Shown: positions 1 through 64,000 of the stretch, in pieces | Numbering within the stretch: the stretch's first letter is position 1 | How the letters are laid out: each line of letters starts with the position of its first letter | DNA from: a virus | Length of the DNA stretch: 64,000 nucleotides | Virus record (IMG/VR): IMGVR_UViG_3300042544_003795 | Coordinates: 32,001-96,000 of that record | Reading direction: 5' to 3' (one strand) | Program-made: the position numbers and the translations under genes | The notes under the pieces: model-generated | The model's database searches: none | What the model was told of the DNA's origin: nothing | Seen by the model: the letters and a program-made list of their open reading frames with translations, nothing else

Positions 1-80
1 TTTTCCGTCACCTTAAAATAAAATAAAAATAAATTCATTAGAACTTGCGTTTTTCAGGATAGGGCTTATAATATAATCGT

Positions 81-584
81 ATGAACACCACTACTCTATC
101 TCACTCCGCTTTCCTTTCCATGCTTCAGGGAAAGCTTGGCGCTCTCATTATTGGGCTTGAAACCATCACTTCTCCTGAAGTGAAAAAGGGCGGTCCAGCC
201 CATGTTCAAAAATACTCCAAAGGGAGGATTGTGGTCGGCGCATCCTACGCCAAAGCCGTCCGCGCACAAGGGGGGGAAGGCTTTGAGTCTTCTTCCCTTC
301 CATGGGGGGAATGGCTGATTTCAAAGAAGGTAGTCACTCACAAGGGGGAATTTTATCTGGCCCATGTTCGCCGGAACAGTCCTCCCCTTAAATCGTTTTT
401 CACCTCACAAGGTGAAATAATAGACAAGGCTGATATCAAGCCTTTCCTAAGAAAAGTGTACGAGAACAAGCGCCAAGCTGAAGCAGGGGTGACGGGAAAA
501 AAGCAGGTTGATTTCAAGCTGATAAAATTCAGTTCTATAAAAACCATAAAATACGGGGGGAGAACTTTTGAACTAGTCTCATAA
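81..584 (+). CDS. Hypothetical early protein, paralogue of 14733..15239
   Basis: Shares LPWGEW/LPYGEY and AGVTGKKQV motifs with 14733..15239; TTGCGT...TATAAT promoter just upstream. Confidence 0.85.
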   Translation: MNTTTLSHSAFLSMLQGKLGALIIGLETITSPEVKKGGPAHVQKYSKGRIVVGASYAKAVRAQGGEGFESSSLPWGEWLISKKVVTHKGEFYLAHVRRNSPPLKSFFTSQGEIIDKADIKPFLRKVYENKRQAEAGVTGKKQVDFKLIKFSSIKTIKYGGRTFELVS

Positions 585-660
585 ATTCCCCCTATCCTCC
601 CCCCCCTACTTTCCCCATAAGGAGAGTAGGGGATAAAATTTCCATAACCGTCAGGATTTC

Positions 661-980
661 CATAATCGCTATTAAGCGCCATAGCTCTTCGAAGTTGTAG
701 AATAACCATAAGAGCCGTAGCGGCTGAAAGCCGCATAATCGCTATTAAGCGCTATAGCTCTTCGAAGTTGTAGAATAACCATAAGAGCCGTAGCGGCTGA
801 AAGCCGCATATTCTCTATTACGCGCCATAGCTCTTCGAAGTTGTAGAATAACCATAAGAGCCGTAGCGGCTGAAAGCCGCATATTCTCTATTACGCGCCA
901 TAGCTCTTCGAAGTTGTAGAATAACCATAAGAGCCGTAGCGGCTGAAAGCCGCATATTCTCTATTACGCTCCATAACCCT
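661..980. repeat. Tandem array 1: 73-bp unit x4 plus partial
   Basis: Units start at 661, 734, 807, 880, 953; CATAATCGCTATTAAGCGCCATAGCTCTTCGAAGTTGTAGAATAACCATAAGAGCCGTAGCGGCTGAAAGCCG. Confidence 0.97.
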
Positions 981-1073
981 TGGAACTTTTACAATAAGGA
1001 TTTCCCCTAGTCACGCTTAAGGTGAATAAGAGAGTGACGCACTATGAACGATTACGCCACTCTCTCATTCTTT

Positions 1074-1277
1074 TTAACTTGCTTGACGTTTCCTTAGTTC
1101 GTCAGCAAATGTCATGCCTTGGTCCCTGTAGTAGTTCTCATTATTGGGGGCTGGCAATGTCGCCATTGCTTCCGCCGCCAAGCGGCAATCCATTACAACC
1201 CAATTGAGGCTTTCAATTGAGAGAGTCTTGGCTTTAGCTTTCCAATAAATGAAGTCTAGTGACGTGGCTTGTTTCAT
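1074..1277 (-). CDS. Hypothetical protein, paralogue of 16818..17027
   Basis: ATSxDFI-W-KAKTLS...ENYYxDQGxTFADEL shared. Confidence 0.85.
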   Translation of the reverse strand: MKQATSLDFIYWKAKAKTLSIESLNWVVMDCRLAAEAMATLPAPNNENYYRDQGMTFADELRKRQAS

Positions 1278-1567
1278 GACACCTCATTATAACTCATTCG
1301 TTGTAACCTGCAAATGTTTTTTTCAATTACTTTAGTTTTTTTTACCATAGCAAATCTCATGCCAAGTAAAACATTTTTTCTGTCAAGCAAAAAAAATCCC
1401 TTACACGCTAGTAGAGGAATCCCCTAGGCGGCGCCCCCGGCTAGGGGATTTCCCTATGATAGCTTAAGGTATTTTTTAGTTGACACGCAAATGAGTAATG
1501 CGTGTTACACCATGCGCCATGTTACACCGTGCGACATGTTACACCATGCCGCACATGTTACACCATA

Positions 1568-1753
1568 CTAGGATATCCAATATAATGTGCCGTTTACTGT
1601 CATTGAGCCGTCCCACCACTCATATCCTAGATACCTATTGTTAACGCGAAGAGAGCAAAAGTCTTGGCCCCTACGGCCCACAATGCGGGTCACAGGAGAG
1701 GCACCCCACATGGTGGGGATGGAGTATTCGTTCCGGAAAAGGTTAGGTTTCAT
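1568..1753 (-). CDS. Small cassette protein (61 aa), paralogue of 2095..2286
   Basis: IPTMWG..VTR.V.RRGQD.C...EWWDG shared; start set from upstream TTGCGT-N17-TAGAGT. Confidence 0.8.
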   Translation of the reverse strand: MKPNLFRNEYSIPTMWGASPVTRIVGRRGQDFCSLRVNNRYLGYEWWDGSMTVNGTLYWIS

Positions 1754-2094
1754 AGAACCCCACTCTACAGCCGTTCCTTGAATCACGCAAGTGAATTTTT
1801 CTAATTGTTTTCATTTTTCTTGGCGTGCCAATGCATGTTACACCATGCACTATGTTACACCATACGCTATGTTACACCATGCACCATGTTACACCATACG
1901 CCATGTTTTTCGTCAAGTAAAAAAATTCCTTACGAGCTAGTAGAGGAATCCCCTAGCCGGGGCCGCCGCCTAGGGGATTCCCTTATGATTGCTTAGGGTA
2001 TTTTTTAGTTGACACGCAAATGCGCAATGCGTGTTACACCATGCCGCATGTTACACCATGCCGCATGTTACACCATGCGGCATGTTACACCTTG

Positions 2095-2286
2095 TTATCT
2101 GATGGTGTACATCTGTCCAAATATGGACATGGTGCCATCCCACCATTCCATGGCTATAAATATGCCACCAACATGAAGCTCGCAGTAATCTTGCCCCCGG
2201 CGGTTGACTACCCTAGTCACACGGGAAAGAGGACCCCACATGGTGGGGATAGGATGGAGTTGTGATCTGAATAGTCGTGGTATCAT
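2095..2286 (-). CDS. Small cassette protein, paralogue of 1568..1753
   Basis: Sequence similarity; own promoter. Confidence 0.8.
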   Translation of the reverse strand: MIPRLFRSQLHPIPTMWGPLSRVTRVVNRRGQDYCELHVGGIFIAMEWWDGTMSIFGQMYTIR

Positions 2287-2629
2287 AGGACTTCAATATA
2301 CCACATGCCTTGAGAGACGCAAGCGAATTTTTCTAATTGTTTTCATTTTTCTTGGCGTGCCTATGCATGTTACACCATGCACTATGTTACACCATACGCT
2401 ATGTTACACCATGCATCATGTTACACCATACGCCATGTTTTTCGTCAAGTAAAAAAATTCCTTACGAGCTAGTAGAGGAATCCCCTAGCCGGGGCCGCCG
2501 CCTAGGGGATTACCCTATAATCGCTTAGGGTATTTTTTAGTTGACACGCGAATGCGCAATAACTGTTACACCATGCGCTATGTTACACCGTGCGGCATGT
2601 TACACCATGCCGCATGTTACACCATGCTC

Positions 2630-2965
2630 TTAATAATCCATTTCGACTTCGAATAGTTCGAACATCCATGGGAGACGACTCGCGCCATCATCCCATACGC
2701 TATCGCAACGCATGTTGCGAAAAAACTCGTCAGTACTTTCGTACTTGTGTATTATACCATGATGTTCCGTTAGGAACCAGTGAATTTCCTCGTCTCCCCA
2801 GTATTCTCCCACTTCGTCATCCAAGAATGTATATACTTCATCCTGAGTGACAGGATCAGAGTCTTCCATTGCCATTTGAAGCGCTATAACTATCTGCGCT
2901 TCAATCGTCTTCTCAGACGATAGGTTGATCAAGCTGAGATAAGGATGGTTACTGTTGTTTATCAT
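2630..2965 (-). CDS. Acidic hypothetical cassette protein, related to 4158..4421
   Basis: QMAMEDSD/QMAYEDDD and KYxxTxEF(F/L) similarity; own promoter. Confidence 0.8.
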   Translation of the reverse strand: MINNSNHPYLSLINLSSEKTIEAQIVIALQMAMEDSDPVTQDEVYTFLDDEVGEYWGDEEIHWFLTEHHGIIHKYESTDEFFRNMRCDSVWDDGASRLPWMFELFEVEMDY

Positions 2966-3291
2966 CGGACCTCACTATACATCCGTTCCTTGAATCACGC
3001 AAGTGAATTTTTCTAATTGTTTTCATTTTTCTTGGCGTGCCAACGCATGTTACACCATGCACCATGTTACACCATGCACCATGTTACACCATGCGGCATG
3101 TTTTCTGTCAAGCAAAAAAATCCCTTACGCGCTAGTAGAGGAATCCCCTAGCCGAGCCCGCCGCCTAGGGGATTACCCTATAATCGCTTAGGGTATTTTT
3201 TAGTTGACACGCAAATGCGCAATGCGTGTTACACCATGCGCCATGTTACACCGTGCGACATGTTACACCATGCCGCACATGTTACACCACC

Positions 3292-3522
3292 CTAGGACAT
3301 CCTGTATATTCGACACTCAAAGTTTGACCCTATGGTGTCCCACACCATGTACATTTTCCCGCTTTCCATCAGACCGATAAATCGGCCTTCCGCCGTCCAC
3401 ATGTTCAGATTTACATCTCCCGGTCTTTTGACTCTGAAATGTGGCTGGTCAATTGACCAGCAGGAGACTGTGGACGACCATGTGCGAAAAGAAGGACGGT
3501 TGGCAGTAGTTGTGTTGCTCAT
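3292..3522 (-). CDS. Small cassette protein
   Basis: ORF fills the space between repeat blocks; same promoter as neighbours. Confidence 0.75.
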   Translation of the reverse strand: MSNTTTANRPSFRTWSSTVSCWSIDQPHFRVKRPGDVNLNMWTAEGRFIGLMESGKMYMVWDTIGSNFECRIYRMS

Positions 3523-3798
3523 AGGACTTCACTATACATCCGTTCCTTGAATCACGCAAGCGAATTTTTTTAATTGTTTTCTTTTTTCTTGGCGTGCCAA
3601 TGCATGTTACACCATGCACCATGTTACACCATACGCTATGTTACACCATGCACCATGTTACACCATACGCCATGTTTTTCGTCAAGTGAAAAAACACCTG
3701 ATGCGCTAGTAGAGGAATCCACTAGGCGACGGGCCCGGCTAGGGGATTCCCCTATGGCCTCTTAAGGGATTCCCCTAAGTTATAAAAACCAGCATCCC

Positions 3799-4131
3799 TA
3801 TAATCTCTATTAAGCGCTATAGCTCTTCGAAGTCGTAGAGTAGCTATAAGAGCCATAGCGGCTGAAAGCCGCATAATCGCTATTAAGCACTATAGCTCTT
3901 CGAAGTCGTAGAGTAGCTATAAGAGCCATAGCGGCTGAAAGCCGCATAATCGCTATTAAGCGCCATAGCTCTTCGAAGTCGTAGAGTAGCTATAAGAGCC
4001 ATAGCGGCTGAAAGCCGCATAATCGCTATTAAGCGCCATAGCTCTTCGAAGTTGTAGAATAACCATAAGAGCCGTAGCGGCTGAAAGCCGCATAATCGCT
4101 ATTAAGCGCTATAGCTCTTCGAAGTCGTAGA
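3799..4131. repeat. Tandem array 2: 73-bp unit x4 plus partial
   Basis: Same unit as 661-980 with variant GTCGTAGAGTAGCTATAAG. Confidence 0.97.
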
Positions 4132-4157
4132 AAATCTATAATGAATGTTACATCATC

Positions 4158-4421
4158 TTAAGAGTCGTAAAACTCTTTTAGAAATTTCTCCGGAGTTTCT
4201 TTGTATTTTTTATAAATCCTGCGGTCGTCTAAGACGCATAAAATTTCCTCGTGACAGATATATTCTCTTATATCCAATAGATAATAAAAGACCTCCCACA
4301 TTTGGACTTGATCATCGTCCTCATATGCCATTTGCACAACAATCTCCAAATCCGCAAAAGCTTCTTCGAGATTGTTCAAAGAACACTGCTGGAGGTAGGG
4401 GTTCTTATTGGTGTTCATCAT
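4158..4421 (-). CDS. Acidic hypothetical protein
   Basis: Start moved to ATG behind TTGCGT...TATGTT; related to 2630..2965. Confidence 0.75.
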   Translation of the reverse strand: MMNTNKNPYLQQCSLNNLEEAFADLEIVVQMAYEDDDQVQMWEVFYYLLDIREYICHEEILCVLDDRRIYKKYKETPEKFLKEFYDS

Positions 4422-4741
4422 CAGGTCACAACATACAGCCGACTCTCTAATCACGCAAGAGTTTTTTTCAATCGTTTTTGTTTTTTTTAGCGCAGTAATA
4501 CATGTTACACCATGCTACATGTTATATCATGGTACCCTAACCGTTAGTAAGGGATTCCCCTACGCGGCGTCCCCGTCTAGGGGATTCCTCTATGGAACGC
4601 TAAGGGAATTTTTTAGTTGACACGCAAATGCGCAATCCGTGTTACACCATGTCATATGTTACACCATGCGACGCGCCAAGATAAATGAAATAAATCGAAA
4701 ATATCCGTTGCGTCTTTCGCGGCCTGTGTTATAGTAAGGAC

Positions 4742-4948
4742 ATGAAAGAAACCCACTATCTCCTATCTGGCCTAAAACCCACAGGCGAGCACCTCGCCCT
4801 TTGGGCTTTAGAGTCCATAGTTAAGCTGTCCCGCCTCCACGGTCATCCCTTAGAAAGACCGGAAGCCACGGAGTGGCTGTCACAGTCTACAGAAAAGTCT
4901 CTTGACCGAGACTGGGTAGAATGGCGATTAGATGGCATCTTTGACTAA
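4742..4948 (+). CDS. Hypothetical cassette protein
   Basis: Directly behind conserved promoter. Confidence 0.75.
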   Translation: MKETHYLLSGLKPTGEHLALWALESIVKLSRLHGHPLERPEATEWLSQSTEKSLDRDWVEWRLDGIFD

Positions 4949-5031
4949 GGTGCTATCTCCCTCCCTTAAAAAGTTAAAAATAATCAAAAGGAACTCGACA
5001 CACCCCGAGTTCTATGGTAAACTCCTATACT

Positions 5032-5556
5032 ATGAAATCTCTACTCTTTATAGCCTTTATCTGTTTCACAGCTTTTGCTTATGGCATCTCTTCACCGAGT
5101 GTCAATGGTAAAAGGTTTGTCCCTGACTATTTTCAGATTGCGCTTGACGGCGTAAAGAGTTTTGAGGGTTTCAGAGAGAAGCCATATAAATGTCCGGCGG
5201 GAGTGCGGACTATAGGATACGGCTTTACTGGCCCTTTAGCTAAGGTTAAAAATATCAGTAAAGAAGACGCAGATCTTCTCTTGACTAAAGAGCTTCACCA
5301 ATATGTCTTGACTGTTGAAGATAATGTGAAAGTCCCCTTGACCCGCAATCAGCTTTATGCACTGGCCAGTTTCACATACAACTGCGGAGAAGGAAACCTT
5401 CGCCAGCTTGTCAACGGAAAAAATAGGCTAAACTCCGGAAACTATAAATCAGTTGAGAGGTTGTTACCTAAGTATCGTAAAGGCGGCGGGAAGGTTCTGA
5501 AAGGATTGCAAAAGAGGCGGGAGTGGGAAGTTAAGCTGTGGAAAGGTGAGCTTTAA
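5032..5556 (+). CDS. Phage lysozyme (GH24) with N-terminal signal peptide
   Basis: FEGFREKPYKCPAGVRTIGYG catalytic motif, ALASFTYNCG, GLQKRREWE; hydrophobic N-terminus ending AFAYG. Confidence 0.93.
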   Translation: MKSLLFIAFICFTAFAYGISSPSVNGKRFVPDYFQIALDGVKSFEGFREKPYKCPAGVRTIGYGFTGPLAKVKNISKEDADLLLTKELHQYVLTVEDNVKVPLTRNQLYALASFTYNCGEGNLRQLVNGKNRLNSGNYKSVERLLPKYRKGGGKVLKGLQKRREWEVKLWKGEL

Positions 5557-5764
5557 AAGTCAAGCGCCGCCTCCCCCTAAGGGGGAGTAGGGGATTCCCC
5601 TACGCGGCGTCCCCGGCTAGGGGATTCCCTTATGGTCGCTTAGGGGAATTTTTCGCTTGACCCATAAAAACGCAATAGTTGTTACACCATACGACGCGCA
5701 AAAATAAACGAAAACAATTGAAAATATCCGTTGCGTTCCTCACTGCATGTGATATAATGAAATC

Positions 5765-6037
5765 GTGAAACTTGACTCTCTTATCGCCCAGCTCGAAGCT
5801 CTCAAGGCCATGTACGGCCCAGACATAGAGGTCGCCTTCAAGGCGGCGTCAGAAACACAAAGTACGCCAATCACAAGCGCCGCCTTCAATTTCGAGGAGG
5901 CAACCAGAGATTGGATTATATCCCTAGCCTCGGAGGTCGAAGAGGATGAATGCGACTATTCCGGCGAATGGGACGAAGCAGAAAACGACTACGAGAGGAG
6001 AATGGAGGGATGGATGGACTCCAGAGGGGAGGAGTAG
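5765..6037 (+). CDS. Acidic hypothetical cassette protein
   Basis: GTG start 6 nt after TATAAT; D/E-rich C-terminus. Confidence 0.8.
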   Translation: MKLDSLIAQLEALKAMYGPDIEVAFKAASETQSTPITSAAFNFEEATRDWIISLASEVEEDECDYSGEWDEAENDYERRMEGWMDSRGEE

Positions 6038-6251
6038 TCAAGGGAAAAAATCTAAGAACCCCCCTAAGAGGGGGTAGGGGATTCCCCTACGCGGCGTCCC
6101 CGGCTAGGGGATTCCCCTATGGTACGATAAGGGAATTTTTTAGTTGACTCTCAAATGCGCAATACATGTTACACCATGCGGCGAGCCAAGATATATGAAA
6201 TAAATCGAAAATATCCGTTGCATTTTTTCCTCCCTGTGATATACTGATTAC

Positions 6252-6479
6252 ATGAGTTTACCACATCTTAAGTATATACATTTATCACGATTCGATAAAT
6301 TGGACTTCTTGATTAACAATTGCGGCGAAGGTTTTGTTAAAGAGTGCACTCTCTTGACCGAATTAGTCGGGTACATGTCTGACTCCGACTTTTCTGATTT
6401 CTTTGATAAAATCTGCCGTGAGTGGGGTATTGAGGTATCAGAAGAAATCTGCTGGGATTGGGAGACTGAAGGAGTCTAA
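6252..6479 (+). CDS. Small acidic protein, paralogue of 10355..10549
   Basis: KLDFLI.NC.E.FVKEC.LLTELVGYMSDSDFSDFFDK.CREW in both. Confidence 0.85.
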   Translation: MSLPHLKYIHLSRFDKLDFLINNCGEGFVKECTLLTELVGYMSDSDFSDFFDKICREWGIEVSEEICWDWETEGV

Positions 6480-6699
6480 GGGGAGACGATTAGAAAGTCA
6501 AGAAAACAACTCCCCTAAGGGGGAGTAGGGGATTCCCCTACGCGGCGTCCCCGGCTAGGGGATTCCCCTATGGTACGATAAGGGAATTTTTAGTTGACTC
6601 ATAAATGCGCAATGCGTGTTACACCATCCCACGACAAAAAAAAGAAAAAGAATTGAAAATATCCGTTGCTTTCCTGAAACGCTGGACTATAGTCAAGAC

Positions 6700-7113
6700 A
6701 TGACTCTTCAATCACCACCCGCTATCATCAAAGTTCCTTCCAACGTCTTGGCCGATGCCATGATCAACCGCTACTTCATCGCTGGCTTCCTGAACTGTTC
6801 AGAAGAGCAAATCTCTGACTGGGATATCAACTGGGAGAAAGGACACCTTTCTGTCACCTTTATCCCTGAATCCGATTTTTGGGGAGACTCTCTCAGGGAG
6901 TACCTCAACATAGAGTTCCAGCTTTTCGGAGAGGACATAGAAGGAAACGTCTGGGAGTTTCCCAACTCAGACAGAGTTCTAGAGTGGTTCTCTCTAGAGA
7001 AGAAAGGCCCCATGGGATCATGGAACGCGGGAGTAGCGGCTCACAAAGACAGCATGGAATGGGTGTGCTGGATGATAGCAAATAGCAAGGACGGCCTACT
7101 GAAAGATATGTAA
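6700..7113 (+). CDS. Hypothetical cassette protein
   Basis: ATG 6 nt after TATAGT; the 6616 start in the track lies within repeat DNA. Confidence 0.8.
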   Translation: MTLQSPPAIIKVPSNVLADAMINRYFIAGFLNCSEEQISDWDINWEKGHLSVTFIPESDFWGDSLREYLNIEFQLFGEDIEGNVWEFPNSDRVLEWFSLEKKGPMGSWNAGVAAHKDSMEWVCWMIANSKDGLLKDM

Positions 7114-7337
7114 AGTTGTTACACCAAGCAAGTCAAATAAAAAACTCCCCTAAGGGGGAGTAGGGGATTCCCCTACGCGGCGTCCCCGGCTAGGGGATTC
7201 CCCTATGGTCGCTTAGGGGAATTTTTATGTTGACTCATGAAAAAATAATTCATGTTACACCATCGCCTCCAAAGAAAAAGAAAAACAATTCAAAATATCC
7301 GTTGACTCTCTCTTGGCTTGTGTTATAGTATGGGACT

Positions 7338-7541
7338 ATGAATACCCTATATGTTGTCGAGGCCGAGTCCGGAGTTCACCACGGGAATTGCGAGCTAGGA
7401 GTGGGCCTAAGCCGCGCCGCCGCCATATGTGATGCCTACGGCCCCGGAGGTAAGCTCCCCCGCCATGCGTGGGTCAATATCGTCTCCCGCGAAAAGGAGC
7501 CGAAAAGGTTCGAGCGCCTAAAGGCTCAAAATGGCCTTTAG
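7338..7541 (+). CDS. Hypothetical cassette protein
   Basis: Behind TTGACT-N16-TATAGT. Confidence 0.75.
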   Translation: MNTLYVVEAESGVHHGNCELGVGLSRAAAICDAYGPGGKLPRHAWVNIVSREKEPKRFERLKAQNGL

Positions 7542-7659
7542 TGTCAAGCGAAAAACACCCCTAGGACACCCTAGGGGATTTCCCTACGCGGGGACGCCGC
7601 CTAGGGGATTCCTCTATGATTGCTTAGGGGATTTGCCTAGGGTATAAAAACCATCATTC

Positions 7660-7915
7660 CTATAATCACTATTAAGGTAAATAGCTCTTCGAAGTTGTAT
7701 AATCACTATTAAAGGCTATAGCTCTTCGAAGTTGTAGAATATCCATAAGAGCCGTAGCGGCTGAAAGCCGCATATTCTCTATTACGCGCCATAGCTCTTC
7801 GAAGTTGTAGAATACCCATAAGAGCCGTAGCGGCTGAAAGCCGCATATTCTCTATTACGCGCCATAGCTCTTCGAAGTTGTATAATAACTATTAAGAGCT
7901 ATAACCCTTCAAACT
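7660..7915. repeat. Tandem array 3: ~37-bp monomers plus two 73-bp units
   Basis: Same core as arrays 1 and 2. Confidence 0.93.
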
Positions 7916-7917
7916 TT

Positions 7918-8244
7918 TCAAATCAATCCCTTCACAATTAACCATGAAGGAGAACCATAACTATCCGTTCCGTCAGGTTCAACCGTTTCACCTAGGATAG
8001 ACTTGCAATTGCCGTTACTGTCCCATCGTGATAGACTTGACACAGAAGGTTCCTTCTTCCCTAGCATTTTAATAGCCGTACCATTGGAGATTTTAAACTC
8101 TGACTCTGAACCGTACACTTTGACACGAGGACGATGACCGATAGCAGTCTCTTCCCATCTAATAGAGAATTTGTTCCCCGCTTTCAGGACACTGCCGTCT
8201 TTCATTTTGATTTCAGTTTTATTGATAAATGAGTGAGTTTTCAT
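7918..8244 (-). CDS. Hypothetical phage protein
   Basis: C-terminal VEPDG...SPSWL motif; own promoter. Confidence 0.8.
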   Translation of the reverse strand: MKTHSFINKTEIKMKDGSVLKAGNKFSIRWEETAIGHRPRVKVYGSESEFKISNGTAIKMLGKKEPSVSSLSRWDSNGNCKSILGETVEPDGTDSYGSPSWLIVKGLI

Positions 8245-8301
8245 GTATTCAGTTTACCACACGGTTTTCAGATAGCAAAAAGTATTTTCAATTATTTTGT
8301 T

Positions 8302-8601
8302 TTATTGATAAAAGAAATTTTTGGCCCTCATCACAAGAGAAAGATATTGTGAGATTCTGATATGATGAAAAAGTCCACGATCAGGAGATTTTAAATAACC
8401 TTTAATTCCACCGTACTTAGCTATTGACTTATCCGGGTTACGTGGTGGATACAACGGGTTACCCTTGCCTTCTATCTGACCCCAGATATCTACTGTATCG
8501 CCCCACACGGCGGCAGTCAGTCGGATAGTTCCACCCTGTAGTGATGGAACCGTTAGGGTGACGTGATATGGGTGAAGGCCGGGTTGCAATTCAGGTTTCA
8601 T
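8302..8601 (-). CDS. Hypothetical protein
   Basis: ORF coupled to 8604..8846. Confidence 0.7.
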   Translation of the reverse strand: MKPELQPGLHPYHVTLTVPSLQGGTIRLTAAVWGDTVDIWGQIEGKGNPLYPPRNPDKSIAKYGGIKGYLKSPDRGLFHHIRISQYLSLVMRAKNFFYQ

Positions 8602-8603
8602 TT

Positions 8604-8846
8604 TTAGTCGCTGAGAAGTTCATCTCTTTCCTCATTGTAAATAGACAAACATGAAGGCCTTTCAAAATCAATATCGCCTAACGATAAATCGCCTAAAGAG
8701 ACTTTTTTCCATTCTACGTTGTCAAGCGTATAATGAAAAACGTCCCACTTGACATAGCAATCTTTGACTTGATCCCAGCTATCGACTGGAATATCGACAT
8801 CTGTTGAAGAGCCAACCGAATAAGACGCATCAATTGTGATTTTCAT
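8604..8846 (-). CDS. Acidic hypothetical protein, paralogue of 9927..10175
   Basis: SY.V.SS..(V/I)D(I/L)P...KD...HY(T/S)L...W shared. Confidence 0.8.
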   Translation of the reverse strand: MKITIDASYSVGSSTDVDIPVDSWDQVKDCYVKWDVFHYTLDNVEWKKVSLGDLSLGDIDFERPSCLSIYNEERDELLSD

Positions 8847-8976
8847 TTTATAATAAGTTAAGAACTAGTGAAAGCTAAACATCGCTTTCATGTGATTAGT
8901 ATATCACAGCCATCGAAAAACTCAACGGATATTTTTAATTCTTTTGATTTATTTTAAGAGTGTACTATACTAAAGC

Positions 8977-9153
8977 ATGAGCCTAGACAAAGCAATCGAA
9001 CACAATAAGGAGAAAAGAGCACCGTTCCGGAAAAGTAAACGCTTTGATAGAACTTGCCGCAATCATGGAAAGTGTCCATACTGTGAAGGGAACAGAACTT
9101 TTCAATCAGAAAAAGAACTTCAGAGAATAGAAAGCTTTGGAGAAGAAGAATAG
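8977..9153 (+). CDS. 58-aa Cys/His protein (not in ORF track)
   Basis: MSLDKAIEHNKEKR...DRTCRNHGKCPYCEGNR; TTGATT-N16-TATACT-N5-ATG. Confidence 0.8.
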   Translation: MSLDKAIEHNKEKRAPFRKSKRFDRTCRNHGKCPYCEGNRTFQSEKELQRIESFGEEE

Positions 9154-9337
9154 AGAATGTCAAGCACCGCCTCCCCTTAAGTGGGAATAGGGGATTACCC
9201 TATGCCTACCCCCCCGCATAGGGGATTCCCTTATAGTGTCTTAGGGTTGACTTGGCACGCCGCCTGCTTGTGTAAAGAAAATTGAAAACAATCGAAAATA
9301 TCCGTTGCAATCTAATACCCCTGTGACATAATAAAGC

Positions 9338-9577
9338 ATGAAACTATCTAAACTGATTAAGGTTTTGCAAAATGCGAAAAAAGAACTAGGGGACGTTCCT
9401 GTTATGGTGATGGATGAAGAAATGGGGAGTTGGGAATATCTCTCTGAGGTTCTCAAACTTCATCCTTATACTGGACCTTACGGGTGTATGGATAGAACCA
9501 AACCCGCAGATTCGATTGGCCTTGTTAGAAATAAAGGTTTCTCATCTAAAGACCTGCTACTAGGACAGAGAGATTAA
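9338..9577 (+). CDS. Hypothetical protein
   Basis: Behind conserved promoter. Confidence 0.8.
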   Translation: MKLSKLIKVLQNAKKELGDVPVMVMDEEMGSWEYLSEVLKLHPYTGPYGCMDRTKPADSIGLVRNKGFSSKDLLLGQRD

Positions 9578-9630
9578 AAAGAATTGAAAATATCCGTTGC
9601 ATCTATCCTAAAGTGTGATATAGTAAAGTC

Positions 9631-9909
9631 GTGAAAGATGATCTTCTTTACATACCTCGCCTTGCTGAACTTTACGATTGGTTTCGTATTGAGGAACAGA
9701 ATGGTGAGATGATTGCTTGCGGTGGAATATTTCCAGCTTATGAGATAAAGGCTGGCCAGCGATGGCAAGGTTCTAGTGGTCACACTGTTCTAGTCGATGA
9801 AGTGGATTCCTATTCAGTTCATTACTCATGGGACGAACAGGGAGTAAAGAAAACCCATAAAAAATCCCACTTCGCTTTCCAGTGCCGGTATTGTCTTGTT
9901 TTATCCTAA
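9631..9909 (+). CDS. Hypothetical protein
   Basis: GTG start 6 nt after TATAGT. Confidence 0.8.
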   Translation: MKDDLLYIPRLAELYDWFRIEEQNGEMIACGGIFPAYEIKAGQRWQGSSGHTVLVDEVDSYSVHYSWDEQGVKKTHKKSHFAFQCRYCLVLS

Positions 9910-9926
9910 TCTAACCTAATAACAAA

Positions 9927-10175
9927 ATGAAAGTTGAAATTGTCACATCATACAGAGTATTCTCATCTGCCTTTATCGACCTCCCTATTGAAAATATAAA
10001 GGAAATTAAAGATTACTTTATAATCGACAATGTTTTGCATTACTCATTGAAAGATGAAAAATGGGAAAAAATCACCTTGCCAGAGGGTGAGGATGAATTC
10101 GAAAAATCTAGTGAAGTGAAATTCTATAGTGCTGAGTCTCACCAAACAGTAATGAAAATGTCTAAGTCTATCTAA
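9927..10175 (+). CDS. Hypothetical protein, paralogue of 8604..8846
   Basis: Sequence similarity. Confidence 0.8.
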   Translation: MKVEIVTSYRVFSSAFIDLPIENIKEIKDYFIIDNVLHYSLKDEKWEKITLPEGEDEFEKSSEVKFYSAESHQTVMKMSKSI

Positions 10176-10354
10176 GTCAAGCTCCTCCTCCCCCTAAGGG
10201 GGAGTAGGGGATTCCCCTACGCGGCGTCCCCGGCTAGGGGATTCCCCTATAGCGTCTTAGGGTTGACTTGGCACGCCGCCTGCTTATGCAAAGAAAATTG
10301 AAAACAATTGAAAATATCCGTTGCTCTTTTCCTTCCCTGTGATATACTAATTAC

Positions 10355-10549
10355 ATGAGAACACGATTCGAAAAACTAGACTTCCTGATTGAAAATTGCA
10401 ACGAGACTTTTGTTAAAGAGTGCGTACTCTTGACCGAGCTCGTAGGCTATATGTCGGATTCCGACTTCTCCGACTTTTTTGACAAAGTTTGTAGGGAGTG
10501 GGACATTCGCATAGGACTTTATTGGGACAGTACAGAAGAAACTGAATAA
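10355..10549 (+). CDS. Small acidic protein, paralogue of 6252..6479
   Basis: Near-identical core and promoter. Confidence 0.85.
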   Translation: MRTRFEKLDFLIENCNETFVKECVLLTELVGYMSDSDFSDFFDKVCREWDIRIGLYWDSTEETE

Positions 10550-10769
10550 AAGTCAAGCGCCGCCTCCCCGAAAGGGGAGTAGGGGATTCCCCTACGCGGC
10601 GTCCCCGGCTAGGGGATTCCCCTAGGATGCTTTAGTAGATTACCCTAGGGTAGCTTAGGGTTGACAAATTTTTAGGCAAAGTTGGCACGCCTTCTGCTAT
10701 GCAAAGAAAAATGCAATTAATCGAAAGTATTTGTTGATTGATTGCTTAATAGGGTTATTGTGTGGGACT

Positions 10770-11783
10770 ATGAATAAAGAAATTGCATCTTGCTTCTCCT
10801 CCGTCGTTGGCCAATCCCAGATTGTCGCCAATCGTATCCTGTCCCATAGCGCCTTCGCTGCGGGCAATAATTCGCCCTATAGCGTTTGTTACACCGGAGC
10901 TGCGGGCTTAGGTAAAACTCAATTGCTCCGCGCGGAGTTAGCGGCCCGCGCCATGGCAATCCAGATTCGATTTGGACGTGAAGCCAATGTTTTCATGCTC
11001 CGGTCACCTCAGGAAATCCGCCTTGCTGGCGAGGCATTCTTTGAGTTTATCGGCAATGTCTCGGACGGTGACGGCGTTGTTATCGACGAGCTTCATGAGA
11101 TTGAAATCTCGTCTACCGTTCAACTCCGGAAACTTAAGCTCATCTTGAAGGGCTTGCTTGACAACGGGCAAGGCAAAATCCGTTCCGTGAAGATTGACGA
11201 TGATACGGTCATCTCCCGGCCTAAAGAGGAAATCTTTTTCGCCGCTGGCACTAACTTCCCAGAGAAAATCAAGGACGGTTCCGCCATCATCTCCCGGTTT
11301 GGTGGAGAGACGCCGCTGGACCTTTATACAGAGGATGAATTGACCAAAATTCTTAAACTCATGAGTGAGTCCGCCGGGCTTCGTGTGAACGAGAATACGC
11401 TTCTCCTTCTCGCCAAGTGTGGCCGTGGAACTGCCCGCCCACTAGAATCAATCGTTAGCTACCTTAGCAAAGTAGCATCAATCTCAGAGAAGACGACTAT
11501 CAATCGCGCGGAGGCACTAGAGGCAATGCGGGCTTTGAGTTTGTTTCCCCTTGGCGTTTCAAAGCGGGAAATCTCAATCCTTATCCGCAGCAAGGGCCAA
11601 GGCTTAGCGGTCAGAATGTTGCCAGTGATTTTTGCCGTCGAGCCGAAATCAGTCAATCAAAGCGTTAGCTTTCTTTGTGCTTATGGCTTCCTCAGCCTAC
11701 GGGGCGGAGTTGTCAATCTGTCCCCTCGCGGCGCGGCCTACTTGGACCAGTTAAAGGCTGAAAAGTTCTCTTTAGAATCCTAG
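10770..11783 (+). CDS. Divergent RuvB-like AAA+ ATPase
   Basis: VVGQ, Walker A GAAGLGKT, Walker B IDELH, AGTN, SRFG arginine finger, RGTAR, C-terminal LSPRG (cf. RuvB RGTPR and TPRGR). Confidence 0.85.
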   Translation: MNKEIASCFSSVVGQSQIVANRILSHSAFAAGNNSPYSVCYTGAAGLGKTQLLRAELAARAMAIQIRFGREANVFMLRSPQEIRLAGEAFFEFIGNVSDGDGVVIDELHEIEISSTVQLRKLKLILKGLLDNGQGKIRSVKIDDDTVISRPKEEIFFAAGTNFPEKIKDGSAIISRFGGETPLDLYTEDELTKILKLMSESAGLRVNENTLLLLAKCGRGTARPLESIVSYLSKVASISEKTTINRAEALEAMRALSLFPLGVSKREISILIRSKGQGLAVRMLPVIFAVEPKSVNQSVSFLCAYGFLSLRGGVVNLSPRGAAYLDQLKAEKFSLES

Positions 11784-11822
11784 GCCTTTTATCCCTCCCT
11801 TCTTTCTTACCTTACTTACCTT

Positions 11823-12149
11823 ATGAATGTTTCAATCTCCTACTCGCCATCGTCTCTCTCAGATTTTCTCGCCGCTTTGGAAGCGGTAAAAGGCATGAAC
11901 GGGAAAAGCGTTTCCGTTTCGCCAGCTTCTCTGAACTGTCCTGTTTCAAAGTACGTAGAAAAAACTGGAGCTTCCCGTTACCGTCGCACTCCGGAAGGTT
12001 GCCAATCCGGGCTTTCTAATTTGGACGACCTGAAAAAGCGGGCTTTGCTAGGCGACGCCATAGCGGCAGAATGTCTAGGCGACGAAATCCCGGAAAGTGA
12101 TTCTGAGTTGTCAAGCGAAGATAATTCGCCGATTGAAGCGATTTTCTAA
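11823..12149 (+). CDS. Hypothetical protein downstream of RuvB-like gene
   Basis: ORF followed by a terminator. Confidence 0.7.
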   Translation: MNVSISYSPSSLSDFLAALEAVKGMNGKSVSVSPASLNCPVSKYVEKTGASRYRRTPEGCQSGLSNLDDLKKRALLGDAIAAECLGDEIPESDSELSSEDNSPIEAIF

Positions 12150-12159
12150 TTGACAGGAA

Positions 12160-12191
12160 AGGGCGGCTGATTTTCAGCCGCTCTTTTTTTT
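12160..12191 (+). terminator. Rho-independent terminator
   Basis: GGGCGGCTGA-TTT-TCAGCCGCTC then T-tract. Confidence 0.8.
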
Positions 12192-12365
12192 GCATTGTCA
12201 ACCCTTAATCTACCCTAGAGGAATCCATTAGAGCACCCTAGGGGAATCCCCTAGCCGGGGACGCCGCGTAGGGGAATCCCCTAGTAAGGCCTAAGGTTTA
12301 CATCTTAATGAAACATAATACACCTTATTCATCCCCCCCCCATAAGGGGGAGGTATTTTGATATG

Positions 12366-13064
12366 TTACACCTGCACCACGAAACCAGAGTTGTCTTTTC
12401 TGGCTTTGCCTTTATCGACAAGCCCAACCACCACGCCCCTAGTGTCGAGGAAACGAAGGTCATTCTTGTCACCGTTCACAACCGGCGTTCCATGCCAGCT
12501 CTCGGGCAGTGAGCGACGGAAAACAACCGCCACGTTTCCACCTCGTGAGCGGATGGCGTGAACGTGCCGCTCGTTTGACTCACTGCGGGAGAATGTCAAA
12601 CTGTAGTTGGCGGGCATTTTCCCGTCGAGAAAATCCATCATGCGTTTGTACCCCTTGGTGTAATCGTACCAAGTAACCTCAGGGAAAAGCTCGAACAAGT
12701 TTTTCCCGTCCTGAACGTCGAGCGATTCCCACGGGATATCGCTGGTAAGGTTAAGCCGGATGGCCAACCGCATCCCATTTTTCTTGGCTTTCTTAATAGC
12801 CGCTTGAATTTCCTTAATTAGTTGTTTAGAGAATAGGTCAAAATTCTCCTTCAAGAGTTTAGTCTTGGCGATTCTAGCCGCTTGAACCGTCGAGAATGCA
12901 CCATGGCCTGAGGTGTTTAAACAGGAGAAGGTGCAACCACGGCTCGCCCAAGTGCATACGTTATAACCCGACAGATTGGCGGGAGCCAAATGGATGCCGA
13001 GAGTCGTCCAGCCTTCCTTCGTGCCCTTCATGATTTTTGCGTTCGCCGTAGTGAGTAATTTCAT
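12366..13064 (-). CDS. Gp88-family phage protein
   Basis: LAPA...NVC..AS.GC...CLNTSG, RLNLTSDI, YDYTK, YSLTFS, GDKNDLRFLD. Confidence 0.8.
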   Translation of the reverse strand: MKLLTTANAKIMKGTKEGWTTLGIHLAPANLSGYNVCTWASRGCTFSCLNTSGHGAFSTVQAARIAKTKLLKENFDLFSKQLIKEIQAAIKKAKKNGMRLAIRLNLTSDIPWESLDVQDGKNLFELFPEVTWYDYTKGYKRMMDFLDGKMPANYSLTFSRSESNERHVHAIRSRGGNVAVVFRRSLPESWHGTPVVNGDKNDLRFLDTRGVVVGLVDKGKARKDNSGFVVQV

Positions 13065-13419
13065 CGTTCACTATAATAGCCCGCTTTCCACCGATTGCAA
13101 ATTTATTTTCGATTAATTCTACTTTTCTCACATAGCGGATAGCGTGCCAAGTCAACCCTTAATCAACCCTAGGGGAATCCATTAGAGCACCCTAGGGAAA
13201 TCCCCTAGCCGGGGCCGCCGCATAGGGGAATCCCCTAGTAGTCGTTAAGGTTAAAATTTACTTGACTTTTTAATATGCCTATCACCCCTAATAGGGTTTT
13301 ATAGTAAATATAAAGTATTGAAAAATGCAATGCTCTCTATGGATATTATAGTGGGCACTGAGATTGCGGAGACTATGGAGAGTATGGCAATAATAGTTAT
13401 AGCCGCCATAAATAGCGTG

Positions 13420-13835
13420 CCCGCCTTATTAAGCGCCAAACCTCTTCGAAGTTGCAGCGCCACCTCCGCCCGCCTTATTAAGCGCCAAACCTCTTCGAAG
13501 TTGCAGCGCCACCTCCGCCCGCCTTATTAAGCGCTAAACCTCTTCGAAGTTGCAGCGCCACCTCCGCCCGCCTTATTAAGCGCTAAACCTCTTCGAAGTT
13601 GCAGCGCCACCTCCGCCCGCCTTATTAAGCACCAAACCTCTTCGAAGTTGCAGCGCCACCTCCGCCCGCCTTATTAAGCGCTAAACCTCTTCGAAGTTGC
13701 AGCGCCACCTCCGCCCGCCTTATTAAGCACCAAACCTCTTCGAAGTTGCAGCGCCACCTCCGCCCGCCTTATTAAGCGCTAAACCTCTTCGAAGTTGCTA
13801 ACGCCCCTTATTAAGGACGTTAGCTCTTCGAACTT
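13420..13835. repeat. Tandem array 4: 49-bp unit x about 8
   Basis: CCCGCCTTATTAAGCGCCAAACCTCTTCGAAGTTGCAGCGCCACCTCCG. Confidence 0.97.
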
Positions 13836-13838
13836 ACC

Positions 13839-14138
13839 TCACATTCTTTCGTTACATTTGATACGGCTTACATATTTTGGGCCATCATTGTAATAGACCT
13901 GTAAGTCTTCTAATAGCTCCTGTAGAGTCTCATCAATTGATTCGTAGCTTTCTCGCTCAATAAATCCAGATATCAGAAAGCCGACATTACAATGACTCCC
14001 AAAAGCAATAAAACTTTTACTTTTATAAATTTCAAAATCATGCCATTCTCCTTCATTATCTTGAAACTCTATAATGCCAACATAACTGTCTTTTTCTTTT
14101 TGATAAGCTTCAAATATTTCAGTGATTTCGGTTTGCAT
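13839..14138 (-). CDS. Acidic hypothetical protein
   Basis: TTGACC-N17-TATACT promoter, CAACAACAA leader. Confidence 0.8.
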   Translation of the reverse strand: MQTEITEIFEAYQKEKDSYVGIIEFQDNEGEWHDFEIYKSKSFIAFGSHCNVGFLISGFIERESYESIDETLQELLEDLQVYYNDGPKYVSRIKCNERM

Positions 14139-14208
14139 AGTATGGTTGTTGTTGGGGTTGCCTTACAATGTCAGTATAGCACAGGAGAAGGGGAGGGTCA
14201 AGAAAATA

Positions 14209-14673
14209 TTAGTAATTGTTTTCGTTTACAATACCATCCTTGAAATCTTCGATATGTGAAACTACAGACCTGTCAATCATAGAAGTGATTTTGCTGATCT
14301 TTTCTTCTGTGACTACGTTGTCGAAAATAGTCCAAGAAACTAACATGAAGTTAAGTTTGCTAATAAAGGTAATATCGGCGACTTTTCTGCCGTTGTATTC
14401 TTCTAGGGTGGAGAAGAAATATCCTTCGTGTCTTTCTGTTTCGGTTGAGCGCCGGACTACTACATCGCCGAAGGTGCGACGATCCCAGTGAGTAGGCGAC
14501 TGGTTAAGCTTGCGATACTCTGATGCGAACAAAGCCGCATCCGAAAGATTGCTAAAAACAAAGTAGTTAAAAGTCTTTAGGACAGACTCGATACTGTTTA
14601 TAACCACAACGAAGCCGTCAACTTCGTCGCTGAAGAATGGTGGTCGAATAAAGATTTCGCCGGAGTGATTCAT
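14209..14673 (-). CDS. Hypothetical protein
   Basis: Own promoter TTGACC...TATATT. Confidence 0.75.
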   Translation of the reverse strand: MNHSGEIFIRPPFFSDEVDGFVVVINSIESVLKTFNYFVFSNLSDAALFASEYRKLNQSPTHWDRRTFGDVVVRRSTETERHEGYFFSTLEEYNGRKVADITFISKLNFMLVSWTIFDNVVTEEKISKITSMIDRSVVSHIEDFKDGIVNENNY

Positions 14674-14732
14674 AGTAAATCAATATACCACAGAACAAAA
14701 GGAGGGTCAAGAAAAAAACTAAACTATTTTAA

Positions 14733-15239
14733 TCAGGAAGCCAAAATATACTTCTCTCCATTCATCCTGACTTCTTTGATATTGGATAGTTTATAGTTTC
14801 TTACCTTTACTTGCTTCTTACCCGTTACCCCTGCTCGTTCCTGTTTGGCGCTGGGCTTGGACTTGGTAAGATATTTATCGACGACTTCTTTGGCGACCTC
14901 TTCGCCATCAGCGACGAACTGAATCTTGACCGGCTTAGGTGCATTGCGGAATACTGTGCGCAGCTGCATCTCGCCGTTATATTTAATTACTTTATTTACG
15001 ACTACATATTCGCCGTAGGGCAATGGATCTGATTCAAAAGATTCTGCTCCTTGTTTCAGGATGGCTTCTCTATATCTAGCCCCTGTGACGACTGTCTGGT
15101 GAACAATCTTTTTAATCTGTTTATAAGGATTGCCAGTCTTATTTGCCTTCGGCTCAGTTTCAGTGAGGATGCCTAGAATTGTTGCTCCACGCCGGGCCGA
15201 TAGCATTTCAACAAATTGTTTATGAGTGATTGTTTTCAT
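14733..15239 (-). CDS. Hypothetical early protein, paralogue of 81..584
   Basis: Full-length similarity. Confidence 0.85.
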   Translation of the reverse strand: MKTITHKQFVEMLSARRGATILGILTETEPKANKTGNPYKQIKKIVHQTVVTGARYREAILKQGAESFESDPLPYGEYVVVNKVIKYNGEMQLRTVFRNAPKPVKIQFVADGEEVAKEVVDKYLTKSKPSAKQERAGVTGKKQVKVRNYKLSNIKEVRMNGEKYILAS

Positions 15240-15357
15240 TTTATCTATTTGGTTAATAGGGTTAATAGGAAGTGAAAGGAGAGATATGAACTACCTAAAG
15301 CTGACAAGTACATTATAAGACCTGCCAGCTCGAATGCAAACAAATTTTTCATTTGAT

Positions 15358-15576
15358 TTATCTTTTCTTCGTCCAGACTTTTAACTGAGCCTCTACTAGA
15401 TCAGCGTCAGGGGGTGACTTACCTTTATTATCGACAATGGAATAAGTCACACGGGCGTTCACTCCTTCTTTCAGCATAAGTTTTTTAGCGTGCCAATTTT
15501 GAGCGGCGACTGCATCCGCCAAAGAACGATGTTGAGAAATTTTAGAATTATCAGTAATGTTGTGAAGAGTGTACAT
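15358..15576 (-). CDS. Hypothetical protein
   Basis: ORF in minus-strand run. Confidence 0.7.
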   Translation of the reverse strand: MYTLHNITDNSKISQHRSLADAVAAQNWHAKKLMLKEGVNARVTYSIVDNKGKSPPDADLVEAQLKVWTKKR

Positions 15577-15647
15577 ATTCTTGTTTATTTTTAAATTAGA
15601 TAATAGATTTAATTAGAGGGTGTGGGAGGACACCCCGTTTTTATTGT

Positions 15648-16649
15648 TTAGCTGATCAAGGCCAGCTCACTACCCCGGCGAACCATTCGCTCAAATTCTC
15701 CCGGAGAAGTCAAGGCCGAGAATGCCCGAGTTTTCATTTTGCTACCTGATCCAAATTCTGAACTGACGAACTGAGCTTGCATACCCCGACCCGAATTAGA
15801 GTGAGTATAGAAGTCTGTCAAGGCAGAAAAGAGATCCAGTCGATTTTCTCCAGAGTTTCCAGCTCCAGTCTTGAACAGATTAAACACCTCTTCGACATTG
15901 TTACGTGAGCGAGTAGAGAAGTCCTGAGCAGTTTCTGGGGCAATGAACCCCGTCAAGAATTGTTCGGCAATACTGTCATTGACAGACTTGTGACCCAGTT
16001 CAGCCAGTTCAGCGCAGAACAAAGCCCGATTGCTAATGAGATCCTCGATACCGCTGGAAACATTGACCAACGCAAGGCCGGAATTTTTGGTGTGCTTGAC
16101 GGCGAACTTGATGCCTTGAGTTTTATTGTTGAAAGCGTTTACGTTAAAGCTAAACGTATTAGCGCAAACTGTGCAAATAGAGCTGTCCAAGAACATCGCC
16201 TTACCCGAACCATCGTGAGTGGACAAAGCGTTGAGGTAGAAGTCGAACTGACGATTACCAACCATAAAGGTTTTACCTTCGTTCAATTCGATTGAGATAA
16301 AGACTTTAGTGCGGTCGCAAACGGAACCGATAGAAGCGACTTTGAACTTCACGTTGCAATCCTCCAGACCCGAAACCAGAGTGTCAAACAAGTCTTTATT
16401 TTGAATGATGCCGTAACTACCGCTGACAGCGTTACCGATAGGGAGACCATCATCAGAAGAAACGATTGCGTCTTGATGGAACTTGACTGAGGTGCCATCC
16501 AAAGAAGTATTCAGAAACAAAGGCCGCCGCTCTAGTTCCCAGTTAAGAGGAGACTTTTCAAAAGTGATTTCCTGCTGAACGTCCGTCAGACCATGCCAAG
16601 CCTGAAAGGTTCCCATCTGAGCGTCGCGGTTTTCGATTTGGTGAGCCAT
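15648..16649 (-). CDS. DUF932-family protein
   Basis: MAHQIE...AWHGL, Y.IIQN, THDGS, VCANTF, KHT motifs. Confidence 0.85.
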   Translation of the reverse strand: MAHQIENRDAQMGTFQAWHGLTDVQQEITFEKSPLNWELERRPLFLNTSLDGTSVKFHQDAIVSSDDGLPIGNAVSGSYGIIQNKDLFDTLVSGLEDCNVKFKVASIGSVCDRTKVFISIELNEGKTFMVGNRQFDFYLNALSTHDGSGKAMFLDSSICTVCANTFSFNVNAFNNKTQGIKFAVKHTKNSGLALVNVSSGIEDLISNRALFCAELAELGHKSVNDSIAEQFLTGFIAPETAQDFSTRSRNNVEEVFNLFKTGAGNSGENRLDLFSALTDFYTHSNSGRGMQAQFVSSEFGSGSKMKTRAFSALTSPGEFERMVRRGSELALIS

Positions 16650-16817
16650 AATAGTAATTGAGTTTGTTGTTGTTTGTTGCTGCATCGTGCAGCTGAGATC
16701 AGTATAAGCGATTAAAAATAATCCGCAAGTTTTTTTTTCGTTTTTTTTACTTTTTTATTTCCACTCTCTATTAGACTATTCTTAATCAGATAGAGAGCGT
16801 TAAGGGGATTAGCCCTT

Positions 16818-17027
16818 CTATTTGCCTTTATTGTTGCGGCGATTAAGCTCGTCCGCGAATGTCAACCCTTGATCGACATAATAGTTTTCCTTATTCGGTT
16901 GCGGGTGGGTTGCCATCGCCCTAGCGGCTTCTTGACAATCCTTGATTACATACCGCAGGGAGCATTCGCTCAGAGTCTTGGCTTTTTTAGTCCAGAAGAT
17001 GAAGTCTTGTGATGTTGCGTTGTTCAT
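16818..17027 (-). CDS. Hypothetical protein, paralogue of 1074..1277
   Basis: Sequence similarity. Confidence 0.85.
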   Translation of the reverse strand: MNNATSQDFIFWTKKAKTLSECSLRYVIKDCQEAARAMATHPQPNKENYYVDQGLTFADELNRRNNKGK

Positions 17028-17122
17028 GACCTCAGTATAAGCGATTAAAAATAATCTGCAAATTCTTTTTTCGTTTTTTTAATCTTTTTTTTATTCAGCT
17101 TAAAGGGAGGGTAAATAGCTAA

Positions 17123-17392
17123 TCATTTAGCCGTACAATGAAAATAATCCCGAATAGGGCTGTCATCATCCGTATGTTTATAGTCGAACGAAACCTCAAC
17201 ACCCTGAGATTGAAAATACTCAACGGCCAATGGTAAATCACAATCCTCCTCCAGAAAAAGAACGTCCCTCTTCCAGTAGGAATATGGAGAAATCTTTCGC
17301 CGCACTTCTTTAGGCAGCAGTTCCATGCGGACTTCACCCCAGCTATGGCCGGGGTCGCAATGACGGGTGATTTTGAGACTCTTGATGTTCAT
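17123..17392 (-). CDS. Hypothetical phage protein
   Basis: DPGHSW...ISPYSY...LEEDCD motif. Confidence 0.75.
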   Translation of the reverse strand: MNIKSLKITRHCDPGHSWGEVRMELLPKEVRRKISPYSYWKRDVLFLEEDCDLPLAVEYFQSQGVEVSFDYKHTDDDSPIRDYFHCTAK

Positions 17393-17603
17393 AGTATAGT
17401 AGGTTTGAATTACCGACACATGATCGGTGTCCCCCTACTATAATCTAATCAGAAAAAGAATCAACACTTTTTTTCAATCTTTTTTCTTTTGTACCTGATC
17501 CCCTTAATAGAATCTAATTAGCAAATAGAAAAAGGGGACCCCCAGACACTCATCTGAAGATCCCCAATCCGGCTTTTTTATGAATAATTTTATGCCGAAA
17601 TTT

Positions 17604-18092
17604 TTATTCTTCTTCTACATACAGTACCTGATCTTCAAGACCGAGGTTCTCAAGAATCTTCATCCCCACAATATCTGTGGCGAAGAAATCTTCCTCCTCG
17701 ATTAGTTCTCCGTCCCGAAAGGTTTCCGTTCCTACAAAATTGATCCCCTCATCAGCGAATTGATTAAAGAAAGTTAAGGAGGGAAATAGAGCGCTTACAT
17801 TCTCAAGAAAAACAGTCGGCGGATTCCAGCAGCTCATAAAAGGAATCACAGCTTTGTCGTCGAAGATTTCCCACGGGGTACTGTCGTCGTTATAAGGATC
17901 ATATTCAGTTCCCCAGTTCTCCAGCTTCCAATCATTAATCTTTAAAGGCAATTCATTTTTTAATTCTTCCGGTACAGGAAGTAGAGCTTCGAAGGAGAAG
18001 ATAGCTTCTTCTTTTGCTGATTTAGAAATGAACTCCCGAATATCAAAATCAGGACCATAAACTTGCAAAATATTATAAACGTATTGAGGCAT
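17604..18092 (-). CDS. DUF1281/YubB ferredoxin-like domain protein
   Basis: DW..ENWGT..D, F.S.W.PP, FPSLTF..FADEG..F.G. Confidence 0.75.
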   Translation of the reverse strand: MPQYVYNILQVYGPDFDIREFISKSAKEEAIFSFEALLPVPEELKNELPLKINDWKLENWGTEYDPYNDDSTPWEIFDDKAVIPFMSCWNPPTVFLENVSALFPSLTFFNQFADEGINFVGTETFRDGELIEEEDFFATDIVGMKILENLGLEDQVLYVEEE

Positions 18093-18184
18093 ATTGTTAT
18101 ATTATGTTATTAAGGGCTGAAACTCTTGCAACTTTATTTTTTTATTATTAAGTAAAAATCTCTTCGAAGTTAATATTATTGTTA

Positions 18185-18457
18185 TTAAGTTTCAAGCATT
18201 TCGAAATCTCCAGTCGGATTCGGAGCCCAAGAAATATATCCACCCCAAAATTTTTTCGCGTTATTAATAAAACTACTTAATTCTTTTGATTTTTTAGATT
18301 CTCTAAATCCAGCGTTAGATATATAAGGAGTTCCATTCTCTACCCATTTTTCCCGACTTGCGACGGAATCAAAACGGAAAACTCTCCACAAAGGTTTAAC
18401 CTCGTCCCATACATCCTTTCCATAAACCCACTGCACTGCATAATGATATTTTTTCAT
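18185..18457 (-). CDS. Hypothetical protein
   Basis: Preceded by AACTTCGAAGAG-N7-CTTAATA motif. Confidence 0.75.
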   Translation of the reverse strand: MKKYHYAVQWVYGKDVWDEVKPLWRVFRFDSVASREKWVENGTPYISNAGFRESKKSKELSSFINNAKKFWGGYISWAPNPTGDFEMLET

Positions 18458-18495
18458 TTTTTATTATTAAGTAAAAATCTCTTCGAAGTTGAATA

Positions 18496-18816
18496 TTAAC
18501 CCTTCTTACCTCCAAATAAAGCTGCATCTGGACCGTTGTCAAATGAAATTTCATCCCCAGTCCTCAAGGCTTCGTCAAAACTTTGCTGATCAGGAAGAAG
18601 TTCCGCTGGCTCAGATTGCATCTGAGGACCCTGTGTTTCATACATCATATTATTATTAATTGTGTTATTAACGATCTCTTTCTCTTGGAAGTTGTAAGAA
18701 TAAAACAAAGTATATTTCTTATCAGGAAGCCGGGATTCAATACTATAAATCCAAACTAAAGAACAAGACTGAGAAATCAAAAGGAATACTATTGCTGATT
18801 GTTTTAATGTAAACAT
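18496..18816 (-). CDS. Hypothetical membrane-anchored protein
   Basis: N-terminal hydrophobic segment. Confidence 0.65.
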   Translation of the reverse strand: MFTLKQSAIVFLLISQSCSLVWIYSIESRLPDKKYTLFYSYNFQEKEIVNNTINNNMMYETQGPQMQSEPAELLPDQQSFDEALRTGDEISFDNGPDAALFGGKKG

Positions 18817-18978
18817 AATTTAAGATTTAAGCCCCCAAATAGCCCCAATTACAAAGCAAAATAAAATAAGGTACATATCCATTCTATATATTTGATTTTT
18901 GGTTAATCATAGAGACTCCAGTATACAGCCCCAAGATCAGCCGTCAAGAATTTTTTTTGAAAATTTTTCTTTAAACAA

Positions 18979-19014
18979 AAAAACCCGCCCCTTTATTAAG
19001 AGAGCGGGAAAAAA
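18979..19014 (-). terminator. Rho-independent terminator
   Basis: CCCGC...GCGGG hairpin with T-tract on the minus strand, downstream of 19042. Confidence 0.7.
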
Positions 19015-19041
19015 ATGAATTACTTTTTATTAAATGGTTTA

Positions 19042-19542
19042 TTAGAACCCAACAGAAACGCCGACTCGGAAAGTCACATCATCGACTTCCTCACCGAAAT
19101 TATATACAGCATCACCAAATGCGCTCACTGTAGATGTCAAGTTGTATCGGACCCCACCACCAGCTCCGACATGCCAGTCTTCGCTTTCAAAACCGTATCC
19201 AAAGCCGACAAGGCCATAGACATCTAGCTTTTCAGCAACTGGCAAATAAACAATAGCGTTAGTGCCAAGCTTGAATTCCGTCTCACCATCCAAATCAAGA
19301 ATAGCTGAATTCAATTCAAGGCTTACATTCTTGGCCACTGGAACTTCAATCGCTAGACCGCCGCCCCAAGCAGTATCAACATCATCTAGTTCACTGACAA
19401 CCGAGGTGCCATAGAACTTAGCTGAGAAGTCAACCTCTTGAACTTGAGGAATACTAATAGTAGGTACTAGAGTGGATACGCCAGCAAATGTCTGGGAGAC
19501 TGTGGCAATAGCCGCTAGTAGCAATGTAGTTAGTTTAATCAT
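19042..19542 (-). CDS. Small outer-membrane beta-barrel protein
   Basis: Signal peptide, alternating amphipathic strands (DVYGLVGFGYG, GAGGGVRYNL), C-terminal Phe. Confidence 0.85.
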   Translation of the reverse strand: MIKLTTLLLAAIATVSQTFAGVSTLVPTISIPQVQEVDFSAKFYGTSVVSELDDVDTAWGGGLAIEVPVAKNVSLELNSAILDLDGETEFKLGTNAIVYLPVAEKLDVYGLVGFGYGFESEDWHVGAGGGVRYNLTSTVSAFGDAVYNFGEEVDDVTFRVGVSVGF

Positions 19543-19641
19543 CTTATTATTATTGTTTTTTTTATTCTGGGCTCATCCCAGAAACTCTTATTACGCTTTA
19601 TACAAAACGAACTTGAAATTATTAATCAGAAGTAAATACAA

Positions 19642-19932
19642 TCAATTCATTAGTTTGTCTCCTGTCTCAGCAAAAAATACTTCTATCTCTAATGGATCAG
19701 AAAGAAATGCCCCCACTTCAAATGCGCTTATTAAGGCCTCCTCAGGGCTCAACTCAAAAATAGTATTACCATCCTCATTAGATAAATACAAATCCTTATC
19801 AAAAAGATTAACTAAACTATAGGTACATCCTTCTCCCCTTTCTGAAAATGTATCAAAAGGACAATTGTCAAATGTCCAATAAGGATACTGAACATTAGGT
19901 AAAGGCATAGTCAAAATAATATTATTAAACAT
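19642..19932 (-). CDS. Acidic hypothetical protein
   Basis: ORF in minus-strand run. Confidence 0.65.
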   Translation of the reverse strand: MFNNIILTMPLPNVQYPYWTFDNCPFDTFSERGEGCTYSLVNLFDKDLYLSNEDGNTIFELSPEEALISAFEVGAFLSDPLEIEVFFAETGDKLMN

Positions 19933-20035
19933 AAAATCTGGTAGCTATTTACTCCTTACACCAAATTAGAAAAATAACGATGACTAATAGTAAGAATATC
20001 ATTATCTCTTATTAAGTAAAAACAACTCTTGCAAC

Positions 20036-20126
20036 TGAAAATAAAATTTGCCCTATCATTTCTGATTTAAAGGCCGGGCCAGCCTCAACAACAACAACAC
20101 AACAGGTGCTGCAAATCACTATGAAC
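20036..20126 (-). ncRNA. Candidate ~90-nt small RNA
   Basis: TTGACA(20160)-N16-TAGACT promoter, no ORF, (GUU)n tract, terminal GAAA-loop hairpin and U-rich tail. Confidence 0.45.
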
Positions 20127-20850
20127 AAAATTAGTCTACCACACCTTCCCGTCTTGTCAAATCTTCTTTTGATATTTCTTCTTCTTAAATCAGGAGAAAA
20201 ACCTTTACCTACTTTCCTTTATATTATTAACCCTTCCTTTATATTCCTTTTTGTGTCCAGCCCTATACATATATATACATATATTCACGTAAGCATACAT
20301 GACGCCCACATAGATGTATTACATAATCCTTTATACAAATAAAGAGTTATATGCCATAACTAGTGTTCGCAATAACCTTTTCATGCCATTTTATATACTT
20401 TTCCTAGGGGGTAAATACAAATTATACCATTAGAAGCCGAGTATATACAAAGTATAGCCTATAATACATACAAAACAGCTTCTGATAATGGAAAATTCAA
20501 AATATGGGACAAAAAATGGCTGCATTTCTGAAGAAAAAGGATGTTATTATTGTTTTTTTTACGTGGACGACACTATTTTTACATCAAATCTACCCAATTC
20601 ACCTACATAAAACCTTTTTTATATATATATATCTTTATACTACTCTACTATTATGTTTTAGATTAGGGTTAAATGGGTTTTATTTGGATTTATTGGGTTT
20701 GAATGCATTTTATTTAGCGTGCAAGCCGCGAAACAGCATACTCGTCATTCAAACCTGAAAAATGTTTACTATTATCTATAGAGTATTTAAAATTATCTAT
20801 TATATACTTTATTGTATATTTAGCCTTTTTTATTTTCTATTCTTGTATTA

Positions 20851-21075
20851 TTATGTTTGGTGTAATTTTCCTTCTTGTTCGGTACCGTACCAGTGATGAC
20901 GGTAGACTAACTGACTAAGCTGCATCTGCTCGCTCTCTAGCAACTTAGCGTCTTCTAATCGACCTTCACGATAAGCGTTGGCTTTGTCCTTTTTAATCTG
21001 ATGCAGCCGGGCAGCAAGGCCTCTGATCATTGATTTGACCTTTGCTCGACGATCTCTTTCAGCTATTGATATCAT
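20851..21075 (-). CDS. Hypothetical protein
   Basis: ORF; AACTCTGATAT...TATAAT upstream. Confidence 0.7.
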   Translation of the reverse strand: MISIAERDRRAKVKSMIRGLAARLHQIKKDKANAYREGRLEDAKLLESEQMQLSQLVYRHHWYGTEQEGKLHQT

Positions 21076-21115
21076 ATTATTATATCGTATATCAGAGTTC
21101 GTTATTTATACCACT

Positions 21116-21391
21116 CTAGTAGTTCTGAAAAGGTCCATATGGCTTGAAATTTTCAGGTTTTTTAGGCTCTGCACTCTTATAAGGGAATTCAGGGAGATCC
21201 ATCCACGCTAAAATTACATTATCTTTATTAGGATAAATATTTTCATTTGTACTTTCCCATATATCATCTCCACCTTCATTTGATTTAAGGTATTTAACAA
21301 TATCGTACCCTTCTGGGCCGTCAGTCGTATTGCCCCATACTATTAAGATTTCTCTATTTTTAGGGATAGTTGTAATAGGTTTCCATTTCAT
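21116..21391 (-). CDS. DUF551-like protein
   Basis: WKPITTIPK...AWMDLPE. Confidence 0.7.
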   Translation of the reverse strand: MKWKPITTIPKNREILIVWGNTTDGPEGYDIVKYLKSNEGGDDIWESTNENIYPNKDNVILAWMDLPEFPYKSAEPKKPENFKPYGPFQNY

Positions 21392-21396
21392 AATAT

Positions 21397-21831
21397 CTAT
21401 TTATTAATATACTGTTTTGCTATCATTTGATAGTATGCATCTAATAGATCTAATGTATGTTTTAAATTCTTTTCATTTAAATAAAGTGAATGTAGCCTAT
21501 CAGCTTCGGGTGAAAGCGCGCCATATTGAGACATTACCGCTTTATTAATGTTCTTTTTTATTTCGTCTGTATCATCGCCTCTCAGAATATTATTGATCAA
21601 CTCCTGAGTACTTCGATTTTCCATCGCCGCGAGTTTGTTCACCACGATCATAATGGCCTCAGATGAATCCGGCGCTGTTGTGTCTATCGGGAAAACCAAT
21701 TGACGACGCTCGAATTTTGGGTTTGTCATCACGTAAAGCCGATCTTTCTCGGCCTCATTGAGCAAAACCCACCCTTGGTTTTCCGCGTAGTCTCGCAGGT
21801 CAGTGGGAGAAATGAGTGTTTCAAGATTCAT
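21397..21831 (-). CDS. Hypothetical protein
   Basis: ORF in minus-strand run. Confidence 0.75.
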   Translation of the reverse strand: MNLETLISPTDLRDYAENQGWVLLNEAEKDRLYVMTNPKFERRQLVFPIDTTAPDSSEAIMIVVNKLAAMENRSTQELINNILRGDDTDEIKKNINKAVMSQYGALSPEADRLHSLYLNEKNLKHTLDLLDAYYQMIAKQYINK

Positions 21832-21983
21832 AATAAGGTTTCAGTAATAGTCTTCTGACAGTATTCTATAGATGTATCGTCAATGTACAAAATATATTTT
21901 GCTTCACGTTCTATTGTCAGATCGTTATAATCTATTTTCTTTGGAGGTAATTTTATTAGCATATTTATTATATCAGATTTACT

Positions 21984-22328
21984 TTAAACTTCAATTCCGC
22001 GATTTTTAAGAAATACCTCAACCTCTAATAGATTATGTTGTGGCAAACGATGAGGATCTAATACGTAATCATGCATCTGTTGCATAACTGATAAAACTTG
22101 AATATTTACATCTTTCACCTCGTCTTTTAGGCAATCAGGATACTCTTGCAATAATGACTCTACATTAGGAAAGTCCTCCATTGAATTATTATACTTATCA
22201 GGTTTAATCCATCTCCCAATGGCGCAATAGTGAACGCCGCACTTATACATCGGTCCCATCTCTGCGATGCGACTAGAATCTGCGCAGTAATACTCAATAG
22301 TATCTTTAATAAATTCTTTATTAGTCAT
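21984..22328 (-). CDS. Hypothetical phage protein
   Basis: CAIGR...MQQMHD motif. Confidence 0.75.
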   Translation of the reverse strand: MTNKEFIKDTIEYYCADSSRIAEMGPMYKCGVHYCAIGRWIKPDKYNNSMEDFPNVESLLQEYPDCLKDEVKDVNIQVLSVMQQMHDYVLDPHRLPQHNLLEVEVFLKNRGIEV

Positions 22329-22343
22329 AATTTAGCGTATAGT

Positions 22344-22652
22344 TTAAGAGAAAAATAAATTACACCATCTGATTGCGTCAATTGGATTTTCAAATGATTC
22401 ATGTGCCAATTGAATCTTATTTGAATCTGCTGGCACGTGCGCAGGATACCATTTGCCATCATTATTTAGTTGAGCCCCATATGATCCGAATGATCCTTCT
22501 TTGCTCAAATAATTTCCAACTGATTCTAGATATGTTCCATCATTGGCTTTCCATTGGTAAGTACGACGATCTATCATGGCACCTGAGTGTGAATTTTCAG
22601 TTGCATTCCAATCGTAACGATGAGTTTCGATGACAATAGTTTCTTCATTCAT
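22344..22652 (-). CDS. Hypothetical protein, paralogue of 25058..25285
   Basis: H.Y.WN.TENS, G.W.P, LA.ESF shared. Confidence 0.75.
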   Translation of the reverse strand: MNEETIVIETHRYDWNATENSHSGAMIDRRTYQWKANDGTYLESVGNYLSKEGSFGSYGAQLNNDGKWYPAHVPADSNKIQLAHESFENPIDAIRWCNLFFS

Positions 22653-22873
22653 ACTGCTTTATAATGCTTTAATTTATAGTTTTCTGCTTCAAGCAAAGTA
22701 AATCCATAACTAGCTACCGCGTAGCTATCTTCCTGTACAAAACCACTTCCGCCGACAAAGACAGAAACCTCAAGATATGGATTATCTACAGATTCTTCTG
22801 TGTGATGAATCGCTATTACACGATACACTTCATTTGAATCGGTGAAAATGTCGCCTATTGATACGTTGTGCAT
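22649..22873 (-). CDS. Hypothetical protein
   Basis: ATGA overlap with next gene. Confidence 0.7.
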   Translation of the reverse strand: MHNVSIGDIFTDSNEVYRVIAIHHTEESVDNPYLEVSVFVGGSGFVQEDSYAVASYGFTLLEAENYKLKHYKAV

Positions 22874-22893
22874 ATTATTATATCAGAGTTGCT

Positions 22894-23094
22894 TTACCAA
22901 GCTGGTCGATATTGTGATAGCGACAGCCAGTGAGTTGGAGTGAAAAAACTAAGCTGATCCTCTGGGTTGATCATCCAGCGGCCCGCATCATAATGGATGA
23001 CTTGTCCACCGTACCGTAACCGCCCTTCTACTAGAAGAGCCACTACGATAGGTGTACCATCTTTTGGAGCTGTATCAATTGGTTGCCAGTTCAT
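22894..23094 (-). CDS. DUF551-like protein
   Basis: WQPIDTAPKDG...PTHW. Confidence 0.75.
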   Translation of the reverse strand: MNWQPIDTAPKDGTPIVVALLVEGRLRYGGQVIHYDAGRWMINPEDQLSFFTPTHWLSLSQYRPAW

Positions 23095-23146
23095 AACTTT
23101 ATTATATCACAGGTCACGAACAAAGCAAAGAATATTTTATTTTTTA

Positions 23147-23464
23147 TCAAATAAACTTTTCATCTTTTTCATAAATGCGACTAAATATTTCCTTTGTAGG
23201 ACCAATCAAGACTGGATATGTATCGTATACATTATTCTTTGAAAATTCCTCATTAACTTGATACCATCCTAATGGCTCTGTTGCACCTTCGACCCCTAGA
23301 GCAGTAATATATCCGCCTGTTGCTACATTAACCCTCTCCCATGTGCCTAAAGGTAGATTAGCCATCTTTTCGGGACCTCCAATCAATTTATAAGGATTAA
23401 GCTGATAGAGTTCAGCATCAGCAAAGAAGTAAATGTAATCAGCTTTAATGGGTTTGACTTTCAT
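23147..23464 (-). CDS. Hypothetical protein
   Basis: Own promoter. Confidence 0.7.
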   Translation of the reverse strand: MKVKPIKADYIYFFADAELYQLNPYKLIGGPEKMANLPLGTWERVNVATGGYITALGVEGATEPLGWYQVNEEFSKNNVYDTYPVLIGPTKEIFSRIYEKDEKFI

Positions 23465-23563
23465 ACTATTATTATATCACACGCTGTGAGAAGCACAACA
23501 GATATTTTTGGATTTTTTCTCCTTCTTCCGTTAGCTCCCAGAGACTAGAGGAAGAATGATAAC

Positions 23564-23827
23564 TCATGGTTTCTCTAGTTTTTCAACTAAATCTGACAAT
23601 TTTCCAATAATTTCAAAGCCTTCCTCTTTTGCGTCATTTTTCCATTCATCGCTAGGCAAAATAAGAATATGCAGATCATTATAACCTTTGACACGAGCCA
23701 AATATGTGCTTTGACCCCAAAAATTTAAAACAGCAGCATATCCACTCATGGCACTGCGGATATTTACGCCAGATGAGCCTTTGTTATCTTTTACGATGAC
23801 TTGAGCGTGTGATGATATGATGTCCAT
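23564..23827 (-). CDS. Hypothetical protein
   Basis: Start moved to MDIISS to avoid overlap. Confidence 0.65.
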   Translation of the reverse strand: MDIISSHAQVIVKDNKGSSGVNIRSAMSGYAAVLNFWGQSTYLARVKGYNDLHILILPSDEWKNDAKEEGFEIIGKLSDLVEKLEKP

Positions 23828-23843
23828 TTTGTTTAATTTTTTA

Positions 23844-24188
23844 TTAACAGTAATAGCCCTCTTTGTCTTTTCCGAGGTTGTCAAGCGCGTCTCGCATCTC
23901 CGCTTTAACTTCTTCAATGATTTGCTCTCTCATCTTCTTCCTATCCATTGCTCCGGTACGCTGACCAGCTAAGAAAGCTTCCTGTAAGGCTTTCTCGGTG
24001 TAGTATGTGGTGTCTTTGCCATCGACCTTTAGTAATATATCTTTGTGACCACGCTCTTCCATCAGCCTACCGACATAGTAGGTCATGTGGATGTCGTGTT
24101 GAGTCTCCTTGTAGGTAGCAAGTGGATCACCATAGCTGGCGAACAAACGGTCTTCAAGATCTTTTATCATTTTAAGTACATCGCTCAT
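23844..24188 (-). CDS. Hypothetical protein
   Basis: ORF with upstream motif. Confidence 0.75.
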   Translation of the reverse strand: MSDVLKMIKDLEDRLFASYGDPLATYKETQHDIHMTYYVGRLMEERGHKDILLKVDGKDTTYYTEKALQEAFLAGQRTGAMDRKKMREQIIEEVKAEMRDALDNLGKDKEGYYC

Positions 24189-24211
24189 ATTATTATTATA
24201 TTAGAGTTCCT

Positions 24212-24376
24212 TTAGCCTAGACAGATCTGTTCTGTACCCGTTACCGATGACCGGTACGCCATTAACCATTCTCTTGTGTTGTTCGCGACTACAATATTCG
24301 GATACTTGGACATGAGCTTATTAAATTCTTTTTTGAATTTTTCTAACTCTTTTATAGCTTCTTCATCTTTTATCAT
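24212..24376 (-). CDS. 54-aa protein, paralogue 1 of 3
   Basis: EEAxKELxxFK..F.KL...YPN. Confidence 0.75.
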   Translation of the reverse strand: MIKDEEAIKELEKFKKEFNKLMSKYPNIVVANNTREWLMAYRSSVTGTEQICLG

Positions 24377-24404
24377 ACTATTATTATATCGGAGTCCCTT
24401 TAAA

Positions 24405-24647
24405 TCACTTCGTTCTATTAGCCAAAGATTCAATTCCGTCAGCGATGATTCGAGCCAGATCCCTCATGCAAGTTCGACACACTTCTTCAGCAATATAGGT
24501 GTTGGCTTGGTGTTGTCCGTTGAATCGACCCATAGGGTTCTGACAACTACAGTGCGTCATAATTGTAAGGCGTTGAGGTACATCTTCCCAGCCGCGTTGA
24601 GGCATTTCTTCTTTGCAGATGTCACAAGAGATGATGGTTGTTTTCAT
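24405..24647 (-). CDS. Small putative Zn-binding protein
   Basis: CDIC and CRTC pairs. Confidence 0.65.
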   Translation of the reverse strand: MKTTIISCDICKEEMPQRGWEDVPQRLTIMTHCSCQNPMGRFNGQHQANTYIAEEVCRTCMRDLARIIADGIESLANRTK

Positions 24648-24691
24648 GATTCAAAGAGGTGAAGTTTATTCATACTTTTATTATATCGGAG

Positions 24692-24856
24692 TTACCTTAC
24701 CTCTAAGCTTACCTTTGCATAGGTAATATTATGACAAGCTAATAAATAACCATCAATGTCCTCTGTTACGTAGAGATTAGGATATTCATTCATTAGCTTA
24801 TCAAACTTAATTTTGAATTCTTCTAACTCTTTAACAGCTTCTTCTTTAAATGTCAT
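24692..24856 (-). CDS. 54-aa protein, paralogue 2 of 3 (not in track)
   Basis: MTFKEEAVKELEEFKIKFDKLMNEYPN. Confidence 0.8.
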   Translation of the reverse strand: MTFKEEAVKELEEFKIKFDKLMNEYPNLYVTEDIDGYLLACHNITYAKVSLEVR

Positions 24857-24878
24857 ATTATTATTATATTAAAGTTAC

Positions 24879-25037
24879 CTAACCCAAGCATACCTTTGCA
24901 TATTCAATATTATGATAAGCGATCAAATAACCATCATTGTCCTCTGTTACGGAAACATTAGGATATTCATTTATTAGCTTATCAAATTTGAGTTTGAATT
25001 CATCTAACTCTTTAGCAGCTTCTTCTTTTGGTGTCAT
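24879..25037 (-). CDS. 52-aa protein, paralogue 3 of 3 (not in track)
   Basis: MTPKEEAAKELDEFKLKFDKLINEYPN. Confidence 0.8.
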   Translation of the reverse strand: MTPKEEAAKELDEFKLKFDKLINEYPNVSVTEDNDGYLIAYHNIEYAKVCLG

Positions 25038-25057
25038 ATTATTATATTAGAGTTACT

Positions 25058-25285
25058 TTATGTCCAGTAAGAATATGATCGTTTAATGGCAGACTCTAAA
25101 TCATCGAATGATTCACTCGCCAATTCAAAATCGCAACTTCCGTCGCCCCAGTATGACGGAACCCATTTTCCGTTCACTTCGGTAGCGCCGTGGGTGCCAC
25201 AAGAAGTCTCTTGGCCGAAATAAGAATTTTCGGTCTCATTCCATTCATATTCATGGTTATCAATTACAATGTTTTCTTTTTTCAT
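25058..25285 (-). CDS. Hypothetical protein, paralogue of 22344..22652
   Basis: Sequence similarity. Confidence 0.75.
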   Translation of the reverse strand: MKKENIVIDNHEYEWNETENSYFGQETSCGTHGATEVNGKWVPSYWGDGSCDFELASESFDDLESAIKRSYSYWT

Positions 25286-25289
25286 AAGA

Positions 25290-25604
25290 TTATATCGCAG
25301 GCTTATTAGATTGAAACGGATTTTTTCTATAAAATTCCACATCTGATCCAGCTTTGTCTATATACATAGAGTTAGCTATATCTGAGATTCTCAAGGCTTC
25401 AGAGTGGCATCTCTGATATTCAGCCAAGGCAGCCATACGTTGATCATACGCCTCCTTCGCTACCTGATCGCTTTTTCCTAGAGTGTTGATTTCCAAAGCG
25501 GCTTTCCAAGCCCTGTGAGCCTCAGCGGCTTTGATATTGGCTTTTGTACGCAGCTCCGAAATTTCGGACCATTCCATTTCTCTGAGTTTGGTTTCGTCGT
25601 TCAT
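25290..25604 (-). CDS. Helical hypothetical protein
   Basis: Behind reverse AAAATATCCGTTG promoter. Confidence 0.75.
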   Translation of the reverse strand: MNDETKLREMEWSEISELRTKANIKAAEAHRAWKAALEINTLGKSDQVAKEAYDQRMAALAEYQRCHSEALRISDIANSMYIDKAGSDVEFYRKNPFQSNKPAI

Positions 25605-25660
25605 ATTGATTCCTTAGTTTACCACAGGTTTATTAGATTGCAACGGATATTTTTGATTCT

Positions 25661-26041
25661 TTAAACCTCCTCTTCCGTCAGACTTTCGAAGCGCCAGACT
25701 TCCTCATCTGCTTCTGTAGCCTCTTTATATTTAGAATCTCTATCTTCACAGGCTTGTTCATATTTTTTGTAAGTTTGATAGTCTCCACCTTGATTGACTG
25801 TTTTACGGTAAGTGATGAAGGCTTTTTTCGTATTATCGTTAGCCGTCGCCCATCTGACCCAAGCTTCGGCGGCTTTCTCTTTCGCTTCTGCGAGTTTGGG
25901 TTCATTTTGGATGTCGAACCATACATCATAAGTTTTAGAAACTTGTTGTTTCGCTTCGTCGGTGCTGACAGTTAAGAAGTGGGCCTTGGCTGCTTCAAAC
26001 TCGGCTCTTGCTTGGTCAATTCTGTTTTGATAGTCGGTCAT
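25661..26041 (-). CDS. Helical hypothetical protein
   Basis: Behind reverse AAAATATCCGTTG promoter. Confidence 0.8.
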   Translation of the reverse strand: MTDYQNRIDQARAEFEAAKAHFLTVSTDEAKQQVSKTYDVWFDIQNEPKLAEAKEKAAEAWVRWATANDNTKKAFITYRKTVNQGGDYQTYKKYEQACEDRDSKYKEATEADEEVWRFESLTEEEV

Positions 26042-26098
26042 GTCCTTACTATAGGCGAGCGGTTCAGGAAAGCAACGGATATTTTCGATTCTTTTTAT

Positions 26099-26296
26099 TT
26101 ATTCTTGCCAGTTCTTAAGAGCTTCACTGCTTAGGCAAAAGCTACCTTTTTTCTTTTCTAGGGTTTCTTCGCTCCATGGCTTAGGACCCCAAGCGTTTTC
26201 AAAAGCTTCTTCTCGCGTTTGACCACTACCAAAAACGGTAGGTGCAGCAAATGGTCCAAGTACTCTCACTTCGTGGAATTTGTGTTCATCTGTCAT
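26099..26296 (-). CDS. Hypothetical protein
   Basis: ORF in run. Confidence 0.7.
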   Translation of the reverse strand: MTDEHKFHEVRVLGPFAAPTVFGSGQTREEAFENAWGPKPWSEETLEKKKGSFCLSSEALKNWQE

Positions 26297-26317
26297 ACTA
26301 TTATTATAAAGTTTATT

Positions 26318-26524
26318 TTATTTCCAATCTGGAATAGGTAGCCATCCTAAGATCTTGTACCATTTATTTTCTAAGGTCTCTCCGTCCATACCTACATATA
26401 TATCAGGAGCAATACAAGACAAAACATCATAATAAATAAATTCTCTTCTTTCGTTTCCAATAGCAGCTAAAAACTCCCTATCCTGCGGAGCAGTCTCAAA
26501 CGGTTGCCATTCTTTATTAGTCAT
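26318..26524 (-). CDS. DUF551-like protein
   Basis: WQPFETAPQD...GWLPIP. Confidence 0.7.
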   Translation of the reverse strand: MTNKEWQPFETAPQDREFLAAIGNERREFIYYDVLSCIAPDIYVGMDGETLENKWYKILGWLPIPDWK

Positions 26525-26534
26525 ATTAAGATGT

Positions 26535-26744
26535 TTAATAAGGATCTGTATTGTAATTTTTCCATATAAAAATTTTTTTTTCGCATCGTCTGCAATACTT
26601 CCTTTTGCCTCTATCCTGTATAGAAGATCGGCACTTTGTACTGCATGTCAAGCAACGAAATCGACGACTTGGAAGTTTTTCACCTTCGCTGGAAATTTTC
26701 GATAAACTAAGAATAAATTTAAAAAATTGTTTTATTATTCTCAT
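26535..26744 (-). CDS. Small basic Cys protein
   Basis: CLTC and CRRC. Confidence 0.55.
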   Translation of the reverse strand: MRIIKQFFKFILSLSKISSEGEKLPSRRFRCLTCSTKCRSSIQDRGKRKYCRRCEKKIFIWKNYNTDPY

Positions 26745-26754
26745 TTTTATAAAA

Positions 26755-27171
26755 TTATCTGCAACAAAATACTAAAGCTTTTGGGTATTTCTTGCAAGCC
26801 TGTAAATATTCGCAAACAAATGGAACAAAATCTGTATATATTCCCCACCCATTAGGAGCGCTCCATTTTTCAAAATGCTCAGGTCTCATTTCTAAATCTT
26901 CTAATCCTTTTTCTAAATAGGGGATAAGCTCTTGAGCTAGTATTACAGCTTTACTCTCGTATTCATACTCTTCATCGAGACCAGACTTAATATAGTCATC
27001 TCTTAGCCTGTATGGACGCCAAAGAGTTTCGTAAATACCCGCCTCACTAGCCATTTTACCTAAATTATGGGTAATATTACAACGGTAAACCTCTTCATAG
27101 AACTCTTGCCATGTTTTACAGTCATCTTCACTAACATGTTTTTTAATCTTTAATGTAATATCTAAGCTCAT
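26755..27171 (-). CDS. Conserved phage hypothetical protein
   Basis: MSLDI...NITHNLGKMA..AGIY...PNGWG. Confidence 0.8.
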   Translation of the reverse strand: MSLDITLKIKKHVSEDDCKTWQEFYEEVYRCNITHNLGKMASEAGIYETLWRPYRLRDDYIKSGLDEEYEYESKAVILAQELIPYLEKGLEDLEMRPEHFEKWSAPNGWGIYTDFVPFVCEYLQACKKYPKALVFCCR

Positions 27172-27286
27172 ATTATTATTGTTTTATTATTGTAATATGT
27201 ATTCACCTGCGACTTTGATTTAAAAGTCGCGCTTTAATGTACCTTTGTATCTTTAAAAGATACCTTTATGAGCAAATTCCATAATT

Positions 27287-27556
27287 TCATCGCCATTCAG
27301 AATCCACGCTTAAATTTGCATTCAATGGGTTACTATGTTTAAGATAATTAATTGTAGCCGCAATTTCCAAGATTCCATCCATAGGTACATTACTTCCTAC
27401 AAGATAATTAGCAATCCAAGCGTATTCTTCTCCTAATAGATTAATACATTTTTTATAACGTAATTTTTCATCAGAAAGGCTAGTGACCTCTTGGATAAAA
27501 TTAAGAAAATAAGTTCCTTCTTTATCGTATATAACAGTCATAAATTCGTTAGTCAT
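27287..27556 (-). CDS. Hypothetical protein
   Basis: ORF in run. Confidence 0.65.
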   Translation of the reverse strand: MTNEFMTVIYDKEGTYFLNFIQEVTSLSDEKLRYKKCINLLGEEYAWIANYLVGSNVPMDGILEIAATINYLKHSNPLNANLSVDSEWR

Positions 27557-27557
27557 A

Positions 27558-27992
27558 TTAAAGTTTGTTTTGTTCTAATTTTTTATTGAGAATATCACTC
27601 AACTCCTCCGAGTTTTCGTACATATTACCTATAACTTCCATATCCTCAAATAAAAGATGATTTAAATTGAGGAATCTACATACATTATACCCCATTTCTG
27701 ACTCATCGTATCTAACTACAATAAAACCATCTTCAGAAAACTTTAAAATGTCTCCTTCCCATATATATACGCCATTCTTATCTTTATTATTAGTACAAAC
27801 CTGTACTTCATAATGGCCACAAGAATCTATAAATACTTGCCCTTTTATATCCACTGGGATATGCCTTACTTTTTCCAAATCTTCATCACAACATGCTTCA
27901 AATACCCCTCCCGAAAAGAACTTTACCCAATTAGGATAAAACATTTTATGTTCATTTTTAGACCAAATACGGAATTTTGGGGCAGATAGCAT
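27558..27992 (-). CDS. YopX-family protein
   Basis: KFRIW, KDKNG..IWEGDIL, EVIGNMYEN. Confidence 0.88.
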   Translation of the reverse strand: MLSAPKFRIWSKNEHKMFYPNWVKFFSGGVFEACCDEDLEKVRHIPVDIKGQVFIDSCGHYEVQVCTNNKDKNGVYIWEGDILKFSEDGFIVVRYDESEMGYNVCRFLNLNHLLFEDMEVIGNMYENSEELSDILNKKLEQNKL

Positions 27993-27995
27993 ATA

Positions 27996-28368
27996 TTATA
28001 TAGAGTAGAGAGAAGACAACCAGCAAAAAAGCAAAATATTAAAGAAAATCAAAAAGAAAAACAAAGATACCTTTAAATACTCATTGTCTCTAAATGGTTT
28101 AATAAGTTTTAGTCCTCTCTTTTTCATTTTAAATTAAAGTATAAGAGTAATCCTCCACTAATGAGGATAAAGATCATTAAGATATACCCAGCTAAATAAA
28201 CCCCCCCATGAGGAGGCTTAGATGGTTCATTGGATTTATTTAGAAACATAATTTTAGTAAGGAAATGCCGGAAAGGCAACCAATTACGAAAAATAATAAT
28301 AAAATCATGAAAGCTACTAGTTTTGTGCCTCCATCATTATTATTTGGGTCATTATAGAATGTGCTCAT
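27996..28368 (-). CDS. Three tandem single-pass membrane microproteins (28240..28368, 28124..28249, 27996..28127)
   Basis: 41-43 aa ORFs with overlapping stop/start, one hydrophobic helix each. Confidence 0.6.
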
Positions 28369-28377
28369 AAAGTTATA

Positions 28378-28653
28378 TTAGTAGTCTAAATCGAAAAAGC
28401 AAGGTTTAATTTCATTTTCATGGCAAGAATATGCCTTTACTAGGAAATTATAAGCGGATTTCAAGTGGCAGAATGGCACAAGACCTCTTTCCATCTCTAA
28501 ACTTGTCAAATACCATACTGGCGGAGAGTTTTTATGCAAAGACACTCTTTTAAAACAAATTCTAGTTAAACTTAAGTGGTCATTAGTGAAAATAAAATCT
28601 TCTCCTTTCACTTCGAATTTATATCTTACTCCAGATAAAGTGGCGTAACTCAT
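28378..28653 (-). CDS. Hypothetical protein
   Basis: ORF in run. Confidence 0.65.
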   Translation of the reverse strand: MSYATLSGVRYKFEVKGEDFIFTNDHLSLTRICFKRVSLHKNSPPVWYLTSLEMERGLVPFCHLKSAYNFLVKAYSCHENEIKPCFFDLDY

Positions 28654-28657
28654 ATTA

Positions 28658-28858
28658 TTATTTAGTGTGATCCATTAAAACTGTCAAAACATGATTGTAA
28701 TCTCCACTCAAACAATCTTTTAATACTGATTCAATTTCTTCTTTTGATCTTCCTTGTTTAATAGCCGCTTTACCAAATGAATCTAAAAGAGAATCTGTGT
28801 TGCCAGACCTAAACACAATTTGCATTTTTACTCGTTCGCAGTGTTTTTTCCTATTCAT
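28658..28858 (-). CDS. Hypothetical phage protein
   Basis: EEI..VL..C.SGDYNH.L motif. Confidence 0.7.
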   Translation of the reverse strand: MNRKKHCERVKMQIVFRSGNTDSLLDSFGKAAIKQGRSKEEIESVLKDCLSGDYNHVLTVLMDHTK

Positions 28859-28878
28859 TTTTTAAACTTTAGTAAAAT

Positions 28879-28954
28879 TGGTCCCCCCGCAGAGAATTGA
28901 ACTCTGTTCACCGGTTTATGAAACCGGGGCTTTAAACCAATAAGCAACAGGGGA
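28879..28954 (-). tRNA. tRNA with CAT anticodon (Met or Ile2), atypical acceptor stem
   Basis: Cloverleaf, CCGGT-TTCATAA-ACCGG, encoded CCA. Confidence 0.88.
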
Positions 28955-28993
28955 ATAAAATTCTTTAATACCTTAAGGCATTTTTTTTGATTG

Positions 28994-29617
28994 TCAAGCT
29001 TTTTTTAACTTTTCTAAGTATTTTTTCTTCACAACCTTCTCCACATTCGTTTTTTCCTTGATCTGTGGTAGTAGTACCATCCTAATCCAATTTCGTCTCC
29101 TTGTCAAGTCCAAATTTAAAGGATCTTCTGCAATAAATTTTGTTAAATCGTTTCTTTTAAGAAAATTATTGATTTCATCCTTAGAATTCAGAATAAAAGG
29201 CCTAATTACTTTAGTTTTGCCAAATGTAGTTTCTAATGGGATAGGCAAATATTCATTTTTACCATTAAAACAGTTCATTAGATAACTCTCAGTTGCCTCA
29301 CTTAAATTGTGGCAAGTGATTAAGACTCCACCTAAATCTTTAAACCAATCATATCTCTGCTTTCTGCACCAGTCTTCGGTACTACCTTTACTATATTTAT
29401 CATTAGAATAGCCGATTTCAATATCAAAATTAAACTTTTCTGCGAAAAATCTACACTTTTCTTCAATTTCATCATCTTCTTTGCAGAATTTATGATTAAA
29501 ATGTTTTAGAAGAGGTTTTTTATGCCTTAAATAAAAAGCTGCCGCAATACTATCAGCGCCTCCAGAAAAAGCAATCTGAAGGTTTTCTGATTTATTTTTA
29601 TTGAGATAGCTGATCAT
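28994..29617 (-). CDS. tilS: tRNA(Ile)-lysidine synthetase, catalytic domain only
   Basis: PP-loop AFSGGADS, R..RY, TCHN, IRP, ED..N...RN.IR..LLP. Confidence 0.9.
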   Translation of the reverse strand: MISYLNKNKSENLQIAFSGGADSIAAAFYLRHKKPLLKHFNHKFCKEDDEIEEKCRFFAEKFNFDIEIGYSNDKYSKGSTEDWCRKQRYDWFKDLGGVLITCHNLSEATESYLMNCFNGKNEYLPIPLETTFGKTKVIRPFILNSKDEINNFLKRNDLTKFIAEDPLNLDLTRRRNWIRMVLLPQIKEKTNVEKVVKKKYLEKLKKA

Positions 29618-29635
29618 TTTTTAAAAAAATAAAGA

Positions 29636-29709
29636 TGGAGGCTCATGACAGAATTGAACTGCCCTCTCAGGTTTACAAAACCTGTGCATCACCACAATGC
29701 TTATAAGCC
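29636..29709 (-). tRNA. tRNA-Thr(TGT)
   Basis: Cloverleaf, CAGGT-TTTGTAA-ACCTG, CCA. Confidence 0.92.
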
Positions 29710-29744
29710 ATTTTTTTATTTACTAAAATTAACTGGAAAAAATA

Positions 29745-30215
29745 TTAACATAAAGAAAATTGTTTAGATGATTTCTTTGAGTAAAATAACTTTATTTTAC
29801 TTTTTAAGATTTCTTTTTCCACTTCCGCATGACAATTAGCACACAAAAGAATGCATTTTTTAGCCTCAGCCTTCAGATTTTCTAAGCTATAAGCAGATTC
29901 GCTAATTTCAAATTCTTTTTGAGAAGGGTCAATATGATGAAATTGTAAGGCTGAATCACATTTATTATAAAAACAAACAGAACATTTGTTTCCATGTATT
30001 TCTAATAACTCCTTTCTATTGTTGTTTTTCCTTAGACTCTTCCTTACAGACTGGCATTTAATACATTTGATTTTATATTTACTAGAATATGTAAATTCTG
30101 TATATCCATGCTTTTCACAGTATTCTTCGCTCCTATGGCCTCGTTCATATTCGACCTGTTCGGTTTCCTTACCGATAGAAGAAAAGAAAGAAAAAAACAG
30201 TTGCAAACATCTCAT
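29745..30215 (-). CDS. HNH endonuclease (start uncertain)
   Basis: CSVC...LQFHHIDP..K...CILLCANCH. Confidence 0.85.
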   Translation of the reverse strand: MRCLQLFFSFFSSIGKETEQVEYERGHRSEEYCEKHGYTEFTYSSKYKIKCIKCQSVRKSLRKNNNRKELLEIHGNKCSVCFYNKCDSALQFHHIDPSQKEFEISESAYSLENLKAEAKKCILLCANCHAEVEKEILKSKIKLFYSKKSSKQFSLC

Positions 30216-30235
30216 TCCGTCGAAAAATTTAAAAT

Positions 30236-30310
30236 TGGCTCCTGAGGTAGGGTTCGAACCTACGACCTAGTGATTAACAGTCACCCGCTCTGCCACTGAG
30301 CTACTCAGGA
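30236..30310 (-). tRNA. tRNA-Asn(GTT)
   Basis: Canonical cloverleaf, CCA. Confidence 0.96.
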
Positions 30311-30334
30311 TTATAAAAAAATTATTAGAATAAA

Positions 30335-30910
30335 CTATTTTCTTTTCAAGAAAACCATGCCGTTATTATTCGCATTTATTGAATTAATTTCCCAATGAGG
30401 ATTTTCAATTAGAAATTCTTGAATAGCTGGAATCAAACCGTATTTCTTAGATCCTCCTTCTTCATATCTCAAACCTTGATCTCCATACGCTGAAGAGTCT
30501 CTAAAACCGAAAGTTACTGTATCATGAAATGCTAAATATTTTTTAGCTTTATTACCGTGTTTCTTTAATTCTAATTTTAATTGTAAATAGCTATGCTCTG
30601 TATCAATGAATATAAAATCCACTTCTGGTATTTCTAGATTTAAAGAAGATCCAATTATATGCTCATATTCAGTTCCTTGTTCAGCACATAATTCTTTCAA
30701 GTACTCTGATCCTTCAAAAGGAAGAATATCTATACTAATTAGTATTTTAGGTTTCGCATATGCAAGAGCATAAATAGAAACGCCGTCTTGAGTTCCCATT
30801 TCAATGACACTTTCACATTCCTTAGCATATTTAAACAAAAATGGTAAATGTTCATTTATTTCGCTAGGAATATTACATTTTTCCAAATAGTAATTTTGCA
30901 AATAACTCAT
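30335..30910 (-). CDS. Class I SAM methyltransferase
   Basis: EMGT..G.S, FIFIDTEH, FHDT. Confidence 0.8.
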   Translation of the reverse strand: MSYLQNYYLEKCNIPSEINEHLPFLFKYAKECESVIEMGTQDGVSIYALAYAKPKILISIDILPFEGSEYLKELCAEQGTEYEHIIGSSLNLEIPEVDFIFIDTEHSYLQLKLELKKHGNKAKKYLAFHDTVTFGFRDSSAYGDQGLRYEEGGSKKYGLIPAIQEFLIENPHWEINSINANNNGMVFLKRK

Positions 30911-30931
30911 AAAGGATCTTTATTTAAACAA

Positions 30932-31144
30932 TTATTCAGCTTTAGCAGCCAATTTGGCGGCTTTTCGCTCGTTTTTCTCGTCAGCGATTAGTTTGCGACA
31001 AATTTTTGCATTTGTAATAATTTCTTGCAAAGCCTTTCGAGCACGAGTGCTAGATGCGCCATTGCCAGATTCAAATTTTGAGTATTCATTTAGAGCGATG
31101 ACTAAATTTTCGTTAATTAGAGTTAATGAAGTATTTGGATTCAT
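30932..31144 (-). CDS. Histone H1-like Hc1-family DNA-binding protein
   Basis: KF..GN.A..TRARKAL.EI......RK. Confidence 0.75.
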   Translation of the reverse strand: MNPNTSLTLINENLVIALNEYSKFESGNGASSTRARKALQEIITNAKICRKLIADEKNERKAAKLAAKAE

Positions 31145-31174
31145 ATTGTTTTATGATTGTGTTATTTATATGTT

Positions 31175-31420
31175 CTAAATGCCATTCCGTTTCTTTAAAT
31201 TTTCAGTATATCTATCTAAAATATCATTAAATTGAATACGAGCCTCATTGTGATCCTCTTTAATTCGCTTTAATTCTTTGTCAAGATGAGAAAGTATTGT
31301 TTGTTTTTCAATATATTCATAAATTAAAGCTTGATGTGTATCAATCCAAAATAAATCGTTATTCATGTTAATGAATACCACTGTATGAGATTTTGTCAAG
31401 TTTTTTTTAAAAAACTTCAT
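31175..31420 (-). CDS. Hypothetical protein
   Basis: ATGA overlap. Confidence 0.6.
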   Translation of the reverse strand: MKFFKKNLTKSHTVVFINMNNDLFWIDTHQALIYEYIEKQTILSHLDKELKRIKEDHNEARIQFNDILDRYTENLKKRNGI

Positions 31421-31629
31421 AATTGTCCATCTCCATTTCCATCTCCGAACCCTTCACCATCTCCGAATCCTTCTCCTCTCCCCCCTCCATTACCATCCCC
31501 CTCCGCTCCTCCATACCCTTCCCCGTCACCATTTCCATACCCATCTCCGTCACCATTTGCCTCTCCATACCCATCGTCTAAATCTACAAAATAATTAAAC
31601 AAATGATTTCCAATTAGTAATTTCTTCAT
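31417..31629 (-). CDS. Gly-rich array member 10
   Basis: (G-X)n tract after 18-aa head. Confidence 0.8.
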   Translation of the reverse strand: MKKLLIGNHLFNYFVDLDDGYGEANGDGDGYGNGDGEGYGGAEGDGNGGGRGEGFGDGEGFGDGNGDGQL

Positions 31630-31669
31630 AAATAAAATTTAAAGACCACACAAACTTTCAGTAATTTCT

Positions 31670-31906
31670 TTATTCTTCTTCATCGTAACCCCCTCCACTA
31701 CCATGACCGCTCCCATTTGCACATCCAGATCCCGCATGACCAACCCCGTTTCCAGATCCAAATCCGTCTCCAGTGCCAGCACCATACGCAATCCCAACAC
31801 CATACCCAGCTCCAGATCCGCTGCCAGATCCATAACCAGAACCTTTCGTGAACCTAGGTACACCCGGCGACACGCACATTTGATGAATATTCACTGATTT
31901 TCCCAT
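31670..31906 (-). CDS. Gly-rich array member 9
   Basis: (G-X)n tract. Confidence 0.75.
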   Translation of the reverse strand: MGKSVNIHQMCVSPGVPRFTKGSGYGSGSGSGAGYGVGIAYGAGTGDGFGSGNGVGHAGSGCANGSGHGSGGGYDEEE

Positions 31907-32214
31907 GTTTTTACCCAGTTTCCTTTTCCAAATCCACTTCCATCACCTGACCCATCACCATATCCAGATCCAACATTCACTGGGTATGACTCCCCTTCGT
32001 CATTATCATCGTTGCTTTCGTCGCCTCCTCCATCTCCTATTCCGTGACCTTCTCCACAGCCATCTCCCTCTCCATCGCCATCCCCAGATCCATATCCAAA
32101 CCCCTCGCCCCAGTTGCACCCATGACCATTGCTAAATCCATGTGGATTTTCATAAATAGGCACAGATTCATCTATGATGAAATCCTTAAATTGGTTATTT
32201 AGTAAATTATGCAT
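31891..32214 (-). CDS. Gly-rich array member 8
   Basis: MHNLLNNQFK head plus (G-X)n. Confidence 0.8.
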   Translation of the reverse strand: MHNLLNNQFKDFIIDESVPIYENPHGFSNGHGCNWGEGFGYGSGDGDGEGDGCGEGHGIGDGGGDESNDDNDEGESYPVNVGSGYGDGSGDGSGFGKGNWVKTWENQ

Positions 32215-32234
32215 AATTAAGTTAAATTCCATTA

Positions 32235-32510
32235 TTAACATCTATCACAGTATCCTTCTCCAGTCCCAGCTCCATTACCTGTACCTAAACCCCAGCCAGA
32301 GCCCTTCCACATCCCTATACCACTCCCATCACCCGAGCCTTTACAATCTGACTCTCCCCACGCATCTCCATCTCCATCTCCCCAGCCATATCCATATCCA
32401 TCACCATCTTCATATCCACGGCCACTAGAGATTGCAATGGCATCTTCAAAAAGATACGGCGAGTCGCCTGCCATTAAACCTTTAAAATCGTTAATTAGTT
32501 GAGTTTTCAT
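32235..32510 (-). CDS. Gly-rich array member 7
   Basis: MKTQLINDFKGL head plus (G-X)n. Confidence 0.8.
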   Translation of the reverse strand: MKTQLINDFKGLMAGDSPYLFEDAIAISSGRGYEDGDGYGYGWGDGDGDAWGESDCKGSGDGSGIGMWKGSGWGLGTGNGAGTGEGYCDRC

Positions 32511-32523
32511 AAAAAAAATACAT

Positions 32524-32862
32524 CTAGATCCAATGCCACCCTCCAAAGTCAACAACCCCATCCCCACTTCCTCTACCACTGCCACAACCAAAACCATCAC
32601 CAACATTATAGCTATCTCCATAACCATTAGAGTGACCGTACCCATAACCAGAACCGTCTTCATTGCCAAATCCTGACCAGTACCCTTCTCCCTGTCCGTC
32701 ACCACCCTCTTCACCATCTCCATCTCCGCTCCCAGATCCATAGCCAAAACCTATCCCGTTGCCACATCCAGAGCCATTGCTAAATCCAGTTAGGTCTTCA
32801 GAAAGATCGAGAGATGCATCTACAACCAAGCTTTTAAATTTGTTAATTAGTAAAGTATTCAT
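32524..32862 (-). CDS. Gly-rich array member 6
   Basis: MNTLLINKFKSL head plus (G-X)n. Confidence 0.82.
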   Translation of the reverse strand: MNTLLINKFKSLVVDASLDLSEDLTGFSNGSGCGNGIGFGYGSGSGDGDGEEGGDGQGEGYWSGFGNEDGSGYGYGHSNGYGDSYNVGDGFGCGSGRGSGDGVVDFGGWHWI

Positions 32863-32865
32863 AAT

Positions 32866-33162
32866 TTAATTAATTACTACCCCATCTCCATCTCCATAAC
32901 AAACTCCATTAATTACTACCCCGTCCCCATCCCCATCCCCATAACAATTTCCATTTCCATTTCCGAGTCCATTTCCTGATCCAAATCCATCGCCATCATT
33001 GTAGCCATAACTATCCTCACTCTCTTCTCCAACACCATAACAGAAACCTAGACCGAGACCGAACCCACGCCCATTACTCATTACAATCGAATTTTTAAAA
33101 AGATAAGCAGAATCGCTATCAGCGATTAAACCTTTAAATTGATTAATTAGTAAAGTATTCAT
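32866..33162 (-). CDS. Gly-rich array member 5
   Basis: MNTLLINQFKGL head plus (G-X)n. Confidence 0.8.
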   Translation of the reverse strand: MNTLLINQFKGLIADSDSAYLFKNSIVMSNGRGFGLGLGFCYGVGEESEDSYGYNDGDGFGSGNGLGNGNGNCYGDGDGDGVVINGVCYGDGDGVVIN

Positions 33163-33412
33163 AAATTTCAAGTCCCATACCTCTACCATTACCAGATCCA
33201 AACCCAGCTCCATTACCAGATCCAAATCCATGACCTGATCCCGGTCCATACCCAGTTCCATAACAATGTACTGATCGAGAGCCGTCTTCACCAAATCCTG
33301 ATCCATTTCCAAACCCCTGACCATCTATAGACCCTGAACCGTGTCCATGTTCACATGGTTCAAGTACAGGAGAGCTTGTAAATGCGTGGTGATTACAAAG
33401 AGAAAATTTCAT
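33143..33412 (-). CDS. Gly-rich array member 4
   Basis: (G-X)n tract. Confidence 0.8.
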   Translation of the reverse strand: MKFSLCNHHAFTSSPVLEPCEHGHGSGSIDGQGFGNGSGFGEDGSRSVHCYGTGYGPGSGHGFGSGNGAGFGSGNGRGMGLEIYEYFTN

Positions 33413-33415
33413 AAT

Positions 33416-33664
33416 TTAAATTATCCAGTTAATTGTATACCCAGTACCGTCACCTGTACCATCACCTTTCCCCTTTCCTGATCCTTCATCATATCCAGAT
33501 GAATAACCAGAACCATCACCAGACCCAGCTCCATCAATAAACCCACAGCCAAACCCATAACCAAGCCCAGATCCATCACCTAACCCATAGCCAGACCCAG
33601 ATCCATCACCAGATCTACAGATCAAATCAGCAAAATCACCATGATGTCTATAAAATAAATTCAT
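33416..33664 (-). CDS. Gly-rich array member 3
   Basis: MNLFYRHHGDFADLIC head. Confidence 0.82.
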   Translation of the reverse strand: MNLFYRHHGDFADLICRSGDGSGSGYGLGDGSGLGYGFGCGFIDGAGSGDGSGYSSGYDEGSGKGKGDGTGDGTGYTINWII

Positions 33665-33672
33665 ATTATCTA

Positions 33673-33924
33673 TTAAGACTCGTCTCCAGCTCCATCACCT
33701 AATCCATTGCAGTATCCTGATCCATCACCTAACCCATCTTCAAACATACTTTTAAGTCCAAATACACCATATCCACAACCAAACCCATAAATAGACCCAT
33801 AACCACTACCGAATCCATATGCATCACCAGATCCGTCGCCAGTTCCATGACCAGATCCAGATCCAAATCCAGATCCACAAATCAAATCAGCACAATATCC
33901 GTTATGTATATAAAGTAAATTCAT
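33673..33924 (-). CDS. Gly-rich array member 2
   Basis: MNLLYIHNGYCADLIC head. Confidence 0.82.
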   Translation of the reverse strand: MNLLYIHNGYCADLICGSGFGSGSGHGTGDGSGDAYGFGSGYGSIYGFGCGYGVFGLKSMFEDGLGDGSGYCNGLGDGAGDES

Positions 33925-33967
33925 AAGTTAATCGCTGTTTCTAAAACCAAATCCATTTCCTGTACCA

Positions 33968-34315
33968 TCACCAAAGCCAATACATGTGCTGAACTTGTCT
34001 GCTACCCCCATCTCCCTCGCCGTCCCCATCTCCAGCACCATCGCCCTCTCCATATCCATCTCCAGATCCATCTCCAGATCCCTCTCCAGACCCAAAACCA
34101 CAAGAAGATCCCCACCCGTCACCATAGCCATCACCTTCACCATAACCATCTCCAGACCCAGAGCCTCCGCCTGAACCATAACTAAATCCGCATCCATCAC
34201 CAAAGCCAGCCGCGAAGCCACATCCATCACCATCACCATATCCAGATCTACCTCCATCGCCAAATCCATGGATTACATTAGGAGAGAATCCTTGATGTGC
34301 GTGAAGTAAATTCAT
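33968..34315 (-). CDS. Gly-rich array member 1
   Basis: MNLLHAHQG head plus (G-X)n. Confidence 0.8.
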   Translation of the reverse strand: MNLLHAHQGFSPNVIHGFGDGGRSGYGDGDGCGFAAGFGDGCGFSYGSGGGSGSGDGYGEGDGYGDGWGSSCGFGSGEGSGDGSGDGYGEGDGAGDGDGEGDGGSRQVQHMYWLW

Positions 34316-34319
34316 AAAA

Positions 34320-34356
34320 TAAAAAAAGCGGAGCAGGGATATTCCTGCCCCGCAAT
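34320..34356 (-). terminator. Terminator between DUF6948-like gene and Gly-rich array
   Basis: GCGGGGCAGGAATATCCCTGCTCCGC then T-tract. Confidence 0.8.
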
Positions 34357-34367
34357 TTTTCGTATTA

Positions 34368-34733
34368 CTATTCGACGAATTTAATGTAAGTAGCCTCGGC
34401 TTCTGGAGTAGTTGGGATATATTCAATAGCATTCGTCAGATAAACCTCTCCGGTTGCATTCAAACGGCCTCCTTTAATGCCGTCTTTAGCTACAGCAGAT
34501 AGACTTAGACCGCCGCCTTCCCATTTCCATAGTCGCAAGGCATTTTTTAGTTTCACTTCCATCGAATTAGTTGGGTTTACATATTCTACGTCTCCGATAT
34601 GAACACCAGCCGAGTATGTTCGAATGATACAGCGGCGACCTAGCATTGGATGAGGAGGGGAAACAGATGAGTTAAGCCCTGAAAACATAGAAGCTAACTG
34701 TTTGGCTTCGCCAATTGTCATATTGTCAATCAT
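34368..34733 (-). CDS. DUF6948-like phage protein
   Basis: IIRTYSAGVH.G...V.L.NA.RLW.W.G..SLS.VA..G; true start lies after the tRNA. Confidence 0.8.
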   Translation of the reverse strand: MIDNMTIGEAKQLASMFSGLNSSVSPPHPMLGRRCIIRTYSAGVHIGDVEYVNPTNSMEVKLKNALRLWKWEGGGLSLSAVAKDGIKGGRLNATGEVYLTNAIEYIPTTPEAEATYIKFVE

Positions 34734-34770
34734 ATTATTATTTTGTTTTTGTTTTTTAACTAAGAAAAAA

Positions 34771-34846
34771 TGGTAGGCCATGATGGAATCGAACCATCGA
34801 CACAAGGATTATGAGTCCTCTGCTCTAACCGCTGAGCTAATGGCCT
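34771..34846 (-). tRNA. tRNA-Ile2(CAT), probable
   Basis: CAT anticodon, C4-G69 and C5-G68 pairs, overall resemblance to bacterial Ile2. Confidence 0.88.
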
Positions 34847-34852
34847 GTAAAT

Positions 34853-34928
34853 TGGTAGGTACTGAGGAATTCGAATCCTCACTGGAACGATTTTAAGTCG
34901 TTTGTCTCTGCCGTTGGACTAAGTACCC
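34853..34928 (-). tRNA. tRNA-Leu(TAA), short variable loop
   Basis: AACGA-CTTAAAA-TCGTT, 76 nt, CCA. Confidence 0.9.
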
Positions 34929-34944
34929 ATTTGTTGAGAAAGAT

Positions 34945-35019
34945 TGGTAGCCCCACCAAGAATCGAACTTGGATCATCTAATTAGAAGTCAGATGCTTTA
35001 TCCGTTAAGCTATGGGGCC
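34945..35019 (-). tRNA. tRNA-Arg(TCT)
   Basis: TCTGA-CTTCTAA-TTAGA, CCA. Confidence 0.94.
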
Positions 35020-35071
35020 TTTTGTCTTTCTTTTACTATTCTAGCACAACCAAACCGAAAGTCAAGGGATT

Positions 35072-35791
35072 TTAGTAAAATCTTTTAGCAAAATCTTCAT
35101 CAAATGGTCGAATTTCTTCAATATTTAAGCAAATACATTTGATTCCGTTGTAATTTGACTGATGAGATTTATGAAAATGGCCATAATGCCAAGTCTTTAT
35201 TTTCTTTTCCTGATTTTCTATTAGAGAGTCTACCCAATCTTTAATAGACTGAGATTCTTTTTCTAGATCGGAAATTAAATCTTGATCATATTTAGCGAAA
35301 GCGACCACCATTTCCCCCTTAATTGGAAAGCTTGTGACCTCAGGAAAAGAAGAATGAGTCACTAAATGATTAATTTCAGTCTCTATTTTCTTAAAAGGCT
35401 TAAATGCCTCATCTTCCCAAATATCAATTTCATTTATTCTTTGAGATCTGTCAATGGAAATCGCTCCACCATTGAAAAGTATTTTTTCTCCATTCCAAGT
35501 AGCAATCGTTCCATCTCTTAGAAAATGTATACCTCCGTAATAACCGCCATACATTCTACCATCGAAAAAAGATGGGTCATCGTGATTCCCTCTAACAACA
35601 TAAACATTTTTGCTAAAGTTATTTAATTCTTGCCCTAATTGTGAAATTTTAGGCATAGAACCTTTAAAACCGACTCCAAAATCACCTACATGGATCAAGT
35701 TTTGAGTATCTCCGAGTTCAGCCCATCTTGAGATAGACCGATTACTCCCATGGGTATCACCAATAATATCTATATTGCCTATAATATTCAT
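35072..35791 (-). CDS. Calcineurin-like metallophosphoesterase
   Basis: GDTHG, GDFG, GNHD, GHFH. Confidence 0.92.
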   Translation of the reverse strand: MNIIGNIDIIGDTHGSNRSISRWAELGDTQNLIHVGDFGVGFKGSMPKISQLGQELNNFSKNVYVVRGNHDDPSFFDGRMYGGYYGGIHFLRDGTIATWNGEKILFNGGAISIDRSQRINEIDIWEDEAFKPFKKIETEINHLVTHSSFPEVTSFPIKGEMVVAFAKYDQDLISDLEKESQSIKDWVDSLIENQEKKIKTWHYGHFHKSHQSNYNGIKCICLNIEEIRPFDEDFAKRFY

Positions 35792-35982
35792 TTAAATTTA
35801 ATTTCGTTTGGTAATGACATCTCTAAATATTCTAAGTACTCAGCATTATCTTCTTCTTTACTCTTATCGTCAAAATCTATTTTTACTATTTTTAATGGTT
35901 TCGAGCTTAAAATTCTAGAGATTTTATCGTTTTCAAAGATTAGAGCCACATTTACAGGTCGATTTGATTCATTATAATTCAT
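35788..35982 (-). CDS. Hypothetical protein
   Basis: ATGA overlap. Confidence 0.6.
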   Translation of the reverse strand: MNYNESNRPVNVALIFENDKISRILSSKPLKIVKIDFDDKSKEEDNAEYLEYLEMSLPNEIKFK

Positions 35983-36071
35983 TTAATTCTGCTCCATTTA
36001 ATTTTTTAGATTACAATGGATATACTTACGAAAAGGCAGAATGTTATTACAGATATTTTATATCAGGAATC

Positions 36072-36857
36072 TTAAGTATTTTTATTAAAAAGCCAATTTA
36101 AATCAACTGTACTTCCATTTTCTTTCCACCAATCAGATATTATGCTAGACGACTCTTTCTGGCTATTTTTATGTTCGGATTTAATAAAATCTGGATAGAA
36201 AGAAGATTTTACATTAATATTTTCAACAAATAAAGGGAATGTATAAATATTTTCTTTATTAGAGACGTTGTATAAAACATTTTCAATGAAAGGGGTACTT
36301 TTAGGGAAAAATGGTAAATTTAAATCATAACTATTGTCGCCCTTAACATAACAATCTATAATTATTTTAGCATATTTTCTTGAAATTAAATAAGAACATG
36401 CAGACCAATTATCCCAATCATACTGATGGAGTCTTACATAATCTTCTAATCTTTCTTTTACAAAAGGATCTTTAATTAAAGATAATTGAACTGCCAACCA
36501 GCCATTTGGTAAATTTTTAATTACATAATCCCAATCAAAAGACCAATACTCATTCATGCTTAAAAGCAAATCGTCTTCACAAAAAAAACCATATTCATCA
36601 TCAGAATTAAAAAACCAATCCTTGATAGCTTTTAAGTGAGAAAGGACAGCAGATATTTCTCCTGCGTTCATAAAACCCAGTAAATGACTTTCAACTTTTA
36701 CATCTTCGCCTAATGGATTTTTTAGATTTTCGTAACCATAAGTGAAATTATAACTTAAATTATACTTTTCGCATTGTTTTATAAATAAAGATTGCCTTTC
36801 TTCTAATCTTTTTAAAGTTATGCAATTTATAGTAGGTAAATTAATTAAATTATTCAT
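36072..36857 (-). CDS. Glycosyltransferase family 25-like
   Basis: I.L.R..ER, GEI...LSHLKAI, CEDD, YLISRKYA. Confidence 0.85.
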   Translation of the reverse strand: MNNLINLPTINCITLKRLEERQSLFIKQCEKYNLSYNFTYGYENLKNPLGEDVKVESHLLGFMNAGEISAVLSHLKAIKDWFFNSDDEYGFFCEDDLLLSMNEYWSFDWDYVIKNLPNGWLAVQLSLIKDPFVKERLEDYVRLHQYDWDNWSACSYLISRKYAKIIIDCYVKGDNSYDLNLPFFPKSTPFIENVLYNVSNKENIYTFPLFVENINVKSSFYPDFIKSEHKNSQKESSSIISDWWKENGSTVDLNWLFNKNT

Positions 36858-37004
36858 TTTTATTTAAATTTTTAGGATACTTTTCTCCTAACATTTTTCT
36901 TAAATATTGCAAGCAATTATCTGCCCATTCTTTTTTAGAAATTTCCCCTGCTTTTAATTTTTTATATAAATCGGAATGAAAAGAAGAATTATATTCAGGA
37001 TTTT

Positions 37005-37259
37005 TCATTTTTTACTATAAAGATGCTCTCTAATTTCGTTAATATAACGACTTACAGACATTAAATTTTCAGATTGATCTCTCCTTTCTGAAAGAGCCTC
37101 TATCCAAGCTTCCTGTCCCTGAACATAATAATCTCTAGCATGGAAATCTATTTCTTCCCATTTTTTGACAAAAGTGTTAAAAGCTTTAGACAATTCATCG
37201 TATTGCTTGATCAAGCTATCTCTTCCTGTCCCATTAGAATGTATACTAGGTAGTCTCAT
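37005..37259 (-). CDS. Hypothetical phage protein
   Basis: HSNGT...HARDYYVQ; own promoter. Confidence 0.75.
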   Translation of the reverse strand: MRLPSIHSNGTGRDSLIKQYDELSKAFNTFVKKWEEIDFHARDYYVQGQEAWIEALSERRDQSENLMSVSRYINEIREHLYSKK

Positions 37260-37307
37260 ACTTCAATATATCATATTAATTTTAGTTGTCAAACTTTTAA
37301 TTACAAT

Positions 37308-37766
37308 TTAAAGCCAAGAGGGTTTTTCTCTTTTGCTCCATTTAAACAAATGAGTTTTGCCTACCCTGTAATAATCTTGATAGTCTGTCACTATGCACGA
37401 GGTTTTACATGCCTCAATAGCGCCAAAGCAACGAGGAGGATCAATAAATCCAGTGTCAGGCAGATTAGGCAAATTATCAGCGAACCAATCTGCAACATTT
37501 TGGCTTTTATGTTTTTTACCATATCTGTATGTATACTCGCCACACAAAGCGTAACAATAATCTAAAGTCCAAATAAAGTTGTCGAGGCTAGATCTAACCC
37601 AGACAGCCATGGGATGATTAGCATGAGTGTGTTTGTAAGGAGCGCCTCCCTTAGGATAAGCTGTCGCCATCATCTGGCAAGCTTCAAGGATGATTTTTAC
37701 CACATGGCGGTCCACATGGTACTCTGCGCATTTTTTTGGTTCAAGGTCAAGGAAGAAGATGTTCAC
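37308..37766 (-). CDS. Pyrimidine-dimer DNA glycosylase / endonuclease V-like
   Basis: MNIF.LD..P...A..H.D.HVVK..LE..Q, H.NHP, EYTYRYGK.H. Confidence 0.85.
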   Translation of the reverse strand: MNIFFLDLEPKKCAEYHVDRHVVKIILEACQMMATAYPKGGAPYKHTHANHPMAVWVRSSLDNFIWTLDYCYALCGEYTYRYGKKHKSQNVADWFADNLPNLPDTGFIDPPRCFGAIEACKTSCIVTDYQDYYRVGKTHLFKWSKREKPSWL

Positions 37767-37836
37767 AGAATGAATATACTACTTTTCACAAGAAAATCAA
37801 TAGCTTTTTTTCACAGAAAGCTAAAAAACTGTCAAA

Positions 37837-38238
37837 TGGTGGACCTAGTGGGTAATGCTCCCACGTCTTTAATTCTTCCTCACCGATTAGTTACATGTTT
37901 TTCTTTTTTTTCGATAAAAGACAATCTATTTTCTTTTACTGTAAAACAACAGTCATTTTGAGAAAATGATAAACAAACTTATTTTCTTTAAATAAGCAAA
38001 CTAGCTATTTTCTGTTTAAAGGAATAACTTCCCACCCTGCTAGACAGATGCCATTTCTGGACTGTATTTTGCAAGTACCTCGTCTGCTGAATTGAAGATG
38101 GCTTCAGCTTCGGCAATCAAGGCGTCGAACTCATTGGTTTCGGCATTTATTTGTTTTTTCCCGTTTTTTAAAGTGGCCAACGAGAATCCACTACATGCTA
38201 ACCAGTAACTCGAAATTAAATCGAATCTATTTAGGCCC
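37837..38238 (-). ncRNA. ssrA: tmRNA
   Basis: 5' GGGCCTA...GATTCGA pairs with 3' TAGGTCC-ACCA (G3:U70), T-arm, ATAAAT-GCC resume site, internal tag ORF 38144..38040. Confidence 0.93.
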
Positions 38239-38258
38239 AAAAATTTCAAAGAACAGAC

Positions 38259-38549
38259 TTAAGGTTGTAAATTAAACCCAAAGTAAATAGGATTACCTTC
38301 CACAGGCAAATAAAGATCATCCACCGATTCTCCTAAACCTTTCTCAATCTTAGCTAAATCGTATAAAGTTTCAGATAAGGCATTGCCCTCTTCTTTCAAT
38401 CTCAAAGCCTTTACATTAAAATAATCATCAGAAGAAGACAAAAATAATTCGATCTGATAACCAATATCAGAAGCTTGGCTTACTCTTTCTGGTAAAAACC
38501 TTTTCACCAAAGGCAAATAACAGTTTTCAATTTCTTGAATAATTTTCAT
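38259..38549 (-). CDS. Hypothetical protein
   Basis: ORF in run. Confidence 0.7.
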   Translation of the reverse strand: MKIIQEIENCYLPLVKRFLPERVSQASDIGYQIELFLSSSDDYFNVKALRLKEEGNALSETLYDLAKIEKGLGESVDDLYLPVEGNPIYFGFNLQP

Positions 38550-38550
38550 T

Positions 38551-39003
38551 TTAGTCGTTTTTACAAATAATTAATTTAATTTCTGATTCTTCAAACAATT
38601 CGCTAAGCATAGAGATAATAACCTTCCAACTACCTCCAGATGTTTTACACCCCAGATCAAAAGGTATCGCGATTCTATATCCGGGTTTTAGATAAATTTT
38701 TAATTCTTCAAAAGCTAGATAAAAAGCTTCATAGTTTGTTTTTCTTCCTATTCCCTGAATTTTTTCAAAGCATAGGTTAAAAATCTCACCGTTTTTAGTT
38801 TTGATAAAACTGACCGAGCCTAGGCCTTGAGCCCTTAATAGACTTTGGTGGCAAGATTTTAATAGTTCTGGATATTGAGAGAACAGAATCTTAGATGTAG
38901 AAGAATGGCCAGACCAATTGCTATTAACTCCATGAGCAATACCATCAATCTTTTTTTCCTCGAACAATTCTATCAAGTTTGTTTTTTCTAATAGTTCTAT
39001 CAT
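38551..39003 (-). CDS. Macro-domain-like protein
   Basis: IAHGVN, IFNL, T.YEAF, IAIPF.LGC..SGG.W..I. Confidence 0.75.
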   Translation of the reverse strand: MIELLEKTNLIELFEEKKIDGIAHGVNSNWSGHSSTSKILFSQYPELLKSCHQSLLRAQGLGSVSFIKTKNGEIFNLCFEKIQGIGRKTNYEAFYLAFEELKIYLKPGYRIAIPFDLGCKTSGGSWKVIISMLSELFEESEIKLIICKND

Positions 39004-39209
39004 TTTAAATTTAGGTTTACCGAAAATAAATTCTTAACTTGATATACTCTTGATTGCCTCCCAGCACCGACATTAGTTCTCTGAGAGATCTTATTGGCGA
39101 AACCAGTTTTCTCCATAATTTTAATTAAAATATAAAACTCTTGCAGGGTCAAATTTATATTTTCCAAAACAATAGATTCGTGTAATTCCTTAACTGTGCC
39201 AGTATGCAT
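39000..39209 (-). CDS. Small hypothetical protein
   Basis: ORF; GRQSRVY. Confidence 0.6.
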   Translation of the reverse strand: MHTGTVKELHESIVLENINLTLQEFYILIKIMEKTGFANKISQRTNVGAGRQSRVYQVKNLFSVNLNLK

Positions 39210-39343
39210 TTCTTGTGGTTTGTTTTAATTTTATACAAATTATCAATCATCTACTAGTAGTTCTCAAGGGAATCTTACGCAAATTGTTATGCAATATTTT
39301 ATACACTAGTATTTAATTGAAGATCTTATCTAAATTTATATAT

Positions 39344-39679
39344 TTAGCGTAATTTTACTAAATCTTCAACATTAAATCCAGTTGAATTGTAAGTGTAAAT
39401 AAAATCATCAGGAAGAGGAGTATGGAACCCATCGAACTCTTTTCTAGAAGAAATATGATTCACAAACTCTCTAAATTCAGGTTCAATTTTCTTTGGGATC
39501 AAAGAATAAGGACTATTTAAAGCTCTAGCCATAGCAATTTCAACACCTTTTTTCTTACTAGCATTTTCTCCCTTCATTGGCATAGAAAATCCTACGTGAA
39601 CGACTCCTTTTGCTTCGTTTTTAACAGCAACAATAGTCCCTACTAGTTTTTTATCCCGTCGAATATGTTGTATTTTCAT
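39344..39679 (-). CDS. Hypothetical phage protein
   Basis: VGFS...KKKG.EIA..RA. Confidence 0.7.
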   Translation of the reverse strand: MKIQHIRRDKKLVGTIVAVKNEAKGVVHVGFSMPMKGENASKKKGVEIAMARALNSPYSLIPKKIEPEFREFVNHISSRKEFDGFHTPLPDDFIYTYNSTGFNVEDLVKLR

Positions 39680-39691
39680 TTTTATTTTTGT

Positions 39692-39910
39692 TTAATCTAA
39701 ATCACTCATTTCTTTAATAATATTCAAAAGGTCATCCCTGCTTACTATAGTAGCTGGGACCTCAGCAGGAGGAACTAATTTAGAAGAATTTAAATGATCA
39801 ATTAAATACGAACACTGACCCTTTCGATTCTCAAGTGACGTTTTTTCAACAGAAAAGATATTTTTACCGTTACGATAAGTTTTGACTAAAACAGTAGATA
39901 GTAATTCCAT
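39692..39910 (-). CDS. Hypothetical protein
   Basis: ORF in run. Confidence 0.65.
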   Translation of the reverse strand: MELLSTVLVKTYRNGKNIFSVEKTSLENRKGQCSYLIDHLNSSKLVPPAEVPATIVSRDDLLNIIKEMSDLD

Positions 39911-39935
39911 AAGTATTTTTTATTAACTAAATTTA

Positions 39936-40271
39936 TTAATCTCTGACATTTCTCATGCTTTCAGAGAAATAATCATACTCTTGCTGGAAGTCGATTTCCC
40001 ATGTGCCGGGAGACAATTTAATATCATTATGCCTATCAGCTATAGCGCAACGAACAGTGGTCTCAACTGAATTTTTTATAAAGCGCCTGTCCCCTTTTTT
40101 ATAAACATTCACTCCGGGTTTTAGATCTACGACGTGATGGTTGCCCGTTACTTCGCTGTCAGCAATTACAACATATTTACTTTCGATTTTCTCTTGTTCA
40201 GCTTCAGCAGGGAGACGAGACGAAAACAAAACACATTCACCGTGAACGATAGCTTTTTTTAATTTTTTCAT
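39936..40271 (-). CDS. His-motif beta protein, typical neighbour of DUF6745 genes
   Basis: HGEC.L, SEVTGNHH, H..I.L.PG.W....QQEYD; own promoter TTGACT-N16-TATACT. Confidence 0.8.
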   Translation of the reverse strand: MKKLKKAIVHGECVLFSSRLPAEAEQEKIESKYVVIADSEVTGNHHVVDLKPGVNVYKKGDRRFIKNSVETTVRCAIADRHNDIKLSPGTWEIDFQQEYDYFSESMRNVRD

Positions 40272-40342
40272 ATAAAGTAATAAGATGACTATTTGAGTAT
40301 ACACATTTTAGTGTTTTAGTCAAGACCTTTTTCAAAAAATCT

Positions 40343-40804
40343 TTATTTGTTTAAGTTTTTTATTAATGAATTACTGGAATTTATAACACCTTCTTTGATT
40401 GAAGTCCTAATCGTATTTCTCAAAGGTATTCTTAAAGAAGAAGTTACCGAATAAGAAAGAGAATTATCAATTAAATGACTCATGGGATTAAAAAAAGAAG
40501 AGTTTAGTAAATCCCAAGGTTCACGCCGAGTTTTTGCCAAAAGAGACATTTCTGTTAAATATCTTGTTTTTGCAATTACTTTTTGTTTATCAATATCCGC
40601 ATTCATCTCTCTGATTTTAGATTTTATTAATGGATACGCTTTAATACCATTAATATTTTCTGACATAGGATTTATGAAGGACAACATTATACCTGATGCA
40701 TTTTCAATCTCGCAGGATGACAGTAGAGAGACCCAAAACTCTTTTAAGATAGGATCTCTCAATGAAGCCCGAGCAGATTCGCCTAAAATAGAATTTTTAA
40801 TCAT
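40343..40804 (-). CDS. Tetrad-repeat array member (double length)
   Basis: NSLS YSVT SSLR IPLR NTIR TSIK; ends LIKNLNK. Confidence 0.7.
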   Translation of the reverse strand: MIKNSILGESARASLRDPILKEFWVSLLSSCEIENASGIMLSFINPMSENINGIKAYPLIKSKIREMNADIDKQKVIAKTRYLTEMSLLAKTRREPWDLLNSSFFNPMSHLIDNSLSYSVTSSLRIPLRNTIRTSIKEGVINSSNSLIKNLNK

Positions 40805-41033
40805 TATTTAAATATTCTTTAAAATAAATACTGTTTAATTCTTCGACTACATTCCTACAACATGTTGGGTCCATAGAATTAGGGATCAATAAAGATCTCC
40901 AATGAAAATCTACTATATTTTTCCTAAGACTACTTTCAAGTGAAGAATTAATAGAGTCCAAAATAGGCCTACGAATACTGGAATTATATTCCCTTGGTAA
41001 AAACCTAATTTTATTTTTCAGTCTATATGACAT
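40797..41033 (-). CDS. Tetrad-repeat array member
   Basis: SSIR RPIL DSIN SSLE SSLR. Confidence 0.7.
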   Translation of the reverse strand: MSYRLKNKIRFLPREYNSSIRRPILDSINSSLESSLRKNIVDFHWRSLLIPNSMDPTCCRNVVEELNSIYFKEYLNND

Positions 41034-41045
41034 ATAAGAAATATA

Positions 41046-42002
41046 TCAAGAAATCGAAAGGACATTTAACTCTCTGCCCCGGAATCTTTCTTTAATAGCG
41101 TCTTGCAGGGACCTGCAACGAGGAGAGACAGCTTCAACATGCCAAACTCCAGTAGTCTGATTAAGCATTTTCAAATGCGGAGCGAATTTCACCCCTACAA
41201 ATAATTTCTTCATATCCCAAAGTTCATACTCAGATTTTGTCCACCACTCCTCATCGTAATTTTCATAAGTGTCTATTTTAGTGCCCAACTCTAACATTCT
41301 CTCTACGCCGTATTTTTTGACAAAAGCCATTTTTACATCAGCATTTTTAATAGAATTATAATACTGAATATTTAATTCATGAGATGGAGTTTCAGCCAAT
41401 TCTTGAGGAACTGTTATTCCATCCAGTGACCATACATTGGGAGCGAAAGCTCCTGCATACTCAATAGCTGGACCATCGCTATCTGCATGGACTTTCCCTT
41501 CTTCATTGATTTTAATCTTCAATGGCTTTTGAGAGACAATACATACATGATCAAGAGGGAAAATCATTCCAAGTTTAGTAGAGTCTTCCCAAATTTTATA
41601 TTTAGCTAAAATATCATCTTGAACTTTAATTTTCAATTCATTAAAGACATAATCATAAAAAGAAAATAATGATGCACCGAAAGATCCATCTAGAAACGGA
41701 TTAACAAAATCAGCAAGTTTCATTCTCGTTTTACCACTTACGTAGTCCTCAACTCTCCCTAGGATCTCATTGACAGGAGTTCCCTCTAAAGCAATGTGAC
41801 AGGCAATCCATGCAAGAATAGGATTATCTACAATGATAACCGGTGTTTTTTTTCGATTCAGTAGTTCCGTTTGAATCTTATTAACAATATCTAGAGTCTC
41901 GTCATAGTCAAGACGGTCTGTATTATGACCGATAGCAATCCATTTTTTAATGTAATCCGCTTTAGCAGCTTCGTTTTCAGGAGTCAAAGATTTAATTTTC
42001 AT
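41046..42002 (-). CDS. DUF6745-like protein
   Basis: I.SLTPE...W, VCIVSQKP, G.VH..DGPAIEY, GI.VP, NA.V...V.KYG.ER. Confidence 0.85.
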   Translation of the reverse strand: MKIKSLTPENEAAKADYIKKWIAIGHNTDRLDYDETLDIVNKIQTELLNRKKTPVIIVDNPILAWIACHIALEGTPVNEILGRVEDYVSGKTRMKLADFVNPFLDGSFGASLFSFYDYVFNELKIKVQDDILAKYKIWEDSTKLGMIFPLDHVCIVSQKPLKIKINEEGKVHADSDGPAIEYAGAFAPNVWSLDGITVPQELAETPSHELNIQYYNSIKNADVKMAFVKKYGVERMLELGTKIDTYENYDEEWWTKSEYELWDMKKLFVGVKFAPHLKMLNQTTGVWHVEAVSPRCRSLQDAIKERFRGRELNVLSIS

Positions 42003-42006
42003 ATGT

Positions 42007-42213
42007 TTAAATATTTTTATATTGTTTATTTTCTACTTCTTTATATTCTAAAACTTTTTCGACATCTATACAGTTTAAAGCTTTTCTTTTTAACGAATGA
42101 GGACAATTAGCTCTATAAGCCTTCCAGACAATTTTACCATCATAATTTTGCAATTTAATGTGCCAATTTTTGATTAATCTAATTTGATTTCTTTTTTTAT
42201 TTTGAACAGTCAT
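42007..42213 (-). CDS. Hypothetical protein
   Basis: Coupled ORF. Confidence 0.6.
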   Translation of the reverse strand: MTVQNKKRNQIRLIKNWHIKLQNYDGKIVWKAYRANCPHSLKRKALNCIDVEKVLEYKEVENKQYKNI

Positions 42214-42392
42214 TTTATGAGGTTCATAATTTTATATTTCAACGGATCTATAATGCTCGCCGAGATCTCTCCGTCAAAAAAAGCATTGTCTATTATAAAG
42301 TCAACACTTTCTTTTTTAGAAATATTTGTGTACTCATGATCATCTTCAAATTTTTGTTTACACAGATCTAAATATTGATTAATCGTTTTCAT
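42210..42392 (-). CDS. Hypothetical protein
   Basis: Coupled ORF. Confidence 0.6.
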   Translation of the reverse strand: MKTINQYLDLCKQKFEDDHEYTNISKKESVDFIIDNAFFDGEISASIIDPLKYKIMNLIK

Positions 42393-43963
42393 TTAATTTA
42401 TCAATTATATCATTTATTGAAAGATCTTTAACCATATTATTATCTGGATAGTTTATTAAATCATAAATTGAGCGTCGAATAGAAAATGCATTAAACGAAG
42501 AATGAAAAATTAAATCATTAATTAAAAACAGAAAAGAACCCTGTATTCCAAGGCACACTTTATGACCAATTATATCATTGACTTTATACTCGTTAATATT
42601 AGAAATTTTCATTTAATTTGTTAATCATTTTTTGTGTTAATCTTCCAATTGAATTCCCGAATGGATTTTCAACTAAATGATAAATTGAATCATCTGTTAA
42701 ATCCTCAATTGAATGAAGAAATGGGTTTTGTATTAAATTCAAAATTTTCCATTTAACTGAATCATAAACTAAATTATAAGTTCCGTAACAGTACAAACTA
42801 AAACTTTTCATTCAATTGATCTATTAAATATTCTGTTGAATTACAGATTGAAATGAAATAACTATCAGAAAAATCTACGATTGAGTTCTCAATAGAAGGA
42901 ATTAATGGATTACTGATAGCGTATAAGATTGAATCCCAGACTGGAATTTTTACAGAACGCGAAACTCTACCATGAAGCGGATTAAAATCAATCATTTAAT
43001 TTGTTAATTGAATTTATAGATTGACGCAAGATTTTATTGCCAGTCGAAACTTGTACAACATTAGAAACAGTATTTTTAACTAAATAATAATTTGAATTTC
43101 TGAATGAACTGTATATAGAATCTATAGATGAAGAATCACTAATAGAATGGAATATACGTTCACTGATTGTAATTTTTATGTTATAAAGATTTCTCATTTA
43201 GCTTTTTAATTAAATTTAGTTCTTTAATCGAATTTATAAATGAATCCTCTACTGAATTTTCACTTGAACCTCTCACTTTCGAAAATGTTGACTCCGAGAG
43301 AGAACAGAATAGTGAATAGTCAATCGAATTATAAATTATTAAACAAATTTGATTGTAAACAGATTCATTTATTAATTTTTGAACTTTATTAATACTTTTC
43401 ATTCATTTTTTTAACTAAATTTTTAGCAGAATCTTTTACTGAATATTTGACAGGATCTCGACCCATAAAATATATAGGAGAAAAAAGATAATTCTTTAAA
43501 GAAAAAAGGGAATCTAATCCGCTAATTGAATTATAAACTGATGTCCAAATTTTATTTTTCATTCAATTCTTTAATTAATTTTTGAGCAGAACTTTGAATT
43601 AAATTTTCAGAGGAATCTCTAACTGGAATTTCAATTAGAGTATAAATTAAATTTTGGACTGAATAATCAACAGAGTGACGTAGAGAATTATAAAGTAGAT
43701 TTGTTATTTTATTCCTTACTTCCCATCGTATATGAACACTTTGCATTTAAATTATCTATAAGAATTTTTGATGAATTTTGAATAGCTCGCCATATAAAAT
43801 TATTAACTGCATGTCCAACAGAATCCTGAAAAGAATAAAGAGTTGGATTTAGCATTGAAGTCGAAATTGATTTCCACATTAAATCAGAAATTAAATTACT
43901 TGTTTTAATAAGTTTTTCATTTACTTGATCATTATAAATGCGAATTTTATAAGAAGGTTTCAT
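42379..43963 (-). CDS. Eight tandem overlapping 57-84 aa tetrad-repeat paralogues (43709..43963, 43552..43746, 43389..43562, 43181..43402, 42988..43197, 42798..42995, 42599..42811, 42379..42612)
   Basis: x-S-[ILV]-x four-residue periodicity, C-terminal LIxxLNEK-like end; 43389..43562 is absent from the track. Confidence 0.8.
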
Positions 43964-43975
43964 TCTTTGTTTACT

Positions 43976-44359
43976 TTAGTTAGACTCCCAATCTCCTTCG
44001 CCATTTGTGAAATAAACATTTTTAAAATTTAATTGATTCAACATATTAGAACAGCATTCGCAAGGCTTACTCTGATTGAACTCTCCATTCCTGTCAATCC
44101 TTAATACAGCCAAAGAATATTTTCTGCAATCAGTCTTACCAAATTTAATGGCCGCAGCAAGTTCTGCATGGAGACGAGAGAAATCTTGATACCCATATTT
44201 TTTAATTTGAGGATGAGTCTTTTTTGAATTCACCCCTATTGATAATATATTATTACCTTTAAAAATAAACGCAATATGGAAACACCTGCTCTCACGAGAT
44301 AAGTTATCCCAAGCTAAAGTTTTAATTCTTTCTAAAACTTTTCTTTTTTTAATTATCAC
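43976..44359 (-). CDS. Cytidine/dCMP deaminase-like Zn protein
   Basis: LHAE..A and SKPCECC. Confidence 0.85.
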   Translation of the reverse strand: MIIKKRKVLERIKTLAWDNLSRESRCFHIAFIFKGNNILSIGVNSKKTHPQIKKYGYQDFSRLHAELAAAIKFGKTDCRKYSLAVLRIDRNGEFNQSKPCECCSNMLNQLNFKNVYFTNGEGDWESN

Positions 44360-44568
44360 TTTTTGTCCTTTAAGAATGAGGAATCTATAGACTTGAGTAT
44401 ACTTGCCAATGCTTCGATTTCTGAACCTTTAGTCTCTTCTACTAAAACCACTTTTTCATTTGAATTGTCAACGACTTCTAATAGCCAAGACTTTTCTCCA
44501 AAATCTATACGTTTTAGGAAATTTACACTATAACCATAATAGTTTATAATACTAAAGGGAATGCTCAT
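44356..44568 (-). CDS. Hypothetical protein
   Basis: Coupled ORF. Confidence 0.6.
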   Translation of the reverse strand: MSIPFSIINYYGYSVNFLKRIDFGEKSWLLEVVDNSNEKVVLVEETKGSEIEALASILKSIDSSFLKDKK

Positions 44569-44585
44569 TTCTCATGACTGTACTG

Positions 44586-45263
44586 TCATTTTATCTTACT
44601 GTCAATAGGTTTTCTTACTTCTATATAATATTTACTATTATTATTATCATAGCAGATTAAAGAAGATTCCCCCTTTGGTAAAGAATCTTGGAAATACTCA
44701 TCAACAATTTCCCATGCTTTTTCTGGTAGTTTATTTAACAAATTCTTATGAATTTCCAAATTGATCTCTGGGTCTTCGATGTAAAATTCTTTAGTTTTCT
44801 TAAAGCCTAGAATCTCAGGTAAAGGCTCATCAGAAACTTTACAAGGATCATCAAATTGACGGAAGAAAGGATTAAAGAAACCATTATTAAAGTGAACAGC
44901 TAAAAACTGCTCAAAGGTTTTTTGAATTTCATATGCTATATTACCCCTTCCTATTTCTTTACTTGAAACAGAAAAAAATTGTGTCCCTTCTAAAGCAGGC
45001 CTCTTAATAGCTAAATTTATTGGGTACGAGTTTTTATCAAGCTCTGAAATATTTTCAAATTTGCGTTTAGATGGGAAAACCGTATCCATAACAATAGAAC
45101 TAATCAATTGTTTTTCTTCTGCGCAAAGAAATTTATCTTGATAAACAATGTCTAGAGCTATATCAACCTGACCGGATCGAAGCCTTGAATACATTTCAAC
45201 AGCATCTTGAATTAGCTTAAGATGTTTAAGAGTCAGTTTTACGGTATAGAATTCTGGGTTCAT
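44586..45263 (-). CDS. Hypothetical phage protein
   Basis: 225-aa ORF. Confidence 0.75.
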   Translation of the reverse strand: MNPEFYTVKLTLKHLKLIQDAVEMYSRLRSGQVDIALDIVYQDKFLCAEEKQLISSIVMDTVFPSKRKFENISELDKNSYPINLAIKRPALEGTQFFSVSSKEIGRGNIAYEIQKTFEQFLAVHFNNGFFNPFFRQFDDPCKVSDEPLPEILGFKKTKEFYIEDPEINLEIHKNLLNKLPEKAWEIVDEYFQDSLPKGESSLICYDNNNSKYYIEVRKPIDSKIK

Positions 45264-45415
45264 CTTATTTTATTCTTCTTCAGAGTTTTGTTTTTTCTTT
45301 TTAAAGGAATTTATTTTTTTTGATTTCTTCTTTGAGAATATCAAATCCCAGTTTTCATTATATTTTTTATAATCTGAAATACGATTTCTGTCACCTTTTC
45401 CGTTTTGCATATTTA

Positions 45416-45649
45416 CTAATTTACTTTTTTGAAAATTTCGTAGTCGCTTTTGTGCTCAACATATTTGTTCCATATAGGTTTATGGATTTCCCTATTACTG
45501 ACTGCATACTCTCCTTTATATAGAGAATATGAACATTTGCCTACACTATCAAGGTAAATATAAAGAAGTTTTGCCTTCTCCATACTCTCGTTGTCCTTTT
45601 GTCTTTTTTCGATTAAATTTGAAATAAATTTAGAAAATAGGTTTTTCAT
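45416..45649 (-). CDS. Hypothetical protein
   Basis: Own promoter TTGACA...TATATT. Confidence 0.6.
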   Translation of the reverse strand: MKNLFSKFISNLIEKRQKDNESMEKAKLLYIYLDSVGKCSYSLYKGEYAVSNREIHKPIWNKYVEHKSDYEIFKKVN

Positions 45650-45698
45650 TGGATCTTTAATATATAGAGAAAAAAAAGGTTGTCAAGTTTTTTATTTT

Positions 45699-46475
45699 TT
45701 ATAAATTAATATTTTTTCTTCTTATAAAATTTAAATCGAAGGTTGTATAATTAATAGGATATTTATTAAATGGCAAAAGTGTAGGGCTAGTATATCTCCA
45801 ACCTGCCCCCCATTTTTCATTCAAATATTCAAAGTTAATTAAATTAATTTCATTCAATCTTTTTGCTAAATCAGGATTAGATTTTTTAGTTTGACTCCCA
45901 TGAATATAATATTCTGTACAGAATCCTGTCCCATGCAAATAAGGCTTGCTCAAATTACACACTCTTTTAATATTTCCATTATGCAATCTCAATATATAAT
46001 CAGCATCTTCACTATAAGCAGGAGTAAGATTCTCATCGAATAAACCATATTGCTGAATTACAAAATCTTTAATCAAGAAAAGATCCCATGCTCCTTGGCC
46101 GAAATCTCCTCCATAAGGATGCACCATACCCACCTCTGGGTCTTTAGCATTTTCGAAGATTTCTTCTAGCAGTCCCTCTGTGAATGCTATATCGTCGTTT
46201 ACTATGATCCAATACGGAGAATTTATATAAGATTTTATAATCAAATTCCAAGCTGCCGAAACTCCTAAATTAGCAGGTAAATGACATATAAATAATTTAT
46301 CAATAAATTTATTCTCTATTAATCTTAACTTTTCAAGTTCGTTTGTTATTTCGTCTTTTCCATTATTATTAAATATAATAAAATTCTCCAATGGGTAATC
46401 TATACTTTCATATAAACGCTTTACCCAATGGGGATTTTTCATTACAGCTGTTCCTATAACAGGTATTTTATTCAT
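45699..46475 (-). CDS. GT-A (GT2-like) glycosyltransferase
   Basis: NLGVSAAWN, IVNDD, GLFDENL.PAY.ED.DY. Confidence 0.85.
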   Translation of the reverse strand: MNKIPVIGTAVMKNPHWVKRLYESIDYPLENFIIFNNNGKDEITNELEKLRLIENKFIDKLFICHLPANLGVSAAWNLIIKSYINSPYWIIVNDDIAFTEGLLEEIFENAKDPEVGMVHPYGGDFGQGAWDLFLIKDFVIQQYGLFDENLTPAYSEDADYILRLHNGNIKRVCNLSKPYLHGTGFCTEYYIHGSQTKKSNPDLAKRLNEINLINFEYLNEKWGAGWRYTSPTLLPFNKYPINYTTFDLNFIRRKNINL

Positions 46476-46496
46476 TTATTATTTTTTTGTATGTAT

Positions 46497-47939
46497 TTAA
46501 AATTCAACTTTAGATACAATATTATATGAAAAATAAATCATAAATTGTCCAAGATGGGTATTTTTCCAATAATCTCTAAAATCATATAAATACTGATCAT
46601 TGAAAATATCTACAGTTATATCTTTTCCTGTCCTTTCGTATACATGTATATCTAAGCAGTCTCTTAAATATAAATCTCGGAATTCAATGAACCTTTCTAC
46701 TGCATTTTCATGATCGTTAATATGCCATTCTCCAGCGAAATTTTTAATATTATTTCTAATAAAATTGTAGTTCTCTTTTGTAAAGATTGAATATTCCCCA
46801 CCTTCGCAATCAAATTTTAAAAAATCAATTTTAGAAATATTATAATCTTTAATAATTTTTTCAAATGTAGTGGTAGAATATAAATCTCCTTCATGTTCAT
46901 ATATATAAACTCCGTTTTCTGGTATAGATTTTATATCTTCTTCATCAGAAATTGCCTTATTTATAAAAACAACAGGACCATGGGAAACATTTTTTCGCAA
47001 ATAATTTATAACATTATTTGATGGCTCAATACAATAAACCTGTTTCGGTTTTTTATCCAAAATTGAAAAAGTAAATGACCCATAGTTTGCCCCAATATCA
47101 AATACTATATCATCAGTTTTTACTTCTTGATGTTTTTCGTATGTTCTATAAATAAAATTTTCATTTTTAAATAAATTCACGTACTCTTGGTCTAAAGTCC
47201 CCCAATCGAAATTTGATATATTACTTACCCATTCTTGATTTTTTTTCGTGTTATCAATATAAATAATAATTGTTCCATAATATTCGATAAACCAATCATC
47301 CCAAAGACTCCATTTGATATCCATGTCATCCATAGAAAAAATTTGATGATTTTGCATTTCTTTTAAATACAAATCTCGAAATTCTTTAAATTTATCTTTT
47401 AATTCTCTATTATGTAAATGCCATTCTCCACTTATTTTTTTTACATTATTTTTTATCCATTCAAAATTTTCTAAATTAAATACATCGTATTCTCCACCTT
47501 CGCAATCTATTTTTAAAAAATCTATTTTCTCAATATTATATAAATCTATAAATGTTTTAAAGGTTAAAGAACAAGCCTCTGATTGGATAGACCACATATC
47601 AGGAAAGTTTTTATTATATAACCCATTAAAGATAATTTTACCATTTTTATCAGAGATGCCTTTGTTCAATAAAACAACATTGCTTTTATCTAATAAATTA
47701 GAACTTAAATTTTGAAATAATTCTGGATGAGGTTCTAAACAAAAAACTTTTTTAGGGTTTTTCTCTAGTATATTATAAGAGAATGGGCCTACACTAGCAC
47801 CTATATCTACGACGATATCATTCTCTTCTACGGAAAAAAATTTCTGATAATCATCTTTATCTATTATTTCATGTTTTAATATATTTAAAAACCAATCATC
47901 TTCGGCTATGAGACCCCAATCAAAATTTTTGTCAATCAT
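46497..47939 (-). CDS. FkbM-family methyltransferase, two tandem domains
   Basis: DIGA..G and IDFLK.DCEGGEY each occur twice. Confidence 0.9.
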   Translation of the reverse strand: MIDKNFDWGLIAEDDWFLNILKHEIIDKDDYQKFFSVEENDIVVDIGASVGPFSYNILEKNPKKVFCLEPHPELFQNLSSNLLDKSNVVLLNKGISDKNGKIIFNGLYNKNFPDMWSIQSEACSLTFKTFIDLYNIEKIDFLKIDCEGGEYDVFNLENFEWIKNNVKKISGEWHLHNRELKDKFKEFRDLYLKEMQNHQIFSMDDMDIKWSLWDDWFIEYYGTIIIYIDNTKKNQEWVSNISNFDWGTLDQEYVNLFKNENFIYRTYEKHQEVKTDDIVFDIGANYGSFTFSILDKKPKQVYCIEPSNNVINYLRKNVSHGPVVFINKAISDEEDIKSIPENGVYIYEHEGDLYSTTTFEKIIKDYNISKIDFLKFDCEGGEYSIFTKENYNFIRNNIKNFAGEWHINDHENAVERFIEFRDLYLRDCLDIHVYERTGKDITVDIFNDQYLYDFRDYWKNTHLGQFMIYFSYNIVSKVEF

Positions 47940-47941
47940 AT

Positions 47942-48820
47942 TTAAATTAAGTTTTTTTCAACTTCAAAATGGGCACTATCAGGAGGAGCAGCATTCTCGC
48001 AAAATTTACACAAATCAAAAGTTGAAAATGGGGCAGGCAATATATCATCATACTCTTGATTAAATAGATTGCCTATTATATGATCTAATCCATAATCCAT
48101 ACAACACAAAGAGACATCTCCATTAGGAAGCAAAACATTATGATATAATCTTTCATAACAGTTGCAAGTCATTTTTTTATCTCCATGATAAATTGTTTTA
48201 TATTTATCTTTTAAATTTAATAACTCAGGCTTTAAAATAGACTCATGCCTTAGGTTACCTGCTCTGGACCACATTTCGCTAGGTTGTATACCATCAAATA
48301 CATGTTTTACTTTTTCGTGGACTGATCCCATAGACATTATATAAAAATTATTAATTTCATTTCGGATTGAGCCGATATACTCTATTAACTCTATATATTT
48401 ATTGCTTATAGGATGCTTTGCTAAAAGTTCATTATCGGGGAGATGCAGAACAAAACCTCCGTTAGGATGACCAGCGAATGGTATATGTTTTATTCTCTCC
48501 ATATCTGATATACTCATACCTATACCAGTCGTAAATACAGCTATACCATGGCCTCTCTCATATGCATAGAGAACCATATCAGTGCAATTTTTGTTTAACC
48601 AAGGTTCTACAAAACCTGCAAATGTAATTCTTATTTCTTTAGGTAGTTTATCTATAATTTTTTTATAATCTTCAAAAGATAATACTTTATTTCCTTTATA
48701 TTTTTGAACCAATAATCTTTGAGGACAAAAAGAGCAGTCAACAATACATCCATTTAAAGGAATAGATGTCGTGATCTCTAAACAAGCATAAGGGGTTGAT
48801 TTCCAGTAATTTTTTAACAT
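47942..48820 (-). CDS. Radical SAM / SPASM protein
   Basis: CIVDCSFC; GDVSLCCMDY...C..C. Confidence 0.88.
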   Translation of the reverse strand: MLKNYWKSTPYACLEITTSIPLNGCIVDCSFCPQRLLVQKYKGNKVLSFEDYKKIIDKLPKEIRITFAGFVEPWLNKNCTDMVLYAYERGHGIAVFTTGIGMSISDMERIKHIPFAGHPNGGFVLHLPDNELLAKHPISNKYIELIEYIGSIRNEINNFYIMSMGSVHEKVKHVFDGIQPSEMWSRAGNLRHESILKPELLNLKDKYKTIYHGDKKMTCNCYERLYHNVLLPNGDVSLCCMDYGLDHIIGNLFNQEYDDILPAPFSTFDLCKFCENAAPPDSAHFEVEKNLI

Positions 48821-48826
48821 TTTTTA

Positions 48827-49960
48827 TTAACTTAAGTTTTTTAGATTATAAAGGACAGATTGTTTATGATTCTCATCTAAGGGCTCATGAATAGAAAGAT
48901 ATTTGAATATATCTCTAGATTCTTCGCATAATCCTGTCCACCATGCGCTTACAGCTTTTTCGAAAATTATACCATAAAATCCCGGATAGTCAATATCTGT
49001 TTTCAACTTTATACAATCATCTGAAGAAACTTTTTCTCCAATAGAAGATATTAAATATGCATTAAACCATTTTTGAGTTCTTTCATAGAATCTACTTAAA
49101 TAAAAATACCCTTCAGGTCTTTTAGGCATTAAAGCTACTGAATGTTGAAGCATTCCTTCTACAGAATTATTCCTACAACCTTGAGACTCAAAGCACATAG
49201 ATGCCCTTAATAAACATTCGTAAGACAATAAACTATCATAAGCTCTTTCAGCACACCTTAAATAATAAGAAACAGCAGAAGCCATTTGGCCTATATTATG
49301 ATAGAAGTAGCCCATACAAAAATTAATTTCAGCAGAATTAGGAAATTCTATATAGTGATTTAATAAACATTTTAATACATCTTCTTCACCCATTATTTTA
49401 TAGAAATCTGTAATAGAATGGATATTCATCCAATCTTTTTTATTCTTAATAAAATTTTCATAATTTATCTCTACGTTTATGTCAATTATATTTTGACTGC
49501 CTTTCCTTATGATTCCTAAGCCGTTATCCATATCAATAGTAATCATTTCCAGATCACTCCTATCTCTTCTTAAATTAACAAATGCTTTCCAGCAATCTCC
49601 TGTCCATATACCTCCTGAATATGGTATCGTTTGCATCTTTTCGTCGTAAGGCAACATATCATGACATATTATAACGCCTTCTTCACTAAGACAATTTAAA
49701 CTGTTTACAATATCTTTATATACTTGATCAGAGTGATGTAAGCCATCAATCAATATAATATCGAATTTTTCTGTATTCTCTTTGAAAAAAGTATCAGAAT
49801 CTTTTTTTAAAATATCACTTAAAGATGTATTCGGGTCAACCCCGATTTTATAATCTATTTTTACTTCTTTAAATGTTATAGCATTATCAATACCTATCTC
49901 AAGGTATTTTTTATAATTATTTTTTTTAATTAAATAATTTATTATATGTATTTTATCCAT
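48827..49960 (-). CDS. Methyltransferase fused to TPR-like domain
   Basis: YLEIG, IDGLH, WTGD.WK; C-terminal P.RPE.Y..L repeats. Confidence 0.8.
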   Translation of the reverse strand: MDKIHIINYLIKKNNYKKYLEIGIDNAITFKEVKIDYKIGVDPNTSLSDILKKDSDTFFKENTEKFDIILIDGLHHSDQVYKDIVNSLNCLSEEGVIICHDMLPYDEKMQTIPYSGGIWTGDCWKAFVNLRRDRSDLEMITIDMDNGLGIIRKGSQNIIDINVEINYENFIKNKKDWMNIHSITDFYKIMGEEDVLKCLLNHYIEFPNSAEINFCMGYFYHNIGQMASAVSYYLRCAERAYDSLLSYECLLRASMCFESQGCRNNSVEGMLQHSVALMPKRPEGYFYLSRFYERTQKWFNAYLISSIGEKVSSDDCIKLKTDIDYPGFYGIIFEKAVSAWWTGLCEESRDIFKYLSIHEPLDENHKQSVLYNLKNLS

Positions 49961-50722
49961 TTATATTTTAAATTTATTTTCTACTATTTCATAGCTATAA
50001 TTATGAACGAAATCTTTCCCATTAAAATCTCTACTAAATTCTTCTTCTATCAAATCATCCCAATTTCTATCATTTTTATGACTCCAATTTTTAACTTTTC
50101 TAAGCATCTCTTTTTTATTTTTAACCCATGAATAATGATGCAGAAGAACATTCCCATCCAATCCTAAAATAGGAGTTAAATCACCATGTATTAGTCTTTG
50201 TTCATCCCATAATTTTTGATAGAATTGTTTTAATTCTAAGGGACTATTTAAGTCCCAATCTTTACAATCTTTTTTTTGTATAAGAACTCCAGCGCTTTCT
50301 GTTTGAGTAGCTTTATAGAAAGGCTCTCTAAAATACCAATTACAAGTAAAATTAAAACATAAATCTTTAGAACTATTATGTTGGAACCATTCTTTAAAAT
50401 TGTCATCGACTATTTCATCAGAATCTAAAAATAAAACCCAATCATTCTTAGCTGAATCAAGACCCGTTTTTCTACTGAGGTTATTATAATAAGTAGGGAT
50501 TTCTGTAACTCCTTCCCACCGTATATTTAATATTTTACATTTATTAAAACTATTTATTATATCTATTGATTTAGATAATAAATCATCATTTTCCTTTTCG
50601 CCATTGTAAAAATGATCGCATATAGTAACTATAATTTCATCACTAAACTTGTCACATTGTAATAGATTTATTTTTAAAAATTTTAAATCATTAGAGTTGT
50701 ATTGTAAAACTGTTGATATCAT
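49961..50722 (-). CDS. GT2-like glycosyltransferase
   Basis: DWVLFLDSDE, HHYSW. Confidence 0.8.
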   Translation of the reverse strand: MISTVLQYNSNDLKFLKINLLQCDKFSDEIIVTICDHFYNGEKENDDLLSKSIDIINSFNKCKILNIRWEGVTEIPTYYNNLSRKTGLDSAKNDWVLFLDSDEIVDDNFKEWFQHNSSKDLCFNFTCNWYFREPFYKATQTESAGVLIQKKDCKDWDLNSPLELKQFYQKLWDEQRLIHGDLTPILGLDGNVLLHHYSWVKNKKEMLRKVKNWSHKNDRNWDDLIEEEFSRDFNGKDFVHNYSYEIVENKFKI

Positions 50723-50723
50723 A

Positions 50724-51704
50724 TTAAGAATAAACGAATTTTTCAATAAAGCTTTTAGGGCATTTTAATAAATAAGCTGCATTGTCTTGAAAACCGAAAG
50801 AGATTAAATAATTATCTTCGTATTCAGCTAATCCTATACAGAACTCAACATCTGCATCCATAAAATGGAATTCAGGAGTAACTTTAACTATATCAAAATT
50901 TTTGTCCCACACTATAAAACGATGATAATAAACAGCATCTTTTCTTCCAGCTTCACTTTTAAATAAATCTACTTCGTGAGTTATAGCAAAGTAACCATCT
51001 TTAAAAGGTAAAATTTGAGATCCACCTCTTAAATCTCTAGGAAGATTTACAGATTTTCCAAATTTAAGAGTTTCAGAAAATCCAGTTTCAGTATCAAATT
51101 TAACTAACTCTGTTGGATTTGCCCACTTTACATAATGGAATGGCATATCCAAAATTGGCATCCAATTTTTTTCACAATAAGAATCAGGATTGGTTAATAA
51201 TTCTATCCTTTTTCTACTTATTTCTTTAACTCCGTTTTCAAAAATTTCTATTTCAGATAATTCCATTCTCCCTTGACCGTTAGTGGTTGTATCTCTTCTA
51301 ACTCCACTAATAAATAATTTATTATCCCATTCTATTAAACGAGCATCTTCTAATCCTACAAAGTCCCACAGAGGTTCGTATATATCGAATTCGCTTGTAT
51401 CTATTTTAAAGAATTTTTCTATTTTAAATTTATTTGATAATTCACAATACCAATTCCAAGTTCTTAAGTGTACATCATTCTCAGGATGAATATAAGTCAA
51501 TGGTCCATAAGGATGTTGAAATAATTTTTTCTCAGAATGATAGAACGTATAATTAACATGTCTAATTATAACTGTTATTTTTCCATCTTTTACCATTACA
51601 GATGGATTCATTAATCCTGTGCCATTTGTAAATTCTGAAGGTAAAATGAGAGGATATATATCTCCCCCATTATTCAAAATACATTTTACCAAATTTTTTT
51701 CCAT
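50724..51704 (-). CDS. Five-bladed beta-propeller glycosidase/phosphorylase-like protein
   Basis: MNPS, GLEDARL, EKNW.P, RGGS, VEFC.GL. Confidence 0.75.
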   Translation of the reverse strand: MEKNLVKCILNNGGDIYPLILPSEFTNGTGLMNPSVMVKDGKITVIIRHVNYTFYHSEKKLFQHPYGPLTYIHPENDVHLRTWNWYCELSNKFKIEKFFKIDTSEFDIYEPLWDFVGLEDARLIEWDNKLFISGVRRDTTTNGQGRMELSEIEIFENGVKEISRKRIELLTNPDSYCEKNWMPILDMPFHYVKWANPTELVKFDTETGFSETLKFGKSVNLPRDLRGGSQILPFKDGYFAITHEVDLFKSEAGRKDAVYYHRFIVWDKNFDIVKVTPEFHFMDADVEFCIGLAEYEDNYLISFGFQDNAAYLLKCPKSFIEKFVYS

Positions 51705-51723
51705 AATTTAATATATTCAGATT

Positions 51724-52629
51724 TTATTTTCTTATTGTATTGTAATTACTTTTCACAAAGTCAACTGTTTCTTTAAGACCATCTCTTAAAGAAGTAAACT
51801 GAAAATTAGGCAAATATTTTTTAATTTTAGAATTATCACTAGGTTTTCTATATTGTCCATTAGGTTTAGATTCGTCCCATATAACTTTTCCATCGAATTC
51901 CATTAATTCAACTACTAAATTTACGACTTCTCTAATAGAAATTTCTTGGCTAGAAGATAAAATGATAGGTTCTTCTTCACTGTAATTTTCCAAAATCCAT
52001 TCTGAAAGAAAAGCCACATCTCTACTAAATATAAATTCTCTTAATGGTTCACCGTTTCCCCAAATAGTTAATGGAGTATTGGTATTTTTAGCTATATAGC
52101 ATTTATGAACTATACATGGGATCACATGGCCATTTATTAAATTAAAATTATCATTTGGGCCATAGATATTGCATGGGATTACACATTTATAATTAGTTCC
52201 GTATTGCTCTTTGTATGATTTAATTTGAATATCCAACATCCTTTTAGAATAGGCATAAGAGTCATTAGAAAAATGAGGAGGACCTAAATGTATTTTTTTT
52301 TCAGTCAAAGGATAAGATGTATCGTCTGGAAAAATGCAAGTTGATAAAAATGCTACTAAATTTTTGACTCCATGTTTAAAAGAAGAATTGATAACATTTG
52401 TATTCATCATAATATTCTCATAAAAAAAATCTCCTTTACTTGACATATTACTTAAAACTCCCCCAACTTTTGCTGCACAATGAATTAAATTATCTGGCTT
52501 CTCTTTTTCAAAAAACAAATCAACATCTTTTTGATTTATTAAATTTACATCTTTAGATGAAAGCTTAATGCATTTATCAGAAAACTCTGATCCAACTAGA
52601 CCTGATCCACCTGTTATTACGGTTTTCAT
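51724..52629 (-). CDS. fcl: GDP-L-fucose synthase
   Basis: TGGSGLVG, AAKVGG, STCIFP, YAYSKR, NIYGP.DNF, WG.G.PLREF. Confidence 0.92.
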   Translation of the reverse strand: MKTVITGGSGLVGSEFSDKCIKLSSKDVNLINQKDVDLFFEKEKPDNLIHCAAKVGGVLSNMSSKGDFFYENIMMNTNVINSSFKHGVKNLVAFLSTCIFPDDTSYPLTEKKIHLGPPHFSNDSYAYSKRMLDIQIKSYKEQYGTNYKCVIPCNIYGPNDNFNLINGHVIPCIVHKCYIAKNTNTPLTIWGNGEPLREFIFSRDVAFLSEWILENYSEEEPIILSSSQEISIREVVNLVVELMEFDGKVIWDESKPNGQYRKPSDNSKIKKYLPNFQFTSLRDGLKETVDFVKSNYNTIRK

Positions 52630-53274
52630 TTATTTTATTAATTTGTATTTTTTAAATTCTTCTAATATTAAAGGCATAGCTTTCTGATTTAAATGGATAT
52701 GACAGCTATCCCAATCATCTAAATAATCAGGATTAGTTTTGCCATCCATGACCATATTATCAAAAATAGAAAGGATTCCAATCCCAGTCCCTATACTTAA
52801 AGATTTTAAGTATTTGTAAAAAATCTGTGTCCATTCATTTCTTTCTATACTTGTTCCAAAAGATGGTCCAGAAGTATAAGGTTTATAATCACTCCAAGAT
52901 GCAATAGGAGACCAAACTAATAATTTGTATCCTAAATTATGATAATGCATTATCACATCCCAGTATCTATCAACACACTCTTTTATTACATCTTCTATAG
53001 AACGATTTTGAATTTCAGATTGTTTCTTAATATGAGCTCTGATATCTACCTCACCAAAACAAAAAGCAATCATATCTTCATTCTTATTTACTCTACTAAA
53101 AAGTATTTCATTAATAATTGAAATTTTATTTGATAAATTATAAGCTAAAGCTGGACCTATACGATATGAACGAAAAAAATCCAAAGCATCATCAGAAAGC
53201 TGAGGCCATATCGGCTGCATCTCTTCTCTTCCACTAAAAACAGATGAATGACTATCCCCTATACAATGTATCAT
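52630..53274 (-). CDS. SGNH-hydrolase-like protein
   Basis: GDSH, GEVD.R, D..H. Confidence 0.75.
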   Translation of the reverse strand: MIHCIGDSHSSVFSGREEMQPIWPQLSDDALDFFRSYRIGPALAYNLSNKISIINEILFSRVNKNEDMIAFCFGEVDIRAHIKKQSEIQNRSIEDVIKECVDRYWDVIMHYHNLGYKLLVWSPIASWSDYKPYTSGPSFGTSIERNEWTQIFYKYLKSLSIGTGIGILSIFDNMVMDGKTNPDYLDDWDSCHIHLNQKAMPLILEEFKKYKLIK

Positions 53275-54232
53275 ATTTTTCCTTTAATCTTTTACAGAAA
53301 TTTTTCTCATAGGTCCATCCATCTTCTCCACCTATGCCCCATTTATTTTTGTTACCATAAACAGTATTAAACATAATATGTACGCCAAATCCATTTTTAA
53401 CAAAAACTATTTTTTTATCATTTTCCCTAATAAAGTTATTGAGAGATATCTCATCGTAACTATCGTTATTTATTAATGTCAAACTATTTTTCCAGTCTGA
53501 AGTCTTAATAAAAAAGAAACTATTTGTAAAATATGGGAGAGAAGATTCAAAAGAAGAGAAACTATATTCTTGTTTATTGAATAAAAGTTCTATATTATTT
53601 ATTATATAATCATTAATTAAAACTTGAGCGTCATAATTTATTCTCAAAGGATGTATACCTTTTGTTTTCGTATCGAGATCTAACACTGCTTGATTGAAGA
53701 GTTTGAAATCCCATTTATCCGCAAGAATTGTAAACGAATTTAAAGGAGAGTAGTCCACCCCCCAAAGACCATTAGGCATTTCTTGTTTTAGAAAAAGATT
53801 AAAAATATTATCTTTAACAGATTCCTCTTTAATAAAATCATTTATAAAAAAATCACAAGGAATATTATTACTAAGAGTCGGAGATATTAAGAATTCAGAA
53901 TCTAGTATTCCAATATTTTCTATTATAAAATTCCAAGTATGATCACTAATAAAACAATCTTCATCTAACTTGCAACTGTATTTAGTAGAGGCTTCCGTAG
54001 CTATATTTATTTTACACAAATAATTATCATTTCTATTCTCATCTATTTTATAAAGAGAAGTAGATATACCTAAATCTTCGATAGCTGAATCCCAGTCATA
54101 ATCTCTAGAATAAAGAATATTAAGATGTATTTTTGATTTATTTTCATCTGAAATATTTTTTAATATATTTTTACTCAAATTGAAATACTCAGGTCTACTA
54201 TGAGACAGATAATTAATAGTTAAAATTTTCAT
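53252..54232 (-). CDS. Putative glycosyltransferase
   Basis: KLDED DxD-like motif; context. Confidence 0.55.
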   Translation of the reverse strand: MKILTINYLSHSRPEYFNLSKNILKNISDENKSKIHLNILYSRDYDWDSAIEDLGISTSLYKIDENRNDNYLCKINIATEASTKYSCKLDEDCFISDHTWNFIIENIGILDSEFLISPTLSNNIPCDFFINDFIKEESVKDNIFNLFLKQEMPNGLWGVDYSPLNSFTILADKWDFKLFNQAVLDLDTKTKGIHPLRINYDAQVLINDYIINNIELLFNKQEYSFSSFESSLPYFTNSFFFIKTSDWKNSLTLINNDSYDEISLNNFIRENDKKIVFVKNGFGVHIMFNTVYGNKNKWGIGGEDGWTYEKNFCKRLKEKYDTLYRG

Positions 54233-55014
54233 TTCATTAAATTAGATCTAACAAATTCTTTCATAGGGCAATGTTTAGAATACCCAACTCTTTTTATACT
54301 AAAGTACTTATCTGAATGCTTCTGAATAATTTGAGAAATATTTATTATCCAATTCCTTGGCATAGGATTTGATGGATCATATGTTCCAAAATGACTAGGA
54401 AATTGCCATTTTTGACCGGACATTAAAATTGAATAACCCGGATAAAAACTAATACAATCAGAGTTTGGGTACTTGTCTAGACATAAATCTATATTTTTTT
54501 TACTATTTAGCATAGATTTATTAGTTAAAATCATACATTCCCAATTAGATACCATAGGTTGTTCTAATTTTAAATCTAAATACAAATTCTTCCCATCCCA
54601 TCTTCCGTAAGGTTGCGAAAGAGGAAATCCTACTACATCTTTCGAAGAATCTTTTCCCTGATATGACTGTTCCCAATTTTCTGTATTAAGAAATTGAGCA
54701 TAATTACAGTCTTTTTCCAAAACAATTGGATTTATAAAATACTGATTAGCTGAAACTAAGCAGAAGTGATCGAAAGAATTGATTTCCTCTTCAGATAACG
54801 AATTTAAAACTTCAGTGAATGCTCCAAAAATAAAACTCGAATGATCGACTGGTCCAAGTTTATGCCTAGTTCTTATTTTCGGATGATTTAAAGTAGGGTG
54901 ATTTACTATAAAATCGGAATTTTTATGAAAGAATAAAATGTTGTTTATTAAATCATCAATATCTTCATTTGTTTGCAAATCATTATGCGCAAAAATAATA
55001 AAACAGCATCTCAT
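54229..55014 (-). CDS. Hypothetical glycan-cluster protein
   Basis: Coupled ORF. Confidence 0.6.
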   Translation of the reverse strand: MRCCFIIFAHNDLQTNEDIDDLINNILFFHKNSDFIVNHPTLNHPKIRTRHKLGPVDHSSFIFGAFTEVLNSLSEEEINSFDHFCLVSANQYFINPIVLEKDCNYAQFLNTENWEQSYQGKDSSKDVVGFPLSQPYGRWDGKNLYLDLKLEQPMVSNWECMILTNKSMLNSKKNIDLCLDKYPNSDCISFYPGYSILMSGQKWQFPSHFGTYDPSNPMPRNWIINISQIIQKHSDKYFSIKRVGYSKHCPMKEFVRSNLMK

Positions 55015-55388
55015 TGTCTGTAAGCAATAACTCTACAAATTTTTCCCTCTTCGTTAAAAGATATTGAATCTAAAACTTTTAACATATTTCCGTCTACATT
55101 AATTAGAATAGGACAAAAAAAGGTATCGAAGTTTTTATTAGTACTTTCTATTTGTTGAAAAATTTCGCCATAAAAAAATGTATTCCTATAAATTATAATT
55201 TTTTCACATTTACTAAATATTTCTTTATTAGCATTTAAGAAAGCTTCTTTCCCCTCTACTTCAATTTCCCAATCAATTAAACAAGCATCATCTGATAATA
55301 GTTCAGATAAAGCAGATAAGTCTTTATCAGAAAAAGCTGAAAAATAGTCATTTAGTTTTTTAAAATAGAATTGTTTTTCGAATTTCAT
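55011..55388 (-). CDS. SnoaL/NTF2-like protein
   Basis: YF.AFS.KD...L.DW...G, D.I.F...GKI..V.AY. Confidence 0.75.
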   Translation of the reverse strand: MKFEKQFYFKKLNDYFSAFSDKDLSALSELLSDDACLIDWEIEVEGKEAFLNANKEIFSKCEKIIIYRNTFFYGEIFQQIESTNKNFDTFFCPILINVDGNMLKVLDSISFNEEGKICRVIAYRQ

Positions 55389-56383
55389 ATTAAGATTTGT
55401 TCTATTCTTTTTTGGATTGCTTGTTTGATATCTATGTATACATCCGGACCTAAGATTTGTTTTAATTTCTTAAAAGAAGGGTAAGAAAAAACATAATGAC
55501 CGCATATTGAAATAGTTTCTAGTACATTATTATCTGGCTTAAAATCTTTGTCTACCCACTTTACCCATTTATTAGAATCTTTACAAATCTTAAAAAATTC
55601 GAATATATATAAATCGCCTCTTTCTTGTAACTTTTTAGCAATAATATCACTTTCTATTTTTCCAAATTCTGGAGCTATATTAATACAATCTAGACCAAGT
55701 TCAAATTTTTCCTTTATTAAATCAGAAGACAAATAATCTCCATTATGTTCTTTTGATATAAAATTAAATTTTTGACTAATTTTAATCATATCTTTTAATT
55801 GATCAGAAGAATATGAACCTATATTTTTATTAGCTTTTAAAGCTGTTCCAGATTGTATAACTAAATATTTTATATTACTAAAAACTTCTGGATTCAAATT
55901 ATTTTTTAGATCCGAAACAAATTTATCTAATTCATCTACAGAAAATTTTCTAATAGCCTCTTCTGTACCTACTTCAAACTCAATATAGGGATTCCATATA
56001 TAAGCTTGGTTGATCAAAGATATAGTTTCTTTAAGTCCTAAGTCGTAATCTGAATATTTTTTCCAAGGATCAATATGAATTAAATCTAAACTTAAGCAAT
56101 CATTTTTTAAAGAATCTATTCCATCATCATCTACTTGACCTTGATATGGCCCCCCATGATCTCTAACTAAAGTAACTAATGATGTTTTACCTTTAACATA
56201 AGATGAAAAAGATTCTGTTGTATTCGCTAAACCATTATCTAAGAAGTCAACGTAGCCACCCGAAAAGTCAATTTGCCTTCTTGAAGGAATTAAACCTAAA
56301 GGAGTATTGTAGATATTAGCATAATCAATAACTGAATCAATAACGCTTTTGCTAACTGGACCTATAAACAATTTCGGTTGCAT
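55385..56383 (-). CDS. GatZ/KbaZ-like TIM-barrel (sugar epimerase/aldolase family)
   Basis: SRRQID..GGY, RDHGGP, IHIDP, EVGTEE, KEHNGDY, NIAPEFG. Confidence 0.78.
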   Translation of the reverse strand: MQPKLFIGPVSKSVIDSVIDYANIYNTPLGLIPSRRQIDFSGGYVDFLDNGLANTTESFSSYVKGKTSLVTLVRDHGGPYQGQVDDDGIDSLKNDCLSLDLIHIDPWKKYSDYDLGLKETISLINQAYIWNPYIEFEVGTEEAIRKFSVDELDKFVSDLKNNLNPEVFSNIKYLVIQSGTALKANKNIGSYSSDQLKDMIKISQKFNFISKEHNGDYLSSDLIKEKFELGLDCINIAPEFGKIESDIIAKKLQERGDLYIFEFFKICKDSNKWVKWVDKDFKPDNNVLETISICGHYVFSYPSFKKLKQILGPDVYIDIKQAIQKRIEQILI

Positions 56384-57936
56384 AAAAATAGAGATTTGTG
56401 TAAATTATAAATACCAAAATAGTATAAAAATTCTCCCATCTTAAATTCATGCAAAGGAGACATGTTTAACCAAATTATAGCAGTCAATACATTTATTTTT
56501 TTTAAATCAAAACCATTAGATATTACCCATTCATTAAAGAACTCTTTGCAATTTATTAAACGCTCACTTCTTAAAATATCGCATTCAATTACATCGTCTC
56601 GAACATTTACATGAAACAACTCTTTAAAAAGAATATCGTGATTTAATATAAGATTATGATTTAATTTTGCTAAATCGTAATATATATCACCATTTAATAT
56701 AGAACCTCCGAAATCTTGTCTCCAATCAAGCAGAACAAATTCACCATTGTCATAAATAATATTATCAAGAATAAAATCCCCGTGGAATCTAAATACAGAA
56801 TCTGTACATAACCAATCTATATCTATACTTTCTAAGATAGATTTTAAACTAGGGATTTCTCTACCATTAATGATTAATTTTTTATCGAATATTTTATTAT
56901 TAGATTGGAAAGTCGAAACTCTTTTTTGAGTTTTATCGAAATAAAAATCATAACAAATCTTTTTAAAATCTTGATCTACGCCTTTACTTTTCCATAAATT
57001 GTTTTTACTCCATTTCAAAAAGTCAGAAAAAATATTAGTATTAACACAAGATGCTAACAACTCACCTTTAGCGTATTCATATTTATAAAAATTCTTTGAA
57101 CTAGATATAATTGAAGGCGTTACATCTTTCAACTCAAGCGCTCTAGCCACTCTATTAGCACAAATATTTTCATTATTAAAGAATTTTATAACGAAATCTT
57201 GAAATATAAAAATAGATTCATCATCTTTGTCAAGTAAATGAAATTTATCTGATATTACTTCTCTTGATTTTTTTAACTCAAAAGAATTACCTGTGTCTAA
57301 CCATTCTGGAAAAATAATATTATTCCAGTTTACATTCATTCTATTAATAGCATGACAGTCGCTTAAAGAAGAATCTAAAGGATTTTCATTGTATATATCC
57401 TCTAAATTTTTCCAAAACAATTCATAAGATGAAATACCAGCTAATCCTATGTAAGCAAGATTAGAAACTAAACTACCCTTATCATATATAAATCCATTTT
57501 TCCCAATAGTTCTATACTCAGAACAATTTTCTTTCTCACAAATACCTAACCAATCACTTTTAAATTTTTCATCAGAAAAATCAAAAGAATCTTTACTGAC
57601 TATAGTATCAGAAGAATGGAATATAAACTTGCATTGCAAATGCTCTTTAGCTTTTAATAAAGAATAAGCTAAACTAGATCCATCTCCATAGTATTTATCA
57701 ACTTCAACGAATGTTATTTTTCTTTTAGGATACGCCAATTCTACAAATTGTTTTACATAATCACCGAAATAACCAAGAGTTATAACTATTTCAGTATCTT
57801 CAGGATAACTTTCTATAATGTAAGAGAGAGTAGGTTTTTTGCCTACCCTAATAAGAGACTTATTAGTATATTTAGTTAAATTGCCAAGACGAGATCCTAT
57901 ACCACTCGTAGTGATTAATACTTTAAACTCTTCCAT
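56362..57936 (-). CDS. Nucleotidyltransferase fused to APH/choline-kinase-like domain
   Basis: SGIGSRL..LT...NK; FHGDF..DNI, LLDWR, YDLAK. Confidence 0.85.
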   Translation of the reverse strand: MEEFKVLITTSGIGSRLGNLTKYTNKSLIRVGKKPTLSYIIESYPEDTEIVITLGYFGDYVKQFVELAYPKRKITFVEVDKYYGDGSSLAYSLLKAKEHLQCKFIFHSSDTIVSKDSFDFSDEKFKSDWLGICEKENCSEYRTIGKNGFIYDKGSLVSNLAYIGLAGISSYELFWKNLEDIYNENPLDSSLSDCHAINRMNVNWNNIIFPEWLDTGNSFELKKSREVISDKFHLLDKDDESIFIFQDFVIKFFNNENICANRVARALELKDVTPSIISSSKNFYKYEYAKGELLASCVNTNIFSDFLKWSKNNLWKSKGVDQDFKKICYDFYFDKTQKRVSTFQSNNKIFDKKLIINGREIPSLKSILESIDIDWLCTDSVFRFHGDFILDNIIYDNGEFVLLDWRQDFGGSILNGDIYYDLAKLNHNLILNHDILFKELFHVNVRDDVIECDILRSERLINCKEFFNEWVISNGFDLKKINVLTAIIWLNMSPLHEFKMGEFLYYFGIYNLHKSLFLCNRNCL

Positions 57937-58273
57937 AACTATCTTCGAGTCTGATTACATCGTCCAAATGATTTGTAGAACATTCGATATATAAAGAATT
58001 TTCTATACCTTCGCATCTATGAATCATAAAAGGAGGTAGAACAAAGAAAGCTCCGGGCTTTAAAACTATATCTTTCAAAGATTCTTGAGTCTCTCCATAC
58101 GAAAATTTAAGCAAACCATTTACCACAAAAAAAGTTTCATGTTTATGTTCATGATACTGTAAGCTACAACTATGCCCGGCCTTCATAAAAAGCTCTTTGA
58201 CAACATAATTATCATTTACTTCTAGCCATCTTTCATAACCCCAAGGTTTTTGAATGTAAGAAATCTCAGTCAT
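57923..58273 (-). CDS. Cupin (mannose-6-phosphate isomerase-like)
   Basis: KPWG.E, SLQYH..K.ET, IHR, DVIRLED.YGR. Confidence 0.85.
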   Translation of the reverse strand: MTEISYIQKPWGYERWLEVNDNYVVKELFMKAGHSCSLQYHEHKHETFFVVNGLLKFSYGETQESLKDIVLKPGAFFVLPPFMIHRCEGIENSLYIECSTNHLDDVIRLEDSYGRV

Positions 58274-58274
58274 A

Positions 58275-58631
58275 CTATATGTACACTTCAGATATTCCCT
58301 CGTTTCGTTTCAAACTTAACGAAATTGCAGTTTCATCATCGCTATCTGGTTTTTTATCATTTATTAAAATTCTTGTACCTCCTCCTATACCCATAATCAA
58401 CTGGTCATAATAAATCCCCTTTTCTGTCAACTGTTCTTCTGTTCTTTTTCGAGTGCTCTCTCTTCTACCTGTCGTCAGAATAATATTATAGCCCTTCCTA
58501 TCCCATTCTGAGAGCTTTTCGAGAGTTCCGGGTAGTAATTGAAGGCTTTCAGTAAACTGTTTCTCTATCGAGCCTAGATGAGAAACTAGCGTTCCATCAA
58601 TATCAAGGAAAATTGTTTTAGGTCTTGTCAT
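58275..58631 (-). CDS. HAD-family phosphatase
   Basis: DIDGTL, TTGR, INDK. Confidence 0.85.
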   Translation of the reverse strand: MTRPKTIFLDIDGTLVSHLGSIEKQFTESLQLLPGTLEKLSEWDRKGYNIILTTGRRESTRKRTEEQLTEKGIYYDQLIMGIGGGTRILINDKKPDSDDETAISLSLKRNEGISEVYI

Positions 58632-58635
58632 ATTA

Positions 58636-59373
58636 TTAGTTTGTATAAATTTTTTTAAGATTCTCGGATCTATATTTTGGCCAATATACACTTACATCTT
58701 TATCGTAAAAAATACCCTCTTGACTCTTAATATTAAAATTTATAGATTTTTTTTGATTTTTATAAAATGTATAAATTAAAGCTTCTGGGATTAAATTTTG
58801 TTTCAAATAATCTTCTTTAACTAAAAAATTATAATATTTCGAAAGTAACTTCATTAAAGAATAATCTCCTTGTATGAATCTGTCTTCAGCTACAGGAGGA
58901 TCATAATCGTAAGATCTAACTAAAATAATTTCATTCAATTGCGGAATTAATAATTTTTTAATATTTAAAAATTTAACTAAGTCTAATCTTGTTAATATAA
59001 TCATATCATATTTTTCAGATTTTTTTACTAAATTTATTGATTTAGAAATATTATCTGCCATAGAAAGAATTCTAGCAGAAATTAAATCGTGAGAATTAGT
59101 TATAGGATAATTATATTTTTTACAAATTTTTTTATATTTTTCTAAGTTATATTTGTGAATAATGAATTTAATTTTACACTCTGGCAAATCAAAATTAATA
59201 TTTGCATTAATAGGTATAGTTTGTAAAGATATTTCATCTATTAAATTAGGAATGCTATAATAGAAGTCAACAGTTTGAATATTATGCTCTTTCATTTTTT
59301 CATAAAAGATATGAACATTTTGTAAATTGTCCAAAGATCTCAATAAACCATAAAAACATACCGCTACTTTCAT
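58636..59373 (-). CDS. Glycan-cluster hypothetical protein
   Basis: KVAVCFYG..R, YD.II..R.D. Confidence 0.65.
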   Translation of the reverse strand: MKVAVCFYGLLRSLDNLQNVHIFYEKMKEHNIQTVDFYYSIPNLIDEISLQTIPINANINFDLPECKIKFIIHKYNLEKYKKICKKYNYPITNSHDLISARILSMADNISKSINLVKKSEKYDMIILTRLDLVKFLNIKKLLIPQLNEIILVRSYDYDPPVAEDRFIQGDYSLMKLLSKYYNFLVKEDYLKQNLIPEALIYTFYKNQKKSINFNIKSQEGIFYDKDVSVYWPKYRSENLKKIYTN

Positions 59374-59388
59374 TTAAATATAATCTGT

Positions 59389-60153
59389 TTATTTGATCTT
59401 TTTTTTAAAAACCGCATTTTGTCTGCCGTCTGCCCTTTTGATATAATAATCAATGTAATATTGTTCTAAATTTGTATGAAAACTTTGACTCGGTAGCTTA
59501 TCAGATATTCCAAGTTCCGTCATTGCTTCTAGAGAAAAACAAAATCCTCCATTCAACAAATGTAAAACTAAAAGGGCGTGAGGGTCTGGATTATAGTTAT
59601 TAAAAATTCCATTAGCTCTAATTTCCGTTTCTAGGTCAGGTATATTATTATACAAGTCTGCATAATGATCCATTAACTCGGAATTAGATATGCAAACCCA
59701 ATCTCCAAACCAGCCATCATCGTGTGTTAAAGTATATGTATTAACATTTATATCGTCTAAATTAAATTTTGAATTTATTATTAAATCTGGTCTAGTAGAT
59801 AAAACTATATCAAACTTTATATTATTCTTTTCTTCAAAAATAGACTTGCTCACATTGGAGCAGTATATTATCTTGTACTGAGAGTGAGTTCTATCTAAAA
59901 AAATATCAAACTCATTAATGCCAACAATAATATCCTCTTTTACTTCTTTAATTAATTGAGCGTCTGTCCTGACATTTTTGTAAGGAGTGTTATCATGGTC
60001 CCAATCTAAAAAAGACCAAGTTTGCAAGAAAAAGTAAAAATCGTAATTATGATTTTTATTTACTAAAAAGTTTTCTAAATTTTTAATACATAAATTTAAA
60101 ACTTCATAATTTCTTATATGTCCTCTTAGCAGTATAGCTACTTTTTTTTTCAT
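59389..60153 (-). CDS. Glycan-cluster hypothetical protein, related to 58636..59373
   Basis: KVAILLRG..R, FD.V...RPD. Confidence 0.65.
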   Translation of the reverse strand: MKKKVAILLRGHIRNYEVLNLCIKNLENFLVNKNHNYDFYFFLQTWSFLDWDHDNTPYKNVRTDAQLIKEVKEDIIVGINEFDIFLDRTHSQYKIIYCSNVSKSIFEEKNNIKFDIVLSTRPDLIINSKFNLDDINVNTYTLTHDDGWFGDWVCISNSELMDHYADLYNNIPDLETEIRANGIFNNYNPDPHALLVLHLLNGGFCFSLEAMTELGISDKLPSQSFHTNLEQYYIDYYIKRADGRQNAVFKKKIK

Positions 60154-60851
60154 TGTTTAATCTCTTTGTTAAACCATTCTTGTTCTAAATTATATACCTC
60201 TTCAGAAGAAAGATACCCGGTTTCGTGAGACGTATTTATAATACCAGTTTTGTACAAGGGAAAACTTCTTTTGACTAAAACCGTGAGACCATATCTTAAA
60301 CACCCTCCACCATAGGGCAAATTAATAATATCAAAAGTACCATCATTTAATTCTGTATATAAATCAATTACGAACTTTCTACAACCAACATGAGAATAAG
60401 TATCATGAAAAACAATAATACCTTCCTCTGTTAAGTATTTATAAACTTTATTAAAATCATTTTTGATCCCATTATAAGAATGGTCTCCATCAATAAAAGC
60501 AAAGTCTATCTTACCCCCAGTATCTTTAAATAGAATATCTTCAAATTCTTGAGATGTAGTATCTATTTTAGTTAATTTAAAATTTTTATCATCATGTCCT
60601 GATTCTATAAGCTTCCTATCTATATTTTCTTTAGTTGTATTGACTTTATTCGGACCTATGTAAGCTCCTATTTCATCCCAAAAATCATATCCATAAAAAA
60701 AACCAGAATTTACCTTAGCAACAGAAGCTAAATGAATAGATGTATTTCCATATTGCACTCCTATTTCTACTATAGTTTTAGAATTTGATAACAGAGCTAA
60801 TTGTTCTATAAATATAGAATAATTGTAATCATTATTAATTGTTTTTAACAT
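60150..60851 (-). CDS. Class I SAM methyltransferase
   Basis: VEIGV..G, FIDGDHSY, FHD. Confidence 0.85.
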   Translation of the reverse strand: MLKTINNDYNYSIFIEQLALLSNSKTIVEIGVQYGNTSIHLASVAKVNSGFFYGYDFWDEIGAYIGPNKVNTTKENIDRKLIESGHDDKNFKLTKIDTTSQEFEDILFKDTGGKIDFAFIDGDHSYNGIKNDFNKVYKYLTEEGIIVFHDTYSHVGCRKFVIDLYTELNDGTFDIINLPYGGGCLRYGLTVLVKRSFPLYKTGIINTSHETGYLSSEEVYNLEQEWFNKEIKQ

Positions 60852-60852
60852 A

Positions 60853-61551
60853 TTATTTTCTTTTAGCTAAAAGTTTTTCTATAGGAGACATCCAACTTGA
60901 ATCATAATTTTCAATAAACTGTGGATAACCTCTACTTAAATAATCGCCAATCAACGAATTATCAACTATACTATACCCTTCGTTTTCAAAAAAAATTCCA
61001 TAAGCTCCCTCCATTGAATAAGCTGCAATTCCGACTTTAGATAAAGAATATTCACTATAAGTTGGTATTATTTTATCAACACCTTTCTCTTTAAAAATTT
61101 TCATTATCTTATTTTTTACAAAGAATATTGGACCTTGAATTGCAAATCCAGAGTATGGAATTTTATAAGGTGTTTCTGATAAAATTGCATCAGTACTTAA
61201 ACTATTATTGTCGCCATTAGAAAAAGGGAAGTAAGCGAAATTTGTAAAATCTTTTTCTTTCAAAAAATCTAAATTATTTTTCACTCTCATTGAGTCATGC
61301 AGGAAATAATAAAAATCTTCATCTGGAAATGCATTGTAAGCTATCCAATATGCTCCTACATGGTAATTTTCATTTTTAACATCTAAAATTTGAATATTTT
61401 TATACAGACTTTGAAGTTCAAAATATGATTTATCTTCACTATTACTATCAATTATTACTATTTTTTCATCCTCATGAAATTTTCTAATATCATCGACTAA
61501 TTGATAAATAAAATTTTTTTCTTTTTGAAATTTGCAAGGTATAACAAACAT
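60853..61551 (-). CDS. Putative glycosyltransferase
   Basis: IIDSNS, FLHDS; context. Confidence 0.55.
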   Translation of the reverse strand: MFVIPCKFQKEKNFIYQLVDDIRKFHEDEKIVIIDSNSEDKSYFELQSLYKNIQILDVKNENYHVGAYWIAYNAFPDEDFYYFLHDSMRVKNNLDFLKEKDFTNFAYFPFSNGDNNSLSTDAILSETPYKIPYSGFAIQGPIFFVKNKIMKIFKEKGVDKIIPTYSEYSLSKVGIAAYSMEGAYGIFFENEGYSIVDNSLIGDYLSRGYPQFIENYDSSWMSPIEKLLAKRK

Positions 61552-62121
61552 TTATTTAAGAATTTTTACTATTTTTTGCTCGTCTCTGTCCGTAAGATAA
61601 TGATCAATAAATTCATATTGTCTATTAAAATCTTTTACCCATTCATAAAAACACTTCTGTTCATGATTCCCATGTTGAGATCCACTTCCATTAAAAACCC
61701 ACTCATCAAAAACAATTATAGTATTCGGAACTATGAAGTCATTGAGTTTATATAAAACAGTTTTTGTAGACGAATATAAATCACAATCAACATGCAGAAT
61801 CCCTATAGGTTTTGCAATTTTAATATAATTACCTATGGTCTCTTCAAACCAACCCTTAAAGAAGGTAATTCCTTCTATTTTAGGAACATCACCTTTTGTA
61901 GAAAAATAACCCTTACGACAAACTCCATGTCCAGCTATACTCCCATCTTCACAAGCCCAATCCTCTGGTAAGCCTTCGAAAGAATCAAAACCAAAAATTT
62001 TAAAGGATTCGTCAAGATTTTTTCTTAATATAGAAATTGTTCTCCCTTTAAAAACTCCAAATTCTAACACATCTTTTAAATTATTATCTATTAATTTTAA
62101 TGCTTTTTCTAAATGAGTCAT
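61552..62121 (-). CDS. TylF/MycF-like O-methyltransferase
   Basis: LEFGV..G, FDSFEGLPE, GWF.ET, HVDCDLY.ST, FDE. Confidence 0.88.
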   Translation of the reverse strand: MTHLEKALKLIDNNLKDVLEFGVFKGRTISILRKNLDESFKIFGFDSFEGLPEDWACEDGSIAGHGVCRKGYFSTKGDVPKIEGITFFKGWFEETIGNYIKIAKPIGILHVDCDLYSSTKTVLYKLNDFIVPNTIIVFDEWVFNGSGSQHGNHEQKCFYEWVKDFNRQYEFIDHYLTDRDEQKIVKILK

Positions 62122-62122
62122 A

Positions 62123-62773
62123 TTATAATTTTTCTAAGATTGATGTTATATGTTTTTTATCTTCGTTCAGGTCAAATATTCTTATACTTTTTAAGTTATC
62201 TTTGATATATTTTATATCTCCTTCATTTATAAAAGGAGTAATAAGCTCTCCATTGACTTCCATTTTCTTTAGAACATTGTAGGCTGTTTCAGGGGAATCC
62301 TCGCAGAGACCTAACGGAGATAGCCAGTCTTTCATAAAAGATGTGTGCAAATCTTCAACAATATAAATTCCTTTATTTTTTAAGAATTTAAAAAGATAGC
62401 CGAGAGTTATCTGTTGATGAGTAGGAACATGTCCTCCATCATCTATAATTAGATCAAAATCACCTCCAACATCCTTGATAAGATTGTTAAGATCATTATC
62501 AATAGCTTGATTACCAAGTCTTGTTACTATCCTCTGCTCAGAGAACAATTGACGAGCTTGAACATCCATACCATATACAGTAGCATTTGGGAAGAAATCT
62601 CTCCACATTCTTAACGAGAATCCATCATCTATCCCTATTTCTAAAACTTTTTTAATATCAAATCTTTTATAATTTAAAAAATCATCATATATCTCACTGA
62701 ATCCATGATGAGGGTATTTTGTAGTACCCTTGTCTGTTCCATAAGAATTAGCTATTTGCGTAAGTAATTTCAT
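62123..62773 (-). CDS. Sugar O-methyltransferase-like
   Basis: GTDK, LEIGI..G.SL.MW, IIDDGGH, IVED. Confidence 0.85.
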   Translation of the reverse strand: MKLLTQIANSYGTDKGTTKYPHHGFSEIYDDFLNYKRFDIKKVLEIGIDDGFSLRMWRDFFPNATVYGMDVQARQLFSEQRIVTRLGNQAIDNDLNNLIKDVGGDFDLIIDDGGHVPTHQQITLGYLFKFLKNKGIYIVEDLHTSFMKDWLSPLGLCEDSPETAYNVLKKMEVNGELITPFINEGDIKYIKDNLKSIRIFDLNEDKKHITSILEKL

Positions 62774-62776
62774 ATT

Positions 62777-63490
62777 TTAATAAGTCAAAGAAATTCCTGT
62801 ATCCTGAACCATCGTCAAATTATTGTCATTCCACTCTTCGAAATCCCATTTAATAGTATTTAAGTCATTAAAAAAACGTCTTACTTCTCTAAGTCTATAA
62901 TCCCAAACATTATCTACTACAATTAATGTTTCTGAATGTGAAATTTTCAAAGCGTGTTGCCAATCTTTCATAGCTCCTTCATAAGAATGATCTCCATCAA
63001 TAAAAATTAAATCAAATCCCCCATCTGGGGCAATACTCTTTAAGATCTCTGAATTTTTATTAAAAAGTTCTTCATTAGAATAATTTACGAAGTTTTTGTA
63101 CACTATTCCGGGATCAGTCATTTTCCATTCATCGTAGTCAGTTTTATATGGGTACCAATAATTAGGCTTAATTCTTTTAGGTAAGTTATTTGTAGTTCCA
63201 TATCCGTCATACCCTCCTTTCTTAATATCAAAAGAATGAATTACACCTTCATCTTCCGATAAGTAAGTATCCATTGCCTCTGACATGGCCTTTGTGCTAT
63301 CAAAATGATATGAACCTATCTCTAAAATATTTTTAGGCTTAATCATTCTAACCAATGTATTCATACAAGCCCTACAATGAGTTGAACAACCATGATATTT
63401 TGTTCCCTGTAAAATTCCGTTCTCTGGACCTCTATCTATATAGAAATCTTTGAAATTATTTTTTATATATTCTATTTTATTCATGCTCAT
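62777..63490 (-). CDS. Class I SAM methyltransferase
   Basis: ILEIGS, FIDGDHSYE. Confidence 0.8.
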   Translation of the reverse strand: MSMNKIEYIKNNFKDFYIDRGPENGILQGTKYHGCSTHCRACMNTLVRMIKPKNILEIGSYHFDSTKAMSEAMDTYLSEDEGVIHSFDIKKGGYDGYGTTNNLPKRIKPNYWYPYKTDYDEWKMTDPGIVYKNFVNYSNEELFNKNSEILKSIAPDGGFDLIFIDGDHSYEGAMKDWQHALKISHSETLIVVDNVWDYRLREVRRFFNDLNTIKWDFEEWNDNNLTMVQDTGISLTY

Positions 63491-64000
63491 TGTTTCTTAT
63501 AATTTTCTAAAAAATAATTAAGATCTTCAGGAGTTCCAAGGCCCCACATATTTTCAGCATGGAATGTCATTACTTTCTTTTTGTCTTCAATTGCTTGATT
63601 AAAAACAGGGCAAACATAAAATTCTTTATTAACACGAATATCTTTTTTAATCATTCGTTCTGCATATTTTACAAAATCTGAACCATTTTTCCAAAAATAA
63701 TAACCTATCGTAGCTTTATCCGAAATTGGATTTTTTTCAGCTACTTCTGTAACTAATCCATTCTCATCGACTTTAGCATAACTCCATTTTGGATGAGTAC
63801 TACTAAATGTAACGATACCCCCATCAGAATTGGTTTCCTGCATCTTATACATAAATTCGCTAGAATTCCAATCTACATATTGATCAGAATTAGCAAAAAA
63901 TAATGGATTATCATTATTGATTAATTCTTTAGCTATTAAAGCTGTACATGCGGCCCCTTCTGTTAAACCATCCACTTCTAATACTCGACAGTTTGGTGTG
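63487..64000 (-). CDS. Sugar nucleotidyltransferase-like protein (5' end outside window)
   Basis: TEGAACT, NSDQ, VAEK.PIS..AT.G.Y, EFYV.P..N, GLGTPEDL. Confidence 0.85.
   Translation of the reverse strand, partial: TPNCRVLEVDGLTEGAACTALIAKELINNDNPLFFANSDQYVDWNSSEFMYKMQETNSDGGIVTFSSTHPKWSYAKVDENGLVTEVAEKNPISDKATIGYYFWKNGSDFVKYAERMIKKDIRVNKEFYVCPVFNQAIEDKKKVMTFHAENMWGLGTPEDLNYFLENYKKQ

What the first reader, a model, noticed from the sequence alone, without database searches (positions are those of the whole stretch)
661..13835. Four co-oriented tandem arrays built on one motif (TATTAAG-N7/8-CTCTTCGAAGTT) that also occurs singly before start codons
Seen: 73-bp arrays at 661, 3799 and 7660 and a 49-bp array at 13420 share only this core. 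The 73-mer is a degenerate dimer of ~36-37 bp halves, and free monomers occur in array 3. Each half ends in a mini-palindrome (CTTCGAAG or GCGGCTGAAAGCCGC). All arrays point the same way and sit just past the stop of a minus-strand gene. Single copies or variants lie upstream of minus-strand ATGs near 18110, 18150, 18465 and 20010. Inference: a binding site for a phage protein (polymerase, sigma factor or DNA translocase) amplified into loading platforms, for example genome-entry signals as in T5 first-step transfer, or centromere-like sites.
Basis: partly seen in the sequence, partly recalled or inferred. Interest (0 to 1): 0.8.

Follow-up and report, generated by a model that had tools for sequence, protein, structure and literature searches.

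The report
Polar two-box motif amplified into arrays
An uncultured lake phage and its relatives keep one strictly one-directional, two-part DNA signal both singly between small early genes and in tandem arrays just behind certain genes; selection clearly preserves it, so it is almost certainly a protein docking site that controls transcription, but whether it starts or stops transcription is untested.

Summary
Four tandem arrays (661-997, 3800-4131, 7661-7916, 13419-13835) and five single sites (18.1-20.0 kb) share one motif. On the minus (coding) strand it reads AACTTCGAAGAG-N7/8-CTTAATA. All copies have the same polarity, none is expected by chance, and all lie in one 19.4-kb block of the roughly 84 kb I could examine.

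New evidence comes from 25 related metagenome loci (70-92% nucleotide identity). They keep arrays at the same places. Both boxes and their spacing are near-invariant (box 1 2.6% and box 2 0.3% mismatch, against 21-25% in the flanks). The spacer, the filler and the unit length (35-74 bp) drift freely. So each unit is a selected, independent, asymmetric recognition site.

Read on the minus strand, each array lies after the stop of a minus-strand gene (1-31 nt after it for three arrays, 85 nt for array 1) and before a palindrome. That placement is odd for promoters.

My best reading (0.35) is a stoperator-like, polar protein barrier or operator. Tandem alternative-sigma promoters are a close rival (0.28); the phage does encode a small sigma-like protein.

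The T5 injection-stop, origin and centromere readings gained no support. The scan had noted this feature before only on this same genome, not on other DNA.

The parts
661..1000 (-). Array 1. Five units in minus sense (box 1 starts at 988, 915, 842, 769, 696) with a 73-bp period. The gene-proximal unit is degenerate (AAGTTCCAAGGG). It lies between the convergent genes 81-584 (+) and 1074-1277 (-).
3800..4131 (-). Array 2. Five 73-bp units. Four have box 1 as GACTTCGAAGAG; one is of the array-1 type. The array starts 31 nt after the stop of gene 4158-4454 (-).
7661..7916 (-). Array 3. It holds a degenerate 37-bp unit, two 73-bp units and two 37-bp monomers. It starts 1 nt after the stop of gene 7918-8244 (-). 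In minus sense it is followed by a palindrome and a terminator-like hairpin at 7577-7558.
13419..13835 (-). Array 4. One 39-bp unit plus eight 49-bp units. Box 1 of the first unit starts 3 nt after the stop of the 99-aa gene 13839-14138 (-).
13797..13830 (-). The first unit of array 4 folds into a 12-bp hairpin with box 2 in the loop (-22.6 kcal/mol, z = -5.1). The same sequence is kept in relatives L049-L052.
18465..18490 (-). Single site A, AACTTCGAAGAG-N7-CTTAATA. It lies 5 nt after the stop of gene 18496-18816 and 7 nt before the ATG of gene 18185-18457, with no Shine-Dalgarno sequence.
18146..18171 (-). Single site B, 13 nt after the stop of gene 18185-18457. In relative L049 the same site lies 15 nt upstream of a canonical TTGACT-N16-TATAAT promoter.
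18108..18133 (-). Single site B', a variant (AAGTTGCAAGAG-N8-CTTAATA) 15 nt before the ATG of gene 17604-18092.
20010..20035 (-). Single site C, a variant (CAGTTGCAAGAG-N9-CTTAATA). It lies about 100 nt downstream of a TTGACA-N16-TAGACT promoter-like site and 77 nt before the ATG at 19932. It is conserved in L064 and L087.
18666..18693 (-). Single site D, a variant (AACTTCCAAGAG-N10-TTAATA) inside ORF 18496-18816. It is conserved in relatives.
13290..13418 (.). Conserved non-coding stretch directly behind array 4. It is open as a 36/42-aa frame in all relatives but shows no coding-type substitution pattern and no convincing conserved RNA structure.
13160..13240 (.). GGGGATTCCCCTAG-type double palindrome that follows array 4 in minus sense. 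Equivalent elements follow arrays 2 (about 3700-3790) and 3 (about 7550-7650), and a smaller hairpin follows array 1 (about 605-645).

Best explanation
The motif is the asymmetric, two-box DNA recognition site (AACTTCGAAGAG, then 7-8 bp, then CTTAATA) of one sequence-specific protein. That protein acts in a polar way on minus-strand transcription in the phage's early/accessory gene block.

Single sites lie in the short gaps between co-directional small genes, right after a stop codon and at or just upstream of the next gene's start or promoter. There the bound protein would switch off or uncouple the downstream gene.

The arrays are the same site repeated 4-12 times between the stop of a minus-strand gene and a palindromic terminator. 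There many bound copies would form a reinforced one-way barrier or insulator at the end of that transcription unit. This works like the operators and 'stoperators' of the mycobacteriophage L5 repressor, but in tandem.

Shown here: the sites exist, are strictly polar, are confined to one block, and are kept by selection as independent units of fixed internal geometry.

Inferred: that a protein binds them, that it blocks rather than starts transcription, and which protein it is.
For: (1) Selection acts on the unit. In 89 distinct array units from the window and relatives, both boxes carry about 2 bits per position and the box-to-box offset is identical in 89/89. Nothing after box 2 is conserved. 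In relatives whose flanks are only 74-80% identical, box 1 differs at 42/1596 positions and box 2 at 2/798.

(2) Units within one array can differ in spacer and length (37, 39 and 49 bp in L049-L052) yet keep the boxes. Concerted evolution alone therefore cannot explain the conservation.

(3) Periods of 35-74 bp share no helical phase. A 35-bp period leaves about 4 bp between the roughly 31-bp conserved elements. That suits many small, independently bound proteins better than several RNA polymerases.

(4) In minus sense the order is stop codon, array, palindrome or terminator for all four arrays. A scanned terminator at 7577-7558 follows array 3.

(5) Arrays of three or more repeat cores (this motif or the 17-mer) occur at 9 of 13 junctions flanked by a minus-strand gene and at 0 of 10 +/+ junctions (Fisher p = 0.0016).

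(6) In L049, site B lies 13 nt after a stop codon and 15 nt upstream of a complete TTGACT-N16-TATAAT promoter, so the next gene does not need the motif as its promoter.

(7) In the arrays the bases downstream of box 2, where the rest of a -10 element and the start site would lie, are not conserved.

(8) The lone motif has no RNA structure (-1.3 kcal/mol, z = +1.1), so it acts as a DNA-level or single-strand signal.

(9) Precedent: asymmetric sites at promoters and in short intergenic gaps, with orientation tied to transcription direction, bound by a two-domain monomer (PMC9283540).
Against: - No repressor-like or other DNA-binding gene was recognised among about 30 proteins of 1-22 kb, and the rest of the genome could not be searched.
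- No tandem stoperator arrays are known.
- Intrinsic terminator-like palindromes already follow the arrays, so a barrier looks redundant.
- No copies in the opposite sense guard the + strand genes of the same block, unlike L5, where sites follow both transcription directions.
- Site A (and the site in L082) sits 6-8 nt before an ATG without any other obvious promoter. That is the geometry of the leaderless sigma-70-type promoters in this region and favours the promoter rival.
- The junction statistic is inflated by paralogy among cassette scaffolds.
Confidence: 0.35

Rival explanations
1. The motif is a complete promoter for an alternative (phage-encoded or host ECF-like) sigma factor. Single copies drive small leaderless genes. 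The arrays are tandem promoters that fire short transcripts towards the palindrome, or capture and hold the holoenzyme as a loading platform or sink.
For: - Two boxes at fixed spacing with sigma-like geometry. AAC lies about 33 nt and TAATA about 12 nt upstream of the ATG at site A, and AACTT-N16/17-TAATA resembles the ECF-type layout (own knowledge of ECF promoters).
- Box 2 lies 6-8 nt before an ATG with no Shine-Dalgarno sequence at site A, its L049 orthologue and L082.
- The -10 boxes of this region's sigma-70-like promoters keep the same distance: 5-9 nt at genes starting at 1277, 7338, 9338, 13064, 14673 and 17027.
- The simple scan itself scores site B as TTAACT-N18-AATAAT.
- The phage encodes a 150-aa sigma-family protein. 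Its Sigma70_r2 score is 19.4 bits, below the 24-bit cut-off. The AlphaFold model has pLDDT 85. The sigma-2 domain matches at Z 11-12.5 with rmsd about 2 A over about 89 residues, and whole-model alignments reach region 4 of sigma B, sigma S and sigma 70.
Against: - The motif is absent from the other 64 kb examined, including 44 kb of minus-strand operons, so it is not a general middle or late promoter.
- The arrays lie upstream of terminator-like palindromes rather than of genes, and two of the four point into convergent genes.
- Units only 35-39 bp apart cannot hold several polymerases at once.
- The stretch behind array 4 shows neither a coding signature nor a conserved RNA structure.
- In L049, site B precedes a full sigma-70 promoter.
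- Nothing links the sigma gene, about 53 kb away, to this motif.
Confidence: 0.28
2. The motif works in RNA. It is the binding site of a translational regulator on minus-strand mRNAs. It overlaps the ribosome landing zone at single sites and is repeated in 3' untranslated regions, where the arrays act as a sponge for that regulator. This is CsrA/CsrB-like logic, or a T4 RegA-like operator.
For: - Every copy is in the mRNA sense of the neighbouring minus-strand genes.
- The arrays lie between a stop codon and a terminator, that is, in 3'-UTR position.
- Sites A and B' end 7 and 15 nt before start codons that lack a Shine-Dalgarno sequence.
- The motif is unstructured as RNA, which would suit single-strand recognition.
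Against: - Site C is 77 nt and site B 53 nt from the next start codon.
- Box 1 contains an 8-bp DNA palindrome (CTTCGAAG), and its variant keeps a palindromic hexamer (TTGCAA), which is more typical of duplex DNA recognition.
- No RNA-binding regulator has been linked to it.
- I know of no phage precedent for such a sponge (own knowledge, not searched).
Confidence: 0.1
3. The arrays are DNA-transaction platforms: replication-origin iterons, partition centromeres, packaging or recombination sites, or a T5-like injection-stop signal. Their polarity reflects the direction of replication, packaging or DNA entry.
For: - All copies, and also the 41 copies of the unrelated 17-mer core, share one polarity across a block whose cargo genes point both ways. 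This is what a genome-scale polar process would give.
- The block resembles an early host-takeover region of small genes, each with its own promoter, as next to T5's repeat regions.
- Contig L043 joins array 1 to array 2 and lacks the 3.2 kb between them. The two arrays share only a 108-nt exact stretch, less than the assembler's k of 141, so this is probably a real recombinant.
- A RuvB-like AAA+ motor is encoded 1.6 kb from array 4.
Against: - No DnaA boxes lie within 1-37 kb (6 in the window against 8.1 expected, all beyond 37 kb).
- No initiator, ParA/ParB or terminase was recognised in the block.
- Unit periods share no phase, unlike iterons or parC/parS arrays.
- The single sites sit exactly in the gaps between genes, which such models do not explain.
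- The genome termini are unknown.
Confidence: 0.12
4. The arrays are selfish or neutral satellite expansions of an intergenic signal by replication slippage and unequal crossing-over. Only the single copies are functional.
For: - Copy number differs among near-identical contigs: array 4 has 9, 7 or more, 5 or 4 units, and array 1 has 4, 3 or 2.
- Edge units are degenerate.
- Contigs often break in the arrays.
Against: - Arrays persist at the same two loci in at least 12 diverged relatives.
- The boxes are at least 97% conserved while the spacers, filler and unit length diverge, even between units of one array. Neutral arrays would not keep only the boxes.
Confidence: 0.1

Closest known systems
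Operators and stoperators of cluster A mycobacteriophage repressors (L5 gp71, TipsytheTRex repressor; PMC9283540)
   Same: Both are asymmetric sites that occur at promoters and in short gaps between genes. In both, polarity is tied to the direction of transcription, and recognition by two separate DNA-binding parts is plausible for a two-box site.
   Different: Here the site is bipartite (12 + 7 bp, 7-8 bp apart) rather than a 13-mer. It is confined to one 19.4-kb block instead of spread over the genome. It is found in one sense only, is amplified into tandem arrays of 4-12, and no cognate repressor has been identified.
Alternative-sigma (ECF-type) and phage-specific bipartite promoters
   Same: Two conserved boxes at fixed spacing, an AAC-containing upstream box, an AT-rich downstream box at -10 distance from a leaderless start codon, and a sigma-like gene in the phage.
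   Different: Box 1 is 12 nt long and partly palindromic. The arrays lie in front of terminators rather than genes. The motif is missing from most of the genome examined. I know of no tandem arrays of 5-12 promoters at 35-74-bp spacing (own knowledge, not an exhaustive search).
Untranslated repeat regions and injection stop signal in the terminal repeat of phage T5 (bioRxiv 10.1101/866236)
   Same: Blocks of direct repeats (T5 has nine DRD copies) and palindromes lie among small early genes. They are better conserved among relatives than the neighbouring ORFs.
   Different: T5's conserved core is a set of eight DnaA boxes within inverted repeats, and none is present here. Location in a terminal repeat and the presence of the A1/A2/dmp genes could not be tested. 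T5's repeats do not recur singly before start codons.
Iteron, centromere and operator arrays of plasmids and phage-plasmids (P1 incC/incA iterons, R1 parC, omega-repressor heptads of pSM19035; own knowledge)
   Same: Direct repeats of one protein-binding site are gathered into several arrays that can titrate or assemble many copies of a protein, sometimes doubling as operators.
   Different: Those arrays have short, regularly phased units next to their rep or par genes. Here the unit length is free (35-74 bp), and no rep or par gene was found nearby.

Membership tests
Stoperator/operator system of cluster A mycobacteriophages | Asymmetric (non-palindromic overall) binding site | tested here: met
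   The two different boxes occur in a fixed order, and all 25 core copies plus the variants have one polarity.
Stoperator/operator system of cluster A mycobacteriophages | More than 20 sites dispersed through the whole genome, in both transcription directions | tested here: not met
   The sites are confined to 0.66-20.04 kb of about 84 kb examined and occur in one sense only. None lies next to the + strand genes. The remaining roughly 85 kb of the contig was not available.
Stoperator/operator system of cluster A mycobacteriophages | Sites lie in short intergenic gaps and at promoters, oriented with transcription | tested here: met
   Single sites lie 5-13 nt after stop codons and 7-15 nt before starts of minus-strand genes (A, B, B'). 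The arrays start 1-31 nt after minus-strand stops for three arrays and 85 nt for array 1.
Stoperator/operator system of cluster A mycobacteriophages | Cognate immunity repressor (HTH plus stoperator domain) encoded by the phage | tested here: inconclusive
   No HTH or repressor family was found among about 30 proteins of 1-22 kb. The rest of the genome is not held.
Stoperator/operator system of cluster A mycobacteriophages | Orientation-dependent block of transcription elongation | not testable with these tools
   This needs reporter or RNA-seq experiments.
Sigma-dependent bipartite promoter | Two conserved elements at fixed spacing compatible with -35/-10 recognition | tested here: met
   The box 1 to box 2 offset is identical in 89/89 array units and one bp shorter in the main single sites. 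The AACTT-to-TAATA centre distance is 21-22 bp.
Sigma-dependent bipartite promoter | Located upstream of genes at a consistent distance from the transcript or ORF start | tested here: inconclusive
   The distance is 6-8 nt before the ATG at site A and in L082, but 15, 53 and 77 nt at B', B and C. The arrays face palindromes or terminators, not genes.
Sigma-dependent bipartite promoter | A cognate sigma factor is available | tested here: inconclusive
   A 150-aa sigma-family protein is encoded about 8 kb past the window end. Its Pfam score is below the cut-off, but the fold match to sigma-2 gives Z 11-12.5. Nothing ties it to this motif.
Sigma-dependent bipartite promoter | Transcription starts a few nt downstream of the -10-like box | not testable with these tools
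   No transcript data are available.
T5-type injection stop signal | Conserved set of DnaA boxes within inverted repeats | tested here: not met
   TTWTNCACA has 6 matches in the window against 8.1 expected, none below 37 kb. The definition is from bioRxiv 10.1101/866236.
T5-type injection stop signal | Location in a long terminal repeat next to the pre-early genes dmp, A1 and A2 | not testable with these tools
   The termini are unknown and the whole genome is not held.
Replication-origin iterons or partition centromere | Regularly phased short repeats next to an initiator or ParA/ParB gene | tested here: not met
   Periods of 35, 37, 39, 49, 57, 73 and 74 bp share no phase. No rep or par family was found in the block. 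The nearby AAA+ protein is RuvB-like, not initiator-like.
CRISPR array | Identical repeats separated by unique spacers | tested here: not met
   The filler between motifs is itself repeated within each array. No Rfam family matches the region.

The most novel reading that the evidence does not exclude
Two unrelated promoter-like or operator-like signals are each amplified into strictly co-oriented tandem arrays in the same slot of an integron-like cassette scaffold: this two-box motif and the 17-mer GGTGTAACATG. This happens only where the cargo gene runs on the minus strand. The arrays could then be a previously undescribed kind of phage regulatory device: multi-site protein traps (sigma, polymerase or repressor sponges, or one-way insulators) that manage transcription traffic between independently acquired early-gene cassettes. 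Their copy number would serve as a tunable dial.
Probability: 0.2. Interest if true: 0.75.

Novelty: new variant of a known kind. Interest (0 to 1): 0.5.

Why it matters
The motif is one of the clearest cases one can get from sequence alone of a non-coding phage signal under strong selection. About 19 near-invariant bases are kept in more than a hundred copies across relatives whose surrounding DNA has diverged by a quarter.

If the arrays are polar barriers or protein sponges, they would extend the stoperator idea beyond temperate actinophages to a large phage that likely infects a Gram-negative freshwater host. They would also show how a phage insulates a block of independently acquired early genes.

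If they are tandem promoters, they would define the target of a minimal phage sigma factor.

Either way the motif gives a ready bait (a three-unit array) for finding the protein. The variable copy number gives a natural dose series.

Tried and rejected
- Close relatives in reference collections. Megablast of 1-20 kb against 50,697 phage records found nothing. IMG/VR scans with a 16-mer and with two proteins gave only chance hits. The window's own genome and the record behind L039 are not held.
- Host regulon or prophage origin. The bipartite pattern has only 2 isolated hits in 596 Gb of prokaryote genomes and 7 unrelated single hits in metagenomes, both at chance level.
- A gene-plus-array module. 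The four genes ending at the arrays are unrelated to each other and have no Pfam family.
- A small protein driven by array 4. A 36/42-aa frame is open in all relatives, but variable sites split 6:9:6 over codon positions, and the synonymous/non-synonymous counts are no better than in off-frames.
- A structured RNA behind array 4. RNAalifold gives -8.9 kcal/mol with one compensatory pair in motif sense and -16.5 with three in the other sense. Array RNA folds are similar on both strands. There is no Rfam hit in 1-28 kb.
- Origin of replication. No DnaA boxes.
- CRISPR-like reading. Rejected because the 'spacers' are identical within an array.
- Sigma-70 promoters in the + sense. TAGAAT, TAGAGT or TATAAT follow box 1 in arrays 1-3 but not in array 4 or in several relatives, so this is not a shared feature.
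- Copy-number variation as evidence of function. Not used, because short-read assemblies can collapse arrays.

Full report
**What is there.** The window is part of a large uncultured lake phage. It carries six tRNAs and a tmRNA. Nearly all genes from 13.8 kb to 64 kb are on the minus strand. It is identical to part of a 169.8-kb metagenome contig. An outer-membrane beta-barrel gene suggests a Gram-negative host.

The first 13.3 kb has 40-49% G+C, against about 28-35% elsewhere. It is a block of small single-gene cassettes held in a stereotyped scaffold of GGGGATTCCCCTAG-type palindromes and 17-bp repeats.

The exact motif occurs 14 times against 0 expected. The 12-mer core, allowing one mismatch, occurs 25 times, always on the + strand, between 685 and 18693. 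Looser patterns add the TTGCAA variants at 18108-18133 and 20010-20035 and find nothing in the remaining 44 kb. The 10 kb upstream of the window (L039) and the 10 kb downstream (L093) hold no copy either. The motif is therefore local, not a genome-wide signal.

**Which strand to read.** The single sites lie among minus-strand genes. On that strand the motif reads AACTTCGAAGAG, 7 bp, CTTAATA.
- Site A starts 5 nt after one stop codon and ends 7 nt before the next ATG, with no Shine-Dalgarno sequence.
- Site B starts 13 nt after a stop codon.
- The variant B' ends 15 nt before an ATG.
- Site C lies in a leader, 77 nt before an ATG.
- Site D lies inside an ORF.

**Comparative evidence.** No relative exists in the phage reference set or in IMG/VR. 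Relatives were found by exact-protein look-ups, by homologues of the 99-aa gene next to array 4, and by one metagenome-wide scan for the bipartite pattern. Together these gave near-identical contigs from other samples and 25 related loci at 70-92% nucleotide identity.

Arrays sit at the same two places in these relatives, behind the 99-aa gene and behind the 95/108-aa gene. Their unit lengths are 35, 37, 39, 49, 57, 73 or 74 bp.

Across 89 distinct array units the consensus is CAACTTCGAAGAG.T.t.gc.cTTAATAa.g. Both boxes carry close to 2 bits per position, and the offset between them is identical in all 89 units. Nothing downstream of box 2 is conserved.

In relatives whose flanks are only 74-80% identical, box 1 deviates at 2.6% of positions and box 2 at 0.3%, while most spacer positions vary freely. 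Units inside one array in L049-L052 have six different spacers and three lengths, yet identical boxes. Array homogenisation therefore cannot account for the conservation. Selection acts on each unit, on the two boxes and on their spacing.

Every relative has all copies in one sense. The pattern has only chance-level hits in 596 Gb of prokaryote genomes, so it is not a host regulon site.

**Anatomy of the arrays.**
- The gene-proximal units are degenerate, as expected for array edges.
- The first unit of array 4 forms a strong hairpin right after the stop codon, and this is kept in relatives.
- A lone motif has no RNA structure.
- In minus sense the order is always stop codon, array, then a palindrome. 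Behind array 3 the scan also calls a terminator at 7577-7558.
- The scaffold has the same orientation whatever the direction of its cargo gene.
- The motif arrays occupy the slot that ordinary minus-strand cassettes fill with 3.5-4.4 copies of the 17-mer. Between + strand genes the 17-mer core occurs 0-2 times per junction.
- The 17-mer core GGTGTAAC is equally polar: 41 of 41 copies on the minus strand.
- Junctions with three or more repeat cores are 9 of 13 where a minus-strand gene is involved and 0 of 10 between + strand genes (p = 0.0016). Paralogy among scaffolds inflates this figure.
- The four genes ending at the arrays are unrelated to each other.

**Weighing the mechanisms.** The data say with some force that this is a polar, asymmetric recognition site used as an independent unit. 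They do not say what the bound factor does.

In favour of a promoter:
- the two-box geometry;
- the AAC-containing upstream box;
- the AT-rich box 6-8 nt before ATGs that lack a ribosome-binding site, the same distance seen at the region's sigma-70-type leaderless promoters;
- the presence of a small sigma-family gene about 8 kb beyond the window.

Against a promoter, at least for the arrays:
- they lie before terminator-like palindromes rather than genes;
- two of the four face convergent genes;
- units can be as close as 35 bp;
- the bases where the rest of a -10 element and the start site would lie are free to vary;
- the stretch behind array 4 is neither coding nor a convincingly structured RNA;
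- in L049, site B is followed by a complete canonical promoter for the next gene.

These points fit a protein that binds the site and acts on polymerase arriving from upstream. That is the logic of the operators and stoperators of cluster A mycobacteriophages: asymmetric sites at promoters and in short intergenic gaps work only in one orientation and are read by a two-domain monomer (PMC9283540).

I therefore place a stoperator-like barrier or operator first at 0.35 and tandem promoters second at 0.28. An RNA-level operator-and-sponge reading (0.10) is not excluded, because every copy is in mRNA sense and the arrays lie in 3'-UTR position.

T5's injection stop region is defined by DnaA boxes inside inverted repeats in the terminal repeat. 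There are no DnaA boxes here, and the termini are unknown. Iteron or centromere arrays are regularly phased and sit beside rep or par genes. Here the periods share no phase, and no such gene was recognised. These DNA-transaction readings keep 0.12 for two reasons. The whole scaffold is polar irrespective of cargo direction. And the arrays do recombine: contig L043 joins array 1 to array 2 and lacks the 3.2 kb between them, across a shared exact stretch of only 108 nt, shorter than that assembly's k of 141. A purely neutral satellite (0.10) is hard to square with box-only conservation.

**Limits.** No transcript, protein-binding or terminus data exist. About half of the phage genome could not be scanned. 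Copy numbers come from short-read assemblies. The link between the sigma-like protein and this motif is conjecture. Other first-stage notes on this same genome had flagged the arrays, the leaderless promoters and the sigma gene. I re-tested the parts I use. The scan has no record of the motif on other DNA.

Noticed in passing
window 10731-11783 (+): This 350-aa protein aligns over its full length to RuvB, the Holliday-junction branch-migration motor (E = 1e-10 to Thermus RuvB, residues 20-322). It sits inside the cassette block. In relative L049 its gene, together with its 111-aa neighbour, is inverted relative to the window.
   Followed up: partly
window 1503-7265 and 12372: The 17-mer core GGTGTAAC occurs 41 times, all on the minus strand, all within the cassette block. 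It forms arrays of 3.4-4.4 copies on both sides of minus-strand cargo genes, but occurs only 0-2 times between + strand genes.
   Followed up: partly
L093:1532-1984 (equivalent to window coordinates 71507-71959, minus strand, outside the window): A 150-aa sigma-family protein. Its Pfam Sigma70_r2 score is below the cut-off, but the AlphaFold model (pLDDT 85) matches sigma region 2 at Z 11-12.5. A short three-helix C-terminal part aligns towards region 4. Homologues of 50-89% identity exist in metagenomes.
   Followed up: partly
L043:2062-2176 versus window 661-775 and 4018-4132: One contig from another sample joins array 1 directly to array 2. It lacks the five minus-strand cassettes between them (window 776-4017). 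This is probably homologous recombination between the arrays.
   Followed up: partly
window 1286-1314, 7302-7329, 9305-9332, 13073-13100, 14682-14710, 17034-17062: Sigma-70-like promoters whose -10 box ends 5-9 nt before the ATG. Many small genes of the block therefore appear to be leaderless.
   Followed up: partly
window 13290-13418: A conserved stretch behind array 4 is open in frames on both strands in all relatives (36/42 aa and 35-41 aa), and the two frames share third codon positions. No coding signature was found. The invariant segments TTTTATAGTAAATATAAAGTATT and CTCT[CT]TATGGATATTA (+ sense) look like promoter elements pointing into the array.
   Followed up: partly
window 19042-19542 (-): A 166-aa protein with a sub-threshold match to the outer-membrane beta-barrel family (PF13505, E = 1e-4). 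This hints at a Gram-negative host.
   Followed up: no
window 20040-20850: An AT-rich stretch of about 800 bp without a convincing gene. It lies just upstream (minus sense) of a TTGACA-N16-TAGACT promoter-like site and of single site C.
   Followed up: no

Follow-up and report, generated by a model that had tools for sequence, protein, structure and literature searches.

The window analysed here, a 64-kb stretch of viral DNA, carries 23 cassette ORFs (g1-g23) between positions 1074 and 13064. Specifically, g8 (5014-5556) matched phage lysozyme, g21 (10770-11783) a RuvB-like AAA+ protein and g23 (12366-13064, minus strand) the GP88 family. No family matches were found for the remaining cassette ORFs, and nearly all of them are ORFans; the host-takeover or anti-defence function that the first-pass annotation suggested for the genes is putative. 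Families named after phage L5 (GP88 and L5_gp82) are carried by both the window and its relatives. Inside the array, the RuvB-like gene is accompanied by a small partner gene with a conserved, acidic-tailed product. Differences between the window and its orthologues fall mainly at third codon positions, including 45 of 65 differences in g8 and all 22 nucleotide differences between g22 and its counterpart in the related contig L010, which cause no amino-acid change; the cassette ORFs are under purifying selection and hence real genes. Two paralogue pairs proposed by the first-pass annotation (1568/2095 and 6252/10355) each clustered together, whereas the third (2630/4158) was linked only indirectly, via locus hits, at 33-37% amino-acid identity.

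With at most one mismatch, the palindrome TAGGGGAWTCCCCTA occurred 32 times in the window, all within 1412-13237, against an expectation of 0 from 100 shuffles. These matches form 16 paired elements (E1-E16) with an arm offset of 30-31 bp, which bears out the earlier count of about 16 double-palindrome copies. The palindrome-spacer-palindrome core spans 45-51 bp. Four elements without an assigned strand, E1 (1382..1484; arms at 1412 and 1442), E2 (1912..2013; 1941 and 1971), E3 (2444..2545; 2473 and 2503) and E4 (3107..3208; 3136 and 3166), are symmetric; E1 is head-to-head, and E2 has an A-run, a T-run and a long hairpin on both strands. E5 (3681..3777), also unassigned, has three arms (3710 with two mismatches, 3740 and 3763) and adjoins a 73-bp tandem array. 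On the plus strand, E6 (4535..4621; 4548 and 4578) lies between the divergent genes g6 and g7 and has no GTCAAG on its left side, while E7 (5559..5661; 5588 and 5618) lies 3' of the lysozyme gene and forms a hairpin of -61.2 kcal/mol followed by a U-run. Also on this strand are E8 (6037..6148; 6075 and 6105), E9 (6497..6598; 6526 and 6556) and E10 (7132..7234; 7161 and 7191), the last with a hairpin of -62 kcal/mol (z -7.5). E11 (7543..7639, plus) has three arms (7572, 7602 and 7625), a spacer flipped relative to its own flanks and an adjoining 73-bp array. The next three, again on the plus strand, are E12 (9159..9251; 9188 and 9219), with a 16-nt spacer of the type found in contigs L005 and L007, E13 (10176..10267; 10205 and 10235), which has no T-run and is followed by TTGAC and a sigma-54-like motif, and E14 (10552..10665; 10580 and 10610), upstream of the RuvB-like gene. 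E15 (12197..12300; arm centres GAATC) and E16 (13151..13266) are inverted as whole elements onto the minus strand, 3' of the minus-strand gene g23 and upstream of the g23 promoter, respectively.

Pooling the window with its relatives gave 75 non-redundant element copies, in which the arms hold 1.8 bits per position and the flanks 0.5-0.64. The bracketing by GTCAA and TTGAC recurred in this set, as 65 of the 75 copies had GTCAA no more than 50 nt to their left, and 65 had TTGAC no more than 50 nt to their right. The flanks described as near-identical are 94% identical over 300 nt (1776-2075 versus 2308-2607). Two other earlier descriptions stood only in part. A single ORF occupies 10 of the 15 intervals between elements, whereas the other 5 hold two to four; likewise, spacer orientation follows that of the whole core and gene direction, but E11 and probably E1 and E5 are exceptions.

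Each unit comprises a sigma-70-type promoter, a small ORF and a long hairpin. The conserved promoter consists of an A/T-rich upstream part, a TTGC-type -35 box and a TG-extended -10 box located 5-8 nt upstream of the start codon, as exemplified at 4684..4741 on the plus strand (GAAAATATCCGTTGC, 16-18 nt, TG-extended TATAGT; start codon 6 nt downstream). Like copies start at 5721, 6208, 6656, 7292, 9295, 9587 and 10311 on the plus strand and at 8922 on the minus strand, and the minus-strand genes g3-g5 are served by a variant. In total, approximately 16 of the 23 cassette genes are each preceded by a promoter-like sequence, and genes lie on both strands. Because the promoter ends 5-8 nt before the start codon, the mRNAs are predicted to be leaderless; we infer this, and promoter activity itself, from the motifs. 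Additionally, tandem 17-bp boxes (CATGTTACACCATGC..; 1503..4535) flank E1-E6, and single copies follow E6-E10. All of them lie on the plus strand, and in the five elements read (E2 and E7-E10) the first box begins 17 nt past TTGACN. A 73-bp tandem array occupies 661..997, sister arrays span 3800-4131 and 7661-7899, and a 49-bp array related to them spans 13419-13798. These arrays partition the cassette region, and their positions in relatives are syntenic. A second small-gene block (22344..26296, minus strand) has the same promoters without palindrome elements, and homologues of its genes are cassettes within the arrays of relatives.

In ten folds, the predicted hairpins ranged from -32.9 to -62 kcal/mol, with z-scores of -2.45 to -7.5 in eight; E8 and E12 were indistinguishable from shuffles. 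The left-hand copies E1-E4 do fold into one long hairpin on either strand, as had been proposed (-42.6 and -48.6 kcal/mol on the two strands, z -5.1 and -5.9). A T-run of at least four within 32 nt of the right arm, corresponding to the U-tract expected directly after the GC-rich hairpin of an intrinsic terminator, was present in 48 of the 75 copies and absent in 27. The copies combining hairpin and T-run are predicted intrinsic terminators. Termination cannot be the sole role of the core, since 27 of 75 copies lack the T-run and E6 sits between divergent genes.

RNAalifold found no compensatory pairs in the arm-to-arm stem, in which pairs were invariant or changed on one side only. The hairpin thus has no covariation support, and what is conserved is the sequence itself. 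This bears on the possibility that the long hairpins act mainly on single-gene messages, either as sites of RNase III processing or by stabilising 3' ends, for which the hairpins between genes of the T7 early region provide a precedent. Predicted stems of at least 30 base pairs directly 3' of stop codons are consistent with such a role, and one-sided changes of G-C pairs on the sense strand gave G-U more often than A-C (14 versus 6 cells), a weak signal given that the sequences are related. However, the missing covariation, the conservation of the arms beyond mere pairing and the position of E6 between divergent promoters make a primarily RNA-level function unlikely.

Twelve related contigs were recovered for comparison. 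Gene order differs greatly among the relatives, the window, L001/L008/L010, L005/L007, L002, L003/L011 and L032 each having a different gene string, and common genes are 75-100% identical. Right of the array, positions 10531-19498 of the window are collinear with L010 at approximately 90% identity, and the array itself is mosaic. Specifically, the left flank of an element tracks the upstream gene and the promoter tracks the downstream gene, with identity usually switching in the 45-51-bp core and sometimes in the promoter part. Where only the upstream gene was common, the left flanks were 83-100% identical (95-100% for the tails of g9, g10 and g11), and the right flanks were 42-59% identical in three comparisons and 81-93% in four. 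Where only the downstream gene was common, the left flanks were 51-85% identical (no more than 76% in 16 of 17 comparisons), and the 50 nt before the start codon were 88-100% identical for g9, g10, g11 and g21 and in two of three comparisons for g7, and 62-69% for g12.

Relatives carry zero, one or two promoter-plus-gene units 3' of the lysozyme gene, inserted exactly before GTCAAG. E12 is absent from L010, L001 and L008. Directly after g16, L010 and L001 have the promoter of g17, and L008, which has no g17, has that of g18. Boundaries fall at no single site; they occur in the core, in the promoter part and along the stop-codon/GTCAAG edge. The comparison indicates that relatives gained, lost, flipped and reordered units via recombination inside the repeated DNA. 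The first-pass annotation had proposed a gene-shuffling platform, an idea that was to fall if relatives kept the same order or if breakpoints lay outside the element; it survives, as relatives differ in gene order and the boundaries lie inside the repeated scaffold, often in the double-palindrome core. The pattern of exchange fits homologous recombination or short-patch conversion rather than one recombinase site.

The spacer is uniform within a genome and differs between lineages: all but one of the window spacers have 15 nt, those of L005 have 16 nt and those of L032 have 20-22 nt. Several lengths coexist in L007, with 16 nt in the copies in common with L005, 21 nt in three others and 15 nt in one. 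Meanwhile, flanks at orthologous sites are 85% (g8/g9 site) or 95-98% (g9 and g11 sites) identical. A conversion patch is visible in L003, where the copies at 781 and 1328 have equal flanks and differ in the spacer and second arm. Fused three-arm elements occur at 993 in L007 and 464 in L005, and the spacer alone has flipped in E11 and at 5001 in L032. As these alignments indicate, the spacer evolves in concert within a genome, and its homogenisation is observed. At 15 bp, the identity that the arms provide is short for RecA-type exchange of the classical kind, so an active process that is structure- or site-specific may still operate in the core.

One such process would make the element the site of a dedicated site- or structure-specific recombinase and the array a true phage analogue of the integron. 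Cassette boundaries often fall in the core, the fused three-arm elements resemble excision scars, the spacer alone can flip, and the array contains a RuvB-like branch-migration ATPase with its conserved small partner gene; palindromes, moreover, can extrude as four-way junctions. However, neither the scanned ORFs of the window nor the surroundings of the array in relatives, where the left neighbour is a GT2 glycosyltransferase, yielded an integrase, a resolvase or a Y1 transposase, and Pfam and PHROGs searches of 10 larger window ORFs and 20 cassette ORFs gave no IntI-type recombinase. Some boundaries lie outside the core, either in the promoter part or at the stop-codon edge; cassettes carry promoters of their own and face both ways; the array-less relatives L190 and L196 have the RuvB-like gene too; and loop flips between inverted repeats need no enzyme, as in hairpin-associated small inversions. 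The earlier reading of the element as an integron or recombinase site was not supported on these grounds, and we regard a dedicated recombinase site as very unlikely.

Still more improbable is a selfish miniature element of REPIN or MITE type, made of two inverted units and spread by an HUH/Y1 transposase or an enzyme like it. By definition, a REPIN is a pair of inverted REPs plus a spacer (PMC3337134, PMC3116915), and E1-E4 indeed are built from two mirrored copies of the right half, with a spacer between them and GTCAA...TTGAC at the ends. The presence of E12 in the window and its absence from three relatives, and the spacer subfamilies that are uniform per genome as after a burst, could also be read in this way. 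However, a tblastn search of the window with a Y1 transposase query gave no hit below E 2.8, and the IS605-type genes of L192 lie approximately 7 kb from its palindrome site. The copies are confined to one 13-16-kb region at a constant place in the unit, their flanks co-vary with neighbouring genes, and the E12 junction shows a 3-nt repeat only.

The half-site TAGGG-N5-CCCTA is kept even in relatives with no more than 50-65% identity in the RuvB-like protein. PAL-like sites were found in L188 (19), L194 (13, some as 30-bp pairs), L193, L192, L195 and L187, whereas none occurred in L190 or L196 (RuvB-like protein 34-38% identical). Several of those in distant relatives lie approximately 90-160 nt upstream of the RuvB-like gene. 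This persistence, often upstream of the same gene, points to a protein-binding site. The dimeric-protein site suggested by the first-pass annotation gains some support from this conservation, and the arms are probably recognised, through this half-site, by a dimeric protein from this phage family.

A protein site could also be the primary function. The palindrome pair would then be mainly an operator, a 'stoperator'-like roadblock or an activator site through which a regulator of the phage family controls or insulates every cassette, with shuffling as a by-product of repetition. A distance of 10 bp separates the half-site centres, as is usual for a helix-turn-helix dimer, and the stem has no compensatory changes. 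The half-site is kept at 50-65% protein identity, where an element conserved for structure only should have drifted, and L192 and L187 have single sites 26-35 nt upstream of the TTGACA -35 box of the RuvB-like gene. Stoperators show that about 30 repressor sites can spread through phage intergenic DNA (PMC9283540, PMC6550527). However, no candidate binding protein was identified; the centre-to-centre spacing of the arms varies (30, 31 or 36 bp, and approximately 80 bp in L188), so helical phasing is not kept, and the distance to the downstream sigma-70-type promoter varies as well (79, 103-108 or 123 bp). Primary regulation is a possibility to be held tentatively, and it is compatible with, not exclusive of, the PeSL-like explanation that we prefer.

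In that preferred explanation, the first 13.3 kb of the window is a hyperplastic small-gene region, probably early, of an uncultured freshwater phage. Most small genes would be autonomous transcription units, each with a host-type promoter, an ORF and a double-palindrome element acting as punctuation between units. The two 15-bp arms would pair with each other, and the CCCTAAG/CTTAGGG flanks would lengthen the stem into a very stable hairpin. In the approximately two thirds of copies with a following T-run, this hairpin would act as an intrinsic terminator, and the symmetric left-hand copies could terminate in both directions; the outward-facing TTGAC boxes may mark the two ends of the element. 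Regulatory DNA of 150-300 bp, repeated between one unrelated gene and the next, constitutes portable homology. Through slippage, template switching or general recombination from copy to copy, promoter-plus-gene units would then be deleted, duplicated, inverted, swapped or imported. Many exchanges map inside the 45-51-bp core, which short-patch conversion would homogenise in each genome. This would be the PeSL principle of T4-type phages, operating without a dedicated recombinase. A superimposed layer would be recognition of the arm sequence by a dimeric phage-family protein; both the recombination pathway and the protein binding are what we infer from the pattern. Taken as a whole, units, punctuation, portable homology and the arm protein site make up the account that we consider fairly probable.

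A stronger version, which is quite unlikely in our estimate, would have a phage-family protein, such as the RuvB-like AAA+ protein with the small acidic-tailed partner, load at or recognise the palindrome pair, act on the extruded cruciform and actively drive cassette exchange and spacer homogenisation. The motif would have begun as the control site of that operon and later been amplified through the small-gene region. If true, this would be an integrase-free, structure-specific system of cassette recombination.

Among known systems, the array shares with integron attC arrays mostly single-gene units in a row, an imperfect-palindrome element between them, unit boundaries often inside the element and a cassette content that varies between relatives. 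Unlike integrons, it has no intI-type recombinase in the 64-kb window or among array neighbours in relatives, no R''-L''/L'-R' architecture and no GTTRRRY core. Instead of promoterless cassettes in one orientation under a common Pc, most cassettes have their own promoter and both orientations occur; instead of recombination at a fixed point in the attC core site, boundaries do not fall at one site. REPINs and BIMEs likewise consist of two inverted palindromic units with a short spacer that form one hairpin, as the symmetric E1-E4 do, and are intergenic, just 3' of genes, with sequence populations uniform per genome (Bertels and Rainey 2011, PMC3116915, PMC3337134). In contrast to these elements of bacterial chromosomes, which are dispersed genome-wide and associated with a RAYT (Y1/HUH) transposase, the phage copies form one cluster (all window copies within 1412-13237), each arm is itself a perfect palindrome, no such transposase was found within the 64-kb window, and copies are tied to promoter-gene units. 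The stoperators of cluster A mycobacteriophages also place dozens of one short sequence in phage intergenic DNA, protein recognition being putative here. They are 13-bp asymmetric single sites for a monomeric immunity repressor, spread over the whole genome (PMC9283540, PMC6550527), whereas the sites described here are symmetric, paired and confined to one region.

The closest counterpart is the PeSL, a composite motif of sigma-70 promoter and stem-loop terminator at which ORFans are shuffled by homologous recombination (PMC2839356, PMC4122927), described in the T4-type phages RB49/phi1, PST/T4 and nt-1/KVP40 (Arbiol et al. 2010, PMC2839356; Comeau et al. 2014, PMC4122927). The first-pass annotation held, tentatively, that the element matches neither integron attC arrays nor PeSLs, but its composite of hairpin and sigma-70-type promoter is the very definition of a PeSL (PMC2839356, PMC4122927). 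At the sequence level, the same GC-rich stem-loop, A/T-rich region and sigma-70-like promoter are present; the motif flanks ORFans in a hyperplastic region beside collinear genome parts; close relatives differ by indels, replacements and reordering whose end points lie in it; and, as with PeSLs, no dedicated recombinase was found (in the 64-kb window and among array neighbours in relatives). The array is thus an elaborate variant of PeSL cassette shuffling, not an integron. It differs from described PeSLs in that the 64-kb window of this phage has no T4-type marker, the promoters apparently give leaderless messages, as predicted above, and the scaffold includes extra polar 17-bp boxes and 73-bp arrays. 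The stem-loop is much larger, with two identical 15-bp palindromes, a GC spacer and inverted TTGAC ends. What goes beyond the described PeSLs is a spacer that is genome-uniform yet lineage-specific and evolves in concert within the genome, and a half-site that persists in distant relatives, the palindrome being conserved at 50-65% protein identity.

A search of the 64-kb window for the 15-bp palindromic arm TAGGGGAWTCCCCTA, allowing at most one mismatch, returned 32 matches between 1412 and 13237, with none expected in shuffled sequence. They form 16 two-arm elements (E1-E16) with arms offset by 30-31 bp, in agreement with the approximately 16 double-palindrome copies reported in the first-pass annotation; a third arm is present in E5 and E11. 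When 75 non-redundant copies of window and relatives were pooled, information content reached 1.8 bits per position in the arms, compared with 0.5-0.64 for the 50-nt flank, and 86 of 150 arms were perfect. The bracketing by GTCAA and TTGAC proposed for most copies was observed in 65 of 75 copies on each side. Similarly, the near-identity of cassette flanks was confirmed (94% between 1776-2075 and 2308-2607), and two of the proposed paralogue pairs clustered directly, with the third tied through locus hits. The claim that nearly every interval holds one ORF applied to only 10 of the 15 intervals and failed for the remainder.

The arm centre base (ATT or AAT) marks arm orientation. E6-E14 carry ATT in both arms, and E15 and E16 are inverted as entire elements, along with the minus-strand GP88 gene (g23). 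In E1-E5, the first arm reads AAT and the second ATT. Each of E1-E4 is a mirror-image pair of right halves, bordered by an A-run at one end and by a T-run at the opposite end; the right side of E5 differs, having the third arm and no T-run.

Read in gene direction, a typical unit runs from a stop codon through GTCAAG and a C-run/G-run mini-hairpin to the first arm, then through a GC-rich 15-nt spacer, the second arm, CTTAGGGGA plus a T-run, and TTGAC, and finally through at least one 17-bp box (CATGTTACACCATGC..) into an A/T-rich stretch with GAAAATATCCGTTGC at its end. GAAAATATCCGTTGC is followed after 16-18 nt by a TG-extended -10 box (TATAAT, TATAGT or TATACT) and, 5-8 nt later, by the start codon. 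This gap was 5-8 nt, without a Shine-Dalgarno sequence, at the 4684-10354 and 22894-26090 junctions, and because it is so short, leaderless mRNAs are predicted for most of the small genes. The same promoters occur between small minus-strand genes at 22-26 kb without any palindrome element; thus, promoter and palindrome element are separable modules. At 22.9-25.1 kb, a second short intergenic signal, ..AACTCTAATATAATAATA.., lies directly 5' of ATG between other genes.

Between the window and the related contig L010, all 22 differences in g22, the partner of the RuvB-like gene, fell at third codon positions with no amino-acid change, and third positions accounted for 45 of 65 differences in g8 and 37 of 51 in g11, indicating that the cassette ORFs are real genes. 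Non-coding DNA makes up 40% of the array, and the GC content of cassette genes (33-58%) suggests mixed origins. The lysozyme gene g8 (5014-5556; Pfam Phage_lysozyme, 1.3e-34) is itself a cassette gene within the array, and its product begins with a hydrophobic signal-like segment.

Phage-type genes of the window include lysozyme, GP88 family, DUF932, methyltransferase and PHROG glucosyltransferase genes, accompanied by six tRNAs and one tmRNA, and GC content drops stepwise from 45% in the array to 28% at 40-64 kb. PHROGs and Pfam searches of the cassette ORFs gave no informative family, and Rfam at gathering score returned only the tRNAs and tmRNA, with sub-threshold chance matches in the array. 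BlastN of 4400-7700 against GenBank phages and a search of IMG/VR for the exact paired palindrome pattern gave no match, and an IMG/VR related-locus search with the RuvB-like and GP88 proteins confirmed nothing. The single-arm pattern gave only isolated, chance-level matches in 596 Gb of prokaryote genomes and pointed to no host or prophage.

As RNA, the elements fold into a single long hairpin (-32.9 to -62 kcal/mol in ten folds) in which arm pairs with arm and the flanking CCCTAAG/CTTAGGG lengthen the stem. The z score was -2.45 to -7.5 in eight of the ten folds; E8 and E12 could not be told apart from shuffles. Symmetric copies fold equally on either strand. A T-run of at least four follows the element in 48 of 75 copies, and these copies look like strong intrinsic terminators, which would be bidirectional in E1-E4. 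The terminator reading is limited because 27 copies lack a T-run, E6 lies between divergent genes, and RNAalifold found no compensatory change among the 17 consensus pairs of the arm-to-arm stem. The hairpin is therefore plausible without covariation support, and it is the sequence that is conserved.

Other repeats share this scaffold. The 17-bp boxes occur in 41 copies between 1502 and 7252 (region 1503-7263), all on the + strand whatever the gene direction (for example, 1503-1566, 1834-1907 and 2032-2091), and the first box starts 17 nt after TTGACN in the five elements read (E2 and E7-E10), pointing to either a polar binding site or an additional, non-standard class of promoter. The sigma-54 consensus TGGCACG-N4-YTGCW is matched exactly three times (9253-9268, 10269-10284 and 10683-10698; 0 expected), directly after the TTGAC of E12, E13 and E14 and upstream of the sigma-70-type promoter. 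Additionally, 73-bp tandem arrays (661-997, 3800-4131 and 7661-7899) and a related 49-bp array (13419-13798), each unit comprising one GCGGCTGAAAGCCGC hairpin and one CTTCGAAG palindrome, split the cassette region, always at a minus-strand gene's 3' end. Three of them lie inside the array, directly next to E5, E11 and E16, with the three-arm type at E5 and E11, and the tandem arrays are syntenic in L001, L002, L003/L011, L005/L007, L008 and L010. A role as origin, barrier or packaging signal is possible.

Related arrays were recovered by pattern scan of metagenome contigs (L001-L011) and, from IMG/VR, by the single-arm pattern (L032, with 19 elements). Common genes showed 75-100% protein identity, and their order differed throughout. 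For instance, the window order g9, g10, g11, g12 is replaced in L008 by g9' and g11, then a homologue of window gene 25290 together with a further gene, an unknown gene and g12; in L001 by g9', 25290', 25058'+22649', 23844'+24212' and g12; and in L002 by g17, g11, a g10/g20-like gene and g12. The RuvB-like gene and its partner are inverted in L007, g7 lies between g4 and g5 in L011, and g16 has two copies in L032. Moreover, window genes of the palindrome-free 22-26-kb block are array cassettes in relatives. The DNA on the array's right-hand side (window 10531-19498) keeps collinearity with L010 at ~90% identity, so the array is hyperplastic, unlike its neighbourhood. The proposed shuffling of phage genes was supported under the refutation test set out with it, as the relatives have no common gene order and boundaries are concentrated in the scaffold.

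Breakpoints were mapped by comparing window elements with those of relatives in which either the upstream or the downstream gene, but not both, was common. When the upstream gene was common, the left flank (stop codon to first arm) was 83-100% identical (95-100% for the g9, g10 and g11 tails); when only the downstream gene was common, it was 51-85% identical, and at most 76% in 16 of 17 comparisons. The last 50 nt 5' of the start of a common downstream gene were 88-100% identical for g9, g10, g11 and g21, as well as in two of the three g7 comparisons, and only 62-69% for g12. In upstream-only comparisons, the right flank fell to 42-59% in three, placing the switch inside the core, and was still 81-93% in four, placing it further right. 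Extra promoter-plus-gene units after the lysozyme gene (none in the window, one in L008 and L032, two in L001) are inserted precisely where the stop codon's A-rich tail meets GTCAAG. E12, together with ~120 bp that include its right flank, was found in the window only; without it, g16 abuts the g17 promoter in L010 and L001 and the g18 promoter in L008, where g17 is also absent. A MITE-type target-site duplication at E12 was rejected, the site having only a 3-nt repeat. Judged by these identities, crossovers are concentrated in the scaffold, not at one site. Such scatter is the prediction of homologous recombination between repeated regulatory DNA, which has been demonstrated for the promoter-early stem-loops (PeSLs) of T4-type phages, where mini-circle crossovers fell in the loop in one phage and in the stretch separating the stem-loop from the A/T-rich region in another (PMC2839356).

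Of the window copies, 15 have a 15-nt spacer (cgcggcgtccccggc) between the arms, and E12 has one of a 16-nt type. L005 is of that type too, as are the copies that L007 has in common with it; three further L007 copies have a spacer of 21 nt and one has a spacer of 15 nt. All 18 non-redundant L032 copies have a 20-22-nt type. Flanks at orthologous sites remain 85% (g8/g9 site) or 95-98% (g9 and g11 sites) identical, and since the spacer differs between lineages while the flanks stay similar, it must have been rewritten in concert. In L003, the copies at 781 and 1328 have an identical left flank and first arm and a nearly identical right flank and differ in spacer and second arm, as a conversion patch would. 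In L007 993 and L005 464, three arms are separated by first a 15-nt and then a 16-nt spacer; these appear to be fused elements, as expected after arm-to-arm recombination of neighbours. Spacer-only flips were found in window E11 (kept in L001, L002 and L008) and L032 5001; flips of this kind are typical where a loop lies between inverted repeats, and no enzyme is needed.

The earlier reading of the element as a recombinase site found no support, as crossovers do not fall at a single point and no recombinase was identified by Pfam and PHROGs in ten larger ORFs of the window, twenty of the cassettes and ten of relatives. A Y1 transposase query against the window found nothing, and the left border gene of the array in L008, L011 and L006 encodes a GT2 glycosyltransferase. 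In the more distant locus L192, IS605-type tnpA (Y1_Tnp) and tnpB (OrfB_IS605) genes at the contig end (84-1567), ~7 kb from the palindrome site, were read as an unrelated insertion. The RuvB-like gene g21 is the sole recombination-related gene in the array, and it is also present in relatives without arrays; an active, structure-specific exchange system built on this module seems quite unlikely. We rather favour, with reasonable though far from full confidence, PeSL-type cassettes of promoter, leaderless gene and hairpin, whose shuffling would proceed through homologous recombination or short-patch conversion.

The g21 product is a divergent homologue of RuvB (E 1e-10 to the solved Thermus RuvB) that has Walker A and B motifs plus a sensor motif of RGT type. 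Its assignment as a bacterial enhancer-binding protein was rejected, given the RuvB-type motifs and no GAFTGA loop. It heads a family extending down to 34% identity, in all of whose members a small partner gene is kept 3' of the RuvB-like gene (10770-12149 for the pair in the window, with a partner of 108 aa), usually near DUF932 and GP88 genes. The acidic tail of the partner ends in an aromatic residue and recalls SSB tails; the AlphaFold model of g22 (mean pLDDT 63.6) was too poor for a fold search.

The arm motif TAGGG-N5-CCCTA was traced through this family. At 50% RuvB-like identity, L188 has 19 sites; a second palindrome, GTTCTGCAGAAC, is present there in 27 copies, frequently as tandem pairs enclosed by two arms. 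L194 (58%) has 13 sites, some in 30-bp pairs, and L193 (59%) has two elements around DUF932 whose spacers are of one type and oppositely oriented. L192, L195 and L187 (56-65%) have one near-perfect site each (right arm CCCGTA in L187) and enriched half-sites, and L190 (38%) and L196 (34%) have no full site. A site lies ~90-160 nt upstream of the RuvB-like gene start in the window, L192, L193, L194 and L187, and a TTGACA -35 box of that gene is 26-35 nt downstream of it in L192 and L187. On this distribution, the arm sequence appears older than the arrays and probably began as a site controlling the RuvB-like operon. A hairpin with a structural role alone would have lost its sequence at such divergence; we therefore think that the arm is probably recognised by a protein, the centres of its half-sites lying one helical turn from each other. 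Arm spacing varies across lineages (30, 31, 36 or ~80 bp), which counts against strict cooperative binding.

A probable protein-binding palindrome stands at the centre of the cassette system. If a protein binds it, a single factor would reach all of the region's small genes, and the arrays would show an amplified regulatory site turning into a recombination substrate. The cassettes also offer a pool of ~40 ORFan families for host-takeover or counter-defence studies. The comparative evidence is unusually clear, with the same genes reordered in at least five relatives and exchange points placeable in the 45-51-bp core, and it adds an unrelated lineage of uncultured freshwater phages to those with PeSL-type shuffling of "mobile regulatory cassettes".

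Among known systems, integrons differ from these arrays, which carry promoters on the cassettes, use both orientations, show no single crossover point and yielded no IntI among the ORFs scanned. REPINs likewise have two inverted units and a spacer, but here no RAYT gene was found in the window and the copies are not dispersed, and stoperators are similar only in that a phage has multiplied a short site in its intergenic DNA. The initial view that the element matches neither integrons nor PeSLs therefore stands for integrons and not for PeSLs, since three defining features of PeSLs are found here: the composite motif, the ORFans in a hyperplastic region and the indel end points in the motif. 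Special to these arrays are the double-palindrome core and two features outside the described PeSL picture: the concerted rewriting of spacers across ~15-20 copies per genome amid flanks 85-98% identical between lineages, and the family-wide conservation of a 15-bp palindrome kept where relatives share only half of their protein residues.

What the first reader, a model, noticed from the sequence alone, without database searches (positions are those of the whole stretch)
39936..43963. Second core-plus-library system: DUF6745-like and His-motif genes flanked by about 10 tetrad-repeat microproteins
Seen: eight upstream and two downstream short paralogues with four-residue periodicity (e.g. ESVY NQIC LIIY NSID YSLF CSLS ... 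NSVE DSFI NSIK). From recall, many DUF6745 proteins carry an internal xSQV/xSQL tetrad repeat; this 318-aa copy has none. Inference: the repeat module has been split off and expanded as interchangeable subunits supplied in trans, giving variable specificity. The layout mirrors the Gly-rich locus about 6 kb away, hinting at a shared strategy.
Basis: partly seen in the sequence, partly recalled or inferred. Interest (0 to 1): 0.85.

Follow-up and report, generated by a model that had tools for sequence, protein, structure and literature searches.

The report
Detached repeat microproteins around phage DUF6745
An uncultured phage has a conserved gene pair of unknown function (DUF6745 plus a small histidine-rich partner) whose usual built-in four-amino-acid repeat is missing and is instead encoded by ten fast-changing mini-genes next door, predicted to dock where the repeat used to sit.

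Summary
On the minus strand, eight tandem small genes (43963-42379) and two more (41033-40343) form one paralogous family with a strict four-residue period. They surround a 318-aa DUF6745 gene with no internal repeat and a His-motif gene (39936-40304).

Among 70 distinct relatives from phage and bacterial contigs, 22 carry an internal tetrapeptide array, always at one site. None of these has free repeat genes nearby. Of 48 repeat-less relatives, at least 27 have such arrays.

- A profile built only from the window's ten microproteins hits the internal repeats (E 3e-26).
- A co-fold places a microprotein on both flanks of the vacated insertion site: ipSAE 0.75, best control 0.00.
- The array gains and loses whole genes between phages about 92% identical.
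- The array's pooled dN/dS is 0.48, against 0.04-0.05 for the core pair.

Function is unknown. The only studied analogue is the tunable tetrapeptide-repeat counter-defence protein gp54 of mycobacteriophage Tweety, which is not a relative.

Caveats: only about three well-supported independent fused/split transitions exist, and binding is predicted, not shown. Earlier agents of this scan noted the same split layout in other genomes, so it is not new to the scan. No paper in the held library mentions DUF6745.

The parts
43709..43963 (-). Tetrad-repeat microprotein 1 (84 aa), first of the upstream array
   Evidence: ORF; family profile E 2.7e-22; dN/dS 1.11 against the L006 orthologue
43552..43746 (-). 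Tetrad-repeat microprotein 2 (64 aa)
   Evidence: E 1.2e-23; dN/dS 0.38
43389..43562 (-). Tetrad-repeat microprotein 3 (57 aa); absent from the ~92% identical relative L006
   Evidence: E 2.1e-20; gene-sized indel
43181..43402 (-). Tetrad-repeat microprotein 4 (73 aa), the most regular copy; used as partner in the co-fold
   Evidence: E 8e-25; co-fold ipSAE 0.75 vs best control 0.00; dN/dS 0.26
42988..43197 (-). Tetrad-repeat microprotein 5 (69 aa)
   Evidence: E 3.9e-15; dN/dS 1.63
42798..42995 (-). Tetrad-repeat microprotein 6 (65 aa)
   Evidence: E 9.5e-20; dN/dS 0.38
42599..42811 (-). Tetrad-repeat microprotein 7 (70 aa)
   Evidence: E 1.9e-24
42379..42612 (-). Tetrad-repeat microprotein 8 (77 aa)
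   Evidence: E 2.2e-16; dN/dS 0.17
42210..42392 (-). Small ORF (60 aa), conserved but not a clear family member
   Evidence: Family profile E 0.55; dN/dS 0.06
42007..42213 (-). Small ORF (68 aa), conserved, not a family member
   Evidence: No family hit; dN/dS 0.07
41046..42002 (-). Repeat-less DUF6745 core protein (318 aa). The site where relatives carry the tetrad array lies between residues ~73 and ~96-104
   Evidence: Pfam PF20530 E 8.2e-10, 38.7 bits vs cut-off 27; 213 homologues at E<=0.001; insertion site mapped; dN/dS 0.04
40797..41033 (-). Tetrad-repeat microprotein 9 (78 aa), inserted between DUF6745 and its partner gene
   Evidence: E 3e-19; dN/dS 0.95
40343..40804 (-). Tetrad-repeat protein 10 (153 aa; the repeat lies in the C-terminal half), also between DUF6745 and its partner
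   Evidence: E 1.3e-18; dN/dS 0.24
39936..40304 (-). His-motif partner protein ('ExTGNHHV ... RH ... EYD ... V.D'; probable start at 40271, 111 aa). Normally the direct neighbour of DUF6745
   Evidence: Found on the same strand, mostly directly adjacent, next to DUF6745 in nearly all of the ~77 viral/metagenome loci, fused forms included. Found in 15 of 16 bacterial/MAG loci. AF2 pLDDT 90.5, all-beta. No PDB fold match; best Z 3.5

Best explanation
The region is a three-part phage module.

**Core pair (shown).** The core is a widely conserved gene pair: DUF6745 plus a ~110-aa histidine-rich all-beta partner.

**Fused versus split forms (shown).** In most lineages, including basal phage clades, prophage-like elements and bacteria, DUF6745 carries a hypervariable array of four-residue units. 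The units read x-x-[S/N/Q/A/E/K]-[V/I/L] and are inserted at one fixed site. AlphaFold models the array at low confidence as a long helical hairpin projecting from the globular body. In one clade of large aquatic phages, mostly T4-like where context genes show it, the array is missing from DUF6745. The same kind of repeat is instead encoded by tandemly duplicated, translationally coupled mini-genes beside the pair. This window belongs to that clade.

**Docking (predicted).** Each microprotein is predicted to dock on DUF6745 at the helices flanking the vacated insertion site. It would thus supply the repeat in trans.

**Turnover (shown) and its meaning (inferred).** The array gains and loses whole genes and changes amino acids far faster than the core. 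A plausible result is a set of alternative surfaces on one constant core.

**Role (by analogy only).** The likeliest role is a fast-evolving interaction with a host or rival-phage protein, such as counter-defence. This rests on analogy with Tweety gp54. No activity of DUF6745 or its partner is known.
For: **Family membership**
- Pfam DUF6745 is matched above its cut-off.
- 213 homologues of ~320 aa were found, in phage contexts (rIIB, lysozyme and others).

**Fused forms**
- The tetrad array sits at one site in all fused forms.

**Exclusivity**
- 0 of 22 fused rows have free repeat ORFs, against 27 of 48 plain rows. Fisher p is 1.9e-6, uncorrected for phylogeny.
- Two more plain loci were rescued later: L041 (xxEV type) and L030.
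- The fused L054 (QV type) is sister to L040 and L043, which are plain and have free QV-type ORFs.

**Position of the mini-genes**
- They lie between DUF6745 and its partner in the window, L006, L028 and L029.

**Sequence link**
- The window-only profile hits internal arrays at 90.6 and 54.4 bits, against 30.2 bits for the best reversed control.
- 88 of the best 150 hits among 1.84e9 representatives are DUF6745.
- About half of the 120 listed hits of a free microprotein against longer proteins carry PF20530.

**Reciprocal scan**
- Free arrays were found in 13 DUF6745-positive records.
- Otherwise they occur only in records that are 6-23% complete.
- Near-complete DUF6745-less genomes hold the repeat only inside another protein family.

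**Co-fold**
- ipSAE was 0.75, 0.81 and 0.74 in three runs; the best of 3 controls was 0.00.
- That mark was reached by 58 of 80 solved complexes and 2 of 110 mismatched pairs. These counts hold only roughly here, because own alignments and three chains were used.
- The runs share at least 70% of contacts, and the partner's pLDDT is 72-78.
- Contacts on DUF6745 include residues 61-72 and 95-138, the two flanks of the insertion site.

**Turnover**
- There are three gene-sized indels in the array against otherwise colinear flanks at ~92% nucleotide identity.
- Pooled dN/dS is 0.48 for the array, against 0.04-0.07 for the core genes.

**Analogue**
- Tweety gp54 is tuned by its repeat number (PMC9262239, PMC2884959).
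Against: - **Few independent events.** The fused/split states need only 7 changes on the tree, 3 of them on well-supported branches. The independent-pairs test cannot reach significance (median p 0.5), so the exclusivity may be lineage history.
- **Plain loci without free ORFs.** About 18-21 of the 48 plain rows show none in the DNA held. Four partial records (25-77% complete) searched whole also had none.
- **Repeat not exclusive to DUF6745.** It also sits inside a second phage family (C-terminal ..GLVPSFDG..WRLH, some with DUF7666) and in Tweety gp54.
- **Weak model of the array.** The helical-hairpin model has pLDDT of only 50-66. A period of exactly 4.0 does not fit an ordinary amphipathic helix or coiled coil.
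- **Co-fold limits.** It is a model score obtained outside the tool's calibrated set-up. Only one of the ten paralogues was tried.
- **Partly constrained conservation.** The LNEK/MK conservation is forced by overlapping frames.
- **No functional evidence.** Pfam, PHROGs, PADLOC, PDB sequence search and fold searches gave nothing informative.
Confidence: 0.6

Rival explanations
1. The mini-genes are an independent, fast-evolving family of small early phage proteins, for example stand-alone inhibitors or decoys aimed at host proteins. They accumulate in the same plastic genome region as DUF6745. They share a repeat type with it by common descent or convergence, but do not bind it or work with it.
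For: - Free arrays lie up to 5-8 kb from DUF6745 in several loci (L018, L019, L027, L034).
- The repeat is a mobile module used by at least three unrelated protein architectures.
- Few independent transitions exist.
- Many plain DUF6745 loci have no free ORFs in the DNA held.
- The region is full of other small unrelated genes.
Against: - No fused locus of 22 has free ORFs.
- Mini-genes are wedged between DUF6745 and its otherwise adjacent partner in four loci.
- In the SV-pattern scan, free arrays were found only with DUF6745 or in very incomplete records.
- The co-fold score was 0.75 against 0.00 for controls, with contacts at the insertion site.
- The repeat dialect of free ORFs matches that of the nearest fused relative (L054 against L040/L043).
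Confidence: 0.25
2. The small ORFs are not genes. They are open frames thrown up by decaying 12-bp tandem DNA repeats, which stay open in several frames, and the DNA repeat itself is the functional or selfish element.
For: - In relatives with perfect 12-bp repeats, up to six frames are open over the same DNA.
- Some window copies have dN/dS near or above 1.
- No ribosome-binding motif is obvious at the AT-rich junctions.
Against: - In the window the DNA repeat has decayed, yet the protein-level period 4 persists.
- Every unit has a start codon, the same strand and a 4-17-nt (once 38-nt) coupled overlap with its neighbour.
- The same peptide pattern x-x-[SNQ]-[VIL] is written with different codons in different phages (TCTGTA, CAAGTC, AATGTC and others).
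- Five of the eight scorable copies have dN/dS of 0.17-0.38.
- Independent gene calls exist in three other assemblies.
- Each locus keeps its own N-terminal leader and C-terminal tail.
Confidence: 0.05
3. The microproteins work with the His-rich partner or as self-assembling helical bundles, not with DUF6745. The predicted DUF6745 interface is then a modelling artefact, with amphipathic helices laid onto a helical surface.
For: - The co-fold had three chains and own alignments, outside the tool's calibration.
- The partner gene is as tightly linked to the arrays as DUF6745 is.
- The fused-form hairpin is modelled with low confidence.
Against: - All confident contacts listed are with chain 1 (DUF6745), none with the partner chain.
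- Replacing DUF6745 with an unrelated protein dropped the score to 0.00.
- It is DUF6745, not the partner, that carries the repeat in fused forms.
Confidence: 0.1

Closest known systems
Internal tetrapeptide array of DUF6745 (Pfam PF20530) proteins of phages, prophage-like elements and bacteria (examples here: L054, L066, L073, L076, L086, L090)
   Same: - The repeat unit is the same, and the window microprotein profile hits these arrays.
- The core domains are the same, 24-55% identical.
- The adjacent His-rich partner gene is the same.
   Different: - In those proteins the repeat is covalently inside DUF6745, and no free repeat genes lie nearby.
- In the window the core has a 25-residue linker instead, and the repeat is spread over ten separate genes.
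- No member has a known function, and no paper in the held library mentions DUF6745.
Mycobacteriophage Tweety gp54 (with Che8 gp57 and PMC gp51): a tetrapeptide-repeat, mutationally 'tunable' counter-defence protein against the Phrann gp29/gp30 (p)ppGpp-synthetase-like defence
   Same: - It is a phage accessory protein with a central run of 15-48 four-residue units. Two positions of each unit are fixed and two vary.
- Its repeat number changes readily.
- It is the only such protein with an experimentally assigned role (PMC2884959, PMC9262239; sequence read).
   Different: - It is not a relative: there is no Pfam hit, and profile comparison with DUF6745 gives probability 0.2%.
- Its unit is [G/W/Q][S/Y]AA.
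- There is no His-rich partner next to it; the neighbour gp56 is DUF732.
- Its repeat is covalent, not split into separate genes.
- One lead only: a 392-aa metagenomic protein with SV-type tetrads (P0327) resembles the gp54 N-terminus weakly (pairwise E 0.001).
Microcystis phage Ma-LMM01 MAP_174 / MAP_175 (and the MaMV relatives)
   Same: - It is a cultured phage carrying the same pair: a repeat-less DUF6745-like protein (26% identity to L075 by tblastn, E 2e-15) next to a homologue of the His-rich partner (hhalign probability 97.8%, E 8.7e-13).
- Both are annotated as hypothetical proteins.
   Different: - It is very distant from the window's copy, which found no match in the 50,697-record phage collection.
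- Whether Ma-LMM01 has free repeat genes was not examined.
Second tetrad-bearing phage family: variable N-domain (some Pfam DUF7666) + tetrad array + C-terminal '..GLVPSFDG..WRLH' domain
   Same: It has the same SV-type repeat module inserted between two conserved halves of a phage protein.
   Different: - Its flanking domains are unrelated.
- It is found in phage genomes that lack DUF6745.
- No free microprotein arrays were seen with it.

Membership tests
Pfam DUF6745 (PF20530) | Match to the family profile above the curated gathering score | tested here: met
   38.7 bits vs cut-off 27, E 8.2e-10, residues 142-238. Most homologues carry a precomputed PF20530 hit. The fold model of a 47%-identical relative matches an ESM Atlas cluster that is 93% DUF6745 (TM 0.68).
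Pfam DUF6745 (PF20530) | Adjacent small His-rich partner gene (an empirical feature of the family, not part of the Pfam definition) | tested here: met
   The partner was found in nearly all of the ~77 viral/metagenome loci, in 15 of 16 bacterial/MAG loci and in Ma-LMM01. In the window it lies 742 nt downstream, with two mini-genes in between.
Pfam DUF6745 (PF20530) | Internal tetrapeptide array between the N- and C-domains (common in the family, not universal) | tested here: not met
   The 318-aa protein has no run of 3 or more tetrads. A 25-residue linker occupies the site. This does not affect Pfam membership; 48 of the 70 relatives are likewise repeat-less.
Free tetrad-repeat microproteins of DUF6745 loci (no database family) | Small protein (about 45-150 aa) dominated by period-4 units x-x-[S/N/Q/A/E/K]-[V/I/L] | tested here: met
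   Period-4 signal at z 6.5, 5.5 and 4.3 for lags 4, 8 and 12. The window copies are degenerate: only one reaches p ~2e-4 on the strict motif count.
Free tetrad-repeat microproteins of DUF6745 loci (no database family) | Sequence similarity to canonical free copies and to internal DUF6745 arrays beyond that of reversed or shuffled controls | tested here: met
   186 hits at E<1e-3 outside the window's own lineage; the best are 90.6 bits (internal array) and 49.6 bits (free ORF). The best reversed control is 30.2 bits, and shuffled sequences give none.
Free tetrad-repeat microproteins of DUF6745 loci (no database family) | Tandem, same-strand, coupled genes near a repeat-less DUF6745 | tested here: met
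   for the window; for at least 27 other loci.
Tweety gp54-like tetrapeptide-repeat counter-defence proteins | Homology of the flanking N- and C-terminal regions to gp54 | tested here: not met
   hhalign of gp54 against the DUF6745 alignment gives probability 0.2%. gp54 has no Pfam family.
Tweety gp54-like tetrapeptide-repeat counter-defence proteins | Counter-defence activity tuned by repeat number | not testable with these tools
   This needs phage genetics. It is known for gp54 only from the literature (PMC9262239).

The most novel reading that the evidence does not exclude
DUF6745 and its His-rich partner form a constant effector or scaffold. A genome-encoded, rapidly turning-over library of repeat microproteins plugs into it one at a time, at the site where other lineages carry a built-in hypervariable hairpin. 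The phage would thus hold a combinatorial set of target-recognition surfaces, for example against diverse host defence proteins. This would be a protein-level 'cassette' system that achieves by gene fission and duplication what Tweety gp54 achieves by changing its repeat number.
Probability: 0.3. Interest if true: 0.85.

Novelty: new variant of a known kind. Interest (0 to 1): 0.7.

Why it matters
DUF6745 and its partner are widespread. The tetrad profile alone finds 1,772 cluster representatives, mostly DUF6745, and the pair occurs in T4-like phages, other phages, prophage-like elements and bacteria. Yet nothing is known about what it does.

The split form gives a rare natural experiment. The same module exists both as one protein and as a core plus many separate pieces. 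This argues that core and repeat work together, and it marks where they touch.

The split also makes the system easy to test. Single mini-genes can be expressed, swapped or deleted without touching the core.

If the analogy with Tweety gp54 holds, these arrays would be a large unexplored class of fast-evolving phage counter-defence or host-interaction factors. The strict 4.0-residue repeat would also be an unusual structural element worth solving.

Tried and rejected
**Searches that gave nothing useful**
- Megablast of the region and of 24 kb around it against 50,697 phage records found nothing relevant.
- tblastn of the window's DUF6745 against the same records gave no match.
- No whole genome is held for the window.
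- The first viral scan, with the single protein, found nothing; the alignment was needed.
- PHROGs and PADLOC gave only weak or compositional hits. PADLOC's 'REase_II nicking endonuclease' profile matches the repeat itself.
- PDB sequence searches found nothing.

**Fold searches**
- Foldseek against PDB found nothing for either model.
- The VIA wide search of the fused model returned only generic helical hairpins with Z below 8. The globular domains were barely tested.
- The His-rich partner's best match was Z 3.5. That is no evidence of a new fold.
- BFVD returned only uncharacterised phage proteins.

**Weak leads dismissed**
- The Pfam Gp5_trimer_C hit to NV-type microproteins (19-22 bits against a cut-off of 30.9) was treated as compositional.
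- A strict motif count missed the window's degenerate copies and the xxEV dialect of L041. Detection had to be widened, and several singletons (L013, L014, L072, L079) were judged false.

**Underpowered or failed steps**
- The independent-pairs test on the tree is underpowered.
- The search for DUF6745 forms longer than 557 aa found none, which is weak evidence.

**Idea considered, not tested**
- The N-terminal leaders (for example MNLREQIY) could act like T4 capsid-targeting sequences of internal proteins. Nothing here bears on it.

Full report
**What is there.** The window is phage DNA.
- It carries six tRNA genes at 28.9-35.0 kb, an endolysin, a metallophosphoesterase and several PHROG families.
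- Genes are densely packed on one strand, in 25-35% G+C DNA from about 18 kb onward.
- It has no close relative among 50,697 deposited phage genomes, and no whole genome is held.

On the minus strand between 43963 and 39936 lie fourteen genes in a row:
- eight small genes of 57-84 aa;
- two small genes of 60 and 68 aa;
- a 318-aa gene;
- two more small genes of 78 and 153 aa;
- a 122-aa gene.

The eight upstream and two downstream genes align as one family. A profile of the ten finds each at E 1e-15 to 1e-25 and nothing else in the window. Their four-residue period is real. Self-identity at lags 4, 8 and 12 is 6.5, 5.5 and 4.3 standard deviations above shuffles, and the hydrophobic spectrum peaks at 4.02 residues.

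The 318-aa protein matches Pfam DUF6745 above the curated threshold.
- The 60- and 68-aa ORFs are not clear members.
- The His-motif gene probably starts at 40271.
- The conserved 'LNEK' tail overlaps the next gene's start codon. 'AAT GAA AA' read one base later gives 'ATG AAA', so the tail is partly a junction constraint of the tandem unit.

**The core pair.** The DUF6745 protein has 213 homologues at E<=0.001 among proteins of similar length, mostly from metagenomes. Where context could be read, they sit in large phage contigs with T4-type markers such as rIIB and lysozyme.

An alignment-based scan gave 73 viral loci and 16 loci in bacterial genomes or MAGs. In nearly all, DUF6745 lies next to a homologue of the window's 122-aa gene, either just downstream or just upstream.

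That partner has these properties:
- It has invariant or near-invariant Gly, Glu, Thr, His, His, Glu and Asp positions: 'E.TG..H', a second His, 'E.D', and a final 'V.D'.
- It folds confidently as an all-beta protein (pLDDT 90.5).
- It has no convincing match to a solved structure. The best Foldseek E-value is 0.09 and the best VIA Z is 3.5.
- Its only BFVD match at E<=0.001 is an uncharacterised phage protein.

The cultured Microcystis phage Ma-LMM01 carries the same pair, both annotated as hypothetical (MAP_174 and MAP_175).

**The internal repeat.** This was checked on real sequences. Fifteen of the viral loci and most of the bacterial ones encode DUF6745 proteins of 327-495 aa whose extra length is a run of 5-48 tetrads.

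The run is always inserted at the same place. It follows the N-terminal domain and precedes the '..P(Y/F)L.GSF' segment. In window numbering that is between residues ~73 and ~96-104, where the window protein has a 25-residue linker.

The units follow x-x-[S/N/Q/A]-[V/I/L], with W, R, G, D and E common at the first position. They come in 'dialects': SV, QV, QI, NI, NL, SL and AV.

AlphaFold2 on a fused form (L054, 47% identical to the window protein) gave the N- and C-terminal parts as one confident globular body (pLDDT above 90). The repeat came out as two ~70-residue helices forming a hairpin, at pLDDT of only 50-66. Fold searches returned only generic helical hairpins and did not really test the globular part. 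An ESM Atlas search matched DUF6745 clusters, among them a cyanobacterial cluster in which DUF6745 is combined with leucine-rich repeats.

**Free repeat genes elsewhere.** Arrays of small genes made of the same tetrads are common beside repeat-less DUF6745 genes.
- L012 has four or five xxNV genes directly upstream.
- L028, L029, L043, L046, L064 and L067 have them directly downstream.
- L019 and L021 have at least 14.
- L041 has eleven of an xxEV/xxKV dialect that my first filter missed.

Each phage has its own leader and tail around the repeat. The peptide pattern is written with different codons in different phages, so it is the protein that is conserved, not the DNA. Degenerate copies like the window's also occur in L016, L018, L020, L024 and L010.

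**Are the window's mini-genes related to the internal repeat?** Yes, as far as a repeat allows the question.
- A profile built only from the ten window proteins hits the internal arrays of L076 (E 3e-26, 90.6 bits) and L066 (E 7e-15), and canonical free ORFs down to E 2e-13.
- The best hit against the same sequences reversed is 30.2 bits, and shuffled sequences give nothing below E 0.5.
- A free SV-type microprotein searched against longer proteins finds mainly Pfam DUF6745 proteins.
- The tetrad profile searched against 1.84 billion cluster representatives gives 1,772 hits at E<=1e-3. Of the best 150, 88 are DUF6745 proteins.

**Co-occurrence.** On 70 distinct DUF6745 sequences with the repeat columns removed, 22 are fused and none has a free repeat ORF in the flanks. 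Forty-eight are plain, and 27 have free ORFs. Fisher p is 1.9e-6. Later checks added L041 and L030, and probably L010.

This number is not corrected for relatedness. The tree needs only 7 changes of the fused state, 3 of them on well-supported branches. The independent-pairs test cannot reach significance, although no pair goes the wrong way.

The fused forms occupy the basal clades and the bacterial or prophage-like copies. The plain forms with free arrays form a derived clade of large aquatic phages. Fission is therefore the more economical reading, although the tree is not rooted.

One case is telling. The fused L054, with QV-type units, is sister to L040 and L043, which are plain and have free QV-type genes just downstream.

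In the window and its 97% relative L006, and in L028 and L029, the mini-genes sit between DUF6745 and its otherwise adjacent partner.

**Reciprocal test.** A DNA pattern for SV-type tetrads found 71 stretches in about 55 viral records.
- Arrays of two or more free small ORFs occur in 13 records that have DUF6745.
- They also occur in four records without a DUF6745 match, which are only 6-23% complete.
- Near-complete genomes without DUF6745 hold the repeat only inside a second protein family.
- That family has a variable N-domain (some Pfam DUF7666), the tetrads, and a conserved '..GLVPSFDG..WRLH' tail.

So the repeat is a mobile module and not exclusive to DUF6745. In this sample, however, free arrays go with DUF6745.

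**Predicted docking.** One co-fold job was run with the window's DUF6745, its partner and the 73-aa microprotein, each supplied with an alignment and with the microprotein as the scored chain.
- The verdict was that the model supports binding but does not show it.
- ipSAE was 0.75, 0.81 and 0.74 in three runs, and the best of three controls was 0.00.
- The mark was reached by 58 of 80 solved complexes and 2 of 110 mismatched pairs in the tool's calibration. That calibration holds only roughly here, because own alignments and three chains were used.
- The runs agree in at least 70% of contacts, and the partner's pLDDT is 72-78.
- All confident contacts are with DUF6745. They include residues 46-49, 61-72 and 95-138, the helices on both sides of the insertion site.
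- Replacing DUF6745 with an unrelated protein took the score to 0.00.

**Turnover.** Against L006 (about 92% nucleotide identity over 12 kb) the flanks are colinear. The array differs by three gene-sized indels: one copy found only in the window (43389-43562) and two found only in L006.

Pooled dN/dS of the shared microproteins is 0.48, with three copies near or above 1. The values are 0.04 for DUF6745, 0.05 for the partner and 0.06-0.07 for the two non-member small ORFs. Five of the eight scorable copies lie at 0.17-0.38. Together with the coupled starts and the independent gene calls, this argues that they are translated.

**What it most likely is.** Shown:
- a conserved DUF6745 plus partner pair;
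- a hypervariable tetrad array that is either inside DUF6745 or, in this lineage, spread over neighbouring mini-genes;
- fast turnover of those genes.

Predicted: the mini-proteins dock at the vacated site. Inferred: they are alternative subunits that diversify one surface of a constant core.

The role is unknown. The only experimentally studied tetrapeptide-repeat phage protein is Tweety gp54. It has unique N- and C-terminal regions flanking 40-48 units, and escape mutants that gain or lose units become able to overcome the Phrann gp29/gp30 defence (PMC9262239; repeat described in PMC2884959).

gp54 is not related to DUF6745, so this is a 'works like' comparison, not membership. A weak N-terminal similarity between gp54 and a metagenomic protein with SV-type tetrads (pairwise E 0.001) is only a lead.

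**Novelty.** No paper in the held library mentions DUF6745 or DUF7666. Earlier agents of this scan, working on other genomes, had already noted three things: the internal arrays, the His-rich partner, and in two cases detached repeat mini-genes. Those notes agree with this report but are not independent evidence. I reached the same reading from this window's own data before reading them.

What this window adds:
- a degenerate dialect of the mini-genes;
- the mutual exclusivity counted on a tree;
- gene-level turnover between near-identical phages;
- a control-backed co-fold that places a microprotein at the insertion site.

Noticed in passing
window 31417-34432, minus strand: A second tandem array of about nine small paralogous genes (70-154 aa) rich in G-[DSY]-G units, each with a short hydrophobic leader. 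It coincides with a strong negative GC skew (to -0.55) and lies next to a tRNA cluster.
   Followed up: partly
window 1-17000 versus 18000-64000: G+C is 40-50% in the first 17 kb and 25-38% in the rest. Both parts hold phage-like genes: an endolysin at 5014-5556, and PHROG families at 12366-13064 and 15648-16685. This may be a mosaic genome or an assembly join.
   Followed up: no
L090-L098 (Candidatus Marinacidobacterales MAG, contigs CBDFHB010000001/2): At least nine copies of the partner + DUF6745 pair in one 6.5-Mb genome. Most lie at the end of a repeated element of at least 9.6 kb (96-98% identical between copies) that ends with an HNH endonuclease gene. The copies differ mainly in the number and sequence of SV tetrads.
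   Followed up: partly
P0133, P0160, P0165, P0177; L119, L125, L131, L138, L161, L169: A second phage protein family of 250-300 aa carries the same SV-type tetrad array. The array sits between a variable N-domain (some Pfam DUF7666) and a conserved tail '..AY.SS.F...WKY....PFQ...LW..G.VPSFDG..WRLH'. The family occurs in phage genomes that lack DUF6745.
   Followed up: partly
L054, L076, L012:7457-7711: PADLOC profile PDLC03396 ('REase_II, Type II nicking endonuclease'), positions ~387-504, matches the tetrad repeats (E down to 1e-9). Some seed proteins of that profile may therefore contain a similar repeat.
   Followed up: no
ESM Atlas cluster (row 2): A cyanobacterial cluster of 62 proteins combines DUF6745 with leucine-rich repeats (LRR_4 in 89%, LRR_8 in 81%). 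This is a different repeat module on the same core.
   Followed up: no
window 43976-44359 and 45699-64000, minus strand: A dCMP/cytidine deaminase-like gene sits directly upstream of the array (Pfam E 1.8e-6). Upstream of it runs a long series of 200-520-aa genes. The homologous stretch of the 97% relative L006 carries glycosyltransferase, methyltransferase and epimerase Pfam domains.
   Followed up: no
L012:7084-7242: One of the xxNV mini-genes in this relative is partly masked as a run of N or X in the stored record, so its copy count of four to five is uncertain.
   Followed up: no
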